DNA from: Lepidodermella squamata
Taxonomy: Eukaryota; Animalia; Gastrotricha
DNA: 64,000 bases
Assembly: GCA_047495785.1 (NCBI GenBank)
Contig: JBLDXI010000006.1
Span: 1 to 64,000 of the forward strand
Direction of reading: 5' to 3'
Shown: one piece after another, positions 1 through 64,000 of the stretch
Position numbering within the stretch: position 1 is the stretch's first letter
Layout of the letters: the number at the start of each line of letters is the position of its first letter
Made by a program: the position numbers and the translations under genes
Notes under the pieces: generated by a model
The model's input: only the letters and a program-made list of their open reading frames with translations
What the model was told of the DNA's origin: nothing
The model's database searches: none

Positions 1-261
1 CGCCGGATGTTGAGAATATGAGGCATTCGAGGGTAAATAAATAAAGAAGTCCTCCTGGATGCTAAGCATTTGTTATGTTATCCTTATCTATCTTTTCTAA
101 AGTAAGGATTGCGCTGTTGCCAAAAGGGGGGAGCTTAGTTTTGAATAAATAGTTTGAAATTTCTATAAGCCAAACGGTTATTAGAAGGAAAAAAATGTAG
201 GCCCCTACACGCACAGATGGCTTTTGTAGGAAAGCTAAGAGTGGAGTCGTAGGAACTCTAT

Positions 262-1473
262 TCATGAGGCCAAGGTTTTGATCTCGTTTGCATCAATCCA
301 ACTAGCGGCTTCAATCGGCCAGTTTTGCCATTTCACAAGAGCCTGTTTCTTGCCATTTATAGTGCGATGCTTCAGAACTTTTTCTATTAAATATGTTTCT
401 TGCGGATGTGCTATCTGAAGCTGCCAATCGTAAAAACTACCTTGAATACGCTTATTCAGAGTATCACGGAGATAATACTTGTCGGGGATGGTACAAGTAT
501 CTATGCGGTCGATAAAAAAATATTCTTCAGTAAAAATGAAATCTCCTTCTTTGTGAAATAAATCCTTTACACGACTAATTCTAACACAATCACCGACAGA
601 AAAAGTCGGTTTGTATAGTAAATTCTTGCGCTTTTCAAGCATCAATTGATCTCTTTTTCCAAAAACATTATTGTAAGCAACCAAATTTATAGGATCTTCT
701 GGGGAAGCTAGCCATAATTCTAACGGGGCAACCCTAGTGCTGCGATTTTTCATTTGATTGTAAGACGCTAAGAAAAAAGGTAAGTAATCGATGTAACGCA
801 GCGTATGATTTGCAATTTGATGCCTCGAAATAGTTCTACGAAGCCAACGGTTGAAAATTTCTATGGGTGAACACTTGAACATGGAGGTTGTAGTGTAATA
901 ATAAACATTGAATTTTTTAAATATTTTTTTAGCTTCTTTGTTGATAAATTCTCCGCCAGAATCTGTAGTGAAAGAGCGGCAACGCAAATCAGGTGTTAGG
1001 CTGCTCAAAAAATTACTGATCTTCTCAGCAGTGTAATTTCCTTCTTTGTTAAGTAAGGGAATACAGAAAGCATAACGCGTAAAACAGTCTTTGATTGTAA
1101 GTAAATAGCGGGTTCCATCATTATCTTGGCTTGAATCTTGAACTTCAAGAAGATCACCTAGAAAGAGGTCACTTCTAGCATAAACTTCATATTGCATGAA
1201 TTGCTTCCGGTTTCTTACACTTAGTGGTTTATATAATGAATATGTTCGATCATGGCTCATAATCTCAGCTAGTTTTTTATGAGTAAGGGAATTTCTCAGC
1301 TCTAAGGGTAATGTAGCTTTAAGTGTTGAGTATAATCTGCGCAGGCCTTGAAATGATCCAACATGTTTCGGATCATTATAGAAGCTCAAAACAAACGATT
1401 TCAAGTCTGACCTGTGGTTTATTTTAGCATCTCCTTCAGCTAGACGTCTCGCATTGTGTTTATTACGTGGCAT
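262..1473 (-). CDS. Maverick/Polinton retroviral-like DDE integrase with C-terminal chromodomain
   Basis: N-terminal FYNDPKHVGSF and YSLYKP; catalytic motifs GDL, TTDSGGEF, IEIFNR; FSVGDCVRI; chromodomain YLIEKVLKHR...LVKWQNWP...SW. Confidence 0.93.
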   Translation of the reverse strand: MPRNKHNARRLAEGDAKINHRSDLKSFVLSFYNDPKHVGSFQGLRRLYSTLKATLPLELRNSLTHKKLAEIMSHDRTYSLYKPLSVRNRKQFMQYEVYARSDLFLGDLLEVQDSSQDNDGTRYLLTIKDCFTRYAFCIPLLNKEGNYTAEKISNFLSSLTPDLRCRSFTTDSGGEFINKEAKKIFKKFNVYYYTTTSMFKCSPIEIFNRWLRRTISRHQIANHTLRYIDYLPFFLASYNQMKNRSTRVAPLELWLASPEDPINLVAYNNVFGKRDQLMLEKRKNLLYKPTFSVGDCVRISRVKDLFHKEGDFIFTEEYFFIDRIDTCTIPDKYYLRDTLNKRIQGSFYDWQLQIAHPQETYLIEKVLKHRTINGKKQALVKWQNWPIEAASWIDANEIKTLAS

Positions 1474-1476
1474 GAC

Positions 1477-1746
1477 CTAATTCTTCTTTATAGCTAATTT
1501 ACGGCAAGTAGGGACAACCGAACAATTAGCCATGTGGCTAAATAAATCACCGTTTAAGTGGAATAATAAATCATTTATATTATATAACATCCGCTCAGTA
1601 GACTCGACAAGTTGCCGCAGGTGAAGGAGTTCGGCTTGAGTATTGCGAACTTCCATAACAGCGAAAAAGCTGATTAAAATGGTAACCAGGGATAGCAGCA
1701 ATAGGATCGGTAAAACAGCACGCGGAATATCTGTTGTTTGATGCAT
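1477..1746 (-). CDS. Small membrane-anchored or secreted protein of the Maverick, function unknown
   Basis: ATG-started 89 aa ORF directly upstream of the integrase; hydrophobic segment AVLPILLLLSLVTILISFFAVM followed by a heptad-like region. Confidence 0.5.
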   Translation of the reverse strand: MHQTTDIPRAVLPILLLLSLVTILISFFAVMEVRNTQAELLHLRQLVESTERMLYNINDLLFHLNGDLFSHMANCSVVPTCRKLAIKKN

Positions 1747-1910
1747 AATAAATTACGAAGACTTTAAAAACGGGGAAATTTACCGATAGCCATATTTTTA
1801 TTTCTGCTGCGAATTTTGAAAATTGATAGATAATGATGAAAGTAGAAATAATGATTTTAGCTTAAAAAAAGACGGCACGCGATTAATCTTCCCTCATTCA
1901 TTAAATCATT

Positions 1911-2690
1911 TTATTGTTGTTTGATATACAGAAAAAAAGGCGCCAATTTAACAAATGCTATTTTTATAAGAGATAACGAAAAACAGCCGCTCATAATCAT
2001 TTTTCCAGTGTGAAACAGTGTGGCAGATACATTTAACTTTGGTTCATTTTCATTAGTGCTGACTTTGGAGAAAACACGTATACGCAACCCAGGAAAAAAT
2101 TCTGGTTGGTAAACGCATATTTTAGGAAATTGAAAAGCTAGCAGGCTAAGATTGACAGTTTTATGTAAATCGTAGAACAATACTATATTAGTAATTATTG
2201 GGTCACGGATTATCAACCGTCGATTAACAATTTTTCTGAGTGTAGCTTGAAGAACTCCAAAAGCAGTAACACAATTCGAGGCTGTTTTGGTACCACTACA
2301 AATTATAGCTCCGGATGAAAATAATAAAAACGTCGCGTTAAAAGCAGGTACTTTATAGAACAAAGCACTCGACATTTTTTTTGGGTTATATTTTGCACAA
2401 GGTAAAATTAGGGCTAGACTATCTAAATTAAATAGAAAATTTGACCTTGATTTAGCCATAATATTTGAAATAGAGTAATCAATATCATATTGTATATTAT
2501 TTACTTCCATATTTAATGGTGGGGATTTCAATAGAAAAAAAGGTTCAGTGCTAGATTGTAGCTTTAAATCAACAGGATAGGATATAGTCAAATTTATGAT
2601 CGTGGTCGACTGTGATGCGGCTGATTGAAGGCTTGTAACATACTTGATTTCAGCTGTTTCTGTTTGAACTTTGCGATAGGTTGAGGGCAA
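1911..2690 (-). CDS. TBP: TATA-box-binding protein (TBP) family homologue carried by the Maverick; start uncertain (possibly ATG near 2510)
   Basis: Two TBP core repeats: SNIM...KYNPKKM...ATFLLFSSGAIICSGTKT and TNIV...YQPEFFPGLRIR...ATLFHTGKMIMSG. Confidence 0.88.
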   Translation of the reverse strand: MPSTYRKVQTETAEIKYVTSLQSAASQSTTIINLTISYPVDLKLQSSTEPFFLLKSPPLNMEVNNIQYDIDYSISNIMAKSRSNFLFNLDSLALILPCAKYNPKKMSSALFYKVPAFNATFLLFSSGAIICSGTKTASNCVTAFGVLQATLRKIVNRRLIIRDPIITNIVLFYDLHKTVNLSLLAFQFPKICVYQPEFFPGLRIRVFSKVSTNENEPKLNVSATLFHTGKMIMSGCFSLSLIKIAFVKLAPFFLYIKQQ

Positions 2691-3049
2691 ATCATGACCA
2701 AAAAAGAGGCGACAGAATCTTGCTTTCGTGACTCATGATTGGTAATTGGAACAGCTGGTTTATTTTTCGCCTTGCATGGCGTTTTCGCCGATTTAGCAAC
2801 TGATTTCTTCTCAGTACCTATGACTTTTTTCTGAATTTTATGTTTAGCATTGCGTTTCGGTTGATTACGAACCGCAGTTTTTGCTAATCTAGAGGCTGAT
2901 GTTTGTTCAACAGGTTCCTTGGTAAACGTACTCGTATTCGGTTCATTCAGGTTTATTGGTACGAAATCATTGTTAGAAAAAAACAATGGAGAAGCCGGAG
3001 ATGAATTGAAGAAAGCTTCCATAAATTCAGTAAGAAGAATAATATTCAA
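2594..3049 (-). CDS. Basic Lys-rich protein; may be a spliced or frameshifted N-terminal part of the TBP gene
   Basis: ORF with ATG near 3022, K-rich stretch (PKRNAKHKIQKKV...KKSVAKSAK), overlaps the 5' end of the TBP frame. Confidence 0.45.
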   Translation of the reverse strand: MNIILLTEFMEAFFNSSPASPLFFSNNDFVPINLNEPNTSTFTKEPVEQTSASRLAKTAVRNQPKRNAKHKIQKKVIGTEKKSVAKSAKTPCKAKNKPAVPITNHESRKQDSVASFLVMICPQPIAKFKQKQLKSSMLQAFNQPHHSRPRS

Positions 3050-3190
3050 AGTTCTTGCGTTTGAAATGAAAAATGATCGAATGACGGAAGCCGGCCGCGG
3101 TGATTGGTTGGAGTTGCTGAGCCCCAGAACCTTCTGATTAGGAATGAATAAATAACAAAGGCATTATATAAATAAAATAAACTGACCAAA

Positions 3191-3997
3191 TTAGGTCGAA
3201 GAGCTGTTGTTGAAAGGTAAGACGGTAGCGACAGGTTGTAGTGCGATGGAGCGTTGCATGATGCCCGGCCATTTACTATTCGCACCTTCCTGCTGACCAT
3301 TAAGAACATCGATGACTGATGCCCATGGAATTTTCTGAGCGTGTTGATAGGGTGGAGGTACGACGTTCTGCATTTCTACTGAGACCCTACGACCTGCCCG
3401 AAGTAAAAGGTAGAATATGTGCCGCAGGTTTACGCTGACACCATTAAAGTTTTTTAACAAATCGTAAAATAAATGTTGGATGTAGATATATCGGCCTTCG
3501 GTGTAGGTAGGGTGTGCCGTTAGGCCATACCAGAAACTTTCTTCCAGGCCAGACACAATAATAGGGTTAGGGCTATCGTCGAGGCAATCATCCAAAAGGT
3601 AATCACTTTCAGTAAAAATAATTGAGTGACAAATGGACGACCATAAATCATCCTGGCGAACAAGGAGCGTGGTAGTATCATTTAGGATGCTCTTCCATAA
3701 ATCATGCCCAACGATGGAAGCACAGGTAGCTAAATTATATTCGGCAAAATGTTGAAAATTCGTGCCATCGTGGGTTGATGGGAAGAGACGAGCAACGGCT
3801 CTTTTGTAGCCGAGATAAACATGATCGATAGTAATATGTTGGCCTTTCGAGTTGGCAATCAAATCGAATATGGCGACTTCAGCGAATGTAATGCGTCCAG
3901 AGAGGGTATTTAGTGATATATTTAATGATTTCGGAGGAAAAAGTAAATCTTCTCGGTAGAAAATCGCTTCATAAGATTCATCATAGCCAATAATCAT
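3191..3997 (-). CDS. Hypothetical 268-aa Maverick protein
   Basis: Long ATG-started open frame in AT-rich DNA, co-oriented with the other element genes; no motif recognised. Confidence 0.6.
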   Translation of the reverse strand: MIIGYDESYEAIFYREDLLFPPKSLNISLNTLSGRITFAEVAIFDLIANSKGQHITIDHVYLGYKRAVARLFPSTHDGTNFQHFAEYNLATCASIVGHDLWKSILNDTTTLLVRQDDLWSSICHSIIFTESDYLLDDCLDDSPNPIIVSGLEESFWYGLTAHPTYTEGRYIYIQHLFYDLLKNFNGVSVNLRHIFYLLLRAGRRVSVEMQNVVPPPYQHAQKIPWASVIDVLNGQQEGANSKWPGIMQRSIALQPVATVLPFNNSSST

Positions 3998-4100
3998 AGC
4001 AACTTATTTGACCTTGCTATCCCTACCTTAATCTTTGCTTTTATTCGATTTTCCTTGAGTAAAAAAATGTTTCTTATATTTTTTAGATTACAGTTAAGTT

Positions 4101-4320
4101 GGATTGATAGGAGAAAGTAAAGTTTATTTACAAAACAAGTTAATGGACATATCAGGAAAGAAAGGAGTATTTATAAATGCTAATGGCCAAAGTAAAAAAT
4201 ATTTATTATATTTTAGATTAAAGTTAAGGGGGATTGATAGGAGAAAGTAATGTTTATTTACAAAAAAGGTTAATGGAAAGTAAGGTGTATTTATATAAGC
4301 TAATGGACAAAGCAGGAAAA
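4101..4320. promoter_or_regulatory. Two direct repeats (period 130 bp), each with overlapping TATA boxes on both strands, between divergent genes
   Basis: GGATTGATAGGAGAAAGTAA at 4101 and 4231; TATTTATA (reverse complement TATAAATA) at 4168 and 4288 overlaps forward TATAAATG (4172) and TATATAAG (4292). Confidence 0.5.
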
Positions 4321-4390
4321 AAGATGAGCTAGCTTGAGTTCTTAGATTACTGTATCTAATCAAGTATCTTTTTGGAAACTAAGAAAATTG

Positions 4391-4666
4391 ATGGAAGCAG
4401 AAGACATGTAAGTTTGGTTCTTTTTTAAAAAATCTTGAATAAATTCTGTTATGTTTAGTCGTGAACGCTTATATCAAGCACTGCTAAGCATTGACCATCT
4501 GCAACGAGCAATGACAGCAGCTATAAACGAAATGTTGAACACACAATTGGAGGTTGAACAATTGATCAATGATGCATCACGATTTATGATAGCAACTCGA
4601 GCAAGAGATCAGGCATGCAGCCTAGATTGTGGTGATTGGAATTGTAATTACTGTTACAAAGATTGA
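4391..4666 (+). CDS. Small spliced gene (intron 4408-4458): coiled-coil-like region with a C-terminal 4-Cys cluster
   Basis: ATG 4391, GTAAGT donor, TTTAG acceptor, in-frame join MEAEDI-RERLY...CSLDCGDWNCNYCYKD; AATAAA just downstream. Confidence 0.55.
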
Positions 4667-4832
4667 AAAATTAAAAATAAATTATCATGTGTGCATTTTT
4701 TATATTACAAATTAATTCCCAGAAAGAATGCAAAAGCATGACTCATAATAGTTTTAGAAAAAAAGTATGCCCGCTGTATATTTTATCATAAACATTGCGT
4801 ACATTTATGGGGCAACGGATAAAACGCACTTA

Positions 4833-5011
4833 TATATTTATGTGAAACGGTTATAGTAAAAATGACCGTAGTGCTATTACTGATACAACGCTCGTATATT
4901 TATGCCAAATGGCTATAGTAAAAATCGCCGTACTGCCATTACTGATCCCAAATTGCGTATATTTATACCAAACGGCTATAGTAAAAATCGCCGTACTGCC
5001 ATTACTGATCC
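4833..5011. repeat. Three 62-63 bp tandem repeats in the Maverick terminal region
   Basis: TATATTTAT...TATAGTAAAAAT...CCGTA...ATTACTGAT units starting at 4833, 4895 and 4958. Confidence 0.9.
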
Positions 5012-5836
5012 AAAGTTCCCATCCTTACTACTGCCTGGCTGGCAAATTGGCAATTTTCACTAGAAAATAGCTCACTTCTTGGGCTTTCCAGCGGTACCGA
5101 ATTTGCGAATATTTTCACATACTATCGATTTGTGAAAAATCGCCGAAGCTCGATCACTCAGACGGGTATTCACCGGGGAAAATAAACATTTTCCGGAAGA
5201 AAACCCGATCGGTATATATCGGTAATTATCGGTATCACACTTTACTTAACCGGGAATTACCGTGAAAGTTCGGTATTTTTCCTTTAAATACGGCACTGAG
5301 GAGCATTTTAAATCAATTCTTTTTTTCATTTTATCAACGAAGAAAATCCGAATAAACCATAGACAAAACGAAAAAAACCGATCGGAGTGGTTTGGTAATT
5401 TTCGTCTCCTCATTTACCTGGCGTTCTTCAATTTTTTGTTTGAGATTATCAAGGTAACCAAGGATAATCAGTGGAACTCGGACTTATTGGCTTTATTTAC
5501 CTTTCGGAGTGCGGAATAGCCTTTAAAAAAGCTTTGGGATCAAATAGTTAGCTCAAATAAAAATTGAGCTGTTATTGTCATGACACTTGAATCCAAAAAA
5601 ATGAATTTCGACTTCAAATGAAGTGACTCATGCCCTATTGAGGATCGACCCAGTTGTACCCGATCGCACTTGGGCCAGCACAATCCTCAGCCACCAGCCT
5701 ACTTCCCTAGGCTGAGACTCTTATTCGCGCACGATGAGATTAGATGAGACGAAATAATGCCATGATGTTTCATTCGAAATGTTAGTCAAAATAAAGATAA
5801 ATTTATAGGTCACAGTTAGATGTCGTTCGAAGGCTT

Positions 5837-8800
5837 TCACGTAGAGCCGTTGATACAATGCTCGCAGATGGCACCATTCAGCGGGCTCGAACACTGGACG
5901 TCGTCCCACTTTCCGTCGGACGCCATGCGCATGCACAGATAATCATTTGTACCTGTGCCACAGTACTGCATGAAGTCCGGGTTACTTGCTTCCCAATTTC
6001 CTTGCCAGCCGATCGGAAGTTCGATGTCCCAGTAATAGGTTCCATTGCTGGCGCCAAGACCGTTCATACCACCAATCCACATGCCGTTGCAACCCCAAGG
6101 TAGGCTGAGGTCTATTGAAATCGAAACGATTTCGAAGAAGTTTTATCAACTAGCAAACTTACTTGCGAACTTCGCAACCTCAGCTTGCACGTCTGGGCTC
6201 TGAATCCAAGACAGCCGAGAACTCAAGCCAGCACAAGCTGCTTCTGCTTCGTCTCGCTTCAGCCCGTTACGGTATAGTGGAGCAAATCTGGATGAAGACT
6301 CGCAGTCGCCGATATATACCCCTTTTTACAGATTAAGATTTAATGACAAGTTAAAACAGAGCGTAATAAACTTACACGTCTCGCATGTTGCTTTATCAGA
6401 GAATGTGAATCCGTAATCAGGCTGGTGATGCAAACTTTCAATTTTGTTCAAAATGCATAAACCTCGAAAATTACCGCATCATCAGGGCACAAGATGTCAT
6501 GCGGCATGCAAACTAAAGGCTCTTTATCTTTGACGCAGAGTTTGTGAGGACCCTAAGAAAATAATGAAGTCGACGTTTTTCCAGCTTTTACATCTTAAAT
6601 ATCACTGACATCAGCATTCCAGGCAGCTTCGCAATCCTGAATGTTGAGTCCGAGTGATTCCTTGCTATCGAAATACGCAAGCTAAAGAAAAGCGAGGGAT
6701 AATTCATAAGAGAAGGTATTTATCCATTGATTTACGGCCACACTTTCAGGGCATCCTGTGCTGCTGGCTACGCAAGTGTGAGTGCCCGATTCGAAACAGA
6801 GAACAGCTGTTTTCTCAGGGCAAGTCTTCTCGCAGATAGCCCCGTCCAGGGTCGAGCCGCAGTTGACATCGTCCCATGTGCCGGTTGAGCTCACACGAGC
6901 GCACAGACCCGGACCGGGACCGCAGACAGCCATGAAGTCAGGCTGGCCTGGAGCCCAGTTCGAAAATCCGAACTGGCGATACTTATCGTTACCCCAGATG
7001 AAGGTTTTTCCAAGCGCGTCCGAGCCATTCTTTCCTCCGATCCACAAGCCGTTGCAGCCCCACGGTTTCTTAAGGTCTGAGATTGAATTAACAGAAATTA
7101 AAAGAATTAGCCATAATAACTCACCAGCTATTTGGCGGATTGCAGTTTGCTCTATTCCAGAATCGATTTGAGCGAGACGAGTTCCGAGAGAAGAACACAC
7201 ATCGTTAGCTGCATCCCAGGTTAAACTGCTGTAGATGGGCGCGAATTTGGTGTAAGACGGGCAATCGAGACCCATCCCTGTGAAAAAATTGCCGCGGTAA
7301 ATATATTATTAGTTTCAGAAATAACTAACATCCCGCACAGGTGTCGAAATTAGGGAATCGGGACCCGGTATCCACCTGTTATCAAGTCAATAAAAATAGG
7401 ACGAAGCTGGTGGTTAAGAAAACTTGCACTGTCTTTAGGGCATGGAATATCGATGTACAGGCAATAAGTGGGAACACTTCCAACCCTGCAAAGCCTGAAA
7501 GGTAGCTATAGAGGGAAGTTACACTTATTAGGGCCCGACAGATTTTGTGCGGGGCTCACATCTGAATTCATTGCATCGCCGCAATCAACAGCATTCCCAT
7601 ACGCAGTGTCTCTTGCGTCGAAGGATTTCGCCTTGAATTGCGAGGATATAAATTTACGAAGTTTATTCTTTGGTTTTAGTACTTACCAAAAACTTTCCTC
7701 CCGAACATTCCCCTTGTAACTGGCATTCGACCGTACCATGACCGATACAAAGCTTGTAAGTGAGCTCTGGGCAAGTCTTCTCGCAAAGAGCGCCGTTTAG
7801 GACTACGCTGTTGCAATCTACGTCATCCCAAGTGCCGGTCGAGGTCATGCGCAGGCAGTAACCCGGCCCTGGACCACAGCCTGAGAAATCCGGCTCGCTT
7901 TGTTCCCAGTTGGAGTACGAGATCGCGCGACCTTGCGTATCGCCCCACACGAAGGTTGTATTATACGAATCCTCCCCGTTGCGTCCCCCGAACCAGAAGC
8001 CGTTGCAGCCGTGCGTTAGACTCAGGTCTTAATTTGAAACAAACCACGGGTTAAAATTATGGCGAAATCAAGCTTTAGGTTATGCGAAAACATTTCCGTA
8101 TGCCATTTTGAAAGCTGGCAACCTGTGGCCTTAAAGCTTCAAAAGTGAAAACGATGATTTTTCAAAAAATCGAAGAGAAAGTCGAATTAAAAGCCCGCCC
8201 TGAGTCGAAATACCGTAACGGGTCCTAACTTTGGAAAAAAACACCTTTTTTAATTTAAAAAAAATTCGGTTTTCGTCTAAAAAATGGAAAAAATAGCAAA
8301 ACCTCCACCCAAGGAATCTGCGTGGACAGGTGAAGTTTGGAAAATTTAGAAGCTCACCTTGATTTAAAAAAAAATAGGTAAAGAAACCTCTAAATTTGGA
8401 CACTCGTTCCCGAATTTGGACACCTCATTTGCATGTGCTAATTCGACCTTACACACATTTTATTCCTTGTTGCGCAATTTTTCTCGTGTTTTTAAAGACG
8501 ACTTTTGTAGCCACTTGACACTAAAATATTGCTACCGATAGCATTCACTCATCGTCAGATTTAATGCTGATGTACGCAAAACCAATTATACACCAGGCTT
8601 TTAATACCGTTAATGAACGATGAATCTTCTCAAAACTATGATAAACCAGGTGAAAATGTCTCAGAAGCACCGAGTCTCACTTAGAAAGTAGACGGAGGGA
8701 CTCATTCAAACCTCAACCCATGGTTTAACCTCAAACTCAGTTTCTTTATCGCCGAACTAGTGATATTATTTACCGAAAGTGAACTGTCATTTGTCCCATG

Positions 8801-11800
8801 GTACCTGCTGTTCACCTGTTTGATTGGGCGCCCTCGGATTTGTATTCGGATTCATTATTATTCTCTATGCTCTCTAGCCAAAATCATGAAAGCATAGCCT
8901 AGGCCGGGAGTCATTAAGCTAATTCCAAGGTTCCATCAATGCGTTGCCATTCTTTTCAAAAACTGACAAAAAGCATACATTTCGTTTGCATATGCATAGA
9001 GATAAAAATATCATTAAAAGTGTCCAAATTTAGAGGCTAAATTTAAAGTCACCTGTATCCAAATTGGCTTGTCCTTCTGCCGAGATTTTTTCACAGAATT
9101 TAGTTTAGGTAAATCCCTATGCGCTAAGTAAATTTCAGCCCTAACCGTTCACAGGTGAGCATTTGGCAAGGGGGGTCCCAAAACACCCTTCTGAGTGATC
9201 GACCTTTGGCGATTTTTCGCAAATCGATCGTACATGAAAGTATTGGCAAATTTGGTACCGTTGGAAAGCCAATGAAGGGAGCTATTTTTCAGTGAAATTT
9301 TGAAATTTTTATCAGCTATGCACAAATTGATATTTGGGTCTAAAGCTCAAAGCGTCAAAATTTGGGGTGTCCAAATTTAGGGCGCCTTACGGTATTGAAG
9401 AAATTTTGCGGTGACGAAGTCTTCCCCAATAATCTGGCGGTTTTAAAACCGTGACTTCGAGTTTCAAAAATCCTAAATTCAAACCAAAGTCGGGCGAGGT
9501 GATTCTTTGATTTCAAGCAAATTTGCAGAATTTTTCTATATTTTTGAACTTTGATCAATTTTCTAAGATAAAATCTTTGAATAAATAAGCTGAGTTTTAA
9601 ATTAATTAACAATAAGCGGACGATTTTTCAGCTCACATTTACCAGATTTCTAACCTAATTTTCATCTAATTTCATAGTTTTCTTCCTAATCATAGACAAC
9701 ACTGTAACGCTGTCTATGTTCCTAATATTGCCTGGCTTTCAATTTTCTTGGAAAAGACTACAATTTGTAGAATACCAATTACCAATGCTGATTTTTATAA
9801 TGATAATGATTTTAATAATGATTTTAAAAATAAAAAAATGCCATAATTACTGGAAAATTTAAGGGAAATATTGGCGATCCCGAAATGATATCCGAAGTCT
9901 GCCAGAATCTTTTTCAAACAAAATTGATCGAATCACACATGAGACCTGAAATGTTTCTCAAACGAAATCTGATGAGACGGATAATTTTATAGACACTCTT
10001 CTAAATTTTACCCCTGAAAGGTTAATCCTCCCAAAGCTCGAATTACCTTTTCTCTCCGCTATAGCCCCACACTGAATAAAAGTCAAACAAATTCAAACAA
10101 ATTCTCCATCAGTCGAAGTTGAAGCTCTCGCGTGGATTAAAATCAGCTAATTTAAAGAAAACGCTAATTTCGAATTCTTCAAATTTTCTCCGCTATAAAA
10201 GTCGCAAGTCGAAATTTTCCCTTTGTAATCGTCCCTAGTGATTAATACCATGGTTAATCTGCGAAGTTCTGCTAAGATCTCTAAGATTCAAGATCTTCAT
10301 AAATCTTTGCAAGATCTTGGAAAGACTTTCGAATGATTTCTTACCAAAGATCTTGAGTGATCTTTGCAAGAACTTGGAAAGACTTGTTATGATTGCTTTG
10401 TACGGATCTTGGCTGAACTTGGCTGGAGGTCATTAAACACATTCACTTTGCAATCAAAGGCTGATGCGATATACTATTTTCACTTACTGAGAGGCGAGAA
10501 TGAATAATGCCTGCGATGAAAAAACACCCGAACTAGCATTCGTATTCTACGCCGACAATGAAAAAATGAGGTCTCATGAAAATAATAACAAACTACGGCC
10601 AACATTATTTGTAATCAATGGAAAAATATAAAATAAATGACAATATGTGTTAGACATATTTTCTAATAAAGAAAATGTATTTTATTTACCGACAAGATAT
10701 TTTGAACCACCCGGTAAATTTGAATGTTTGACGTCTCCTAGCTAACGGAGCTGAGAATCTCTTTTTCAATAGCACTTTGTAAAGTCTCCGACCTCTGACC
10801 TAATTTAAGGACAAATTTTTCTTATTTTGCATCTGATATTACCAGGATAATGGTCGACTTCTAATTATAGGACATATTAATAAGCTATACTTCCATGCAT
10901 TCCGGTAGGAGTCGGAAGGAGGATGACGACTGCTACTCAAGGTCTCGAAAACGAAGAGCTCCGATTCCTTTAAGTCTTGCTGAGGATGTTAGTGATGACA
11001 TTGCTTCCGAACCACCCTACCCTGACGTCGTTGCAGATAGCAACTCTAGTCCTGATATTAATGGTCATCTTGAAAACATTTTGCCGGAGAATGCTTGTAA
11101 TTTTTATTATTTTATCTATTTGAATCTATCATGTTATGTCTCGGCTTAGCACTTGACAACCTTAGCCTCGTTGAAGATGATGAAAATTATGCAGCTAGCG
11201 AAGAAAGCTTTCAGGAAAATCCTGACTTGGGTTAGTAGAATATATTTAATTCTGAATACTCCTTACATATAACCTCTACATTAGATATCCCTGGGCAGGT
11301 GGTAACCTTTGATCTAGACCAGTTTTTACTGGAAAGTGGCATGGAGGAGGTCTTGAAGGAGCAGACAACTAAAGGAAAAATTCTGCATTCATACATCGAA
11401 TCTGGGGGTGTGTGTAACCGGTTCATGTTGAAGCTGCGGTCACATCTCGCTGAAGTTGGGCTATCAACATACGATTGTGCTTCTGTCGCAAGAAAAATGG
11501 GCAGAACCTTAATTCGATGCTGCAAATTATATTGCATTCAATGCAGCTCCTTGGTTGAGCAAAAATTTTGTCCTAATATTGAATGCGTGCATAATGGTCC
11601 GCAATATTCATCGGATCGTTTCAAGCTGAGCGTGCTACATCCCCTACTTCTGCCTCAACTTGGAATAATAGTTAGAAGTTTTCCTGATCTGGCGAGCCAA
11701 GATCTGCTGATCGACGTTAGCACTGACGGCGCTCCGCTCGTTAATCACGGCCGCCTTTCTATATGGCCTGTTCTTGGCAGTATCAGCAATCTTGACCTCA

Positions 11801-14800
11801 ATTTGCGCTTCAAAAGGCGAAACGTGTTGCTTCTTGGCCTCTGGTGCGGGGACAGAAAACCGCAAAATGAAGATGAATGGGGTTATTTGCTTGACCCAAT
11901 TTTCGATATCATTGGTCAGCATGAAATGGTCATTGGGGGTAAACAATTTGGCTTTAACCTGGATATCAGGTTGTTAGTTGGGGATCTACCCGCTTTAGCT
12001 GCAGTTCTCAATGTTCAGCAGTTCAATGGCGAATTTGGCTGCATGTTTTGTTATCAGCCTGCTGTTAAATTGAAAGAACCCGATTTAGTTCGTTCAATGG
12101 TTAGACCATATCTCGTGAAATTGGCAAAACCTAGGACTGTTGCTAGCTTCATGGAAGATCGACTTTTGTTCCGTCTCGGATCCAAAGGAAATTCACGCTT
12201 CGACAATCGTATCAGCATGCCCTACCAAATCGCAATCGATTACATGCATCAGTCTGTTGAGGTAAATTTAATGATAAATCTTTTATCTCAAGAATTTAAA
12301 GGTCTCTGATGAGTCTCTTGGCCGAGACGAAACGTATATGTATACGTCAGACTAGCCATAATTTCTAATGTAACTTTTTTGTTGTGATAAATTTTGTATT
12401 CAAATTATGTATAAAAAGGTCTCTGATGAGTCTCTTGGCCGAGACGAAACGTATACGTCACGTGTACGTCAGACTTGCCATTATATTTGAAACAATTAAT
12501 TTATTGATTAAATTTCATTTATTTCAGGGATACCCCGAACATTGAGATACGAATATTTTACAGCTGTCATTATTTTAGGGAGTCCTCAAATGGCTTTCTG
12601 TCTGCTGGCTCCCTCCTCACGCGAAAATTGGATCGGAAGATCGGGAACTGCTTAAAAATGAGCTGGCGCTAATTCAATATCCTTGCAGCATGATCTCGCT
12701 GAGACTGCCTGATTTCAAATATCTGAGCTCAGAATTCAAAGCGAAGCACTTGAAGCTATTCACCCTTGATTTTGGGCCGATACTATTATTTGACAAGCTT
12801 TCTCAGGCTTTGTACATCCACTATGTCACCTATGTTTTGGGAATTAGAATCGCCAAGACGTCTATTATGCCAGCTACGTCGGAAGAACGCCGCCCATTTG
12901 CCGATTTGTGCTTCAAACTAATGCGAACCTTCCAGAAAGAAGTTGCCACGCTTTATGACAGGTCATTTGAGACCCACAACGTCCATCTCGCTCATCATTT
13001 AGCTGATAAAGTGGAATCTCACGGTCGCCTTAGTGACTACTCTGCTTTTGGCTTCGAGGGATTTATCGCCAATATTAAGAGCAGCTTCGAAGGAACTCGG
13101 TTTCATACTGAGCAAATTTCGCGATTTGTTCTGCTCAAAATGTACCTGGAACATTCTGCTGTTGAAGATGAAGCTCATGCCAGATTTGTACAGGTACCGC
13201 TACATAAAGTGACAAAGGAAATAGTGTCATTGTTTCCGTCAACTCGCGCTAAATTCTTTGCCAAAGTTCCCTTTGGTCACAGTTTCCTCACTGCCCCTAT
13301 TCGGCTAGCTGGAGCTGAACCTGCTTTGCCAAGGTCTTATGCAGTGCGGACACTGAAAGGGCGGATCTTCGAGGGGGGCGAAACTTGCGATTACCAACGG
13401 AGATGTTTTATATTGTTATGATTATTACCGTATTTTATCGAAATAATAACACCCTAGAATAATAGCCTAAAGGTCCTAAGGTTAATAATAGCAGTCTCGA
13501 CTAATAGTCACGTGATTCAAAAGCAAGTTGAAGCCTGGAAAAGCATCTCGTAGCTCTTATAATCTTATATGGGTGTGATTATTTATACTCAAAGAAAAGC
13601 CCCCTTCAATAATTGCCCGATTTTTTTCACTACTTATCAAGTTCGTACAAAATTAATCAGCATGGCTATTATTCGATAAAATACGGTAGTATTATTCTAT
13701 TTCTATTATCTAATTTTTCAGATTCCAAGTTTTTCGCCGCCTTCGAGAACGCCGCCTCACACTGATTATTAGCAATAATTTTATGATCTGCTAAAACTGC
13801 TTTCTAATTATCTGCTTTTCCGACCATATGGCACGGCAAAATTTCAGTAGATGAAGTTCAAATTAAAAACTGAAATTTTTGCGATTCACTTTTTTATTTG
13901 ATGGAGTGAAAGGCGCCGTGAAAAACAATTAATTGAATACACATCGGATCAAGCAAATCGAAAACAGGAAAGCAGAAATTATAACACATGAGAAACGTTT
14001 ATTTGCGAAATAGGCGGATTGCTGCCTTGGGTTTTGGAATTTTGCCCATTTTAGATAGGTACAGACGCCAAAACGTGCGCCGCTCTTGCACAGCAAAGGC
14101 GCTATTGACGTCACCGGGAGCCAGGCGGTAGCGATTAAGGAAGAGGAAGCGCGGTTCAGTGTCATAAAGCTCGGCTATTTCGCCGTCAGTTTTAGGCGTG
14201 GCCGGATGAATTCGTTCATGCGCCTCCTGAAACAGTAAAAACAATTATTTGTTAGTACAATAAAAATTAAATTAAGAAGAATTGATAAAAATTAATAGCT
14301 AACCTCTTTTTTCATCTTATCAGGTGTCCGCTGTCTGTCCGGGACGATTCTCGGCCTCCGGGGCGTTTTAGAGTTGCGAGCGGGCGGCGGCTTATTCTTG
14401 CGTTCCATTATGTCGCACTTTCGCCGTGGCGCAGCTGGTGTAAGCGCGCAGTGCGGCGCTGTTGATGATGATGATGATGAAGCGGCGTTCTTCATTTTAT
14501 ATAACTTGTAACCTTAATTTTTACTACAAAAATAAATAACCCAACATTCAAATATTAGCAATAATTTCATTAAACGCAACGCACGTGTCGAAATAATAAT
14601 AAGAGCGGCGTTAACGGCGCGTTATAACCAGGCGCGTTATAACTGGGCGCGTTATAATAACTGGGCGCGTTATAATAACTGGGCGCGTTATAACGAGAAC
14701 TGCATTCTCGGCAGGCAACAAAATGTTAAAATAGATTATCGATGAGCAGAAATTCGTTCGCCGTATATAAAGCATAGTATAGCCTAATAATTACTCATAA

Positions 14801-17800
14801 TTATTGACAGCGGGACGCGGAAAATCATATATAGAATATTTCAAAATTTATGGCAGTTTTATTATAATCTATTATTATTGCTATATTCTAAATAAAACTA
14901 TTTTAATATATTATTGCTATGAAAGTTTTATAGCAATAATAATAGCCTGCCTTCATAATAATAAAATAGCGATAAATAATAGCGCCTCGCAACTCACAAT
15001 ATCGTAAGATAAGGCTCCATTGTGTGTCCGCATCGAGCGAATTATTACGAAGATGAGCAGTAGACGATGACGAGCGCGCGCTCAGAAAGTGACATGTGCG
15101 CGCTAGTACGCATATAGTATAATATCATACTTACACTACACTACACTACACTACACTACACTACACTATACGACTTGTCGACTTGTTTAAACTTATCAAA
15201 ACATGTGGTTTGGCCTTAACAGGGTGGATTTTCATCACGATTTTCTACATTGCTATTAATTTGTCGTTGAATTTTCTCGATAGGTCGTTTTCTGTTTATT
15301 TATTTATCATCAGGTGCGCATCTATTATCGCGCCTCCATTTGCGTGCGCCGGTTAGACTTGCGTGCAACCACAGGCGGTTGCTTGATCGTGTGTTTATCT
15401 TGTGGTAGCCGTTCCCGTCAACCAAAACAACTCGACTGCAACCTAAAAGGCGTTGCCGCGTGACAGCCGGCTATCTTGCCGTGTCATCGTAGCCCTTGTG
15501 GAAACCTGAGGGACAGCAGCTCATCGCCAATCGTGATTGGCCAGAAATATGTTTATAAACACGCTCGTCGCAGGTAAATTCATCATTAGCTCTAAATTTA
15601 GTACTGAATATCACCATGTTCATTCTAGTTTCGTGGGTTAGCGACCGCAGCTTTAGCATCTACAATGCCGAAGCGTCCGAGTTGGAAAAAGTTGACGCCG
15701 CCGACATTGCGGTCAACCGTCGCATCAGCATCTGCTACGACGACAACGGCGAATGCGAAGCCGACGTGCTGCTCGTCGCCAATACTGAAGCAGAGTGCGT
15801 AGCCACTCGAAAAGCACTGATCGCTATACGCCGCTTCGACAAGCCGCGCCAATCGCCTCGAGCCTCACCTCAAGCTTCACCTCAAGCCTCGCCTCGCCGC
15901 GCCAGTACCAAGCGATCGCACACCTCTCCGCCCAAGCACTGTGCTTTTGGCCCTGGTTACACTGCCGAAGATGATGATGAAGTAACCGTCATTCGCAAGA
16001 AAGCGCCTTCTGAATTCATCCGACCTGAACCGCCTTTCGCTCCGCCGACGAAATCGTCTAAAACTGCCGCCATTTGTTTGTCGTCGTCACAGCCGCCGAA
16101 TACACCCGCATCTCATCGCCCGCCGCCGAATACGCCCGCTTCTCATCGTCCGGCACCGTCGCATTCTCAACCTGGTGCAACACCGCGAATTAAGTCTCTG
16201 TCAACCGGCGGCGCTGCTGTCTACCCGCAGGCGCCGACAACTGACAAGTCGTCAATCGTTGAGACTACGCCACAGCAATCAATCGACAATATCACGCCGC
16301 AAACTGCTGCTTCTGAAGGTTCAATGGCAAAGCAATTAAAACAGGTGGGTGTTTTTATTTTAATTTAATTTTAATTTTGCGAATATTTTTTTGATTTTAA
16401 TTTGTTCCGTGACTAAATAATTTTCTAATTTTCATTTATTTAGATCCTTCAAGCAGTCGCCCTGCTGACGAAGAAGCAAGAACTCACCGCAGCCGGCCCG
16501 AGTCAGCCTGCCGTTTGGGATGGCTTCGACTACGCCAACTGCCGCGCTCGTTCTCGCGGCCCGAACAAATGGGCTATCTTCACGTTTCGCGGTCTATTCG
16601 GCGATACAAGGCTGTCAAACAGTATCATCGAGCCGGTCTCTGCCGAAAAGTCGAAACGAACGCCTATCGACGATTCCAATGCTCACGAAGAGCTCGAATT
16701 CTTTAGAAGTAAGTTTTCGTGTTTTTTATCCGCTGATTTTTTAATAAATGCTTCTTTTTGAACAGTTACTTTTCGAGCGCTCTTTGGCGATGACGTGATG
16801 CGCTTCGATCGCGCCCGTGCTGCTGTCAATCAGTGGGGCAACGATGAACACCGCCGCCGTCGCCTTCGCGCGGCTCGCATTGCTACTGCCGCCGCCGACC
16901 GAACTTCGGCCCGCGCCGACGGTGCCGATCCAGCTGAGAGTTCACTGGAGGATGGCGGAGATAGCGTCATTGAGACTGCTATTCGTTATTTAGAAGAAAA
17001 CCCATGAACTATTATTATTATTATTTCGTTGTTTTTATTGTTATCATCATCGTCATCATCTTCATTATTTCTGTGTGCGTGTGCGCTGGTTGCGCGTGTG
17101 TTTGCGCGGTTTTTATCAGAAAATGTTTGCGTTTTATATTGATTTCGAGACAATCACTGGAATTAGGTGTGATAATATTAAGGTCGTGCTTGGCGTGTTT
17201 TTTATACCGAAAAACGATTTTCTTCGGTAATAAAGTTGGCAACTCTGAAATTCTAGTCGTGTTTTATACCTGGGTGCGTACTTTCGGGTGCGGTTCCGTG
17301 GGCGCCAGTAAAAATTTCGAGCCAAGATTTGGAAAGATGAGAACAAGAATTATTTAAAAACATGAAAGATTGTAGAAATCTGAGCAGTTCTTAGTGTCAC
17401 CTTTGAATGATCTTTCAATAACACCAAAGATCTTCATTAATTTTCTGCTAAGATCTTTGGACCGAAATCTTTGCAAATCTGTGCAAGATCGTGCACGGAT
17501 CTTTGATGGATCTTGGCAAGTTCAGCTAAGATCTTGCCAAGATTTGATCCCTAGGGGTGGTTTTAAATTAAAAAAAAACCCACTCGCCAGAGGAGCGATG
17601 GCTGATTGCTCCGTGGCACTGTCGACTTGAGCGAGACGAGTGTTCAGCGACGCACACGCCTGCCCGGCTTCGGACCATGTTTTGCCAAAGTAGAGCGGGG
17701 CGAATTTTCTATCCGCCGAACAGCCCAAGTTTGTCCCTATTGTAAAGAAAAACAATAAAAAAAAGCAGGTTAATTCAAATTTAAGCTCACATGGTGCACA

Positions 17801-20207
17801 GGCCGCCAAATTCGGAAAGGTGAAGCCGGATGATACCTGGTAATCAAAAAGGTACATTGAACAGTACAAGGAGATTCCAGGCATTTCAGGCTCACCTGTC
17901 CGGTTGGGCAATCCGAGTCGACGCTCGTGCAAAGGGCAGGATCACGGGTATTGGCATCGACGCACAGCTTCGCCTATCACGCATGGATGAGACCAGTTAT
18001 TTTCAAATAAATTCTCGAAAAAGGGCGCAACGTTACCAGGTTCAGCTGTTTCAAGCATGCGTTGTAGTTGTTATCGAAGATGGGAGACGAGTCGAAGATA
18101 CTCAACTTCGATAAGGCGATGTTTTTGAATTTGACGGCAGAAGAAGCAAATAAGTCAAACCTGTTGAGACCCACTAGGACAGCGGCTATAACATCGGTTT
18201 CCATTTGGCGTAGCACACAACACAGCGTACTGTATATTATGGACAATCAGAATTAATTACTTGCTGGTCGGACTAAAAATAACCAGCTAAGAGCTAGAGT
18301 TTCAATAACAGTTTCGAATTTGGAAGCTCTGAAATAGGTTTCCAATGTCAATCATCGTCAAGTCTTGTGTAGAAAATTAACGCGCACATTGATCGAAATT
18401 AATTTGAAATTCAATTTAAATTAATTCAATTTAAATTTAAAATTTAAATTTGAAATTTGAAATTCGCTTATTTATTTAGCAATTAATTAAAAATTCTACA
18501 GGCTTGAAGGCCTTCAAAAAATTTGGACGCTCATTTTCATCATTTTGGACGACTTCTAGATTTGAGAAATTTGAAGAATAAAATTTGAAATTTTAAAATT
18601 TAAGGCGTTGAGTAAAATTAGTCCAGAATAAAGCGAATTAGAAAATAAATTGAAATCCATGAGACAGAAATTTTTCTCCTCGGCCATTGGGAAGCTGAAA
18701 TTATCAATTTGTTGATAAGGTTCCAGGTTCCAGAAACGCCATAATGATTTTAAATTCTGTGCTAATTTTCCTTTGAATGACAATTTTTTTTGTACCCAAT
18801 ACCTTGGCGAATTTCATTCGAAGGAAATGATATCCCAAAAATAAAATCGAAGGAAAATAATATTTAGAAAATCCCAACAATCTATTAAATTGGCTCGCTA
18901 TAATTCAAAGTGGTCAAAATAAGTCGTGAACTCACCCACGACTGGCAGAGATCGCGGTATCTGTAGACGCCGACGGGGCTTTGAAGGCCAGGCGAGTACT
19001 CCGGGGTCGTACCAGCCGTGCAGCCATCAGATTGAAGGCGGCAGCCAATAAAAGCCCTCGTCGCCTGGTCGAAACACCTGACATTCGGCTTCATCTTATC
19101 AGGCACTTGAACTGTGAGAAGAAATAACATATAAAAATAATGAAGTTTTTCCACTCAGGAAAATTTAAAAAAGTAATTCAAGGCAACTACAACAAAAATG
19201 TATGACCATTGAATGTTCTGAAATTATCTAAAATAATCTCTCCTCACAGAAATTTCAGTTGTAAGAAATACGTGAATGCCATATCACTATTATTATTTTT
19301 AAATTGTATTCAAAAAGTTTGCAAATTAAAAAAAAATGTCGGTAATTTTTTATTTTTTCCCGCACCAAAAATTCTAATTATTAATATTTTACAAATCATC
19401 TAGAAAATTGAGAGTTTAATCACCTTGGCGATTGATGCAGACCAGCCAGCTCTGGTAAACCTTTCCTCCCTTGAATAAATAGGCGCAATTATTCATCAGC
19501 TCAAAGTAAAGAAAAACGTGACCTTCAAAGGTTCGGGACACTGGGCCGGGGCTTTATTCGGTTCCAACGGGTTAGGTTTCATCGGAATACAGGTAGCTAT
19601 TTTGTTATCACGCAGGCATTGTCTCGCCTTCCAATTCTGGAACGGCAAAATGAAATTATTGAAAAAAAATAATTAAGTTGAAATTAGGTCACTTTAAAAT
19701 TGGGAATATCGTCTTCGCAATCAAGCAGGTTGCCGCGCAGTAATTCATGGCCCTGGTATCGGAAAATCTGGAAAACAAAAATTTAACGTGAAAAATTCTG
19801 AGAAAAATAACAAATTTCGATACCTCGATTTCGTTGCTATTGCAAGGAACGCTGACTGGACGGCATTTCGGCGTCAATGCGTCGTAGTCATAGCACATCC
19901 GGGCACTCTATATCGACGGAACTTGAATGAATTGATTATCGAAAATTTCAGAAAAATTACCGCCATTCGGCATTCGTCCCAAGTTGTGAAATTTCGGCCC
20001 CACTGCGAATTAATACTTATTATTTAAAAATATTCAGAAGAAAATTCGTTGATATACTTGGAACTCGGATAGCCGTTTGCAAGGTGTCTCAGAGCAGCCG
20101 ACAAAGGTGTTGTCGAATTGCGAGAAGCAGCGAACCCAACTTCCAGCTGATACAACAGCCCCATGGCTGAGAATTGAGATTACAACAGCTAAAAATATCT
20201 GGCTCAT
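5837..20207 (-). CDS. Multi-exon secreted Cys-module / triple C-type lectin protein, paralogue A (3' end approximate; 9.5-kb TE-filled intron 8028-17583)
   Basis: Signal peptide MSQIFLAVISILSHGAVVSAG; three CTLDs with GCNG.W.GG, EPDF/QPDF/NPDF, WDDV.C...LNGA.CE; exon order matches paralogues B-D. Confidence 0.8.
8213..9392. mobile_element. Non-autonomous Tc1/mariner(pogo)-like element
   Basis: Imperfect TIRs CCGTAAcGgGtCCTAAcTTTGGA / TCCAAAtTTAGGgCgCcTTACGG flanked by TA. Its segment 9190-9310 resembles the reverse complement of 5050-5165. Confidence 0.65.
9691..9718. mobile_element. 28-bp CATAGA...TCTATG remnant with an 8-bp TSD (P-like excision footprint)
   Basis: TTCCTAAT at 9683-9690 and 9719-9726; 8-bp inverted ends CATAGACA/TGTCTATG. 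Confidence 0.75.
10895..13421 (+). CDS. EnSpm/CACTA-type DDE transposase, spliced (introns about 11097-11149, 11231-11284, 12262-12578); 3' end uncertain, possibly disrupted
   Basis: STDGAP...SIWP, LLGLWCG..KP, GDLPA...FNGEFGCMFC, IDYMH..VE|GVLK, THNVHLAHHL...HGRLSDYSAFGFEG. Confidence 0.85.
12301..12353 (+). ncRNA. Type I hammerhead ribozyme, copy 1 (predicted cleavage after C12348)
   Basis: GGTCT-CTGATGA-GTCTC(TTGGCC)GAGAC-GAAA-CGTATA(TG)TATACG-TC-AGACT: complete catalytic core and three stems. Confidence 0.92.
12418..12475 (+). ncRNA. Type I hammerhead ribozyme, copy 2 (predicted cleavage after C12470)
   Basis: GGTCT-CTGATGA-GTCTC(TTGGCC)GAGAC-GAAA-CGTATAC(GTCAC)GTGTACG-TC-AGACT; stem III differs from copy 1 but still pairs. 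Confidence 0.92.
13428..13686. mobile_element. Tc1/mariner(pogo)-like MITE nested at the transposase 3' end
   Basis: TIRs CCGTATTTTATCGAA / TTCGATAAAATACGG with TA on both sides. Confidence 0.8.
13999..14495 (-). CDS. Small basic two-exon gene inside the CACTA element (intron 14227-14303)
   Basis: Two GC-rich ORFs joined in frame by GAG|GTTAG...TTTCAG|GAG across an AT-rich intron. Confidence 0.55.
14617..14693. repeat. Tandem GGCGCGTTATAA(TAA)C repeats in the divergent intergenic region of the CACTA element
   Basis: Five GGCGCGTTATAA units in under 80 bp. Confidence 0.85.
15133..15168. repeat. (CTACA)n microsatellite
   Basis: About 7 tandem pentamers. Confidence 0.9.
15616..17007 (+). CDS. 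CACTA accessory gene: Pro/Ser-rich linker and C-terminal BEN-like DNA-binding domain (introns 16345-16443, 16709-16765)
   Basis: Spliced product ...PNKWAIFTFRGLFGDTRLSNS...KRTPID...FFRITFRALFG...FDRARAAVNQWGNDEHRRRR follows the BEN pattern (LF..., R.P.D, A.N...basic tail). Confidence 0.7.
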
Positions 20208-21637
20208 TGTTAATGATAAATTAAAGAGTGATTTTTTGCAGGAAATCTCATCGCCAATTCACCTAGATCGCGTGTTGTTGCGTGATGCGCCATTGGTCGC
20301 GTGTGAAGCGTTGAAATGGCCCATTAAAATTATATCTTCAAGTTCATTTTTTTCAGATTTTTAAAAATAGATATCAAGATTTTAACAATTTAGTAGCGTC
20401 CCCCATTTCGCTTGAAAATTCCGCTCAACTGCTCAACTGTAGTACAGCAAATCAATTGCGATTACCCGGGTACCCAGTTAAAAACTGCTACTCATTGCAA
20501 ATGAACTAAAAATGTGATGCCCAGCGAGATTAATGGGTCATGGCCAGGGAGATGTTCTCATAGGTCTTCGTAAATTTAAAAAGGAGCCGAGGAAAAACGG
20601 GTTGGTGAGCTGTACCTCAACAAATTATAATAAATTATTTTTAAAATTTTAAAAATAATTTTAAAATGTACCTATTTATTTTTATTTAATTTGAAATTGT
20701 TCAATTTTTACTTAAATTCAGATGAAATTGTTTTCACGTCGTTTATTCGACGAATTTACGAGGTGCTGATCGGCACTGACGTCTGCTAAAGCCCTAGGCT
20801 GTCATAAAGGTCCATATAGCGAAATGAATAACCAATGGCTGGAATCGTCTCCAGTTAAAAAAGTAGTCTCAATGGTCCCATAGTAACACAAGTAACGAAA
20901 ATACTACCCGGAAAAGGGTTCAGAAACTCTAAAATAAGAGACACACCCAAGTCACATCTCAAGGCCAGAAGAAAAATTAGAAAAATTCAGACAATCGCGA
21001 GAATAGCAATCCAAGCGAGAATGTGGTCCAAACGGGTAAAACACCAAAAATTACAGAAGCGGGGTTTTCTACGGTAACTTTTTTATTTATTCGGTCGAAT
21101 CGCGGATAAAAGATGAAATATTCTCTCTCGGGAGGTATGATTTAAAAATGGGTCTTACTTTTAGCGGAGCCAAATCTTGGAATTTTCAATGGGCCTGAAA
21201 CTACTTTTCATAACCTTCAGGGATGTCATGATCCATCAGCATAATTGAAAATTAATCAACTTTAAATTCAGCGTAAAATCCTGTATAAGACGCATTCTTC
21301 ACTAAAAATTGCATGCATTTCCTCGATTTCGTAGAAATATTCAAAAAGCGACCTATGGCTAATATAAGTTCAGATTCTTGTTCAATTCAGATTCAGCGGC
21401 AGCTGGAAAGCTTTGCATAAGATGACGTGATGATGACTTGAGAAGGGTTCAAAATAACGAAGGTCGGGCCTCAAATATGAGACGAGGTTTCGACTTTGAA
21501 AAAAATGAAGGACAGGCCCGAAAATTCGGGCAGTATGGTAATAATTTATTCATAGATCATAGACACAAAAATTAATAATTAATATTCAGAATGCAGAGGT
21601 TCATATTATCAGGTTATTAAGAACTATCGTTTTCACT

Positions 21638-24600
21638 TCACCCAATGGTTTCGCCACCGTCGTCCGGCGGTTGGGCGGCGCATTCCTTCTCACAAATGGC
21701 GCCGTTGAGTTTGCTGTTGCACGACACGTCGTCCCACTGGCCGTCGCCGGACACTCGGACGCAGATACTTTGCCCGCCGCCACAAGCGTGTGTGTAATCC
21801 GGTTGGCCTAAGAACCAACTGTCGGTGTAAGTCACCTGAGCACCACTCGAACTGCCCCAGAAAAATGGGCTGTTAGCTACACCACTTTCAGTAATCGCAG
21901 CAATCCAAAGGCCATTGCAGCCCCAGCCCAAGCCGAGGTCTGAAATATTCAATCGATTAAGATAGCGGTTATGATGTGAACATCGCGAAGTGAACTTACT
22001 AACGAATGGGACGATTTCAGATTGCTTGACAGCGTCGTCAATAATAGCAATGCGTAGTCCGAAGTTGGCACAAGCCGAACGAGCCCCGTCCCAATCCAAA
22101 TTCGGTACCAGTAGAGGGACAAATCGCTTGCCCGCCGTGCAATCAAGATCAAACCCTAACGCGGCATTTCAAACGTCGTAGCGTAAAATAACCAAAACGT
22201 CAAACCTTGCTGGCACTGAGCCTTGTTCGTAAATGTAGTCATAACGACCTGTAATTACCTTCGTAAAGCAACGAATTTTAAAGCTGAAAACTGATCTTAC
22301 TGAATCATCAGGGCAAGCATAGTTGGCAGGAACGCAGAGGAGTGGGGCGTTGTTCTTCACACAAAGCTTGAAAGGTTTCTATTCAAAGAGGGATGATATT
22401 GATATTAGAATGAAAGTCTCGAAGTTACGCTATCGTCGACTGCTGATTGGCAGTCCGCAGTATTCCCATTCAGAGTGCCCTGGTTGTCGAAAGACCCGAT
22501 CTAAAAACACAGCTATGCATCAATGGAATTTGCTTTCGAAGGGGAATATTACCAGGTACTGTCCTTGAGGGCATCCATTTTCCTTCTGTGTACAGGAGCT
22601 GCTAGCAGCGCCATAGCAGAGCACGGCAGTGATACCTGGGCAAACCTTCTCGCAAATCGCACCATTCAGTACCGAGCCGCAGGGTAAGTCATCCCAAGTT
22701 CCTGTTGACGACATTCGAACGCACGTCCCGGGTCCGGAACCGCAGTACGTGGAGAAATCAGGCTGGTTAACTTCCCAGTTCGTATATCCGAACGCCAGGC
22801 CAGAAGCGTCGCCCCAAAAGTAAGTTCTCTCTAATGTACCATCGCCATTATGGCCGCCGATCCACAAGCCGTTGCAGCCCCAGTTTAGTCCCAAGTCTGG
22901 GGGAAAGCATCGTGTAATAAAATGGATGTAATTTACAGAAGCTTACTCCCTAAAGGTCCAGCAGCAGCCTGTTCTTCAGGGGTGTCGATGATAGCGAGAC
23001 GCATGTTGGGGAGACCGCTACATATTTCGCTAGCCGCCTGCCAGGTGATCGGTTTGAGGAATCGCTTGTATTTGTCCGCAGCCGAGCAGCCAGTGTTTTC
23101 CCCTGTAATGAAACAGGCCGGTTCGCTCTTTTAATTTTTGGTAGATATCAATAACTAACATGATACAGATGTTTCGTAATCGTCGAAAATGATTCCTGTT
23201 TCGATCTGTAGAGATAAACATCAAATTCAAATCAAGTTAAACCGTCGCCAATAACTGACCGAGTCCTGAGGGCTTGGTAGGTTGATTGGAATCGAAATGT
23301 AGATTGTTCTGATTATAACTATCTTGTGCGGGACCTATATAAAACAGCCTATTGATATCAAGATTTAGTACACAAAAAACTAACTGATCGATCGACAGAG
23401 GCGTTGCAAGCCGCTTCGTTTTCTGCTAGCGTCGCTGCTTCGTCGTAGTAGTTTGTCTTCAAAGAAAACAATTTAGTAAAAACCCATTCATAAGGAATAT
23501 TTTTGTACAAGTGAAGTTCCCGCGGGGCATGGCACGCTCTGGCTCTGGCAGTTGTAGGTTCCAGGGCCCATGCAGAGAACTGCCGTAGATGCAGGGCATT
23601 GCAGCTCGCAAATTGCACCGTCCAATTTGGCTCCGCAGGCAACGTCGTCAAAGGTACCATCTGACGCCATTCGCATGCAGTAACCGGGTCCAGGACCGCA
23701 TTCATCCGTCGCGAAATTCGGATTGCCAGCTGCCCAGTTCGAAAAGACGACTTCACGGCCAGGCAGGTCGCCCCAGAAGAATTCTCGTGACAGTGAACCA
23801 TTGCCGCTCTGGCCACCTATCCACATGCCGTTGCAACCGAAAGGCTTGTTTAGATCTATAAAACATCTCTTATAATTAATTAAAATGCGTCGAACAGGCT
23901 TACTCGAGTAGACAGTGGCCGCTGTCTTTTCGATCGTAGTGTCGACTTGAGCGAGGCGAGTGTTCAAACTAGCACATGCTTGGGCGGCTTGGCCCCATGT
24001 TTTGCTGAAGTACAACGGCGCAAATTTCGTAGCCGCAGAGCAACCAAGATTGAGCCCTATTGAGAAATAGAATGAAACCATATCCTGGAGCTTTGAGCTA
24101 AGTTACAGGGTTGGCAATGAGCGATGTCTCGGAAAACGAAACCAGCATCGACCTAATGTAAACAATTGAACAGGGCGTTCAGCGTTGAGAGAGGCAGCTA
24201 ACCTGGCCGGATGGGCAAGCCAGCTCGAGCGACCTGCATCGCTTCGGTGTCCGGTTGATTGGATCAACGCAGAGTTTAGCCTACACCAAAACCTTGATAA
24301 GAAGCTGAGGAGAAAAAGGTGAACTCACTTTTTTGTTCTCTTCGTCGAGGCATTCAGCGTAGTTGGTGGCAAAGGTTGTTGACGAATCGTAAATTTTAAG
24401 CTGAGTTAAAGCCAGATCAATTCATTGTTTCATCGAACTGATAATTAGTTACTTGTGGCGATCCTGGAGGGCAGAGGTTGTAGCATCGGTCAGCAGTCGG
24501 CATTTCACACAGAACGGCTTTCTAAACAGCAAAATTACAATAAATCTCTAAAAATTCCATGATATTTCTCACCCATGAGAGGCAATTTTCGAGGAAGATG

Positions 24601-25550
24601 TAAGCACCACGTGAATACTCGGCAGTTTCGTTGTTGGCCAAGCAGCCTGACTCGGCGAGGCGACACGCCGTGTACTGTCTCGTCGTCTTATCAAAGCACC
24701 TGATGTGCGGTTTTCGTTGGACAGGAACATTTACTAAGAACGAGCAAAAACGAAATCATTGAGCAGAGCCATTTCAAAAAAAAATTCACCTTTCCCCTCC
24801 AAACAGCTGGCCATATTGTTGAAGTTCCCTTCGTCCTAATAGAAAAACATCCGATGAATGAACTCGGGATGCCTCGGGAATACAACAAACCTCGAGATTT
24901 TTGGGACATGTGTCAAACTGTGACGGAACACATGTGATGATTTGATTATTAGCCGTGCATCGTTTGGCTGGTAATTCCTACCAAATGACAAGAAAATTGA
25001 AAAAACAGCCCCTTTTCAAGAAAATTACCGGAAATAGTGGAATGTCGTTGAGGCAATCTTTGAAATTATAGCCCATCAAATCGAAGCCGTGATAATCAAA
25101 AAGCTGGGCGGAGAAAATTGAGGTAATCACGCCGATGAGTAACTACGGCCACCCACCTTAATTTCATTTGCGCGGCAAGGATTATTTCCAGATCGACACT
25201 TGAATGTTAAAGAGGCGTATTCGTAGCACAATCTAGCGCTCTGAATTAATTGAAAGCAAAGGTTTTTACAAAGGAAATTTCCACGCAAAAATGACGTACC
25301 CCTAATTTGCAATCGGCATCAGATGAGTAAACTTTGGTCCCCTTGAACATAAATTGGATTGGAATGAGAACTACACAAATCATAAACCAACCTTGAACTC
25401 GAGCAGCCTCTTACAACCCTTCTTAAGAGTTCGACATTGAACGAAGGCGTTGTTGAATTGCGAATAGCATCGAACAAGCTCGTGGCACGAAGTTTGCTCA
25501 AAAGCAAAGGTGGCTAACAGTACAAGAGAGATTAAACAGCTATTCATCAT
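21638..25550 (-). CDS. Cys-module / triple C-type lectin protein, paralogue B (multi-exon)
   Basis: MMNSCLISLVLLATFAF signal peptide; CTLDs with NPNF, QPDF, QPDY; consistent short GT-AG introns. Confidence 0.85.
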
Positions 25551-26792
25551 TTGAAAACCAAAATGAATGAAAAACTATAGTTGTTTTTACAATTTTGAAG
25601 GCGGGCTCACTCCAGACGCGTGTCATCACTCTCATACCCACTTTTTTGAAAATTGTTTATCAACAGTAAGCTAATATAGAAGGACTCAAGTCTCAGTACA
25701 GTTCAGCAGAAAGTGATTTCCTGGCGCCTCACCACAGAAGTGACGTGGTATTCCAATATAGGCTCTGCTGTGAGAAAACTACATGAGATGTGTTAACCAC
25801 ACACAAAAAAGACGGTTCAACACAGCAAGTACGCGCCTGGAAAAGATAAATTTATAATTCAGAGGCAACTTCGAGCTATGAGCTTCGTGATATGAGCTTC
25901 GATAGAGCAGTGTTTTTGTGAACCGTCGATATCCTGCAATTTGATAACCCGAGCTGCTAATAATTTCATCCAAGGTGTATATCAGAAACAATATCGGACA
26001 AATCACGGCGACGAAAAAACGTCGCTGTGCCAAATATGAGACAAATCCCATTTCCTTTGATTCAGATATTCCCAGATATTCGTAAGTGAAAGAGAGTGCG
26101 CTTGCTTTGGTTGGACACGCCCATTCGACGGCTATCAAACAGGAAAGTCGCCGAAATCGCCGAAGGAGAGCAGGTGGGAGTCCGCCTTTCTAAGCTACGA
26201 AAAGCCTTGCCCACTGAACAATTACGAACGAAATGGCAAAACTAGACGCAGCTATAGGAACATCTGCTCTCTGTTACCAAAATTAGTGTTCTGTAAAATT
26301 AGTTCTCGCCCAGTGATTCCAGCCCCAGTTTCGACGACCGTATTGCACTAAAAATACGAAAGTATTAGCGAATTTTAGCTTCAGTTTGAAATCAGTGGTG
26401 AAGACCTTCAAGCTGTCGACTTCAAAACTGCTGTCAAAGCTATCGACTCCATAACTGACGTTTTCTTAACACGTTTTGTCAGTCTCTCGCAGCAAAATAC
26501 AGCATCGTATGATCGCATGCTCAGCTTATCGTCGCTGTTTTGCGTATTACCTGCGGCATTCAGCTTCAATCAACGCTACGGGGTCGTTCTCGGCTCAGCT
26601 TTCTCCACTTTTCGACAGCCTCTTTCACCGCCGTATTTAATACCATTTTTAAGCCGAGACAAATTTTCGCATGAAAATATGTGCGCAAAGACTTCCAGAT
26701 AATTCAGGTCAACTCAGTGACATGTCAGCCATTCACGCGGCAATTAGATTCATTAATAATTTTTCAATTATCAATTATCAATAATTGATATA

Positions 26793-28343
26793 CAGTATGG
26801 GGCATAAATATTGAGCCGACTTTATTTATTCACAGCGTAGTCATTTCGGCTCCGATTCTCACATATCTTATGCCGTTGGAAAGCCTATGAAAAATAATGT
26901 ATTCCCCTAAAAGTTCGCTCAAGGGATTCGGACCGAATACAAGTTGTAGCCAGTTTAAGAAGTCGAGCTGGTTACTCTAAATCACGTAACTTTATTTTAT
27001 AACTAAGGGAGTTTTGAGCTCCATTGAGCTCTAAAAAGTCCCTATTTCAACTGGGCTAGCTGTAAAATGACCCAGATAGCCATGAATCTGCCGAAAAAGG
27101 TCATTTTTCGCGACATTTTGTGGCAGAAGAGACTTGCGCAGGCATGCTACGGATAACAAGCCTTAGCTTTTTCGATTGCTTGCGAGCTTGCTAAGTGTTG
27201 TCGTAGGCTTTATTTCATGCCAAAGTTGTCGAATTAGTTTTTGAAGTTGATTTCTAACCCTATGAGTGAAAAATGATCTATCTGCTCTTCATCACTGGAC
27301 TGGGGTCTCGCTTATTTGGCTAATATTGGGGGTGTGTGCCTATATGGTATACCTTCTCTTTATCTCTCCGTTGAGCACGCATTAAGCACCGGTTTGGTGG
27401 AATGCTTGATTCCGTTGAGCATTATTAAGCATTTCGTTGAGCGCGATTAAGCACCTCATTCAGCAACGTTGAGCACGTTGAGCGCGAATTGAGCATTCTC
27501 ATTGAGCACATTGAGCTTCTTCAAGCAGCCATCAAGCACTCGTTGGGCACTCGTTGGGCACTCGTTAAGCACCTGTTGAGCACCCCATTGAGCACCCAAT
27601 GGTAATTTACAAACTGGAAATTGTTTTCAGCTCATCGAAAATTTGATTTTTTTTACCCTATCCACAGCGTCTAAGATGCTTCCAAACCAATCGTACTTAA
27701 AAAAATCAAAAACTAAAACAAAAATATTTTTACACTGAACTAATATTTTTAATCAATTCTTAGAGTTTTTATGACAAATTAAAATTAAATGTTGCCGCAG
27801 TTTTTTACAATGTTTGGGTGCTTTATGCTGGTCAGACATAATGTTGTGCAGGACGTTGAGCAGTTGGAATCTCGTTTAGCAACCTTTAAGCACAGATTGT
27901 GCACAGATTGAGCACGGATTGAGCACGGATTGAGCACTTTAAGCACAAGTTGTGCAATTGAGCAAAAATGCTCAACGGAGAGATATTATTATCGCATCAT
28001 CGTGTCGCAATGGGGCATATATCAATGTCCCAAATCATTGCCAGAGATGCCTGGAGCATGCCGGGATAGTGACGTGTCAATTTTTTAGGGCTTGGAAGCG
28101 TCCAGAGTTTGCCTTCGATGTGTACGAAAACTAGAATTTAAATTTTTGAAAGATTTTTGTGCGATCAACACGGCTTCTTAAACTTGCTACAACTTGGATT
28201 CGGTCCGGATCTCTTGAGCGAAATTTTAGGGGAATAAGCTATTTTTCATAGGCTTTCCAACGGCATAAGATATGTGAGAATCGGAGCCGAAATGACTACG
28301 CTGTGAATAAATAAAGTCGGCTCAATATTTATGCCCCATACTG
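26793..28343. mobile_element. Non-autonomous Tc1/mariner element with ~170-bp TIRs
   Basis: TA|CAGTATGGGGCATAAATATTGAGCC... and its exact reverse complement ending ...CCCCATACTG|TA; first ~100 bp of the TIR perfect. Confidence 0.93.
27363..27983. mobile_element. Nested MITE with TTGAGCAC repeat arrays
   Basis: TIR TCTCTCCGTTGAGCA / TGCTCAACGGAGAGA, 2-bp flanks (TA, or AT if shifted by one base), many T(T/G/A)GAGCAC-like units. Confidence 0.75.
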
Positions 28344-29380
28344 TATTATGTGCAACTTTGATCATTGTGAACATTGCTCGTGACAGCTCGTGCTCGTTTG
28401 CATCACGTAGCCCAGTGGTGAGCAAACTCGGTTTTTCCGGACTGGTGACCGGTTGATGCTGTTTTGGCGGCCGCTGGCCTTTTAGTTCAGTAGCATTAAG
28501 CGCGGCCGGTCGAGGCTTGTGCAGTCGACGGTTTGTGATGAAATGAGAGGAGATTCCCAACATCTTCAAAATCTTTTTCAGTATTCTATAGTTCTAGCCA
28601 CCATAATTTTATGTAGTAGTAATTTGGGTAATTTTTGCTTGCAAAGTGATGGCTGAAAATTGCGACTATCGAAAATCTGATCGATGAACTATGTATTGTG
28701 CTAGGTTTTGGCGGTTTGTTCATCCTTCAGTGACATAGCGCAAGATTCCCACTTTGTCTTGTCCGCTTTCAAGTTGATAGAACGGAGAGATTTCATAAAC
28801 CTCTGGCGGTGATTTGAAATATTTGGAACCAAGGATTGCAACGGATCAATCGTGGTATACAATTGTGTTGTATTCAAATTGCAAATCTGTGTAGTCTGCA
28901 AGCGACACGAAGACTGAAACCAAGATAAGGAAACAATGATATCAATCGAGAAGGCTGTGTAGCCTTGCGACCGCTTAGGGACATTTACGGCCTCCAAAAT
29001 CGCCGGTAGTTTAAACACTTTGCGAACCACTGATGTAGCCGTACTACCGAACGGAGCAGACAACTTGATATCGCTTCATGTCTTGATAGTCGAGCGTGCC
29101 ACGGCCAGTGGCAACAAGTTCAACAGCAAAGCTAGTATTGTTCAAGTTAATGACCGGAATTCAGAACGAATAGGAAAACGAAGAGCCAAGTCAATCGACT
29201 TCAATTCACCAGAATCTCATATGTACGACATCTCATGCATGTGATAATTTATTCATAAACTCAAAAATAAAGATTATAATCAGAAGGCGGGGGTTCAGAT
29301 AATAATTCAAGTTATTTTAAAGACTATCGACTTCACTTGTCCACAATAACGTTACCGCAACCTTCTAATGATTACACTGT

Positions 29381-32300
29381 CTAACGGGTAGTTGTGCACA
29401 CCTTCTCACAAATGGCGCCGTTGAGCCGACTGTTGCACGACACGTCGTCCCACTGGCCGTCGTAGGACACCCGAACGCAGATACTTTGCCCGCCGCCACA
29501 CGCGTGCGTATAATCTGGCTGCCCTGCAAACCAACTGTCGGTGTAAGTGACCTGATCACCACTCGAGTCGAACCAGAAAAACGGGCTGTTAGTTGCGCCG
29601 CTTTCAGTAATCGCGGCGATCCATAGACCATTGCAGCCCCAGCCCAAGCCAATGTCTACAGTAATCAATCGTTTAACATGGCTGCAATACTGTGAATATC
29701 GCAAAGTGAACTTACTAACGAATGGGACGATTTCCGATTGCTTCGTAGCAGAATCAATGACAGCCAGACGTAGTCCGAAGTTGTTGCAAACTTGCAAAGC
29801 CCCGTTCCAATCCAAATTCGGTACCAGTATAGGGACAAATCGCTTGCCCGCCGTGCAATCGAGATCAAGCCCTAATTCAGGATTTCAAAGGTCGGGGCGT
29901 ATAATGTCCAAAAGATACAAACCTTGCAGGCATTTAGCCTTGTTCGTAAATGTAGTCATAACAATCTGAAATTAACTAGGTAAAGCTACAAGTTTCAAAA
30001 GCTGAAAGCGCAACTCACAGAATTATCAGGACAAGCATAAGTGTCTGGTACGCAGAGGAATGGAGCGTTGTTCTTAATACAAAGCTTGAATGGTTTCTGT
30101 GCAAACAGGATGAAATTGAAATTCCGATAAGAATGAAGGAATAGAAGTTACGCTATCGTCGACGGCTGATTGACAGTCCACAATGTTTGCATTAAGACTG
30201 CCCTTGTTGTCGAAAGATGCGATCTAAAGAAACATCTATTAACATCAACAGATCTTATGATCAACCAAAAGATGTCACCAGGTACTGATTTTGAGGGCAT
30301 CCGTTTCCTATTGGTGGGCAGGAGCTGCCTGCAGCGCCATAGCAAAGCCCAGCGGTGATACCAGGGCAAATGTTCTCGCAAATTGCGCCATTGAGCACCG
30401 AGCCGCAGGGGACGTCATCCCAAGTTCCTGTTGACGACATTCGAACGCACGTCCCGGGTCCGGAACCGCAAGACGTTGAGAAATCAGGCTGGCTAGCTTC
30501 CCAGTGTGCATAGCCGAATGCTGGACCAGTCGCGCCGCCCCAAAAATAGGTTCTCGCGAGTGCACCATCGCCACTACGGCCGGCGATCCACAAGCCGTTG
30601 CAGCCCCAGTTTAGTCCCAAACCTGCGGAGAAAGCAGAATTAAATTGCCGGAATTAAATGTTGTTTAACGCTTACTCCCTAAAGGTGCAGCAGCAGCCTG
30701 TTCTTCAGGAGTGTCAAGGATAGCTAGACGCATGTTGGGGAAACCGCTACATATATCGCTCGCCGCCTGCCAGGTGATCTGTCGGTAAATCGGCCTGAAT
30801 TTGTCCGCAGCCGAGCAACCAGTGCTTTCCCCTGGAATGGAACAAGCCGATTCGAGTACTTTATGAAAGATAACGATAACTCACATGACACAGATGTTTC
30901 GTAATCCTCGAAAACGATATCAGTGTCGAACTGTAAATAAAAAAACATTGCTATCAAATACAACCGGCGCCATAAACTGACCCAGCCCTCAGGAATCGGT
31001 AGGTTGATGGAAATGGAGATGTAGATTGATTCGTGCACAACTATTCTGTGTGGAACCTATGAAAAACAACCTATCGGTATCAGCATTTAGCAAGCAACTA
31101 ACTAACGGATCGATCGACAGAGGCGTTGCAACTCGCTTCGTTTTCCGCTAGTGTCGCTGCTTCGTCGTAGTAGTTGGTCTTTTAAGAAGGGTATATGAGA
31201 AAAATCATTTTCAAAGAAATGTTTCTTACAATGTAAGTTCCCGCGGGGCATGGCAGGGTCGAGACTTGACAATTGAAGGTTCCAGGGCCCATACAGAGAA
31301 CTGCCGTAGATCCAGGGCACTGCAGTTCGCAAATGGCACCGTCCAATGTCGCTCCACAGGTGACATCATCGAACGAACCGTCAGACGTCATTCGCATGCA
31401 GTAGTTGGATCCAGAGCCGCATACGCTGTTCGCAAAATTGGGATTGCCAGATACCCAGTTCGAAAAGACGACTTCACGGCCGGGCAAGTCGCCCCAGAAG
31501 AAATCTTGCGACTGTGAACCATTGCCGTTCTGGCCGCCAATCCACATACCATTGCAACCAAACGGCTTGTTAAGATCTGAAAACCAGTTGGTTAGCCAAT
31601 TCAATTGCATCAAATAAGCCTACTCGAGTAAATAGTCGCAGCTGTCTTTTCGATCGTAGTGTCGACTTGAGCGAGGCGAGTGTTCAAACTGGCACACGCT
31701 TGGGCGGCTTGGCTCCATGTTTGGCTGAAGTACAACGGCGCATATTTCCAAGCAGCAGAGCAACCAATAGTGAGCCCTGTTGAGAAGTAATAGAATCTAA
31801 TAATATTCCGGGGCTTTTACAAAAATTACATGGTTGGCATTTTGCGTGGTAATTTGCGTCCGGAACCGCAAGACGTTGAGAAATCAGGCTGGCTAGCTTC
31901 CCAGTGTGCATAGCCGAATGCTGGACCAGTCGCGCCGCCCCAAAAATAGGTTCTCGCGAGTGCACCATCGCCACTACGGCCGGCGATCCACAAGCCGTTG
32001 CAGCCCCAGTTTAGTCCCAAACCTGCGGAGAAAGCAGAATTAAATTGCCGGAATTAAATGTTGTTTAACGCTTACTCCCTAAAGGTGCAGCAGCAGCCTG
32101 TTCTTCAGGAGTGTCAAGGATAGCTAGACGCATGTTGGGGAAACCGCTACATATATCGCTCGCCGCCTGCCAGGTGATCTGTCGGTAAATCGGCCTGAAT
32201 TTGTCCGCAGCCGAGCAACCAGTGCTTTCCCCTGGAATGGAACAAGCCGATTCGAGTACTTTATGAAAGATAACGATAACTCACATGACACAGATGTTTC

Positions 32301-34698
32301 GTAATCCTCGAAAACGATATCAGTGTCGAACTGTAAATAAAAAAACATTGCTATCAAATACAACCGGCGCCATAAACTGACCCAGCCCTCAGGAATCGGT
32401 AGGTTGATGGAAATGGAGATGTAGATTGATTCGTGCACAACTATTCTGTGTGGAACCTATGAAAAACAACCTATCGGTATCAGCATTTAGCAAGCAACTA
32501 ACTAACGGATCGATCGACAGAGGCGTTGCAACTCGCTTCGTTTTCCGCTAGTGTCGCTGCTTCGTCGTAGTAGTTGGTCTTTTAAGAAGGGTATATGAGA
32601 AAAATCATTTTCAAAGAAATGTTTCTTACAATGTAAGTTCCCGCGGGGCATGGCAGGGTCGAGACTTGACAATTGAAGGTTCCAGGGCCCATACAGAGAA
32701 CTGCCGTAGATCCAGGGCACTGCAGTTCGCAAATGGCACCGTCCAATGTCGCTCCACAGGTGACATCATCGAACGAACCGTCAGACGTCATTCGCATGCA
32801 GTAGTTGGATCCAGAGCCGCATACGCTGTTCGCAAAATTGGGATTGCCAGATACCCAGTTCGAAAAGACGACTTCACGGCCGGGCAAGTCGCCCCAGAAG
32901 AAATCTTGCGACTGTGAACCATTGCCGTTCTGGCCGCCAATCCACATACCATTGCAACCAAACGGCTTGTTAAGATCTGAAAACCAGTTGGTTAGCCAAT
33001 TCAATTGCATCAAATAAGCCTACTCGAGTAAATAGTCGCAGCTGTCTTTTCGATCGTAGTGTCGACTTGAGCGAGGCGAGTGTTCAAACTGGCACACGCT
33101 TGGGCGGCTTGGCTCCATGTTTGGCTGAAGTACAACGGCGCATATTTCCAAGCAGCAGAGCAACCAATAGTGAGCCCTGTTGAGAAGTAATAGAATCTAA
33201 TAATATTCCGGGGCTTTTACAAAAATTACATGGTTGGCATTTTGCGTGGTTCGGGAAAACGAAACCTGCGTCAACCTGAATAAAAACAAATGAAACTTGT
33301 CTAGCACGAATGTCATAGATCTTAGAGTTACCTGGCCAGATGGGCAACTCACGTCGACAGACCTACAACGTTTCGGCGCTCGGCTGATTGGATCAACGCA
33401 GAGTTTAGCCTATATATCAAAACCAGATAATTGACCAAGCTGGGAGGAAAAAAGGAAAACTCACCGGTTTGTTGTCTTCAGCGAGGCATTCGGCGTAGTT
33501 GGTAGCAAAAGTTGTTGCTGAATCATAGATTTTAAGCTGGATTTAAAAGAAACCTGATTATTCTTTTCTATTTAACTGAAAGTTAATTACCCGTGGCGAT
33601 CCTGGAGGGCAGAGGTTGTAGCATCGGTCAGCTGTCGGCATTTCACACAGAACAGCTTTCTAAATGGATAATTAAACGTGAATAAATCTTCGAAAATTCT
33701 ATGATATTTTTTCTCACCCATGAAAGGCAGTTTTCCAAAAAGATGTAGGCACCACGGGAATACTCGGCAGTTTCGTTGTTGGCCAAGCAGCCTGACTCAG
33801 CAAGGCGACACGCCGTGTACTGTCTCGTCGTCTTATCAAAGCACCTGATGTGCGGTTTTCGTTGGACAGGAACACTCACTGAAAGCGAGAAAGTATTAGG
33901 CAGAGCCATGTTAAATTTCAAAAAAAAATCACCTTTTTCCTCCAAACACGTAGCCATATTAATGAAATTCCCTTCATCCTAATTCGAAAACATCCAGTAG
34001 AATTGACGTGATTTGCCTCAGTAAAACAGCTAACCTCGAGAGTTTTAGGGCAAACGCCAAATCGGGACGGGACGCATGTGACGATTTGATAGTTGGAGGA
34101 GCATCGTTTGGCTGGCAATTCCTGAAAGCAATGGCGAGTAATTTGAAAAAACCATTATCTTTCAGATTTTACCGAAAATGTTGGAATGTCGTTCAGGCAA
34201 TCTTCGAAATTGTAGCCCATCAAATCGAAGCCGTGATACTCGTTAAGCTGGAATCACAAAAGTAGAGGTTGGACCATTCATCATCAACGAGCAATCAGGG
34301 CCACCTACCTCAATTTCATTTGCTCGGCAAGGTGTATTTCCAGATCGACACTTGAAAGTTAGTGCGCCGTACTCGTAGCACAGTCTAGCACTCTGGTTGA
34401 ATAGGAAACAGACGATAAATGAGCGATTAAATTCGAAGCTAAATTACTCACTCCTAATTTGCAGTCTTCGTCGTCGGAATAAACTCTGGTGCCCTGTACC
34501 AAAATCGGACTCAAATTAAATGGAATAAATTGATTATCCAACCTGGAACTCGATCAGGTCCTTGCAACCTTTCTTAAGAGTTCGACATTGAACAAAGGTG
34601 TTATCAAATTGCGAATAGCATCGAACAAATTTGAGGCACGAAATTTGCTCGAAAGCAAAGGTGGCTAGTAGTAAAAGGGATATTAAACAGCTACTCAT
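29381..34698 (-). CDS. Cys-module / C-type lectin paralogue C with an internal 1.4-kb tandem duplication (frameshifting if read straight through; may be a pseudogene)
   Basis: MSSCLISLLLLATFAF start; same exon series as B and D; duplication junction reads SGRKLPRKMPTM. Confidence 0.75.
30458..33250. repeat. Tandem duplication 30458-31850 = 31858-33250 with a 7-nt filler AATTTGC
   Basis: ORF track shows identical ORFs offset by exactly 1400 bp; I saw no mismatches by eye. Confidence 0.95.
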
Positions 34699-35394
34699 TT
34701 TTTGCTAAAATGAATGAAAAATAATAATTTTTTACACTTTTAAAGGCGAGATCACGCTGGACGCGTGTCATCTCGGCGCAGCGGGGTCAAAAGCGGTCAA
34801 ACGAACCGTAACGGTGCTAAATTGGAACAATCTGTCTCATTGAGTACAGTTAACCACAAAAAATTAGGATAATTGGAAGTTCTTGGATGTCAAAGAGGTA
34901 CCTTTTGCCGATTTATTGTGCTAAATTAGGGATTTTTTCAGTATTACCTGGAATTTATGATTGAATTTCTCAAAGAAATTAGGACAGCAGCGTGCTATTT
35001 TTGGACAGCCCATTTGCATAACAGTAGTTTTCAAACACGCGCGTTTGCTATTTTTTCATGATTTTGATCAGGCAAGGTGCCATAAAACTAATGAATTAAA
35101 GATAAAACAACGACACTCTTTAACAGATTATTTCTCGGCAGAAACTAACTCCCGCTCACCTGTCAAGAAATACAGGCAGCGGTACCAGGTCCACCCATAT
35201 AGATTGAATCTCAACCCAGGGTTACAGTTTGATGTTTGATGCAATTTTTGTTGAAATTATCGCATTTTAAGTTTGAGAACTTATGAAAATTGTTGTTAAA
35301 CACATAGTACTCTAGAGGAAGCTACATAGTAAACATAGTAAACATAGTAAACATAGTAATTTTGCATAATAACACTTTTAAGTTGGATTTTTTA

Positions 35395-36200
35395 AAAGGC
35401 GCGAGCGAAGCGAGCAACGCATTTTAGCGACCGAAAACCTTGCCCCGCCGTGAAACGCGAGCAAAGCGAGCATCACGGGGCAAGGTTTTCGATCGAGCAA
35501 AGCGAGATGAGTCGAGCGTAGCGAGAAGGCAGTGTGCTATCGAACTTAAATTTTTTCGAGCGCAGCGAGAAAAACTATTCAAAACTGTGATGCGACCGTA
35601 GAACGCCCTATCGTCTTGTTATTTCGGTAGAGCAAAGCTAGATTGATAATGTTTCAAGGTCCTTCACAATGTTTCAACACCTTGCTATCACGAGAAAATC
35701 CTTCTATAGTCATTTCAGTTTCTATTCCAGAATCGCATAGAAAATGCATATTGGAAACCAACAAAATAATTGAAATCCCTGCTTAGATCAGTTTAAAGCG
35801 AATGATTCTCAAACATTCGCTCATTTTTTATGCTTCCGACACCGAAACTGGCTGAGAAACATCGAAAAATTGGGCGTTTAGCGACGCGCAAAGCGATTCA
35901 GAATAACCAGATTGCAAATTTGGAGCTTTTTAGTTTTAAGGTGGATTTTTTATTCTTTCAAAATCGCTCTTCCTATGCGATTTTTCGCATTTTTTAGGGG
36001 TATTTACCCACGTAAAACGAAGAAGGTAACAGCTTCCTCCCGAGTACTATGTAAAATAGAGCCCACGATACGACTAGTTTCTCGGAAAAATCAGATAATA
36101 AGCCTCGGCTTCGCCTCGTCTTATTATGTGAGTTTTTCCTCGAAACTGGCCTCCTCTAGGGCTCTATGTAGAGAGAGCCCTAGAGGAGGCCAGTTTCGAG
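35395..36200. repeat. Repeat-derived segment with GCGAGCGAAGCGAGC-type motifs and a perfect 27-bp-stem hairpin (36139-36200)
   Basis: CTCGAAACTGGCCTCCTCTAGGGCTCT / AGAGCCCTAGAGGAGGCCAGTTTCGAG; larger imperfect palindrome centred on CCTCGGCTTCGCCTCG. Confidence 0.6.
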
Positions 36201-36606
36201 TTAGGCAAAGTTAGTTTTCAAAGTTAGGCTAACCTACCTTGCCAGTGATGCGCCGTGATACGCCGTGTGATCGTGTTGGTCGCCTTGCCGTAGTTCGCTT
36301 TGTTTCATTAGCGATTGTTATAGCAGCTCGGCAACGCTGTAGCCAAGTAGAAAGTATACCACACTGTGTAGATCCCTAATCACCTGTTGCTGCGAAATTA
36401 AAAATCAGTTGAATATTCTGTACACGGCTAGCACGCTGAGATGAGAAAGGAGAGCTTCGTCGATAAACTTAAATTTACAAGATTGATGTATTCGTCTATT
36501 GCAAATAATTTAATAATTGAATCGAAAATAAATATTACGAAGGAGGCAGAGCAAAACATCACAGTTCATTAAATCGTCACCACGTTATCCACCTTTAAGC
36601 CGTTAT

Positions 36607-39600
36607 TCATTTTGCGCCGCACATCTTCTCACAGATGGCGCCGTTGAGTTTGCTGTTGCACGACACGTCGTCCCACTGGCCGTCGTAGGACACTCGGACG
36701 CAGATACTTTGCCCACCGCCACATGCGTGCGTGTAATCCGGCTGCCCTGCAAACCAACTGTCGGTGTAAGTCACAGGATCACCATTCGAGCCGAGCCAGA
36801 AAAATGGACTATTGTTCGCGCCACTTTCAGTAATCGCAGCGATCCATAGACCATTGCAGCCCCATCCCAAGCCAAGGTCTGCAGTGATCAATCCATTAAC
36901 ATGGTAGTTGCGTGGTAGTTATGAATATCTCAACGTGAACTTACTAACTAATGGGACGATTTCAGCTTGGCTCGTAGCGTCGTTAATAGTAGCTAGGGTT
37001 AGCCCGAAGTTGGCGCAAGCTTCCATAGCCCCGTACCAATCCAGATTCGGTAACAGCAGAGGGATGTATCGTTTACCCGGCGAGCAATCAAGATCAAAAC
37101 CTAAAGCAGCATTTCTAAGACTGTATAATGTCCAAAGAGACAAACCTTGCTGGCACTGAGCCTTGTTCGTAAATGTAGTCATAACGACCTGTAATTACCT
37201 TCGTGAAGCAACGAATTTCGAAGCTGAAAACTGATCTTACTGAATCATCAGGGCAAGCATAGTTGGCAGGAACGCAGAGGAGTGGGGCGTTGTTCTTCAC
37301 GCAAAGCTTGAAGGGTTTCTGTACAAAAAGGATGGCATTGAAATTCCGATTAGACCAAAAGGCTAGAAGTTACGCTATCGTCGACTGCTGATTGGCAGTC
37401 CGCAATGTTCGCATTGAGACTGTCCTTGTTGTCAAAATACCCAATCTAAAAGCTAAACTATTAGCATCAACTCGACTTTTTTCAACTAGGAACTATTACC
37501 AGGTACTCTCCTTGAGGGCACCCATCTACCATCGATGGGCAGGAGTTGCTTGTATCGCCATAGCAAAGCACTGATGTGACACCCGGGCAAGTTTTCTCGC
37601 AAATTGCGCCATTCAGCACCGAGCCACAGGGGACATCATCCCAAGTTCCTGTTGACGACATTCGAATGCACAACCCCGGCCCGGCACCACAAGACGTCGA
37701 GAAATCAGGCTGGCCCCCATCCCAGTTTGTATACCCAAATGCCGGGCCAGAAGCATCGCGCCAGTAGTACGTTCGCTCGAATGTACCTTCGCCATTATGT
37801 CCGCCGATCCACATGCCGTTGCAGCCCCAACCTAATCCCAAGTCTAAGGAGGAAATACAGGATAAAAACAAATCCGTGAATCATATTTCTCTGATGCTTA
37901 CTCGCAAGGGGTGCAACCGCGGCCTGTTCTTCGGGCGTGTCGATGATAGCGAGACGCATGTTGAAACCGCTACATATCTCGCTCGCTCTCTGCCAGGTGA
38001 TCTGTTGGTAGATAGGTTTGTATTTTTCTGCAGCCGAGCAGCCAGTGTTTTCCCCTGTAATGAAACACGCTGATTTGCTCAATTACTTTCTGAAAGATAT
38101 CGATAACTCACACGACACAGATGTTTCGTAATCATCGAAAATGATATCGGTGTCGAACTGTGAATAAAACAAATTTGCTATCAAATTCAACCTTCGCCAT
38201 CAACTGACCCAGCCCTCAGGAAACGGTAGGTTGAAGGGAACCGAGATGTAGATTGATTCGTACACAACTATTCTGTGTGGAACCTATGAAAAATAACTCA
38301 TCAATATCACAATTTAGCAGGCAAAACACCGACCGATCGATCGACAGAGTCGCTGCAAGCTGCTTCGTTTTCCGGCAGCGTCCCCGCTTCGTCGTAATAG
38401 TTGGTCTTCAAAAAAGAGAATCTAAGAAAAACCAATTCAAAAATAATATTATTTACAATAAATGTTCCCCCGGGGCATGGCAGGGTCGCGCTCTGGCAAT
38501 TGAAGGTTCCAGGGCCCATGCAAAGAACTGCCGTAGATCCAGGGCACTGCAGTTCGCAAATGGCACCGTCCAATGTCGCTCCACAGGTGACATCATCGAA
38601 CGAACCGTCAGACGTCATTCGCATGCAGTAGTTGGATCCAGAGACGCATACGCTGTTCGCAAAATTGGGATTGCCAGATACCCAGTTCGAAAAGACGACT
38701 TCACGGCCGGGCAAGTCGCCCCAGAAGAAATCTTGCGACTGAGAACCATTGCCATTCTGTCCGCCAATCCACATTCCATTGCAACCAAACGGCTTGTTAA
38801 GATCTATCAAAAACCTTCAATGTTAACCATTTGTATGCGACGACTAGGATTACTCGAGTAGACAATAACTGCCGTTTTTTCGATTGTAGTATCGACTTGA
38901 GCGAGCCGAGTGTTCAAACTAGCACATGATTGAGCGGCTTGGCTCCAGGTTTGGCTGAAGTACAACGGCGCAAATTTCGTAGCCGCAGAGCAACCAAGAT
39001 CGAGCCCTGTTGAGAATTAATAGAATCTAATAATATTCCGGTGATTTCACGCAAATTACATGGTTGGCATTTTGCGTGGTTTGGAAAAACGAAACCAGCG
39101 TCAACCTGAATAAAAATCGAGCTTGCCTTGACCATAAGTAATAGATCTTAAAGTTACCTGGCCAGATGAGCAACTTACGTCGACAGACCTACAACGCTTC
39201 GGTGCTCGGCTGATTGGATCAACGCAGAGTTTCGCCTATATCAGACCCTGATTAGTGAACATGCGATGAGTTAAAATAGGCAACTCACTGGTTTGTTCTC
39301 TTCAGCGAGGCATTCGGCGTAGTTGATAGCAAACGTTGCCGATGAGTCATAGATTTTCAGCTGAATTTGAACAAAATAAAAAAACTTGAACGACTCGGAC
39401 TAAAATTACTTACCCGTTGCGATCCTTGGGGGCAGAGGTTGTAGCATCGATCGCCACTCGGCATGTCACAAAGGACAGCTTTCTAAATAAAGTAGAGCGA
39501 AATAAGCGGTTGTTCGGAAAAATAACTTCACTCACCCATGAAAGGCAGTTTTCCAAAAAGATGTAGGCACCACGGGAATACTCGGCAGTTTCGTTGTTGG

Positions 39601-40511
39601 CCAAGCAGCCTGACTCAGCAAGGCGACACGCCGTGTACTGTCTCGTCGTCTTATCAAAGCACCTGATGTGCGGTTTTCGTTGGACAGGAACATTCACTGA
39701 AAGCGAGAAAGTATTAGGCAGAGCCATGTTAAATTTAAAAAAAAATCACCTTTTTCCTCCAAACACGTAGCCATATTAATGAAGTTCCCTTCGTCCTAAT
39801 AAAACAATCCAATAAATTAATTTGTGTCGCCTCGGGAAAACAGCTAACCTCTAGATTTTTAGGGCAGACATCAAACCGGGACGGGACGCATGTGATGATT
39901 TGATAGTTGGAAGTGCATCGTTTGGCTGGCAATTCCTAAAGCAATGGAGATTGAATCAAAAACCATTAGCTAGAAAATTTTACCGAGAATGTTGGAATGT
40001 CGTTCAGGCAATCTTTGAAATTATAGCCCATCAAATCGAAGCCTTGATAATCGAAGAGCTGTGAGCACAGAAATAGAGAATCCTCGCAACGACCGACGAG
40101 CAATTAGGGTCACCTACCTCAATTTCATTTTCTTTGCAAGGATTGTTACCAGATCGGCATTTGAAAGTCAAAGCGGCATACTCGTAGCACAATTTAGCAC
40201 TCTTGATGAATCCAAAATTTACACAAGCGAATCGGAAAATTAGGCAACTCACCCCTAATTTGCAGCCATCTTCGGAGGAGTAAACTCTGGTCCCCTATAT
40301 CAAAATTAAGACTTGAATTTGAATGAGAGTGATGAAATGAAAATTCTACTTTAAACTCGATCAGCTTCTTACAACCCTTCGTAAGGGTCCGACATTGAGT
40401 GAAGGTGTTATTAAATTGCGAATAGCATCGCACAAACTTGTGGCACCAAACATGCTCGAAAGCAAACGTTGCGAATAATAGTAAAAGTGAGGTCAAACAG
40501 CGGCTGTTCAT
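36607..40511 (-). CDS. Cys-module / triple C-type lectin protein, paralogue D (multi-exon)
   Basis: MNSRCLTSLLLLFATFAF signal peptide; about 10 Cys modules and 3 CTLDs; ends CEKMCGAK*. Confidence 0.85.
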
Positions 40512-41159
40512 CTTTTAGATATAATAAATGAAAAATAATAGGCTTTCTATGTTTTTAAAGGTCGACCTCATTGCGTGTCATCCCGACGCAGCGAGGTCAA
40601 AAGCGGTCAAACGACAATACGTAGCGAGGACAAAATAGTTTTTCAAGTTCAGAAAATCAGAAGAATAAAATAAAATGATCAGAAAATAAAATAAAATCTC
40701 AAAGCAACGTGAAGTAGACACCGCAGAAATGACGCGTTAATATTCATTTTTCAATAATTTGTAATTTCACCAACTATTCAATCTCATATAAAACCGCTAG
40801 AAAGCTGACTTTTTGGGAGATCGGGAGAATAATCCCAAAAACATTGTCCTACAATATTGTCAAAGTTCAATTATCTTTGTAGCGAAAAAAAATTCTTTAC
40901 AATTTCAAAAATTTATTGTCAATATCAAGTTCATAATTGGCCTAAATTATTTCCGGTGGAGTGAGGGCTACATCATGCTACATCATCGTGAAATCCTGGG
41001 AAATCACCATTTCAAAGCAATATGAACTAGGCACCAAAAAACGCCTTATGGATTTCATGTTATTTCACCACATAGGTAATAATCAAGAAGCAACATCACT
41101 GCTGGATTGCTGACCTTTTGCGCGATCACTTCAATTTCAACTGTTTTTCACACAAAAAC

Positions 41160-42216
41160 TCTTTTGTCCTACTTTGAAAAATCAGAAATTTATTGTCAAA
41201 TCAAGTTCACAATTTCGTGCAAGCGTAATAGGCCTCAATTATTTCTGGTGGAGTGAGGGCGACATCATAAATCATCAAACACGCGGCCGCATCACCCTCT
41301 CGAAAATTGTCCATGCCCCAGAAAAACCGGCCCATGTGAAAACCCATAGAGAAAAAATGACCAGAGAAAGCACTCAAGCTAAAATTTCTAAATCCTCATT
41401 TTAATTCAAAGTTGACTTTCTCAAAACGGATATCTCCGTTTTCATCCAAATTTTGCATGCCTATAGAACGCGAGTTGCTCTTTCACGTGGTATAAGATTT
41501 GAGGTGGGCAACCCAACCGTTGTTACGATACAAAAACCTCGCTTTCACTATGGTTTTACTTATTTTGATGATATCAAGACTGAGCAGCAATTGCCCACCT
41601 CAAATCTTATACCACGTGAAAGAGCAGCTCGCGTTCTATAGGCATGCAAAATTTGGATGAAAACGGAGATATCCGTTTTGAGAGCGCACTTCTATAATAA
41701 TGGAGATCAATATTTTAGCTTGAGTGCTTACTCTGGTCATTTTTTTCTCTATGTGAAAACCATAGCCGTGATTTGCAGCGGCATTAGCCACAATCTCGTG
41801 AAATCTCGGCTGTCCAATCAGGCCGTATTTTGAATAAACTGAAACGATTGATGTTTCAATTTCAAACGTTACAGCAATAAATTGCCATGGTTCGTCCGAA
41901 GGTAGAACGTGGTTACTCAGGACTTGGTTCAACGCAATCAATCTCACTGTCTTTTGAGCTGCATTGTACGCTATTCGAAACGTATTTGTATCGTGCTTGC
42001 TGATCGAAACCCAAAAATTCCGTAAAATCGATCATCGTCTAAATGGCTTGGTTTCAGAAACAAAGAAACCGTAAACGACTTGGACCTCATAGGCCAAGCG
42101 TCATCAGGCCGGTAGATCAGGCAAGTTGGGGACTTGCCTTTTATGAGGCCAAAATTCGGCTTATCCAAAGGACCGATTCCGAAGCTGGGTGGGCTTTTAT
42201 CATCGGGCTTCTGCGA
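41160..42216 (-). pseudogene. Partial duplicate of the LamG-like 3' exon of the ankyrin gene (about 45740-46370), frameshifted and interrupted by a MITE
   Basis: Near-identical peptides (DDKSPPS.GIGPLDKPNFG..., RLIALNQVLSNHVLP...) split over frames; a further degenerate piece near 40910-40980. Confidence 0.85.
41345..41753. mobile_element. 409-bp foldback MITE, P- or hAT-like, 8-bp TSD
   Basis: CATAGAGAAAAAA.../...TTTTTTCTCTATG with ~165-bp arms; TSD TGAAAACC; the empty site is visible in the paralogue near 45912. Confidence 0.95.
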
Positions 42217-42231
42217 CCGTTGCAAACCGTA

Positions 42232-42639
42232 TCGTCCGCTTTGGATTTGATTTGATTTGAATTAGACCCTATTGTACGTGATTTAGATTTATAATGATTA
42301 ATTTACGCGGAACGACCTTCTGATTAGACTGATTTTGATTTACCGAAAGGGATGCAATCGAAAAACTTGAAATCACGGATGCCGCTAAACTAAGATCTTT
42401 CCGCCTTTTTGATAGAAATTCGCTTTGGAGAGGGACAGCAGTTTCCAATTCGGGCGAATTTAGAATTTTCGAAGCCCTCGCAGCTCGCAGATTGGTGAAA
42501 ATCTTGATGTTGAAATTTATCGGAGTCAATGATTTGATTTGATTGGTTTAGTTCCGTAAAAGAGGGACATTGATTGATTCAGATTGATTGAAGGGGGTCA
42601 GTGATTTAAGCTATAAAAATCAAATCCAAAACTCTGATA
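42232..42639. mobile_element. Degenerate GATTT-repeat MITE related to 60090-60555
   Basis: TTTGGATTTGATTT at left, AAATCAAATCCAAA at right; TSD not evident. Confidence 0.5.
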
Positions 42640-43119
42640 GTCCGATTATTTCCGCACAGCAGAGCTATACTGTTAACGTTAATTTCACCGTAATACATAC
42701 CTTGCAATCACGAAAAATCCCTGTCTCGAGTTCTATTGCAATCTCAATTCCAATATAGCCATAAGAGCTGTCCCCAAGAGTAATGGGGGATCGATAAACG
42801 TGGACAAATTTCTGAAGTATTTTGTGGAAGATCCCTCGCCACTTATGCATCCGGTAATTAAAATCCTTTTGACGTTGACTGCAGCCCACTCGGTCTCAGA
42901 TTTCGGAAGCCATTTCGTTTGATAGCAAATTTTTATTGCAAGCGTTGTCAATCAAATATGTTTCAATACTGAAATTCCATAAAAAAAATCTTGTAACTAC
43001 GTTCAAGTACTAAGTTCGTACTTGAACCAGACGCCGTGACTAAAAATCGCCATTAGCCACATTTTGCGGGCTCGCCGTCCCATTTTTCGCATTTCACCAC
43101 ATTTCAACATTAAAATACA

Positions 43120-45393
43120 ATGTTTTTTCCTATTTCCGTGGCAATCAGTTTGCTTGCGATCTTCGGAAGGTTAACAACGTTCTCGGCGCCGGCTCCCGAT
43201 TTCTTCAACTCGCCCCCAAAAAATGCGACAAAAACTCTCATAATTCCGAATTTGCTCGGTTACCCAATAACAAACGCATGTAACATAACGTCTTATATGT
43301 TAGCCGATCATGTCAACTCGAGGCTTGACTTTTTGCCCAACTATCTTGTCAAATTTGTTCCTGGCAACAGCCGAGCTGCCAATCAACAACTAATCCAGAT
43401 AATGGAACGGACCAGCTATCCAAGCAACACCTACATCGCTCCTATCATTACGGGGCCTGATGCCACCTGTGAAGAGGTAGCTAGAACCCTTCGGGGTATG
43501 CAAACTATTCTCTACTCGCCAACGTGCGGAGGGCCGATTTTAGTCTCACGCCGGCCTGTCGATTTTAACAACATGTTCTCGACGTCCTCCCCGACCGAAC
43601 GCTACATCTACGCCGGGCTGGAGGTAATGAAAAACATTGGAAAATGGAAAGAGGTCGCTATAGTCTATAGCACGCAATCTCGTAATTTTGAGGTCTTAGC
43701 CAGGTCCTATTTCGACCTGTTTGAGGCTAATGGGATCACCGTCAAACAGTTCATCTACTCCTCCAGCACGCTCAACATATCAACGGACGAATGGACGGCT
43801 TTGCGCGATACTGTTCGAATTATAGCTACCGTACTGCCAGGAAATGAAGATTGTCGTAGATTTCTTTGCTTAGCTTGGCAATATGGCATCAGACCTCCAC
43901 GCTACGCTTTCATTTTATGGAACACGCCCTGCCTGACTAGTTCCATTGACCCAACAACACCGCCCGTCTTTTCGTGGTGTGACCAGGCCATTTTCGATAA
44001 ACAGCTTGAAGGTTCCTTCTCCATAGGTATTTCGGTTAATAGCAGCACCGCGCCAACTTCTTTCGGATACTACGGGCCTGATCTTGATGCTGAACTGGTG
44101 CGAAGGGTGAACAATAAAACCTACGAAGACTATTTCCAGCGCTACGTTTGCCACGACGCTTTGATGGCGACTTTAATAACGCTTGACGAGGCTGAGAAAA
44201 CTTTGAACGCAAACTATTCGCTGACATTGAGCGATTTTGCCGATCCGCGTTACCGCAAACTGGTAAACGTTGTAGTTAACGCAACGGCTGGCTGGGTTGA
44301 TTATTCCGGTCTCCGAACTGGTAGGACTAAGAAAGACACCAACGGCTATGGAAATGAAAATATGTTGATTCTTCAAGCTCAAGGCCGGTTCCAGAGACTT
44401 GTAGTCGAGATTCAATATTTCAGCAAAATGGCGCCAAAAGTCTACGAAGCTAAATATTGGAACACTCCCTATTGGCCGGCGGGAAAGCCTGCCAAAGATC
44501 TTACTCACATAGAAGCTCGGCTACAATACTGCGGCGCTCGAATTTATGGCCCAGCAATAGGTCTAGCCTTAGTCATTTCAATTTCTCAAATTGTCCTTTA
44601 CACGAAATCTAGTAACAGAGAAGTATTTTTCGGAAATTTGAAAAAAATGGTGGTCCTCCTAAGTTGTTTGATTCTGAACGCTTCAGCTGTTTTCTTCGTC
44701 GCTGGTCGCGACTTTGCGATGGAAATCGAGTGCAAACTAATGCCACTTTTGACTGTCATTAGCCTTTCGCCCCTAAATGGACTCATGTTCTCGCAAATGA
44801 TAGCTTACAGCAAGCTAATCAAACTTAAAATAGCAAAATCAGATGTCAAATCTGATCAAAATCCTCTCCGTGCTAAAAAAATTGTTCTCCTCGAAAGTGA
44901 TCCTGTCAAAACTTCAAAAATAATTTCCATGATATGGCTTAGTTCTGTTCTACCCAGCTTGGTCACCCTTGTCGTTTGGCTGCTCTTGGATCCCCCGAAA
45001 TTGTTCTTCAAAAAAGGTCCACTGTTGTTCGATGAAATAGCCGATACCTATTATACAAACGATTTGATCAATTGCAAATCTCCCGATTTTTCTCTCGTTT
45101 GGTTAGTCATCCTGTTGGTTCTACATTTTCTTCAACTGTTGCTAGCGAACTTCTTCTCGCTCGGCATCAATCGACGAAAAATGCCGGCCAACTTGACTTT
45201 TTTGATGAACATGTTCCGCCTGGCGGCTGTTTTCGCCCTAACCTTCGCAGCTGGCAGTGTTTTAGCTGTGATCGTGGTGTCACACGTGCAGACGCCTTGC
45301 ATTGAAAAGGCCATGGTTGCATTTTGCGAACTTATCTATTCGGCTGTAATTGCCCTGGTTCTGTTTTTCCCTGCCAAACAAGGCAGAAACTAA
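43120..45393 (+). CDS. Intronless class C GPCR, GABA-B-receptor-like (Venus flytrap domain + 7TM)
   Basis: Signal peptide; IITGP..CEEVA, FNNMFSTS, KWKEVAIVYS, HDALMA; YWPAGKPAKD linker; seven hydrophobic segments; no Cys-rich domain. Confidence 0.8.
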   Translation: MFFPISVAISLLAIFGRLTTFSAPAPDFFNSPPKNATKTLIIPNLLGYPITNACNITSYMLADHVNSRLDFLPNYLVKFVPGNSRAANQQLIQIMERTSYPSNTYIAPIITGPDATCEEVARTLRGMQTILYSPTCGGPILVSRRPVDFNNMFSTSSPTERYIYAGLEVMKNIGKWKEVAIVYSTQSRNFEVLARSYFDLFEANGITVKQFIYSSSTLNISTDEWTALRDTVRIIATVLPGNEDCRRFLCLAWQYGIRPPRYAFILWNTPCLTSSIDPTTPPVFSWCDQAIFDKQLEGSFSIGISVNSSTAPTSFGYYGPDLDAELVRRVNNKTYEDYFQRYVCHDALMATLITLDEAEKTLNANYSLTLSDFADPRYRKLVNVVVNATAGWVDYSGLRTGRTKKDTNGYGNENMLILQAQGRFQRLVVEIQYFSKMAPKVYEAKYWNTPYWPAGKPAKDLTHIEARLQYCGARIYGPAIGLALVISISQIVLYTKSSNREVFFGNLKKMVVLLSCLILNASAVFFVAGRDFAMEIECKLMPLLTVISLSPLNGLMFSQMIAYSKLIKLKIAKSDVKSDQNPLRAKKIVLLESDPVKTSKIISMIWLSSVLPSLVTLVVWLLLDPPKLFFKKGPLLFDEIADTYYTNDLINCKSPDFSLVWLVILLVLHFLQLLLANFFSLGINRRKMPANLTFLMNMFRLAAVFALTFAAGSVLAVIVVSHVQTPCIEKAMVAFCELIYSAVIALVLFFPAKQGRN

Positions 45394-45781
45394 CGGTGTA
45401 GAAAGTGTCAAACCAGATCGCACTGTCTGGAAGGTTGGGCACTGGAGAGATGATTGTTTGTTCGTTGATTTGGAGTTTTTAACTTTATATTGGATGCGAT
45501 TGGTTGCGAAATTCACGCCTGAAAAGGCCCAGACACTAGAAATCTCAATTCAGGCTTAAAAATCTGCAACCGACACACGCAGCGAGGATAAATAATATGT
45601 TCATAAGTGCAGAAAATCATACACAAATCAGAATAAATTAGCCCGTTCGCCACCATTGTTTAACGGGTCCCCAATACGTCATCTTGACGACATCCTAATG
45701 ATCCTAATGAAAAAATTCGGAAATAACAACTAACTCCATACGTCCTACTTTGAAAATCTGAAATTTATTGTCAAATCAAGT

Positions 45782-48700
45782 TCACAATTTCGTGCAAGCG
45801 TAATATGCCTCAATTATTTCCGGTGGCGTGAGGGCAACGTCATAAATCATCAAACACGCGGCCGCATCACCCTCTCGAAAATTGTCCATGCCCCAGAAAA
45901 ACCGGCCCATGTGAAAACCATAGCCGTGGTTGGTCGCAGCATTAGCCACAATCTCGTGAAATCTCGGCTGTCCAATCAGGCCGTATTTCGAATAAACTGA
46001 AACGACTGATGTTTCAATTTCAAACGTTACAGCAATAAATTGCCATGGTTCGTCCGTTGGTAGAACGTGGTTACTCAGGACTTGGTTCAACGCAATCAAT
46101 CTCACTGTCTTTTGAGCTGCATTGTACGCTATTCGAAACGTATTTGTATCGTGCTTGCTGATGTAAGCTCGGAAGCCGAAAATTCCGTAAAATCGATCAT
46201 CGTCCAAGTGGCTTGGTTTCAGAAACAAAGAAACCGTGAACGACCTGGACCTCATAGGCCAAGCGTCATCAGGCCGGTAGATCAGGCAAGTTGGGGACTT
46301 GCCCTTTATGAGGCCGAAATTCGGCTTATCCAGCGGCCCAATCCCCAAGCTGGGCGGGCTCTTATCATCACAGCTGAAAGCATCCCGGCCATTACCGGAG
46401 ATATCGAAAGTTCTCAGGGTTAAATCAATGTTGTTCATCGGGTAAAAGGCAACCAAATTGCTGACCCTAGGCCATCGCGATACCGGAATCTCCAGTGTAG
46501 TCGGAATGTTCAACGCCATCGCCGTACAACATTGAGTTGTAGATGTTCCACTTGGCGCGCTTTTGAATCTAGCGAAATGCACTGGCTTGGGATTGATTTC
46601 GAGTGACATCGCAGCATTTGCCATTACAGTGCGTAAAGCTGACCTGCGAGTAGACGTCCTTGCTATTCGTTCCGACGATTCGATGCCAAACCATGAAATT
46701 CGCGTAGCTGTAGTCCACTTAGCAGTCGTTTTCGCTGTTGTTCGTGATTTTGTAACTGGTGCTGATTGAGAAGACGAATCGCCATCAACTTCATGGAACC
46801 CTTGAAAAGTTTCAGTCGGAATCGGTTTTGTCGTTTCAGTAGAAGTAGTAGCTGTAGTGGTCGTAGAGGTCGTAGTGGTACTAGTCGTTATTGTAGTTGT
46901 GGCTGTGGCAGTTAGCGTTGTTTTCGCTGAGGTAGATGTTGGCACTGTTGAAGTCGACGTCGTCCTTTTGCTACTTGTCAGCTTTGTTTTTGAGCAATAT
47001 CCATCAATGGTCCACTCGCCTTCCATGGTACACGTGATCAGACCGGGCCCTACAATATGATAACCACTTTTGCATCGAATCAACCCAGTCGCACCCAAGC
47101 AGCGGCTCGAAATCCTGAAATATCCGTTCGCAATCATAACCATCTCCATTTTCGGGCAAAACAAAACTATCAAGGAAGAATTTAAGTTTTTTTTCCGAAA
47201 TTTTCTGAATTGCACACTCACGCTTTGTCGTATTGTTGTAGTCGTCAAGCGAATTTCCACATAAATCTGGTTTATCGATCGCACATTTGCCCGACTTAAG
47301 AAGAGCAGCGTAAATTGCATGCCGCCCGTTCAATTTCGACCTTTGAAGTGGTAACAGGCCATCGGAATCGTACTTGTTACAATCGACCCCGTATCGCGTT
47401 AGCAGAAGATCGAGAATTCGCACATCGCGATCTATTGCCAAACTCAACAGTGACTTGCCAGTATCATCTTCGTGATTCAGCACTTGTTGCAAGGTGGGTT
47501 TAGTCAACTTAGCTAACATCTCATCTAAAACCTGGACGTCAACCATTGGAAGGGCAGCGTGAAATGGTGTTCGACTATGAACGTCCAAATCTAGCGCATG
47601 AGACTGATTTTTCACGAGAAGAAGTTGTGCCAATTTCCAGTTTTGATTAAAAACAGCTAGATGTAAAACACTGCCACTGGAGGACTTGGACGCGGCTCCG
47701 TTCTTATCGGCATCTAAAATAGCTGCAATAACATCGAAATTTCCGAGTTGGATCGCGTATTCTAAGCAGGTTCGTCCTAGATTGTCCTTCAGCGCAAAGT
47801 CCAAATGATTGCCGAATTTTCGGATAAATTCCGCATTAGTCGCATCAACAGCGATGTGAACTAAACTTTGACCATCGCTATTCTTCAACAAAGGATTAGC
47901 TCGAGCTGTATGGATGAGGTATGAGATGAAACGGGGAGATTTCTTCTCAAGAACAGCGACCATCAGAGGGGTAACACCTTGTATTATCGTTTTGGCATCA
48001 ACATCGTTGAAAATCTTGTTCTTCGACGTTAACAAGTGGTTGAATGTTGAGCCATCTCTTGCTAGATGTAACGCGGTATAGCCCCTTTGCTCAACAGCCG
48101 ATACGTTCGCACTAAATTGTTCACTCAATGTATCAGCTAAGCCTCGAGCATTATTCGAAATGGCGAGTAGAAAAGCTGTGAAGCCTCGATTATCAGCTAT
48201 ATCTATAACATGATCACCTGGACCTGTAACAAACTAGCGATGAATCACTCTGACATAGGTACTATGTAAAGGCTCACCTGATAGAATTTCAATCAGCTCA
48301 TGATCAGTTTTCCTTCTTTCCAACGAATCCTGGCCAAACATATCAGCTCCTCTTGCTAAGGCATGAATCGGAGTCCCTCCGCTGTTATCTCTAACATCAA
48401 CTGCAATGCCCGCTTCGATGAAGTATCTAGCAAAAGTCGGATTCCTCAAATTCGTCGCAAGATGTAGTGGAGTTCCTCGAATCGATCGATCCTGATCATT
48501 CGGGTAGACGCAAGTCGCCTCCCCGAAACCATGATCGGGCGCAGGCAGCATTTCCAAAGCTGTTACGATAAAATCTTTCGAATTCCCGGCAACAGCGTAA
48601 CAAGCCGGGGTTTGACCGGACGCGTCTTGGGAACTTGAGTTGAAAAAGTACCAAAAATCGTTGAGGAAATCTGCAAAATTGTGCTCAGCCGCTAGGTGGC

Positions 48701-49385
48701 TCAATGTTCGGCCGGTTGGATCGCAGCCCGCTACGGAGAGGTCCGGTTGCTTTGCAAGCATGATTTTAACCATGTCCCATCGCTTACTCAGCAGAGCGTA
48801 ATGAATGGCTAGTAAACCATTTGAATCACAATGCTCTAGGGTCGAGTTATCCGTGAATTCTAGCAAGGAAGCTAACGTCTCTTGCTGGACAAAAGGACGA
48901 GGATGTGACGAATTCACGGCGTAAAAAATTGCGGTCCAGTTGTAGAGATACGGATTTTCGATAAAAACCGACGCATTTTTGCTGAGAAGTAGGCCAGTAA
49001 CTTCGGGCCTAGAGTGGTGGGCTGCCATCATAAGGGCAGTGAGACCATTCCGACTTCTGCAATTTATAGGCACATCGTCATGCAGCAAGATTTCGTTGAT
49101 AAAATCAAGCCGTTCCAGCTTAACCGCGAGATGAAGTGGCGTCCATCCTGTTTCATTGAATGATTCTACTACGGAATAGCCTTGCCGTTCAAAGTCGTTT
49201 AAAATTAGACGGAAATTGTTAAAATTATCGTTTTCGATTGATTCGAATATCTCATCCAGCTGCTCTTTGACGAGTGTTGGTTTGTTGCTCGAGATCGATA
49301 CGCAGTTTAGAGTCATGTTACTCGCACAGCTTTGTAAAACGAATGCACCAATGAGTATAATGCTAAAATAAAGCATTTTAACCAT
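45782..49385 (-). CDS. Secreted ankyrin-repeat / sushi (CCP) / Thr-rich mucin / LamG-like protein (introns 48224-48277, 47167-47221)
   Basis: Signal peptide; many GxTPLHLA-type repeats; both introns join in frame; CP...C..GY...G...ITC...GEW...C; poly-Thr; LVAFYPMN...WQFIAVTF...CLMIYDVALT. Confidence 0.8.
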
Positions 49386-49600
49386 ACGACAAACAAATAA
49401 ACAGTCGCCGCATTTTCGCTAACAAAAAGCTAACAAAAATGATGCTTTATTTAAGATTTGATGGCTTATTGATAAGCAGTGTGGTGATAAACAGTCTATA
49501 CTATACGAAATGAAGTGCAAGCATAAACATGCGCGGCCTGCTAAAAAACAAGTTCGCATCACATTTCCCAAAAATTTAAAATGTACATCCATTTTAGATT

Positions 49601-52600
49601 TTAATAATTAGCTGCAATGATGTATTCCAGTTCTTGAAACGATGGGCGGTCACTCGGTGATTCCAACCAGCATTTTGTCATCACATTCTCGTAGAAAGGC
49701 TCGGGACATTTCCGCGGTTTTTCCAGCACCTTACCAGTCGTTATTCGAACTACCACTGAGGAAGTATCCAATCCTTCATACGGGATCGATTTGCACTCTA
49801 CACGCAATACATTTATTGGAGAAATATAGAGACAGTTAAGTGTTACCTGAAAACACTTCCCATATTGTCACGCCGAAACACCAAACATCGCTTTTCGGGC
49901 CGAATTTCATCTGCTCGATAGCTTCAGGAGGGTACCATCGGATCGGTATCAGCAATTGACCACCACTGTTTTGCAGCTTGTAGTAAACATTATCGGTGTC
50001 GAGGATGCGCGACATTCCGAAATCGCTTATTTTCAAGACGAAATCTTCTGAGACCAGGACGTTCCTGCAAGCAAGGTCTCGGTGGAGGCAGTTTTTCGAC
50101 GAAAGGTAGGCCATGCCACGGCAGATCTGGAGGCAGTAGTCGATAAGCCCCGCTTCAGTCCGGTCATCGTCTGTTTTCTTCAGAAATTGATCCAGGCTGC
50201 CTTTTGCCATGAACGGAGCGACAATGCATGGTTGGCCGTTAATAGCAGCTACTCCAATTAACGGCAAAACATTATGATGAGAGAAATCTTTCATTATAAG
50301 AGCTTCTTTCATGAAATCGGTCAACTTTGTTACAGACCCTGGCTTGACACTCTTGATTGCGATCATCATGCTCGTATTATCGGTGTCTTTGAGGCTGGCT
50401 CGATGAACGGAGCCGAACTGGCCCTCACCAACGTAATCGTGCAATTCGATCCTTCCTGGTTGAATGTTGATCGGTTTGAACAGCTCAATGAGTTCATCTG
50501 CTTGCGGCAAGTCCTTCAAAAGACTGGATAGGTCGGCGATAGCTTCGATATAGTTCGATTCTTTGACGGAATGGTGGTCTAGCGGCATAGTTATTAGCCG
50601 TTTAATCAACTTTTTGGATCTTCTTTTGTGCCAAACCACTCCAATGACAATGAGAATTGCGATAATTGCCAAGACACCAAGAATAATGGCGATCAGAATG
50701 GCTGTTATTGTAAATTTTACTACTACCGATATTTTAGCCTGAGTCTAACCTGTAAAGCTCTGCTTATACGACATAGGTGTTGTTGTGCTTGGTTCTTGCA
50801 GCAGCTCTTCCTTAACTGTCGGAACTGTTGTCACTTCAAGGTCATCCTTTAAGTCCTTTATTTCCTCAATCTGATATAAATTATAGGGACAGGACTGATT
50901 CGCTGGAACAGTAAGACATCCGGCAGTTTGTTTGATTTTTTCACTCAGCGGAAAAATGTTCCTAAACTTGATAGGAAGTCCCTTCTCGCAAGATTGGTTG
51001 AGCTCTCCCAGGAAAATGCCAGCCTTGAACAAAGAGAAGTATACAGTTATAGACGAATTTTTAATGCATACCATAACGAATCTTTTGCTGAGCTGGGTTA
51101 CATAATCCCTTTCAATGAAGAGCAACAAAGTGGCACCGAGCCGCAAATCGCAGGCAGTAATTCTGTCAACCTTCGCTTTGAAGCACAGTACTTCTTCTGC
51201 TGATAGCTGCGAATTATCGGCACTTTTGGAGCAGTTAGATTGCGGTAACAACTTCCCAGTAACATAACGACTTTGACTATTTACACCTACGACATAAGCC
51301 TCATCATTCCATAGGACGTTCTTGTCGCAACAAGATGGCAGGCAAATGCTTCCTGGATTATCGGTGTCGTAAGTCCTCTTGTAACGAGCTACTTTGATAC
51401 CGTAATCTGTTGTCAGCGATGAATTTGCCATATCTATGCATGAAGAAGCGGTTATAATCACATTCTCGGCCAACCAAGCGCCTATGCAGTGCGATGTTAA
51501 GTAGTAGTCTATGAATGGAAAATATTTTCTGATACTGAAGTCTTCTTCATCTTCATCTTCATCATCTTCATCTTCATCATCTTCATCTTCATCATCTTCA
51601 TCTTCATCATCTTCATCTTCATCATCTTCATCTTCATCATCATCTTCATCTTCAAGAAGGTAAGGATGGATATAGCCGCATGTTGATTGATCTATGATGT
51701 ATCGCATTGCATCTTGAACGGCAAACAAGTCTTCCGATGCTAATTTAGCGTCATATATTGACAATCCAGCGATCGCATGACGCTTCGCTGTTGAGTTGAG
51801 AAGAACTCCGTCGGATGAGCCCACTGTGAATCCTGACGACTGAGGCCACCATATATGCGCCAATCCGTTTTTTGGCGGCATTTCAAGCGCGAAAACGAGG
51901 GTAAAATCGTTGAAAACTGTTAGCCAAATGGAATTCGGTTCTGCAGAAAACACAATGCCAATGAAAGTCCATTCCGATACAGGGAATATTCCAGGTGCCG
52001 CAATGATGCAAACACCAGGAAATTCAAAAACTAGCACGTCGGGGTACCTGTACCCTATGCTGACCGAATTCGGTTGGAAACCTAGAATCCTGATATCTTC
52101 CGGGTAATTTCGATCAGGCCGGAAGAAAAACGTTACAGTGAAGCCAGAGTTAGATCGAAGTGGAATCTTGAAATCGTTCACTTCGAAATCGAGATTTTCG
52201 CCACTGATCAACATACCCGCATATTGGAAAAGTTCGGAGCCAGATATGAATTTCTGATAAAGCGATTGAGTTAACAGACGACGAGGGCCGAAGTCATAAG
52301 CACCATGAAACCAAGACAGTGGCCAGAGGCCCACCAATGAGAAAGATCTTGGCATTGTGATTCCTGAGATTGTAGACATATCTATGAGGCGAGGATTAGG
52401 CTGGGATAAAACGCACGTTGACTTGCCGATAAGACAACGATACTATCATTTGATATTAAATCACTCAGCTCCTCTAGAACAGCCTCCTCGCTGAGATTAC
52501 CATTGAAAGGGTACGCTCGTTGGATGTCGCCAGCGAATGTCACGATCACACTGTTGCCAGCGCGCTTTTCCACTCTCGAAATGAACGAATCAGGCGGGCC

Positions 52601-55600
52601 ATATGAGATGCGTTTTAAATGTTGATTCAGCTAAAATTGGTATAAGCATATACTTGCTGTCGATTAAATGGCTCATAGAGGAATAATTAATAGAGGAGTA
52701 GTCACACAAATGACTACTGAGTAATCGGGAAAGTACTTGGTCCTTGACGCGAAATCGTTCATATCTTACACTCTCTATGATCTTATTCCAATTAGTCATA
52801 GTCAGAAGCTCGTTACTTTGATCGTCTAGGTATTGCGCAATGTCGCGTAAAGTCATAGTTCCAATGATTCTCGCTGAGGTAAATAACAAGCAATCGATCA
52901 TTAATCGAATAAAACCAATCCTGAAACATACCCGTTTGGCCCGCCATAAATGCTTCGTTCAAGCGTCGACAGCTGTCAATAATTGAGGCCAATTGATTTT
53001 CGTTGAGGGATACATTATAGGAAGCCAAGCAAGAATATCCCATAGTTACAGCATTATCGGTTCCCTCTGGTTCCTGAAAAAGAGAGTTAAATATCTGCGA
53101 TTGAATATTAAATTTTCTGGTTTTTATTACCAACGCTTTTCGCATAAAAGTACTATGCGCGGCCTTACGCTGCTGTTTTTGCTGTACATAGCCACACATA
53201 CTCCGTGCCTATCACGTTTTTTGGTCACTGCTGTCGAATCACCTTGATTCGTCGATATTTTCTAATTCCATATTTTTCGGCAATGCCAGCGCCATCGGTG
53301 GCGCTTTTTTCCGACGGTCTCTGCCTGGCGTAAGCCCTGTGGCTTATTCCGGTTCCTCTCTGGCGGTGCGAGCCTGCCCGACTTGGGGCGGGCTGCCTTT
53401 CGCTCTGAAGCTGCCGCACACTGGCCTGCTCTGGTGGCTAAGCGGCCGTTGCCTGCCGACCTATTCACGTTTCATGTTGGCCCCGTTTGACCCGGCGCGG
53501 GTCGGTGCTGTTCGGGAGCCGGTGCCGGCCCGCGACCTGGATGAGGCGGGCGGCGGATGGCTGGCTGTCGGTGTGGTGTCGGTTTGGCGGTGGCGGATGG
53601 GCGGCGGGTGGCTTGCCGCATTTCGGCGACCCGTGCGCAGCTGTCTGGCGGCGGATGGCTGGCCGCATCTCGGCGCCTCGACTCGGCCGGCGTTGGCGGC
53701 CATGGACGCTTAGATATTTTTGTACATAATTTTTGTGATCACTTGTTTACTCTGTTATTGATTGCTAACTCGATGCGAAGCCGCCCATGTTTAGCCTGCG
53801 GGCTGATGGGCTGGGAATGTAACGAACCTAGAATAATAAACCACACATTTCTCTCTCTCTGAGGTTACTGTCGTTTTCGATTCCGGTGCTGTTCGTTAGA
53901 ACGCGCACTTCTGATTATTCTCAAACAATTTTTTGCTGCTGTTATTATCGATACGCCAACTTCGTCAGATATTTCAACAACAAAGCTGCTTCAACAACAA
54001 GCTGCCCGTCATCAATTTACTACGACTACGAGCACGTGGTAATCCCATTCATCGATTCAAGCACGTGGCATGGCTACACCACGAATTTCTTCTTCTGCTT
54101 CTTTGGCGACAAGATGACTAAGATGGTCGAACTACGCGGCAAACAAGCTATGTTCGAACTCAACGACTACGATCTTGCTGAAAATTGCGTGAAAAACGGC
54201 CTGATTTGCAAGCCGTTCATGTTACGATTCCGATGGTTTATTGTCAAGCAATCTGATGTTGTTCAATGTTTCAACTGCCAGCGATATGGCCACCTGGCTC
54301 GAAACTGCTCTGATGAGACGAGATGCTTACGATGTGGTCGCAAACACGACGTGAAGACTTGCTTGCGGGGTGTTCGTTGCTGCAATTGTGGTGGCGAGCA
54401 CACCGCGAACTCGAGGGATTGCCCTCTGCGCCGGCCTTCGGCTGGCTGAAACGAAAGTTTCATGGGAAATTGCTATGCAATTTCAAGACGGGTCGGGGGG
54501 TAACTGGGATTTCTAACGAAATCCTAGTTGCTCATCCACTCTAAATTTGGGAAAATTTTTAAGGACGGGATAGTTTTGGTCCCAAGGGGCGGGTTCTGGG
54601 TCTAAGTGGTGACGGCGGGTGGTTAAGTTGGTCCCACTTTGGCTACATGATGAATCCGCTGCCAGGTCCGTCTGTGATCTTCCATCACAAGTGACGCTGT
54701 AGGGGCAAATTTGATAGCCCGATCGGCGCGGCTCTGAGCCAAATTCCCCAGTAAGTTTGGGGGGGGGGGGGGGGGGGGTTTCTGAGGTTACTGTCGATAC
54801 GAACTTCGGTGCGGTTCTATTAGAACGCGCACTTTTGCTATTTTTCGAAAAACAATTTTTCGCTGTTTATTCTCACTGTTTGGCTACATCGCTGGATATT
54901 TCGCTCAATCAATTCGATTACGTCAACATCTACGTCAACATCGATCGACTATCTGCGAGCACGTGGCAACTCTACTATCAATGAATGGCGTCTGGAGGAA
55001 AAAACTCGATGGCGTCTTCACCACAACATATTAACTCATACCCGAACGCTAGCAAGCTGTTTACAGCTATTCCATCGACCCATCAAGGCCTGTTCTCCAA
55101 TATGGATAGACTAACGCGGAGTGCTATCTACAGTATCGTCGAAAGTATCTACATGAATCAGGGCAGTCTGAGTGGCATGGATCTCTTGATTCTCATGCTC
55201 AAGGAAATGGACCTTCGAGGGAGAATCTTTTCCTTCAACGACCGCGATTACGACGACGACAAGCCAGAAACTAACGAATTGGGTACGCAAACCTGCCAAG
55301 ATCGTGCGAACAACACAACGCAGACGATCCTAGAAAATCGGCCCAAGCAAGTGGCGCCGAAGAAGAAGTCTTTTGAAAAGATTATTGTCAAGACCGAACC
55401 GAACTGCGATCGAAAACAACTGTGGTCCAGGATAGTGGCGGCGGCACCGGAGGCTGGTTTCAAGGGCTGCAAGCAGACTTCAGATTCTCTGGAGATACGT
55501 CTCGATTCGAGCGTTCAATCTGCCCAGCTCAGCACTAAACTGGAATCTCTCGGGGCCAAAGTCATGCTGCAAAGACCGACCAAATACCGAATAGTTCTAA

Positions 55601-58513
55601 CAAACTTCGATGCGAATGCCGTCTCGGCGAGCCACATTACGGCTGTCTTTGGCGACAAACTGGCGAAGACGGTTACCCTTCGGGGTGGCCAACTGATGTT
55701 CGAGCTTACTGATTTCGATCTGGCGGAGCGAGCGGTGAAAACTGGTCTAACTGCCAAGCCGTTTCTACTCCGATTCCGATGGTTCGTTGTGAAACCACCT
55801 GATGTGATCCAATGCTACCGCTGCCAACGTTACGGCCACATGGCGCGGAGCTGTTCCGAAGAAGAAAGATGCCTACGATGTGGTCGACCTCACAATGTGA
55901 CGATGTGTGTGCGTGCTGTGAGCTGCTGCAATTGCGGTGGCAAACATGCCGCAAACTCGAGGGAATGCCCTCTGCGCCTGCCTCCGGCGGGCTGAAACAA
56001 CATGCATGTGGGAAATGGTGATTTCGCAAGAAATTGCCATTTCAAGACGGGTCGAGTGGTAACTAGGATTTCTGGGAAATCCTAGTTGCCACTGCTCAAA
56101 ATTGGGGAAAATTCTTAAGAACGGGATAGTTTGGGATTCCAACACGGTGGGGTGGTCCTGGGTGTGGGTGGAGACGGCGGGTGGTTAAGAGGGTCCCACT
56201 TGGCACACATGATGACCCCGCCGGTCCGCACGTGATCTTCAGTCACAGTGACGCTGTAGGGGCGACCTTGATTTGCCCGACCGGCGCGGCTACTGAGCCA
56301 AATGCCCCAGTAGGTTTGGGGGGGGGGGGGGGGGGGGGGGGGGGGAGTTAAGTAATCAAAACTACTGAACAACGAAGACCTCAGCAGCTGAATTTCGAGT
56401 TCTCAATGCTCTTCATCGGGGAAAATAGAAATACTTTACTGCTCCTAGCTCGCATTATCAAGAATTTGACATCCCCTGATCCAAGAGACATGTCGCCAGC
56501 CGCCAGCTGTCAATCAATTTAGCTATTATTTTGGTTAGATATGTTGCATTGAAAGTTGACCGCCATGTAAAGTGCACTTTCAGCATAAGCGCTGCGTTGA
56601 AAGTACACTCTAAACATTGATAGTGCACTTTATAGAGGTTTATTACACTTTGATAGAATAGAAAATTACACTTTGATTTTCTTGCTTGGTTTCCAAATTA
56701 AAAAAAAACTGATTAAAATAACTGAAAATGACGTAGGGAACATTCGGTTTGCTCATTGAAATCATGAGACGTAGCTAGGACGCCGCAGCTGGGTTGTTTA
56801 CGAGAAAAAAGTGTTGGCAGAGATAATTAGGGTCAAAGGTCACTTTTTGAAAATACTGAGATGAATCACCTCATTAAATTTTCGCGCTCTTTTCATCCTT
56901 TTTTTATGTTTCCCATAAAAGATCCCTTGATTCAGGCGCAATCAATCGATATTCAAGCAACACAATCTAAAAAGTGAAATCAACATTAGTTTCGAGCCAT
57001 TAATTTTCGAAATCGATTAATCATGGATGAAACTAAAATCAATGGATGTAATGAAGAAGCTTGCTTTCCAAATTTACTAGAGGGAGTCATTGAAAAAAAT
57101 TCCTAAACATTAAACATTGTTTATCTCAAGTAGTTAGAGCATACACGGAGAATGCTTGTTGTAAATCATGCTGAAAAAGGAGAAAAAACTGAGATTTGAA
57201 AAATCTGACAAAATGAGATGCTGATCAGATCCAGCACATATCTCGATTTTTCATTCCAGTTTCAACCGCCAGTAATTTGGCCGAAAATGAGCAATCAAGT
57301 TCCCGGTGAAAGTCCCATAGCCGAAAGCGTTGAAAATTTCGACTGAAAAACATTTCCTGCTGCATTGTTTAAGAGATGAACTTATCTTGCGTCATTACGC
57401 AACAGATGCAGCATAATCGCGAAGTGAAATAAAACAAATCAATGGAGTAATTCATGCAGCTTGTTTGAGTTGCTTTTTGTCTCAAGAAATTAGTTTGCTA
57501 AGCTCTACATCTCATTGTTCAAGTCTCTCGATCTCTGAGTTCCGACTTGGAACCTGATTCTAGCTTTGTAACCATCGACGCCTACGATTTTTAAAACCTT
57601 TTGAAATTTCAACTTAATATTTTTTAAATTTCAGGGATTAATAAAATAATTATTTTTATTAAACCCTGAACATTTAATTTTTCCAAAAGGGAAATTATCC
57701 AGAATATTCAAGCATGCATAACGACAACACGTCAGTTAGTATGGCGGGATTCAAGCTTCGGCGTCCTAGCTACGTCTCATGATTGAAATATATCTTAATC
57801 GGCTATGGGAAGAAATTGCCTTATACGATACGACATTTAATTACTGTATGAGTTCATACTTTGGTCGAGTAACCTATGGTGAGTTGGTTGAGTGCTGCCT
57901 GCCAAGGTTTCAATCTCTGCGTGTCAAGCGATGCTATCAGTTCAATTTTATAACCTGGCTCAGTGCCTAAATATACGGCAAAGTGCGACTTGTTGTGGCT
58001 GACAATCGCCAGGAAGTGCCATTTACTCGGTTGCCACACGTTCTCCACTTTGGTCGAAACTATTGCACGGCCGTCTGTCGCGCCGATTTCCACACTGAAA
58101 TTACCGAATCGCAATCTTACGTAAAATGAATTGCCGAGGGAGTTTTGTGAATCAATCTCTGTCAACTCGACAATCCCTCTCGGTTGCTTGCCAGTTGTTT
58201 GATATGGGAAGAAAAACAGCGTAAATGCTTGCTGGCGGTTTTCAGAGGAGCGATACTTCAAGAGATACGTCGAAAATTCAAGAAAATAAAAAGTGTAGTC
58301 AGCCCATGATGAGTAGGCGCTATCAAGGTAGCCGAATGGACCTGCTTGTTGCATTACGCATGCCGATTCCGCGTGGCGGGCTTTGATGACAGCTATTGGC
58401 AGATAAGCAATGTTTTCCGTGCCATATTGACGATTATACGGCACCAAGAGATGGGGCGATCCGAAGCAATACACATTTTCGATGATTGTTAGAAATAGCA
58501 CGGGGAGTCGCAT
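49601..58513 (-). CDS. Receptor tyrosine kinase copy 1 (apparently intact): signal - LamG-like - SEA-like - LamG-like - acidic tract - inactive trypsin-like domain - TM - Met/Ron-like kinase; large intron 53074-57859
   Basis: [42 protein letters not shown]; TM followed by HKRR; exon order mirrored by copy 2. Confidence 0.82.
51539..51653 (-). repeat. Coding 15-bp minisatellite giving a (DEDED)n acidic tract
   Basis: Tandem TCATCTTCATCTTCA units in frame; absent from copy 2. Confidence 0.9.
53200..53859 (+). mobile_element. Probable 5'-truncated LINE 3' end (CR1/L2-group-like); left boundary approximate
   Basis: GC-rich frame with SSLAVRACPTWGGLP, resembling the SF..R....WN.LP ORF2 C-terminal motif; 3' hairpin, AATAAA and a (TC)n tail. 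Confidence 0.45.
53858..54778 (+). mobile_element. Gag-only element, unit 1 (internally deleted), structured 3' region and G20 tail
   Basis: Starts TCTGAGGTTACTGTCG like unit 2; three CCHC knuckles in ORF 53886-54449; G-run 54759-54778. Confidence 0.75.
54779..56345 (+). mobile_element. Gag-only element, unit 2, structured 3' region and G28 tail
   Basis: Same 5' and 3' ends as unit 1; complete ORF; G-run 56318-56345; no RT follows. Confidence 0.78.
54985..55995 (+). CDS. Non-LTR ORF1/Gag-like nucleic-acid-binding protein with three zinc knuckles
   Basis: CYRCQRYGHMARSC, CLRCGRPHNVTMC, CCNCGGKHAANSREC (Jockey/I/R1-group ORF1 spacing). Confidence 0.88.
   Translation: MASGGKNSMASSPQHINSYPNASKLFTAIPSTHQGLFSNMDRLTRSAIYSIVESIYMNQGSLSGMDLLILMLKEMDLRGRIFSFNDRDYDDDKPETNELGTQTCQDRANNTTQTILENRPKQVAPKKKSFEKIIVKTEPNCDRKQLWSRIVAAAPEAGFKGCKQTSDSLEIRLDSSVQSAQLSTKLESLGAKVMLQRPTKYRIVLTNFDANAVSASHITAVFGDKLAKTVTLRGGQLMFELTDFDLAERAVKTGLTAKPFLLRFRWFVVKPPDVIQCYRCQRYGHMARSCSEEERCLRCGRPHNVTMCVRAVSCCNCGGKHAANSRECPLRLPPAG
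56763..57781. mobile_element. Non-autonomous P-like DNA transposon
   Basis: TIR CATGAGACGTAGCTAGGACGCCG and its exact reverse complement; 8-bp TSD ATTGAAAT. Confidence 0.93.
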
Positions 58514-58886
58514 TTTCGCTTTAAAAGTTCACGCAATATAGGCCTAATATAGGGATAAATAGACAATTTTACCAAAAGTAAGCCGCAGATCATTTATCAG
58601 GCACAAAAATGAAGTCATAGATTAGGTTTCTGTGAATTCATCTTATAGCGCAAGCATAAACATGTCCATCTTGCTAACGACAAGTTCACACAGGGAGCGA
58701 AGTAGGGTAGCAGATTTGGAAAGGATAAGGAAATCGTCGGAAGGGTCACCACTTTGGTGCTTGTCTGTGTAACGAGAGTGAATTAGTAGAGATGACCCCT
58801 GCCATACCTTGAAGTACTTCGCTCTCCCTTCACTCACATCATCTATACCAAGGTACATATTTCAGCTGTCAATAATGTTTTAATTT

Positions 58887-61800
58887 TTAAAGATAGGCTT
58901 CAATAAATTCTTCCAGTTCCAGAAATGATGGTCGGTCACTCGCTGTCTCCAACCAGCATTTTGTCATCACACTCTCGTAGAATGGCTCGGGACATTTCAA
59001 GGGTTTTTCCAGCACCTTACCAGTCGTAATTCGAACTACCACTGAGGAAGTATCCAGTCCTTCATAAGGGATCGATTTGCACTCTATCACGCGAAATAGT
59101 TATTGGAGTAACATGGAAAGAATATTTATTAAATGTCACCTGAAAATACTTCCCACATCGTAACTCCGAAACACCAAACATCGCTTTTCGGGCCGAACTT
59201 CATCTGCTCGATAGCTTCAGGAGGGTACCAGCGAATCGGTATCACCACCGCTGTTTTGCAACTTGTAGTAAACATTATCCGGGTCGAGGATGCGCGACAT
59301 TCCGAAATCGCTGATTTTCAAGACGAAATCGTCTGAGACTAGAACATTCCTGCAAGCGAGGTCTCGGTGGAGGCAGTTTTTCGACGAAAGGTAGGCCATG
59401 CCACGGCAGATCTGGAGGCAGTAGTCGATAAGCCCCGCTTCAGTCCGGTCATCGTCTGTTTTCTTCAGAAATTGATCCAGGCTGCCTTTTGCCATGAACG
59501 GAGCGACAATGCATGGTTGGCCGTTAATAGCAGCTACTCCAATCAGAGGCAGAACATTATGATGGGAGAAATCTTTCATTATAAGGGCTTCCCTTAGAAA
59601 ATCAGTCATTTTGGATACAGACCCTGGTTTGACACTTTTGATTGCGATCATAATTTCGCTGTTGCTATCAAAACCTTTAAGACTGGCTCGATGAACGGAA
59701 CCGAACTGGCCCTCCCAGACGTAATCGTGCAGTTCGATCCTCCCTGGTTGAATGTTGATCGGTTGGAACTGTTCAATTAGTTCATCAGCCTGTGGCAAGT
59801 CCTTCAGAAGGCTGGATAGATCGGCGATTGCTTCTATGTAGTTTGAAGCATTTGCAGGATTGGAATTCAATGTCATGCCGACGAACCGTTTTACGAAAGC
59901 TTTAGACCTCCACCTGTAGAAAATAACCGCCGCTACGACCAGTATAGCGATTACGGCGACGACACTCAAAATGATCGCGACAAGCGCAACTACTCGGAGA
60001 AACAATAATAACCTATGACAAAGCAAAAAAGTTTTACAAACCTGTGTAATCCTGTTGACCCAAACTTGGCGTTGTGGCTCCAGATTCCACCAGAGACTTT
60101 GATTTGATTTGATTTGATTGTGATTTTATTTGATTTAGGCCATTTTTTGATGATTTGATTTATTGATGATTTGATTTAGAAAATTTCAGGATGATTTGAT
60201 TTGATTTAAATTTAGCCCTCTTGATTTACTGCTGATTTATAAAAATCAGAACTCTCGGAATTTCCCTGTTACTAAACATGAGAAATTATATTTGCCTTGA
60301 AAACAACTGTTTTCCAAAGCCTGGAGCTATTCATCCCCTTTCATACTCATTCAACCAAAGCCAAGCTTGAAATTTGAAAGAACCCCCAGAAATTTACCAT
60401 GATACTCATGTTTCCCTATGCGAAAGATTTGATTTGATTTGATTTAAACGAGCCTGATGATTTGATTTGATTGATTTACTATCGATTTTTTGGGGATTTG
60501 ATTTGAAATGATTGATTTACTGAATAAATCAAATCAAATCAAATCAAAGTCACTGGATTCCACCACTTTTTCTTCAGTTACTCCGCTCGTTACTCCACCA
60601 GTGATCGTCTCAGTTTCATTTGCCCACTCGTAGATGTAAGGACACGGCTGATTTGCCGGAACACTCATGCAACCAGCAGTTGTTTTGATCCTCTCGCTCA
60701 TCGGAAGGATGTTTCGAAATTTTATGGGAACTCCCGTTTCGCAAGTTTGATTGACATCTTCAAGAAATATCCCAGCCTGATCATAAAATAAAATTAGACG
60801 TAATACCTTATCACTATTTCTTTAATTTCCTTTACCAAAACGTATCTTTTTCCAAGCTGTGTTATATTGTCGCTATCGATCGTCAACAGCAAAGCGGAAC
60901 CAGGAAGCAAATCGCAAGGTGAGATGTTCTTATACTTGGTTTGAAAGCACAGCGCCGATGCTTCTGTTTTCAGCGACTCTTTGATCGTTTCCAAACAGTT
61001 TGATTGTGGTATCAATGTACCAGAAATGTAGCCATAATTTGCTTTACGCCCACGTAGCCCGACGATATAAGCAGGATCGTTCCACAGAATGTTTTCGTGG
61101 CAGCAAGTCGGTAAGCAAATGCTATTCGAGTCCTTGAACGGTTTACCAAACCGGGATATGGCGATAGAGTCGAATGTTTCATAGGCCTGCGAAGAATTGA
61201 GCGTTTTTTCGCAAGAGGAACTTGTTACCAAAATTCTATCAGACAGCAAAATTCCTATGCAATTCTCGGCTGTATAAACTATGAAAGGGAACTGATCGTT
61301 TTTCGCATCGGTTGGCTTTGTTACAGGCGAAGCTAAAGGTTTCGTGGTTAGGGATATGCCGCAACTTTTTCGAGATATAAAGTAACGCATTGCATCTTGA
61401 ACAGAGAGCAAATCTTGCCAAGTCAACCTGCCGCCATAAATCGACAATGCTGCTATTGCATGATGCACCATTGTCCAGTTTGAGGAAAATCCGTAAGATG
61501 AGCCAACAGTAAACCCGGACGATTGAGACCACCACTTTTCCGCTGGAGAATCACTTGGGGGTCGTTCTGCGGCAAAAACTAATGTGAAATTGTTGAAAAC
61601 TGTCAGCCACGGTTCATTTGGCGCTGCGGAGAACACAATGCCAACAAAGGTCCATTCCGCTATAGGAAAAATCCCAGGTACCGTGATGACTACGTCGGGT
61701 AATTTGAGAACAGTGCATCAGGATGCTGATATCCGAAGCTGATCGAATTCGGGTGAAATTCAAGGATACCAATTTGTTCTGAGAAAAATTCATTGCGTTG

Positions 61801-63848
61801 GTAGAAGAAAGACACAGTAAGCCCCGAGGTAGAAAGTAAAGGTATTTTGAAATCAGCTACTTCAAATACTTCGCTGTTGAACCACACGCCAGCGTCTTTG
61901 AAGAGGCCGCGGAACATAAAATTTGACTTTACGACCAACTGCTTGCTTGGCAGGCGGCGAGGACCGAAATCATATAGGCCATGTTCATTCGAAATCGGCC
62001 AGAAGCCAACTAGCGAGAAAGATCTGGGCATTGACACCGCTGAAAGGTTTTTTAATACCATAAGAGGTACGTCCGTGATAACTTTTCCATCTTACCTTGG
62101 GTTGCCGAAAATAATGCGATGTTCTTATTCGCGATCAAATCGCTCAATTCTTCCAGTACACTCTCCTCGCTGCGATTAGCATTGAAAGGATATGCTCGCT
62201 GGATAACACTCGCAAACGTTGCTAGAGAAGTGTTAGGAGAGACCAACTCCAATTTTGTAATGAGCGAATTCGGCCTTCCGTAGGAGACGTTTTTCAGATT
62301 TTCATTGAGCTAGATGAAATTTTAGAAAAGAATCAGTAAAACAGAGAGCTTTTCTTGTCTGAATTCATCAAAAATTTCAAATTAATTATATTCTGAGATT
62401 TGAGATTTCAAATATATCGTTAGCGTCGTTGAATATATCGGATTAAGGCTTGTTTCAAGGTGGCAGGTGACGAGTAAAAAGCCTTTCGACTTGTCTCTTC
62501 ACTCACGTTAATAAGGCCGTTTTTTTACTTTCAATTCGAAATGGATTTAAACAAGACTAAATGAGTTATTCAATAACGCTAACGATATTAATTCATTAGA
62601 ATACGAATTTAATTTATTTAAAATTGAATTTTCTCCTCTCATGGCTATAGACGATTACCATACAGAAGGAAGGTCACTGCATTCTGTGGCGGTAACGTTA
62701 CATCATGGTATTTGCTCGTGGCCTTACGTGTTCTATCATACTCGTTGTCATGGACAGCTCAATGTTTTGAAAGGTTGGATCTTGCGGCCAAGTGATGCCG
62801 TTGAAAATCATCGTTCCAACAATTCTCACTGTAATTGATAAATGTCGCATTTCACTCATGGCGGTATGAAGTTCATGAGACCTGTTTGCTTCGACAAGAA
62901 TGCATCGTTTAGGCCGCGACAGCTGTCGACAAGAGAGGCTAATAGTTGCTCACTTAGTGACACGTTATAGCAGGCCAAGCAAGAAAAGCCTTCAGTTATG
63001 CCGCTGTTAGCAACCAACTCCGACTGAAAAGGATGGATAGGCATTGGACGGAACGTTATAATAACCTCTGATTCTCGGACTGTTTGGTTTAGGCAAGGCT
63101 CATTATACTACTCTGGTTTCGGGGTGTAACTGTTTGCATTCGACTTTCTTTGGCTTCACCTATTTTGCGTGTAATCACTTACCTCATCACCAGGACCCCA
63201 CTCATGGAAGCCAATTATCAGTGCGTAATCCAGTATAGGTCGAGGAGGCCATTCTGGCCTGTTCAACGCCTGTGCGTTGAGAGTGACTAGCTTCCGCAGT
63301 TCGTAAATTGGCTCAACACCAATGAATACGGAAAAGTGAGACTTGTTTTGGCTGACAATGGCCAGAAAGTGCCATTTTCTCGGGTGCCACGCATTTTTAA
63401 CTGTGGCCGACAAGCGTTGGTTCGAGCCATGCGCGCCAATTTCTGCGCTAAAATTGCCAACGTTCAGCTTGAAATAGATCGTGAAATCCTTTTCTCGAAA
63501 GGAGAGAATCCCTCTTGCCACGCCTCCTGATTGAGACGCGTATGTGAAGAAAAACAGTGACACGGTTTGCTGGCGGTCGAATTCGAAGAGGCGATAGTTC
63601 AAGTCATAAGTAGATAGCATACTAGAAGCTGAGGAATAAGCACTTTCGAGGTAACCAAACGGACCTGCTTGTTGCATGACGCCAGCTGAGGCAGCGTGCG
63701 AGTATTCAGTCACAACGTTTGACACGTTGGCCATGTTTCTCGTGCCGTATTGGCGATTGTACGGCACCAGAAGCAAGGGCTTGCCGAAGCTGGATACCGT
63801 GTCGATGAATGTCGTAGTCAAAATAGAACTGATGAGAAATCGCGTCAT
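58887..63848 (-). pseudogene. Receptor tyrosine kinase copy 2, disabled
   Basis: Collinear with copy 1 but has a frameshift near 61710, a MITE in the juxtamembrane exon, G-to-W in the glycine loop (YVWEGQFG) and an 8-nt deletion near 59244 that frameshifts the kinase. Confidence 0.85.
60090..60555. mobile_element. hAT-like MITE with (GATTT)n arms inserted in a coding exon
   Basis: CAGAGACTTTGATTT.../...AAATCAAAGTCACTG; 8-bp TSD GATTCCAC. Confidence 0.93.
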
Positions 63849-64000
63849 CGCTCAAGTATATTAGGATGTAATTTATAAAATTCCCTATTGCGTGAAGGTT
63901 AGATGTCATGCTAACAAAAACTTCCTCATGAGGTGTTTCAAGGCATTGATGAGATAATATACGCTGTATGGTAGAGTAATCATTAGTTTCGCGAACATTT

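Follow-up and report, generated by a model that had tools for sequence, protein, structure and literature searches.

The window analysed here is a stretch of 64,000 nucleotides from the gastrotrich Lepidodermella squamata (NCBI GenBank assembly GCA_047495785.1, contig JBLDXI010000006.1, positions 1 to 64,000 of the forward strand). It contains a cut-and-paste DNA transposon of about 7.3 kb, assigned to the tnp2/CMC superfamily, on the + strand at 10233-17556; the element is defined by its inverted ends, by a target duplication and by the existence of a second copy. The inverted ends are 11 bp long and imperfect (10233-10243 and 17546-17556, CCCTAG(T/G)GAT(T/C)) and are bordered by a 2-bp target duplication, GT (10231-10232 and 17557-17558). 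Subterminal repeats of the AAGATCT type are also present. The second copy of the element (C54:591125-598687) is 96-100% identical to that of the window, lies between unrelated flanks and has a CA target duplication.

The transposase gene of this element is split by an intron. The upstream exon (11299-12261, + strand) is an open frame ending in ...DYMHQSVE in phase 0; the intron (12262-12578, + strand, GTAAAT...TTTTAG) is 317 nt long and is recognised by homology with a sister family; and the downstream exon (12579-13421, + strand) is an open frame that starts with GVLKWLSVCWLPP and is homologous to the second open reading frame of the sister family. The two exons were searched and compared singly, not as one spliced model. 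The sister family has four copies, and its transposase is 39% identical to that of the window. In this family (L038), an intron of 51 nt interrupts the gene at the same codon, between HQSIE and GV..WLPP. The intron is thus both old and genuine, and the DNA with the ribozymes described below, which the sister intron lacks, was added to it later.

The only domain match of the window exon is to DUF1258, at 23.8 bits against a threshold of 33.1, and the sister family reaches 25.1 bits on Transposase_21, for which the threshold is 28.6. A remote homologue (P0003) is above the threshold on Transposase_21 (37.8 bits), and the threshold for DUF1258 is reached by P0003 and by several other homologues. 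These scores therefore make the tnp2/CMC superfamily a fair assignment. A first-pass annotation of the window, made by reading its letters, had called the gene a CACTA transposase, which agrees with this assignment as to the superfamily but not as to the subgroup: CACTA-type ends with the 3-bp target duplication of CACTA proper were not found in either copy of the element, the ends reading CCCTAG... and the target duplication being 2 bp. A duplication of 2 bp fits the Mirage branch of the superfamily, and the window element is presumably Mirage-like.

Within the intron, two complete type I hammerheads can be read directly from the + strand: HHR1 at 12301-12358 and HHR2 at 12417-12480. In HHR1, helix I comprises 5 bp (GGUCU/AGACU, 12301-12305 with 12349-12353) and is followed by the core CUGAUGA (12306-12312), by helix II (GUCUC/GAGAC, 12313-12317 with 12324-12328) closed by the loop UUGGCC (12318-12323), by GAAA (12329-12332), and by a helix III of 5 bp with a tetraloop (12333-12346). 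The dinucleotide U-C occupies 12347-12348, predicting cleavage between 12348 and 12349, and a GCCA tail follows helix I at 12355-12358. HHR2 has the same order of parts: a helix I of 6 bp (12417-12422 with 12471-12476), the core CUGAUGA (12423-12429), a helix II with the same GUCUC/GAGAC stem and UUGGCC loop as in HHR1 (12430-12445), GAAA (12446-12449), a helix III of 8 bp with a 3-nt loop (12450-12468), U-C at 12469-12470 with predicted cleavage between 12470 and 12471, and the GCCA tail at 12477-12480. Tandem Repeats Finder (TRF) reports a repeat of period 11 with 2.1 copies at 12449-12471, so that the long helix III of HHR2 can be ascribed to a microduplication of 11 nt. An AT-rich spacer (12359-12416, + strand) separates the two ribozymes.

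The elements CUGANGA, GAAA and the U-H dinucleotide with an A15.1-U16.1 pair are present in HHR1 and in HHR2, and every conserved position of the hammerhead core is filled in both; the core pattern has two matches in the window, against 0.02 expected. The two motifs are spaced by 117 nt and their predicted cleavage sites by 122 nt, the same distances as those given by the first-pass annotation, whose description of tandem type I hammerheads in sense orientation within an intron is likewise borne out, by the reading of the motifs together with the homology of the intron. On this evidence both motifs are real type I hammerheads, with self-cleavage as a predicted property.

The Rfam hammerhead models, proposed in the first-pass annotation as a check, gave no match at the gathering score over the whole window, the RF00163 clan included. 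The sub-threshold scores were 21.7 bits for RF00163 (gathering score 34), 24.6 bits for RF00008 (48.5) and 30.5 bits for RF03152; the models penalise a long helix III and a short helix I. A search with RF00163 over the whole genome gave noise only, control genomes giving matches as well. When folded singly, HHR1 and HHR2 each form a three-way junction in which helices II and III are those described above and helix III is stable; nearest-neighbour folding favours a shifted register of helix I.

Support for the fold comes from other sequences with the same core. The exact 28-nt core was found in 43 metagenome contigs, 42 of which represent one family with about 40% GC, a different helix I (GUAU/AUAC) and a different helix III; the remaining contig (63% GC) differs again in helix I and has a helix III of 6 bp. 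In a covariation alignment of ten representatives from the three families, eight pairs in helices I and III have changed on both sides, and none of 500 shuffles was as good; 95.9% of the alignment cells are paired, compared with 25-40% in slid controls. Furthermore, UGGC in loop II could pair with the GCCA that follows helix I, forming a putative pseudoknot of 4 bp. There is no covariation in these four pairs, both partners being invariant across the ten representatives; the search pattern specified loop II but left the GCCA tail free. GCCA begins 7 nt downstream of the cut in every one of the three families, despite their different helices I and III. Loop-tail pseudoknots are known, including one in a type I hammerhead from a human intron (PMC3088659), and about 40% of hammerheads are predicted to form pseudoknots (Perreault et al. 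2011, PMC3088659). The pseudoknot had been suggested from the window alone, and the suggestion gains support, without covariation, from a GCCA whose position is kept in two unrelated hammerhead families.

It could be argued that HHR1 and HHR2 are chance look-alikes or dead motifs, i.e., that they match the consensus and do not cleave. That no family reaches its Rfam gathering score and that folding prefers the shifted helix I would agree with this, as would the poor in vitro cleavage of minimal hammerheads of the Penelope type (PMC4209133). However, the conserved core is complete, helix III is stable in both copies and the compensatory changes in helices I and III support the fold across families. 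In addition, the 28 nt that run from the core to the end of helix II have 30 matches with at most three mismatches in the genome of 121 Mb, whereas the reversed control pattern has none. Look-alikes are, thus, a highly improbable explanation.

The two copies of the transposon show how the pair has travelled. The C54 copy carries the same pair of ribozymes, and, as the duplications at the two sites differ (GT and CA), the pair must have moved with the transposon at least once. The hitch-hiking on a DNA transposon that the first-pass annotation envisaged is thereby upheld, both transposed copies having the pair. The insert is missing from the sister family. Between the introns of the window copy and the C54 copy there are four differences, none of which falls in the ribozymes (P = 0.18); this comparison is uninformative on constraint because both copies are too young.

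Two same-strand type I hammerheads 117 nt apart raise the question of a mini-retrozyme, in which a unit of 117/122 nt would be excised from the transposase pre-mRNA by double cleavage and circularised, with the transposon as its vehicle. Tandem type I hammerheads define the retrozymes of animals (PMC7229834), and a member (L101) of the 42-contig family of metagenomic eukaryotes, with its identical core, forms a tandem dimer of 214 nt. A weak AT-rich motif is common to the flanks of both ribozymes and occurs a third time downstream; this similarity is near chance (p ~0.04). When the spacer and the intron flanks were compared with the fetched loci and with the window, only short AT-rich words were found in common; the best match, of 15 nt and exact, in C50 (E = 0.009), was taken as chance. 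Against a mini-retrozyme, the spacer of 64 nt and the unit of 117/122 nt are present in the genome only in the two copies of the transposon: a query with the full 201 nt matched only the C54 twin over its whole length, and elsewhere the ribozyme part alone. There is no other close tandem pair of the same ribozyme in the genome, TRF detects no period of 117 nt, and the unit is shorter than the range of 150-450 bp that has been described (PMC7229834). Since the spacer has no other copy, the unit is not an amplifying mini-retrozyme. The "very small retrozyme" of the first-pass annotation is thus unsupported, and a mini-retrozyme is considered improbable.

The ribozyme itself, as distinct from the unit, is more widely distributed. 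Four of the 30 genome matches (C4 and C42, with helix II GUUUC/GAAAC) were rejected as hammerheads, since they have neither a U-H cleavage dinucleotide nor a helix I. The 26 family loci that remain have identical core and helix II sequences and comprise six transposon-borne and 20 scattered members. The window resembles the other loci only over 60-73 nt around each ribozyme. Most of the approximately 20 scattered modules lie at the 3′ end of a repeat that is about 300 bp long and has a fixed 5′ end at L014:1276; the flanks diverge about 17 nt beyond the cut site. The scattered copies have a minimal palindromic helix III (CGUAUACG). In 14 of these 20 copies the core or the cut site has been lost, as is expected of neutral relics, and in the other six both are intact. 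Neither telomere repeats nor open reading frames for a reverse transcriptase were found beside the scattered copies, for which the loci were fetched and the open reading frames next to ten copies examined; the neighbouring frames are those of host genes, including a gene like that of the nicotinic acetylcholine receptor (nAChR), TRPM, a fucosyltransferase and an NB-ARC gene. Similarly, neither the intron nor the transposon in the window has a telomerase-like reverse-transcriptase frame, with or without GIY-YIG.

The explanation that is judged probable is that the pair consists of 5′-truncated retro-copies of the ribozyme module of a retroelement, and that these are passengers with little effect. 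The module of about 60-70 nt (helix I, core, helix II and GCCA tail) is the extreme 3′ end of a gene-less retroelement of about 300 bp, of which one or two heavily 5′-truncated retro-copies probably inserted into an intron that was originally about 51 nt long. The pair has since been carried along by cut-and-paste transposition, as the two transposed copies show. In each motif, helix III has grown longer through short duplications of its palindromic sequence. Minimal palindromic helix III hammerheads of the Penelope type are thought to work as dimers, and the parental minimal form may be expected to need a dimer (PMC4209133), whereas HHR1 and HHR2, by virtue of their lengthened helix III, should fold and cut as monomers. 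Insertion of such modules into introns has precedents: 44% of the retrozyme copies of Xenopus are intronic, and intronic hammerheads derived from retroelements are common in other animals (10.64898/2026.07.22.740005).

Cleavage of the transposase pre-mRNA would leave the 5′ splice site on one fragment and the branch point, together with the 3′ splice site, on another. The second cut lies 108 nt from the 3′ splice site and, given this distance and the shortness of the intron, splicing may win most of the time. The effect on transposase output would, therefore, most likely be neutral or a mild damping, rather than that of a dedicated switch. The first-pass annotation had offered a built-in switch between self-cleavage and splicing as an alternative. 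Absence of the ribozyme from the intron of the sister family means that such a switch is not ancestral, and the proposal, as made, is contradicted both by that element without the insert and by a module that is scattered genome-wide independently of the transposon.

A different form of regulation is raised by a second transposon. On the minus strand of locus L004 (C7), the same module lies between two long open reading frames on one strand, the upstream of which matches the HTH and RNase H N-terminal domains of P-element transposase, and the downstream of which matches the TNP-like GTP-binding insertion domain. The upstream exon ends in ...AIIHKK followed by GTAAGC, and the ribozyme is in sense orientation inside a gap of about 520 nt. 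In sister P-like families, the corresponding gaps are free of the module and measure about 55-60 nt (C29, C46 and C25), 181 nt (C4) and about 300 nt (C66). A decayed, internally deleted relative of the C7 element, with stops (C38), has retained the module. Presence of the module in the intron of a second, unrelated transposase, again in sense, is unexpected for random insertion into so small a target.

Accordingly, the transposons may have co-opted the hammerhead module in the transposase intron and maintained it as a regulator. In one version of this reading, self-cleavage competes with splicing and damps transposase output; in another, it destroys unspliced transcripts, from which truncated, inhibitory proteins would otherwise be made. 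There would then be two independent cases, tnp2/CMC and P-like, both intronic and both on the sense strand, in elements whose sister families have introns of only about 51-60 nt. The conservation of the ribozyme also speaks for maintenance: between C7 and C38 it is identical at 56 of 59 positions, compared with 84 of 151 in the flanks (Fisher p = 4.5e-9) and with 74-84% in the exon pieces, and the three differences are at free positions (core N7 and loop III). The motif is intact in all six transposon-borne copies and in six of the 20 scattered ones (p = 0.004; p = 0.02 when the C54 duplicates are left out). All of the transposon-borne copies have the longer helix III, and in the nearest-neighbour model their distance from the active fold is smaller by about 2 kcal/mol. 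The ribozyme of CPEB3 provides a precedent, as it is in kinetic competition with splicing and reduces both mRNA and protein (PMC10919898, also citing Fong et al. 2009).

However, only two such lineages are known, each represented by two copies, and one of these copies (C38) is a dead element with an internal deletion, on which selection would be difficult to account for. The module is missing from the CMC sister family and from the closest P-like relative (C4), and the window and C54 copies, for their part, are too young to show constraint. Furthermore, fast intronic ribozymes lower the amount of spliced mRNA, but slow ones can leave splicing unaffected (PMC10919898). A maintained regulator is regarded as the less likely account, although one with a real minority share. 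The same modest weight is given to the wider claim that two unrelated superfamilies convergently captured the module from the same source, as an active ribozyme that controls maturation of the transposase mRNA.

Type I hammerheads derived from retroelements, their tandem arrangement and their intronic copies are already known (PMC4209133, PMC7229834, 10.64898/2026.07.22.740005). One close likeness is to the minimal hammerheads carried by Penelope-like elements and by Terminons (Cervera & de la Pena 2014, PMC4209133), which are also of type I, share a helix I that is short and open (5 bp), have the small palindromic helix III of the parental copies seen here and have left many decaying copies at the ends of retroelements. 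The window copies differ from these in their lengthened helix III (5 and 8 bp), with which they are expected to act as monomers, and in their setting, which is the inside of a DNA transposon with neither an adjoining reverse-transcriptase frame nor a flanking repeat. With the metazoan non-LTR retrozymes (PMC7229834; 10.64898/2026.07.22.740005), the window pair shares tandem type I hammerheads on the same strand in AT-rich DNA, a double cleavage that would free a unit-length RNA, and the frequent occurrence of intronic copies. The differences are that the window unit is 117-122 nt whereas theirs are 150-450 bp, that the window has two ribozymes only and no amplified family of the unit, and that the tertiary contact would be a pseudoknot between loop II and the tail rather than one between loop 1 and loop 2.

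The human hammerheads of C10orf118 and RECK (PMC3088659) and the HDV-like ribozyme of CPEB3 (PMC10919898) are likewise on the sense strand of spliceosomal introns. Among these, the hammerhead of C10orf118 is of type I, as is the window pair, and uses a pseudoknot (PMC3088659). Each of the three stands alone in a long intron of a conserved host gene, whereas the window has a pair of ribozymes in a 317-nt intron of a selfish element, with the 3′ splice site only 108 nt away. The literature search returned no report of hammerheads in the introns of the transposase genes of DNA transposons. If the pair is a passenger, it is another retroelement-derived hammerhead in an intron, and it illustrates that the ribozyme of a retroelement can spread further by riding on a DNA transposon. 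If a maintained function were true, this would be the first case found in which cut-and-paste transposons make use of a self-cleaving ribozyme within an intron of their own, and it would provide a simple natural system for the competition between ribozyme cleavage and splicing.

In pseudoknot-stabilised hammerheads (PMC3088659), the loop of one helix pairs with the tail beyond another helix, and the same arrangement is proposed for HHR1 and HHR2, where the support lies only in the position of GCCA, kept in families with different helices I and III, the pseudoknot partners being invariant. Conservation of the GCCA tail across families offers a testable pseudoknot for minimal hammerheads of this class.

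The hammerhead module, a type I ribozyme of about 60 nt, is also present on the sense strand within an intron of a P-element-like transposase gene elsewhere in the genome of Lepidodermella squamata. This locus (L004; C7:4207040-4210104, minus strand) carries the ribozyme at L004:1478-1536, in an intron that is enlarged to about 520 nt. A relative on contig C38 (L003; C38:248599-251667) is decayed and has suffered deletion, with its ribozyme (approximately L003:1500-1560) nearly unchanged (56/59) as against diverged flanks. In both copies, a conserved polypyrimidine-AG lies about 55 nt 3′ of the ribozyme and is followed by 9 nt and then GTAAG (L004:1452-1475 and L003:1455-1478, minus strand); this block looks like either a micro-exon of 9 nt or splice signals imported with the insert.

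The tnp2/CMC transposon that carries the two modules of the window (10233-17556) has a second copy at C54:591125-598687, and the identity between them is uneven along their length: it is approximately 99.7-100% in the initial 3.1 kb, where the intron lies, and 96-97% in the remainder. Such a pattern may reflect gene conversion or a chimeric history. Just upstream of the window copy is a repeat of about 1.2 kb (8210-9396), of which there are more than 25 copies throughout the genome, with identities of 85-95%.

Two copies of the module on contig C50 (C50:307972 and 310462; loci L060, L061, L013 and L018), 2490 bp apart, have the same dead core, CGGAUGAG, and identical DNA downstream, an arrangement suggesting that a relic was copied in a local duplication of 2.5 kb. 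A four-copy repeat (C4:608593, 709808 and 784437, and C42:1639543; L068-L071) has the order CUGAUGAG, a GUUUC/GAAAC hairpin, then GAAAC; as both the cleavage dinucleotide and helix I are absent, it was rejected as a complete hammerhead.

Beyond this genome, in metagenome contigs (L082-L124, mostly Ga0126343_*), a repeat family of another eukaryote (about 40% GC) matches the module exactly over the 28 nt of the core and helix II. This family differs in helices I and III and has the same GCCA tail, and it includes a retrozyme-like 214-nt tandem dimer (L101:1589-1858). A further hammerhead, L088:5001-5066, lies in Ga0272441_10001622, a GC-rich contig (47.7 kb, 63% GC) that is probably prokaryotic or phage. 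Its core, helix II and AGCCA tail are as in the module, together with a GC-rich helix I and a helix III of 6 bp, and fold prediction places nearly all of it in the active shape (P = 0.57).

Follow-up and report, generated by a model that had tools for sequence, protein, structure and literature searches.

A lineage-specific receptor tyrosine kinase with a putative degenerate S1A protease-like module beside the membrane in the gastrotrich Lepidodermella squamata

The minus strand of the stretch of Lepidodermella squamata DNA analysed here (64,000 nucleotides, hereafter the window) carries an intact receptor tyrosine kinase (RTK) gene, gene A (58513 to 49601), together with a collinear tandem paralogue, gene B (58887..63848, minus strand), that is interrupted by two frameshifts. 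Our analysis supports gene A as one type I RTK gene with an unusual ectodomain, in agreement with the sequence-only reading, which had described a non-standard RTK. It is rather likely, in our view, that gene A encodes a lineage-specific type I RTK whose juxtamembrane module is a degenerated descendant of an S1A protease.

Gene structure

The gene was searched exon by exon. The resulting model of gene A has eight minus-strand exons, all of them open, with GT/AG at every junction and compatible splice phases, and the exon lengths total 1,249 codons, giving a predicted product of ∼1,249 aa. Exon order and phases are common to A and B wherever both genes can be read. Exon 1 (57860..58513) contains the ATG, a signal-peptide-like N-terminus and most of ConA/LamG-like block 1; it is 51% identical to exon 1 of gene B and is followed by a GTATGA donor after 57860, in phase 0. 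Intron 1 (53074..57859) spans 4.8 kb, compared with ∼160 nt for its equivalent in B, and includes two gag-like zf-CCHC ORFs on the plus strand (53886-54449 and 54985-55995); a GC-rich stretch and a 28-nt poly-G run are also found within it. Exon 2 (52932..53073), the homologue of 63023-62882 in gene B, supplies the end of LamG-like block 1 (…SCLASYNVSLNENQL…). A middle block of ∼105 aa follows, its first half encoded by exon 3 (52770..52873; phase 1 in and phase 0 out, as in B) and its second half, which includes GNSVIV, by exon 4 (52417..52630; 58% identity to B).

Exon 5 (51072..52381) encodes LamG-like block 2 (∼51680-52381), an acidic D/E run present in gene A only (∼51541-51654) and the N-terminal 154 aa of the protease-like module (51072-51533), where the S1A match described below is located. 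The acidic run consists of 6.7 copies of a 15-nt tandem repeat with a 98% match, and this linker is a recent expansion. The module is divided by a 48-nt GT…AG intron (51024..51071) that is in frame within the 544-aa ORF on which the sequence-only reading was based, so that 16 residues of the ‘protease’ block as first read are intronic and do not form part of the protein; an intron interrupts gene B at this position too, and contains stop codons. Exon 6 (50750..51023), in which the first 48 codons are 71% identical between A and B, encodes the C-terminal part of the module (AGIFLGELNQSC…PIKFRNI…TAGC…CPY) and a stalk of ∼55 aa. The transmembrane (TM) helix (∼50630-50701), the juxtamembrane region and the kinase from its N-lobe through the activation loop are encoded by exon 7 (49847..50701), and exon 8 (49601..49797) provides the end of the kinase domain and the stop codon, with virtually no C-terminal tail. 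Gene A thus shows the generic characters of an RTK, namely a hydrophobic N-terminus, a single TM followed by HKRRSKK, and a PK_Tyr domain with its catalytic motifs.

Kinase domain

Pfam PK_Tyr_Ser-Thr (PF07714) matches exon 7 at 4.9e-66 and exon 8 at 1.1e-10, and the G-loop, the AIK lysine, HRDLACRN, DFG, the YY pair, PIRWYPPE and CW…RP are all present in gene A. Judged by these motifs, gene A has an intact kinase that is predicted to be catalytically competent; the earlier description of an intact kinase holds for this gene but not for gene B, where 8 nt are deleted from the activation loop.

In a PDB search with the kinase, Met is taken as the best single-domain match (7e-49), since the two chains at the head of the list each contain two kinase domains, with summed scores, and Eph is close behind (9e-46). 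A metagenome scan with the same domain returned distant tyrosine kinases only, with ≤45% identity over most of the domain. The kinase had been called Met/Ron-like, and this is borne out as far as the closest structure is concerned, but it does not extend to family membership. Both have YY in the activation loop. Met RTKs have the Sema domain as their hallmark and are defined by the Sema-PSI-IPT ectodomain (PMC6374515). Sema, PSI and IPT/TIG domains have no Pfam match on any exon piece of A and B, and the stop codon lies a few residues past the kinase match, so that a Met-type docking tail is lacking. Membership of the Met/Ron family, whose receptors have their own Sema-PSI-IPT region and a bidentate docking tail, is therefore ruled out; by sequence, the Met-likeness of gene A appears limited to the nearest kinase, with Eph nearly equal.

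Distal ectodomain

Two LamG/ConA-like domains had been proposed upstream of the module. The same Pfam family, Laminin_G_3 (PF13385), is indeed recovered for both blocks, but below its cut-off of 27.6 bits (14.5 bits, E 0.04, for block 2 of A; 15.2 bits, E 0.025, for block 1 of B). Both blocks share a typical terminal strand, ‘…S(I/Y)Y(D/N)..L’. PDB profile searches with them gave no significant match, and similarity is not significant between LamG-like blocks 1 and 2, or between either of them and the neighbouring Sushi/LamG-like ORF. The ConA/LamG-like assignment of both blocks is suggestive only.

The middle block encoded by exons 3-4 has a plausible beta-alpha-beta-beta-alpha-beta pattern. 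GNSVIV within it had been likened to the cleavage site of a SEA domain, a proposal that we do not uphold. In gene A the sequence is G-N-S-V-I-V, with Asn and not Ser after the Gly, and the corresponding sequence in B is SPNTSLA; SEA (PF01390) has no Pfam match at E≤10, and the middle block has no PDB profile match. An autoproteolytic SEA site is unsupported, given that the site is not G|S, that the motif is absent from paralogue B and that the SEA HMM does not match.

Membrane-proximal module

The chymotrypsin-like motifs previously read on this strand were all found at the place given for them (FPFI…CIGAWLAENVIITASSC, SICLP, LLPQSNC, LCF, ACDLRLGATLL and GIF…SC..G.P..FRNI), with the TM and kinase directly after them. 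They were compared with an S1A profile of 101 sequences, drawn from 120 bacterial S1A loci collected by the pattern CQGDSGGP. Alignments of A and B gave one local match to this profile in hhalign (28-34 columns, Prob 70-84%, P 8e-6 to 4e-5), in a register that pairs FPF with FPF, the first Cys with C42 and TASSC with TAAHC. The N-terminal block scores 38.3, which none of 400 column shuffles reached (maximum 21.6, mean 12.1 ± 2.1; Gumbel P 2e-7), and 12 other domains of the window, used as controls, score 11-17 against the same profile. With hmmsearch, the profile detects A at 5.9e-6 and B at 4.3e-4.

The rest of the module is collinear with S1A at a level that is not significant. Weak alignments (P 0.2-0.7) place LLPQSNC at C168, VLCF at C182, ACDLRLGA at C191-G197 and PIKFRNI…KI at PGVYtrv…WI, and the cysteine spacing equals that of S1A both for C42-C58 (16) and for C182-C191 (11). 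C42 and C58 fall within the significant alignment; C168, C182 and C191 lie on the non-significant ones, and C220 is a candidate only. With hhalign confined to the corresponding segments of the S1A profile, the middle third and the C-terminal third aligned in the expected register with P 0.2-0.3, no better than shuffles; the exon-6 piece aligns to a different part of the profile when no such restriction is set. The trypsin-like pattern first described here thus stands far beyond chance for its N-terminal motif, but its middle and C-terminal motifs, though in register, score as shuffles do. A PDB profile search gave eight weak matches with E ∼1.5, not significant database-wide, of which four were azurocidin (1fy1) and trypsins in the same register, and PDB phmmer with the module gave nothing. 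Pfam Trypsin (PF00089) did not match any exon piece of A and B even at E≤10.

The module is also short, being ∼20 residues smaller than the smallest trypsins used as template, and its global alignment to S1A contains a ∼33-column gap between C58 and the Asp102 region, which would remove two strands of barrel 1. AlphaFold2 returned a mean pLDDT of 31.9 for the module, with no residue >50, from alignments two sequences deep; the LamG-like 2 control failed equally (31.9), and the low pLDDT therefore reflects alignment depth and not the fold.

The loss of the TAAHC His and the GDSGG Ser in both paralogues, as noted at the outset, was confirmed. The His57 position is occupied by Ser in A and B, the Ser195 position by Leu in A and Pro in B, and the Asp194 position by Arg in A and Leu in B; the activation N-terminus IVGG is absent, Asp102 is uncertain, and A and B differ at the positions aligned with the oxyanion hole and the S1 region. 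With His57, Ser195, Asp194 and IVGG lost, the module cannot be an enzyme, and if it is derived from S1A it is a heavily eroded pseudoprotease. For the juxtamembrane module as a whole, descent from an S1A protease is the best single explanation rather than a demonstrated one, and we judge it moderately probable.

Divergence of the tandem paralogues

Gene B departs from the reading frame twice, through the loss of 8 nt from the kinase activation loop (near 59245) and through a 1-nt indel in LamG-like 2 (near 61700-61710). These frameshifts identify it as probably a pseudogene, a decaying tandem copy. Ectodomain pieces of A and B share 43-71% identity, and their dS is saturated (1.1 to >1.9), compared with 83-91% identity and dS of 0.3-0.6 for the kinase exons; the low dS of the kinase suggests either that the 3′ part was homogenised with that of A or that its duplication is more recent than that of the ectodomain. 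Where dS can be estimated, ectodomain dN/dS between A and B is 0.15-0.44, which indicates purifying selection on the ectodomain. All 11 cysteines of the protease-like module are kept between A and B.

Ectodomain relatives in databases and the literature

The database check on which the novelty of the ectodomain depended found no relatives. A full HMMER scan of 1.84e9 representative proteins gave 0 matches to the protease-like module, and word-index protein searches gave none for this module (as a single sequence, or as the A/B alignment at E≤10) or for LamG-like 2. A metagenome scan with the exon-6 alignment was likewise negative. Only the kinase was significant when Pfam was run to E≤10 on every exon piece of A and B, and PDB searches with every ectodomain block, by sequence and by profile, gave nothing significant. 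A literature search found no RTK with a trypsin-like ectodomain, and ‘Trypsin’ is absent from the main text of two surveys of holozoan tyrosine kinases (PMC4342544; PMC8662651). The ectodomain is novel at the database level, and the standing of gene A as a lineage-specific RTK is supported.

Each holozoan clade is reported to have diversified its RTK ectodomains independently, and cysteine-bearing modules are among the novelties (PMC4342544; PMC8662651); novel cysteine-containing modules of ∼170 aa are documented in lineage-specific RTKs (PMC4342544). Gene A resembles the lineage-specific RTKs of choanoflagellates, filastereans, ichthyosporeans, sponges and nematodes in combining a conserved tyrosine kinase with a fast-evolving, clade-restricted ectodomain and in its tandem duplication; it differs from them in that no described family with its ectodomain was found.

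Discussion

Our results are best accommodated by a receptor in which a signal peptide would be followed by a jelly-roll-like (ConA/LamG-like) block, the ∼105-aa block of alpha/beta appearance, a second block of the jelly-roll-like kind, the acidic linker, a cysteine-rich juxtamembrane module of ∼175 aa, the stalk, one TM helix and a kinase whose activation loop contains YY. The module would be a strongly degenerated S1A (chymotrypsin-fold) domain that keeps the ‘histidine-loop’ disulfide block and cysteines spaced as C168-C182 and C191. Because it is non-catalytic, it may serve as a scaffold for binding or dimerisation. Signalling would be expected to follow the ordinary RTK route, in which ligand-driven dimerisation leads to trans-phosphorylation of the activation-loop tyrosines, and gene B would be a decaying tandem copy with a younger or homogenised kinase part.

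The module can also be read as a lineage-specific cysteine-rich domain unrelated to proteases, the S1A likeness of its N-terminal block having arisen by convergence or chance and the remainder being pareidolia driven by cysteines; gene A would still be a lineage-specific RTK. A chance origin has to account for a block that scores 38.3 where the null is 12.1 ± 2.1 and 12 control domains give 11-17, and for remaining weak alignments that follow the expected order and register exactly and put three more cysteines on columns of S1A disulfides. It is favoured, however, by the fact that a single short block is significant while the other two thirds score like shuffles, by the lack of any Pfam or PDB sequence match, by a length ∼20 residues short of the smallest template trypsins with the ∼33-column gap, and by the novel modules of ∼170 aa with cysteines already documented in lineage-specific RTKs (PMC4342544). 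We regard an origin outside the proteases as rather unlikely. It is also conceivable that gene A is not a functional single gene, its ectodomain and TM-kinase exons belonging to separate transcripts, or the whole being an unexpressed, decaying copy. The 4.8-kb retroelement-bearing intron 1, the very recent 15-nt repeat expansion within coding sequence and the broken paralogue next to it would fit such a reading, but every exon is open and every phase fits, B has the same exon order, the TM exon lacks an upstream ATG and a signal peptide of its own, and dN/dS is <1 wherever it can be estimated; we consider this highly improbable.

A more specific function had been suggested, in which the dead protease would either be a tethered ligand for the ectodomain to which it belongs or serve as a decoy, sensing proteases or inhibitors such as serpins and thereby activating the kinase. 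This may appeal by analogy, as non-catalytic S1A homologues such as the HGF beta-chain bind partners, and purifying selection acts on the module. The suggestion gained no support from our analysis beyond that analogy: neither Sema nor any other recognisable partner domain was found, conservation between A and B does not extend to the positions aligned with the oxyanion hole and S1 region, and the sequence does not distinguish such a role from a generic one in binding or dimerisation. We consider it quite improbable, and the degenerated S1A module with a general scaffold function remains the reading that we prefer.

Non-catalytic S1A homologues act as binding proteins. Those most relevant to the preferred reading are the HGF/MSP beta-chains, azurocidin/heparin-binding protein, haptoglobin and the insect clip-domain SPHs, with which the module of gene A shares a histidine-loop block with a putative C42-C58 pair and the loss of triad residues; like them, it may be a binding module and not an enzyme. 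They differ from it in being secreted and readily matched by the Trypsin HMM, whereas the module of gene A is tethered beside a TM and kinase and is unmatched. Compared with these homologues it also lacks ∼33 barrel-1 residues and carries additional cysteines (those of ICLPxCC, and a further two in the stalk). One of them, the HGF beta-chain, binds the Sema domain of Met (Stamos et al. 2004, as cited in PMC6374515).

Type II transmembrane serine proteases, which combine SEA and trypsin domains, are similarly membrane-anchored, with an extracellular domain that in gene A is possibly S1A-derived. Their topology is the opposite, however: gene A is type I, its module lies beside the membrane and is inactive, and a cytoplasmic kinase replaces the short tail. 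The SEA domain of those proteases also has no detectable counterpart in gene A.

The ectodomain is what defines an RTK family, and new combinations reveal how domain shuffling gives rise to signalling receptors. That some RTKs are lineage-specific is well known, and the present case has no bearing on a long-standing open question; its interest hinges mainly on the S1A link of the module. If that link is true, the fusion of a pseudoprotease with a tyrosine kinase is a new combination, and the receptor itself bears a dead-protease module of the kind carried by HGF, the ligand of Met. The chances seem to us evenly balanced that gene A is the first RTK with a catalytically dead S1A domain as its membrane-proximal ectodomain, a pseudoprotease recruited for sensing or dimerising in a lineage for whose entire ectodomain public protein collections offer no detectable relative. 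Even without the S1A link, it is a clean case of a fast-evolving, clade-restricted RTK with a dying tandem copy, and is useful for the study of receptor birth and death.

Other features of the window

Introns of 48-60 nt are found in the window. Elsewhere it contains arrays of C-type lectin ORFs, a single-exon class-C-like GPCR, ankyrin ORFs and retroelement ORFs.

Divergence of the tandem copies and probable decay of gene B

The eight-exon receptor tyrosine kinase gene (gene A) and its collinear tandem paralogue (gene B, 58887-63848) differ in divergence along their length: dS is 0.3-0.6 between the kinase exons (49601-50701 in gene A versus 58887-60026 in gene B), whereas it is saturated, above 1.1, in the ectodomain. 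This difference suggests that the 3' half of the genes underwent gene conversion or, alternatively, a partial duplication at a later date. Gene B itself looks like a recently dead copy: its kinase activation loop carries an 8-nt deletion near 59245 and its second ConA/LamG-like ectodomain block a 1-nt indel near 61700-61710, and the reading frames of gene B are open in all remaining pieces; this holds unless the deletion and the indel are assembly errors.

In gene A the D/E-rich extracellular linker (51541-51654) derives from a tandem repeat with a 15-nt unit (6.7 copies at 98% match), and this repeat is absent from gene B. The repeat has expanded in frame within the linker very recently.

Two gag-like zf-CCHC ORFs that are related to each other (53886-54449 and 54985-55995) lie on the plus strand within intron 1 of gene A (53074-57859). 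This intron also has a GC-rich stretch at about 53260-53860 and, at 56318-56345, a poly-G run of 28 nt; a reverse-transcriptase ORF was not seen in it. The gene B intron between exon 6 and the transmembrane exon (60098-60560) is full of short TTTGA/GATTT-type repeats, and its gene A counterpart is only 48 nt long.

Genomic surroundings

Gene A is neighboured by a single-exon class-C-like GPCR with an ANF_receptor domain (43120-45393, plus strand) and by three minus-strand ORFs, one combining Sushi, Thr-rich and LamG-looking segments (45782-47320) and two with ankyrin repeats (47004-48128 and 48234-49385), the second of which has a signal-peptide-like N-terminus.

C-type lectin domain ORFs are arrayed on the minus strand over 6682-38861. 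Two 143-aa ORFs within this array (31182-31613 and 32582-33013) are 100% identical, a sign that they were duplicated in tandem very recently.

A chromodomain-plus-integrase ORF (262-1473) adjoins an ORF at 1911-2690 whose TBP domain is clear (PF00352, 2.7e-24); it is unusual for a TATA-binding-protein-like gene to sit next to an integrase of the chromovirus type.

What the first reader, a model, noticed from the sequence alone, without database searches (positions are those of the whole stretch)
53858..56345. Head-to-tail gag-only elements that end in poly(G) instead of poly(A)
Seen: two clearly diverged units share a precise 5' end (TCTGAGGTTACTGTCG plus a hairpin), a three-knuckle ORF1, no reverse transcriptase, and the same 3' end GAGCCAAAT.CCCCAGTA.GTTT followed by G20 or G28. 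Unit 2 starts right after unit 1's G-run, and unit 1 right after a (TC)n tail. Established: gag-only non-autonomous LINE derivatives exist (Drosophila HeT-A, HAL1), but with A-rich tails. Inference: a possibly undescribed non-autonomous retroelement family mobilised in trans, with a G-tail (G-quadruplex-capable) and a preference for inserting next to retroelement ends. I could not find a TSD.
Basis: partly seen in the sequence, partly recalled or inferred. Interest (0 to 1): 0.8.

Follow-up and report, generated by a model that had tools for sequence, protein, structure and literature searches.

The report
Gag-only retroelements ending in G-runs
Two diverged copies of a small mobile element that encodes only an RNA-binding gag-like protein lie head to tail here; each ends in a folded RNA module and a run of 20-28 G instead of the usual poly(A), and related elements in other datasets end the same way.

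Summary
Unit 1 (53858-54778) and unit 2 (54781-56345) share the same 5' end, a 5' hairpin, a three-knuckle ORF1 and the same 3' end, followed by G20 and G28. These are the only long G-runs in 64 kb.

The units are not in-situ duplicates. Their shared coding part has dN/dS 0.17 with dS about 1.3, yet the 3'UTR is 85% identical. They therefore come from two old, selected lineages.

There is no room for a reverse transcriptase. Relatives in independent datasets are gag-only as well. One (L005) has the same 97-nt, four-hairpin 3' module and ends in G7 followed by unrelated flank. Another (L002) has the module up to its contig end. A more distant one (L006) ends in AATAAA plus A13. So the G-run is a heritable terminus, not a sequencing artefact and not the middle of a LINE.

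My best reading is a non-autonomous, ORF1-only non-LTR retroelement lineage that is copied in trans through a structured 3' module with an oligo(G) tail.

Not supported or still open:
- The upstream "(TC)n retroelement tail" is not supported.
- An insertion preference rests on a single junction.
- I found no TSD, no RT partner and no host species.

I rate it a new variant of a known kind, of moderate to high interest.

The parts
53850..53859 (+). (TC)5 at the 5' junction of unit 1. The last TC overlaps the element's first two bases. It could be flank, 5' extra nucleotides or an expanded 5' end.
   Evidence: Read directly from the sequence. Unit 2 has TT+TCTGAGG and unit 1 has TT+(TC)4+TCTGAGG.
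53858..54778 (+). Unit 1: an internally deleted ('mini') copy, 921 bp, made of 5'UTR, the last 111 gag codons, the 3'UTR and G20.
53885..53909 (+). 5' hairpin of unit 1.
54114..54449 (+). Residual ORF of unit 1 (111 aa, three CCHC knuckles, open). An upstream ATG at 54070 is in another frame.
   Evidence: 68% aa identity to unit 2; dN/dS 0.17.
54671..54766 (+). Conserved 97-nt 3' module of unit 1, with four hairpins. The last hairpin pairs CCCCA with the first U/G residues of the tail.
   Evidence: (111 bits).
54759..54778 (+). G20 tail of unit 1.
54779..54780 (+). TT between the tail of unit 1 and the TCTGAGG of unit 2.
54781..56345 (+). Unit 2: a full-length gag-only element, 1565 bp.
54808..54833 (+). 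5' hairpin of unit 2.
54985..55995 (+). ORF1 of unit 2 (336 aa). It has a low-confidence helical N-terminus, two RRM-like domains (residues about 130-267, nt 55372-55785) and three CCHC knuckles (residues 277-328, nt 55813-55968).
   Evidence: best PDB fold matches are tandem-RRM proteins such as Sxl, HuD and U2AF65.
55996..56317 (+). 3'UTR of unit 2, structured (z = -4.2) and 85% identical to that of unit 1.
56229..56325 (+). Conserved 97-nt 3' module of unit 2.
   Evidence: (106.5 bits).
56318..56345 (+). G28 tail of unit 2, followed by unrelated sequence (AGTTAAG...).

Best explanation
These are two members of a lineage of ORF1-only (gag-only), non-autonomous non-LTR retrotransposons.

Anatomy. 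Each element has a ~205-nt 5'UTR with a fixed 5' end and a hairpin. It encodes an ORF1 protein with two RRM-like domains and three CCHC knuckles. A ~320-nt structured 3'UTR follows, whose last ~97 nt form four hairpins. The element ends in a genomically encoded oligo(G) run.

Inferred mechanism:
- The RNA is bound by its own gag.
- It is reverse-transcribed in trans by the ORF2 protein of an unidentified LINE. That protein would recognise the 3' hairpin module, in the 'stringent' way that SINE/LINE pairs and the R2 or SART1 3'UTRs work.
- Reverse transcription starts inside the G-run.
- The G-run is carried as template. Its length drifts (7, 20, 28) by polymerase or RT slippage, as with the (TAA)n of the I factor.

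Head-to-tail pair. The most economical explanation is that unit 2 was primed on or next to the G/C tract that unit 1's tail provided. This is comparable to Alu landing in older A-tails and Dong landing in (TAA)n, and it would hide any TSD inside the G-run. Alternatively, the RT jumped from the 5' end of unit 2 RNA onto the 3' end of a unit 1 RNA within a single event.

Shown: the anatomy, the absence of RT, purifying selection on gag and both UTRs, and conservation of the 3' module plus G-run across datasets.
Inferred: trans-mobilisation, the priming mode, and how the tandem pair arose.
For: - The ends, hairpins and G-runs are exact and non-random.
- dN/dS is 0.17 over 111 shared codons with dS 1.33. 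The 5'UTR is 79% and the 3'UTR 85% identical, far above the ~38% identity at synonymous sites. Both UTRs are therefore under selection, as expected for cis-acting transposition signals. It also means the units entered the locus as already diverged lineages.
- The ORF1 fold is two RRM-like domains plus three knuckles, which is the LINE ORF1 architecture.
- An HMMER search of 1.84 billion representatives finds only six close relatives (P0005, P0006, P0001, P0007, P0009, P0010). All are on unannotated short contigs.
- Every relative that can be read past the gag stop shows a UTR and no ORF2.
- L005 carries the 3' module (89.7 bits) and then G7 and unrelated flank. L002 carries the module (36.5 bits) up to the end of its contig.
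- The module is 96.8% paired in 4 sequences, with 4 compensatory pairs. Slid controls give 30-56% paired.
- Decayed copies exist (L005, L006 and L010 are frameshifted), and L006 has AATAAA plus a genomic A13. These are typical retroposon traits.
Against: - No reverse-transcriptase partner with the same 3' module was found. None is in the window, and the source genome was not available.
- No TSD was found, and no empty site is available from the paralogous gene copy.
- Only three G-tailed termini were seen (G20, G28, G7), so variable length and 5' truncation across many copies remain untested.
- Within the window alone, an old tandem duplication would also produce shared 'precise ends'.
- Covariation rests on 4 sequences.
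- The library type of the Logan runs (DNA or RNA) is unknown.
Confidence: 0.7

Rival explanations
1. This is a host (domesticated) gag-like gene that was tandemly duplicated long ago. On this view the shared ends are simply the borders of the duplicated segment, and the 3' module plus G-run is a conserved mRNA 3'UTR feature.
For: dN/dS of 0.17 would also fit a host gene. Only one locus is visible in the window. A tandem duplication gives head-to-tail copies with identical borders. No TSD was found.
Against: Unit 1 has lost two thirds of the ORF, yet its UTRs stay 79-85% identical while synonymous sites are saturated. A decaying paralogue would not behave this way. Relatives are frameshifted, patchy and absent from annotated proteomes. 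One relative carries a genomic A13 after AATAAA. The protein has LINE ORF1 architecture. In L005 homology stops exactly at the G-run.
Confidence: 0.1
2. A single retrotransposition event produced both units. The RT copied unit 2 RNA to its 5' end, then jumped to the 3' G-tail of a unit 1 RNA. The result is a chimeric cDNA, and no insertion preference is involved.
For: Unit 2 is full length to the shared 5' end, and only TT lies between it and G20. The units belong to different lineages. End-to-end template jumping by non-LTR RTs (R2) and chimeric L1 retrocopies are established from the literature, cited here from my own knowledge.
Against: There is only one case, with no TSD to bracket the pair. 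This rival is a sub-variant of the main explanation rather than a replacement for it.
Confidence: 0.2
3. The units are 5' halves of an ordinary LINE, with ORF2 lying beyond the G-run. Or the G-runs are sequencing or assembly artefacts, such as two-colour chemistry poly-G.
For: Homopolymer G is a known artefact of two-colour Illumina reads. The exact lengths 20 and 28 could be imprecise.
Against: G20 is followed by the 5' end of unit 2, and G28 by unrelated AT-rich DNA and a MITE-like element. No RT domain lies nearby. The G-run sits at the same homologous position after the conserved hairpin in two diverged units and in an independent JGI contig, where it is internal to the contig. The first G residues are part of a conserved stem.
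Confidence: 0.03

Closest known systems
HeT-A and other ORF1-only telomeric Jockey-clade elements of Drosophila
   Same: They are gag-only, depend on another element's RT, have a three-CCHC gag and lie in head-to-tail arrangement. The best annotated match of the knuckle region is a D. virilis gag (XP_070067183; 40% over 77 aa). It lies in a contig-end array of three 6.3-kb gag-only units. ORF2 loss is reported as frequent in telomeric but not in non-telomeric Jockey elements (bioRxiv 10.1101/2025.06.09.658640).
   Different: The element here is 1.6 kb, not 6 kb. Pfam detects no PRE_C2HC domain. The similarity is confined to the knuckles. The tail is oligo(G), not poly(A). The 3'UTR is short and structured. 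The location is between genes in a gene-rich stretch, with no array beyond two units.
Non-autonomous retroposons that share a structured 3' end with a 'stringent' partner LINE (SINE/LINE pairs; the R2 and SART1 3'UTR recognition; R2-derived SIDE elements, PMC3414825)
   Same: A conserved 3' hairpin module sits at the very end and is more conserved than the coding sequence. There is no RT of its own.
   Different: This element keeps a selected gag ORF, and its partner is unknown. Sharing of the 3' end with a LINE has not been shown.
LINEs with non-poly(A) repeat tails, and microsatellite-targeting R1-clade elements: I factor (TAA)n, Dong at (TAA)n, Kibi at (TC)n, Mino at (AC)n (PMC3812793)
   Same: The tail is a simple repeat of variable length rather than a post-transcriptional poly(A). 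The downstream unit sits directly on the same repeat (the G-run) that forms its own tail.
   Different: The tail here is a G homopolymer. I found no report of one, though Repbase and Dfam were not searchable. Unit 1 has no G-tract on its 5' side, and L005 has none beyond its tail, so strict G-tract targeting is not met.
HAL1 (half-L1) of mammals
   Same: It is an ORF1-only derivative of a LINE that amplified in trans.
   Different: HAL1 has an L1-type ORF1 (coiled coil, RRM, CTD; no knuckles) and an A-rich tail. It belongs to an unrelated clade.

Membership tests
Non-LTR retrotransposon (LINE-type) derivative | ORF1 protein of the RRM plus CCHC-knuckle type | tested here: met
   Three knuckles. 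The AF2 model shows two beta-alpha-beta-beta-alpha-beta domains at residues 130-267 (pLDDT 70-85). The best PDB fold matches are tandem RRM proteins.
Non-LTR retrotransposon (LINE-type) derivative | ORF2 with endonuclease and reverse transcriptase | tested here: not met
   The 3'UTRs of 309 and 322 nt hold no ORF. Relatives also lack ORF2. The element is therefore non-autonomous, not a LINE proper.
Non-LTR retrotransposon (LINE-type) derivative | Target-site duplications, and 5'-truncated copies sharing one 3' end | tested here: inconclusive
   No TSD was found. Only two copies are in the window, and the genome is not available. L005 shares the 3' end, but its 5' side is cut by the contig end.
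Non-LTR retrotransposon (LINE-type) derivative | Dispersed, multi-copy, with decayed copies | tested here: inconclusive
   Frameshifted relatives occur in three other datasets. Copy number in the source genome is unknown.
HeT-A-type telomeric gag-only elements | Gag-only with three CCHC knuckles | tested here: met
HeT-A-type telomeric gag-only elements | Jockey-clade telomeric gag with a PRE_C2HC/MHR region | tested here: not met
   Pfam at E up to 10 reports only zf-CCHC for the window ORF1. PRE_C2HC is found in the D. virilis gag.
HeT-A-type telomeric gag-only elements | Long head-to-tail arrays at chromosome ends, with poly(A) junctions | tested here: not met
   There are two units only, flanked by kinase genes. 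The junction is G20+TT, and no telomeric repeats are present. The chromosomal position of the window is unknown.
Stringent-type non-autonomous partner of a LINE | 3' end homologous to that of an RT-encoding LINE in the same genome | not testable with these tools
   The covariance model R1 finds only the two units in the window. Scans of the metagenome, viral and prokaryote-genome collections gave only chance or knuckle-only hits.
Microsatellite-targeting R1-clade-like elements | The same simple repeat on both sides of the insertion | tested here: not met
   Unit 2 has G-runs on both sides. Unit 1 has none on its 5' side, and L005 has none after its tail.

The most novel reading that the evidence does not exclude
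This is an old lineage of ORF1-only retroelements, spread across species, whose priming signal is a terminal hairpin plus an oligo(G) tail. It preferentially primes on G/C tracts, including the tails of its own kin. It therefore builds head-to-tail arrays away from telomeres, as a non-telomeric counterpart or possible precursor state of HeT-A-type arrays. Hints in this direction are the circular 1396-bp contig L010 and the TAGGTTAGG reading of the terminal hairpin in L005.
Probability: 0.15. Interest if true: 0.8.

Novelty: new variant of a known kind. Interest (0 to 1): 0.6.

Why it matters
[quoted passage not shown] A selected gag-only lineage outside that setting would broaden the picture of how retroelements parasitise each other.

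Its terminus is a conserved hairpin module plus oligo(G) rather than poly(A). That gives a clean system for asking how an RT chooses its template and where it starts. It also allows a test of whether a G-quadruplex-capable tail has a role in priming, RNA stability or targeting.

On the practical side, such elements would create long G/C homopolymers that disturb assembly and sequencing. TE annotation pipelines that expect an RT or an A-tail would miss them.

Tried and rejected
Host species:
- The exact-protein look-ups of window ORFs returned nothing.
- Two word-based protein searches with host ORFs also returned nothing: the 757-aa ANF-receptor-like ORF and the TBP-like ORF.
- The species stays unknown. 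Gene content and the relatives of the gag point to an arthropod, probably an insect.

More copies:
- The DNA pattern of the 3' module in metagenome contigs gave three GC-rich bacterial chance matches.
- The stricter pattern in viral contigs gave none.
- Protein-pattern scans of viral contigs and genome contigs gave nothing or knuckle-only hits in contaminated MAGs.
- L011 and L014 are only knuckle-level relatives.

Other checks:
- Rfam gave no family for the UTRs.
- TSD search found none.
- The paralogous kinase gene copy could not serve as an empty site, because its upstream region shows no similarity.
- The 5' ends do not align convincingly across species.
- Literature searches for G-tailed non-LTR elements and for mosquito ORF1-only families found nothing relevant.

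Considered and rejected:
- Telomeric location: the window is gene-rich and has no TTAGG arrays.
- Pol III-type element: there is no tRNA or 7SL head and no T-run terminator.
- G-run as a 5' extension of the downstream unit: G28 and G7 have no element after them.

Full report
**What is there**

- Unit 1 spans 53858-54778 and unit 2 spans 54781-56345.
- Both begin with TCTGAGGTTACTGTCG. This motif has exactly two matches in 64 kb.
- Both have a hairpin at +28 to +52.
- Both end with GAGCCAAATNCCCCAGTANGTTT followed by G20 (54759-54778) or G28 (56318-56345).
- These are the only G or C runs of 12 or more in the window, where 0.01 would be expected by chance.
- Two T separate G20 from unit 2.
- The '(TC)n' before unit 1 is (TC)5, and it overlaps the element's own first TC.

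**Coding content**

Unit 2 has one ORF (54985-55995, 336 aa) with three CCHC knuckles. Pfam reports only zf-CCHC. An AlphaFold model built on eight family sequences has low overall confidence (mean pLDDT 58). It nevertheless gives two beta-alpha-beta-beta-alpha-beta domains at residues 130-267 with pLDDT 70-85. Foldseek matches these to tandem-RRM proteins such as Sxl, HuD, U2AF65 and UP1. RRM-like domains followed by knuckles is the ORF1 architecture of many insect LINE clades (from my own knowledge: Khazina and Weichenrieder 2009).

Unit 1 has lost about 640 nt of the N-terminal coding region. It keeps an open 111-codon C-terminal part (54114-54449). An upstream ATG at 54070 is in another frame. 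The 3'UTRs are 309 and 322 nt long and hold no ORF, so there is no room for a reverse transcriptase.

**The units are not a local duplication**

Over the 111 shared codons, dN is 0.22, dS is 1.33 and dN/dS is 0.17. The 5'UTR is 79% identical, the 3'UTR 85% and the CDS 74%. Synonymous sites are close to saturation while the UTRs are strongly conserved. The divergence therefore accumulated in lineages in which gag and both UTRs were under selection. A truncated local paralogue would not retain this pattern. Both 3'UTRs fold better than shuffled controls (z = -4.2 and -3.1).

**Relatives elsewhere**

The word-based search found four proteins. The exhaustive HMMER search of 1.84 billion representatives found 6658 knuckle-level hits but only six close relatives. 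None of the six carries a name, and each is known from a single short contig. Their contigs show the following.
- L002 (Logan SRR27977616) has a 463-aa gag and about 400 nt of UTR. The contig then ends inside the same terminal motif, GTGACGCTGCAGGG...CGGCGCGGCTTACT.
- L005 (JGI 3300015615) has a frameshifted gag C-terminus and a 340-nt UTR. It ends ...GAGCCAAATACCCTAATAGGTTA, then G7, then unrelated sequence.
- L001 and L003 have gag followed by UTR, with no ORF2 before the contig ends.
- L006 is a more distant gag-only relative with an AT-rich UTR. It has AATAAA and an A13 that is internal to the contig.
- L010 is a degraded copy on a circular 1396-bp contig.

A covariance model of the last 97 nt scores 111, 106.5, 89.7 and 36.5 bits on unit 1, unit 2, L005 and L002, and matches nothing else in the window. 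The model has four hairpins. Across the four sequences, 96.8% of cells are paired and four pairs show compensatory changes. Controls with slid partners give 30-56% pairing. The last hairpin uses the first G residues of the tail. In L005 the stem is re-drawn as CCCUAA/UUAGGG.

This has three consequences:
- Gag-only organisation is a family trait.
- The structured module plus a terminal G-run is shared by the window units and L005.
- The G-run is neither a sequencing artefact nor an internal landmark of a longer LINE.

**Context**

The window is gene-rich and looks arthropod-like. It contains ankyrin-kinase paralogues, a TBP-like ORF, a repeated gene family and a chromodomain Gypsy integrase. 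It is not a telomeric array, and it has no TTAGG repeats.

The pair lies about 650 bp upstream of the start codon (53199, minus strand) of one kinase paralogue. The GC-rich 500 bp upstream of unit 1 show no retroelement signal. Downstream of G28 lies unrelated sequence and a segment of about 1 kb bounded by 31-nt inverted repeats.

I found no TSD. The paralogous gene copy gives no empty site.

**Mechanism**

Shown:
- a selected gag;
- selected 5' and 3' cis regions;
- no RT;
- a fixed 3' boundary at an oligo(G) of variable length (7, 20, 28).

Inferred:
- An unidentified LINE ORF2 protein copies the RNA in trans after recognising the 3' hairpin module.
- cDNA synthesis starts within the G-run.
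- The G-run is templated and changes length by slippage.

The 3' region has no AATAAA, so the template is probably a read-through or internally processed transcript. This too is an inference.

For the head-to-tail pair I consider two routes:
1. Unit 2 was primed on the G/C tract of unit 1's tail. This would hide a G-only TSD, and it parallels Alu insertions in older A-tails and Dong in (TAA)n (PMC3812793).
2. The RT jumped templates between two RNAs within one event.

One junction cannot separate these routes, and it cannot establish an insertion preference.

**Comparison with known systems**

The closest named protein is a D. virilis gag (XP_070067183). It lies in a contig-end array of three 6.3-kb units, each with a single PRE_C2HC plus three-knuckle ORF and no RT. 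That is a HeT-A-type array. The similarity is 40% over 77 aa and confined to the knuckles.

The element works like HeT-A in that it is gag-only and dependent on another element's RT. It fails the tests for membership of that family: no PRE_C2HC, no telomeric array and no poly(A).

It also resembles stringent-type non-autonomous elements, but the defining shared 3' end with a LINE could not be tested. It resembles repeat-tailed LINEs, but a G homopolymer tail did not turn up in the searchable literature. Repbase and Dfam could not be consulted, so 'undescribed' remains provisional.

**Verdict**

I classify the finding as a new variant of a known kind: a gag-only, non-autonomous non-LTR retroelement lineage with a conserved 3' hairpin module and an oligo(G) terminus. 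My confidence in that core statement is about 0.7. The main rival, an old tandem duplication of a domesticated gag-like host gene, gets about 0.1. The artefact and half-LINE readings are essentially excluded. Interest is 0.6.

- No contig looked human.
- Broken gag copies (L005, L006, L010, unit 1) were only described.
The consensus lines printed automatically by the alignment tools were not used.

Noticed in passing
window 56760-57784: A segment of about 1 kb is bounded by 31-nt inverted repeats (96.8% match). It looks like a MITE-like DNA-transposon remnant and lies about 400 bp downstream of unit 2.
   Followed up: partly
window 21600-40500 (e.g. 30852-31151 and 32252-32551): An array of a repeated gene family has a period of about 7.7 kb. 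Inside it is a 1400-bp duplication that is 100% identical, which is either very recent or an assembly artefact.
   Followed up: no
window 49592-50558 and 58878-59846; also 41751-42204 and 45909-46369: The ankyrin-repeat/protein-kinase gene is present as two paralogues (87% identical over the kinase exon). The gag-only pair lies between them, about 650 bp upstream of the start codon of one copy. A second short duplication of 93-96% identity lies nearby.
   Followed up: partly
L010 1-1426 (Logan ERR15232722): The contig has identical 30-nt ends, so it is circular with a period of 1396 bp. It holds a degraded gag of this family. This suggests a tandem array or a circular DNA form in that organism.
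   Followed up: partly
L004 1-23067 (Drosophila virilis QMEO02000124.1, contig end): Three head-to-tail units of 6.3 kb each carry one 773-907-aa PRE_C2HC plus three-knuckle gag ORF and no other ORF of 200 aa or more. This is a HeT-A-type array, annotated in RefSeq as one spliced 'uncharacterized protein' (XP_070067183).
   Followed up: partly
L005 873-886; window 54753-54762 and 56312-56321: In L005 the loop and 3' strand of the terminal hairpin read TAGGTTAGG, nearly two units of the arthropod telomere repeat TTAGG, just before the G-run. The window units read TAAGTTTGG and TAGGTTTGG at the same place. This may be coincidence.
   Followed up: partly
window 262-1473 (-) and 1911-2690 (-): A chromodomain-bearing Gypsy-type integrase ORF lies next to a divergent TBP-domain ORF. 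The TBP-like ORF had no relative at E<=1e-10 in the word-based search of 5.8 billion proteins, and the 757-aa ANF-receptor-like ORF (43120-45393) had none at E<=1e-20. The host lineage therefore seems poorly represented in public proteomes.
   Followed up: partly
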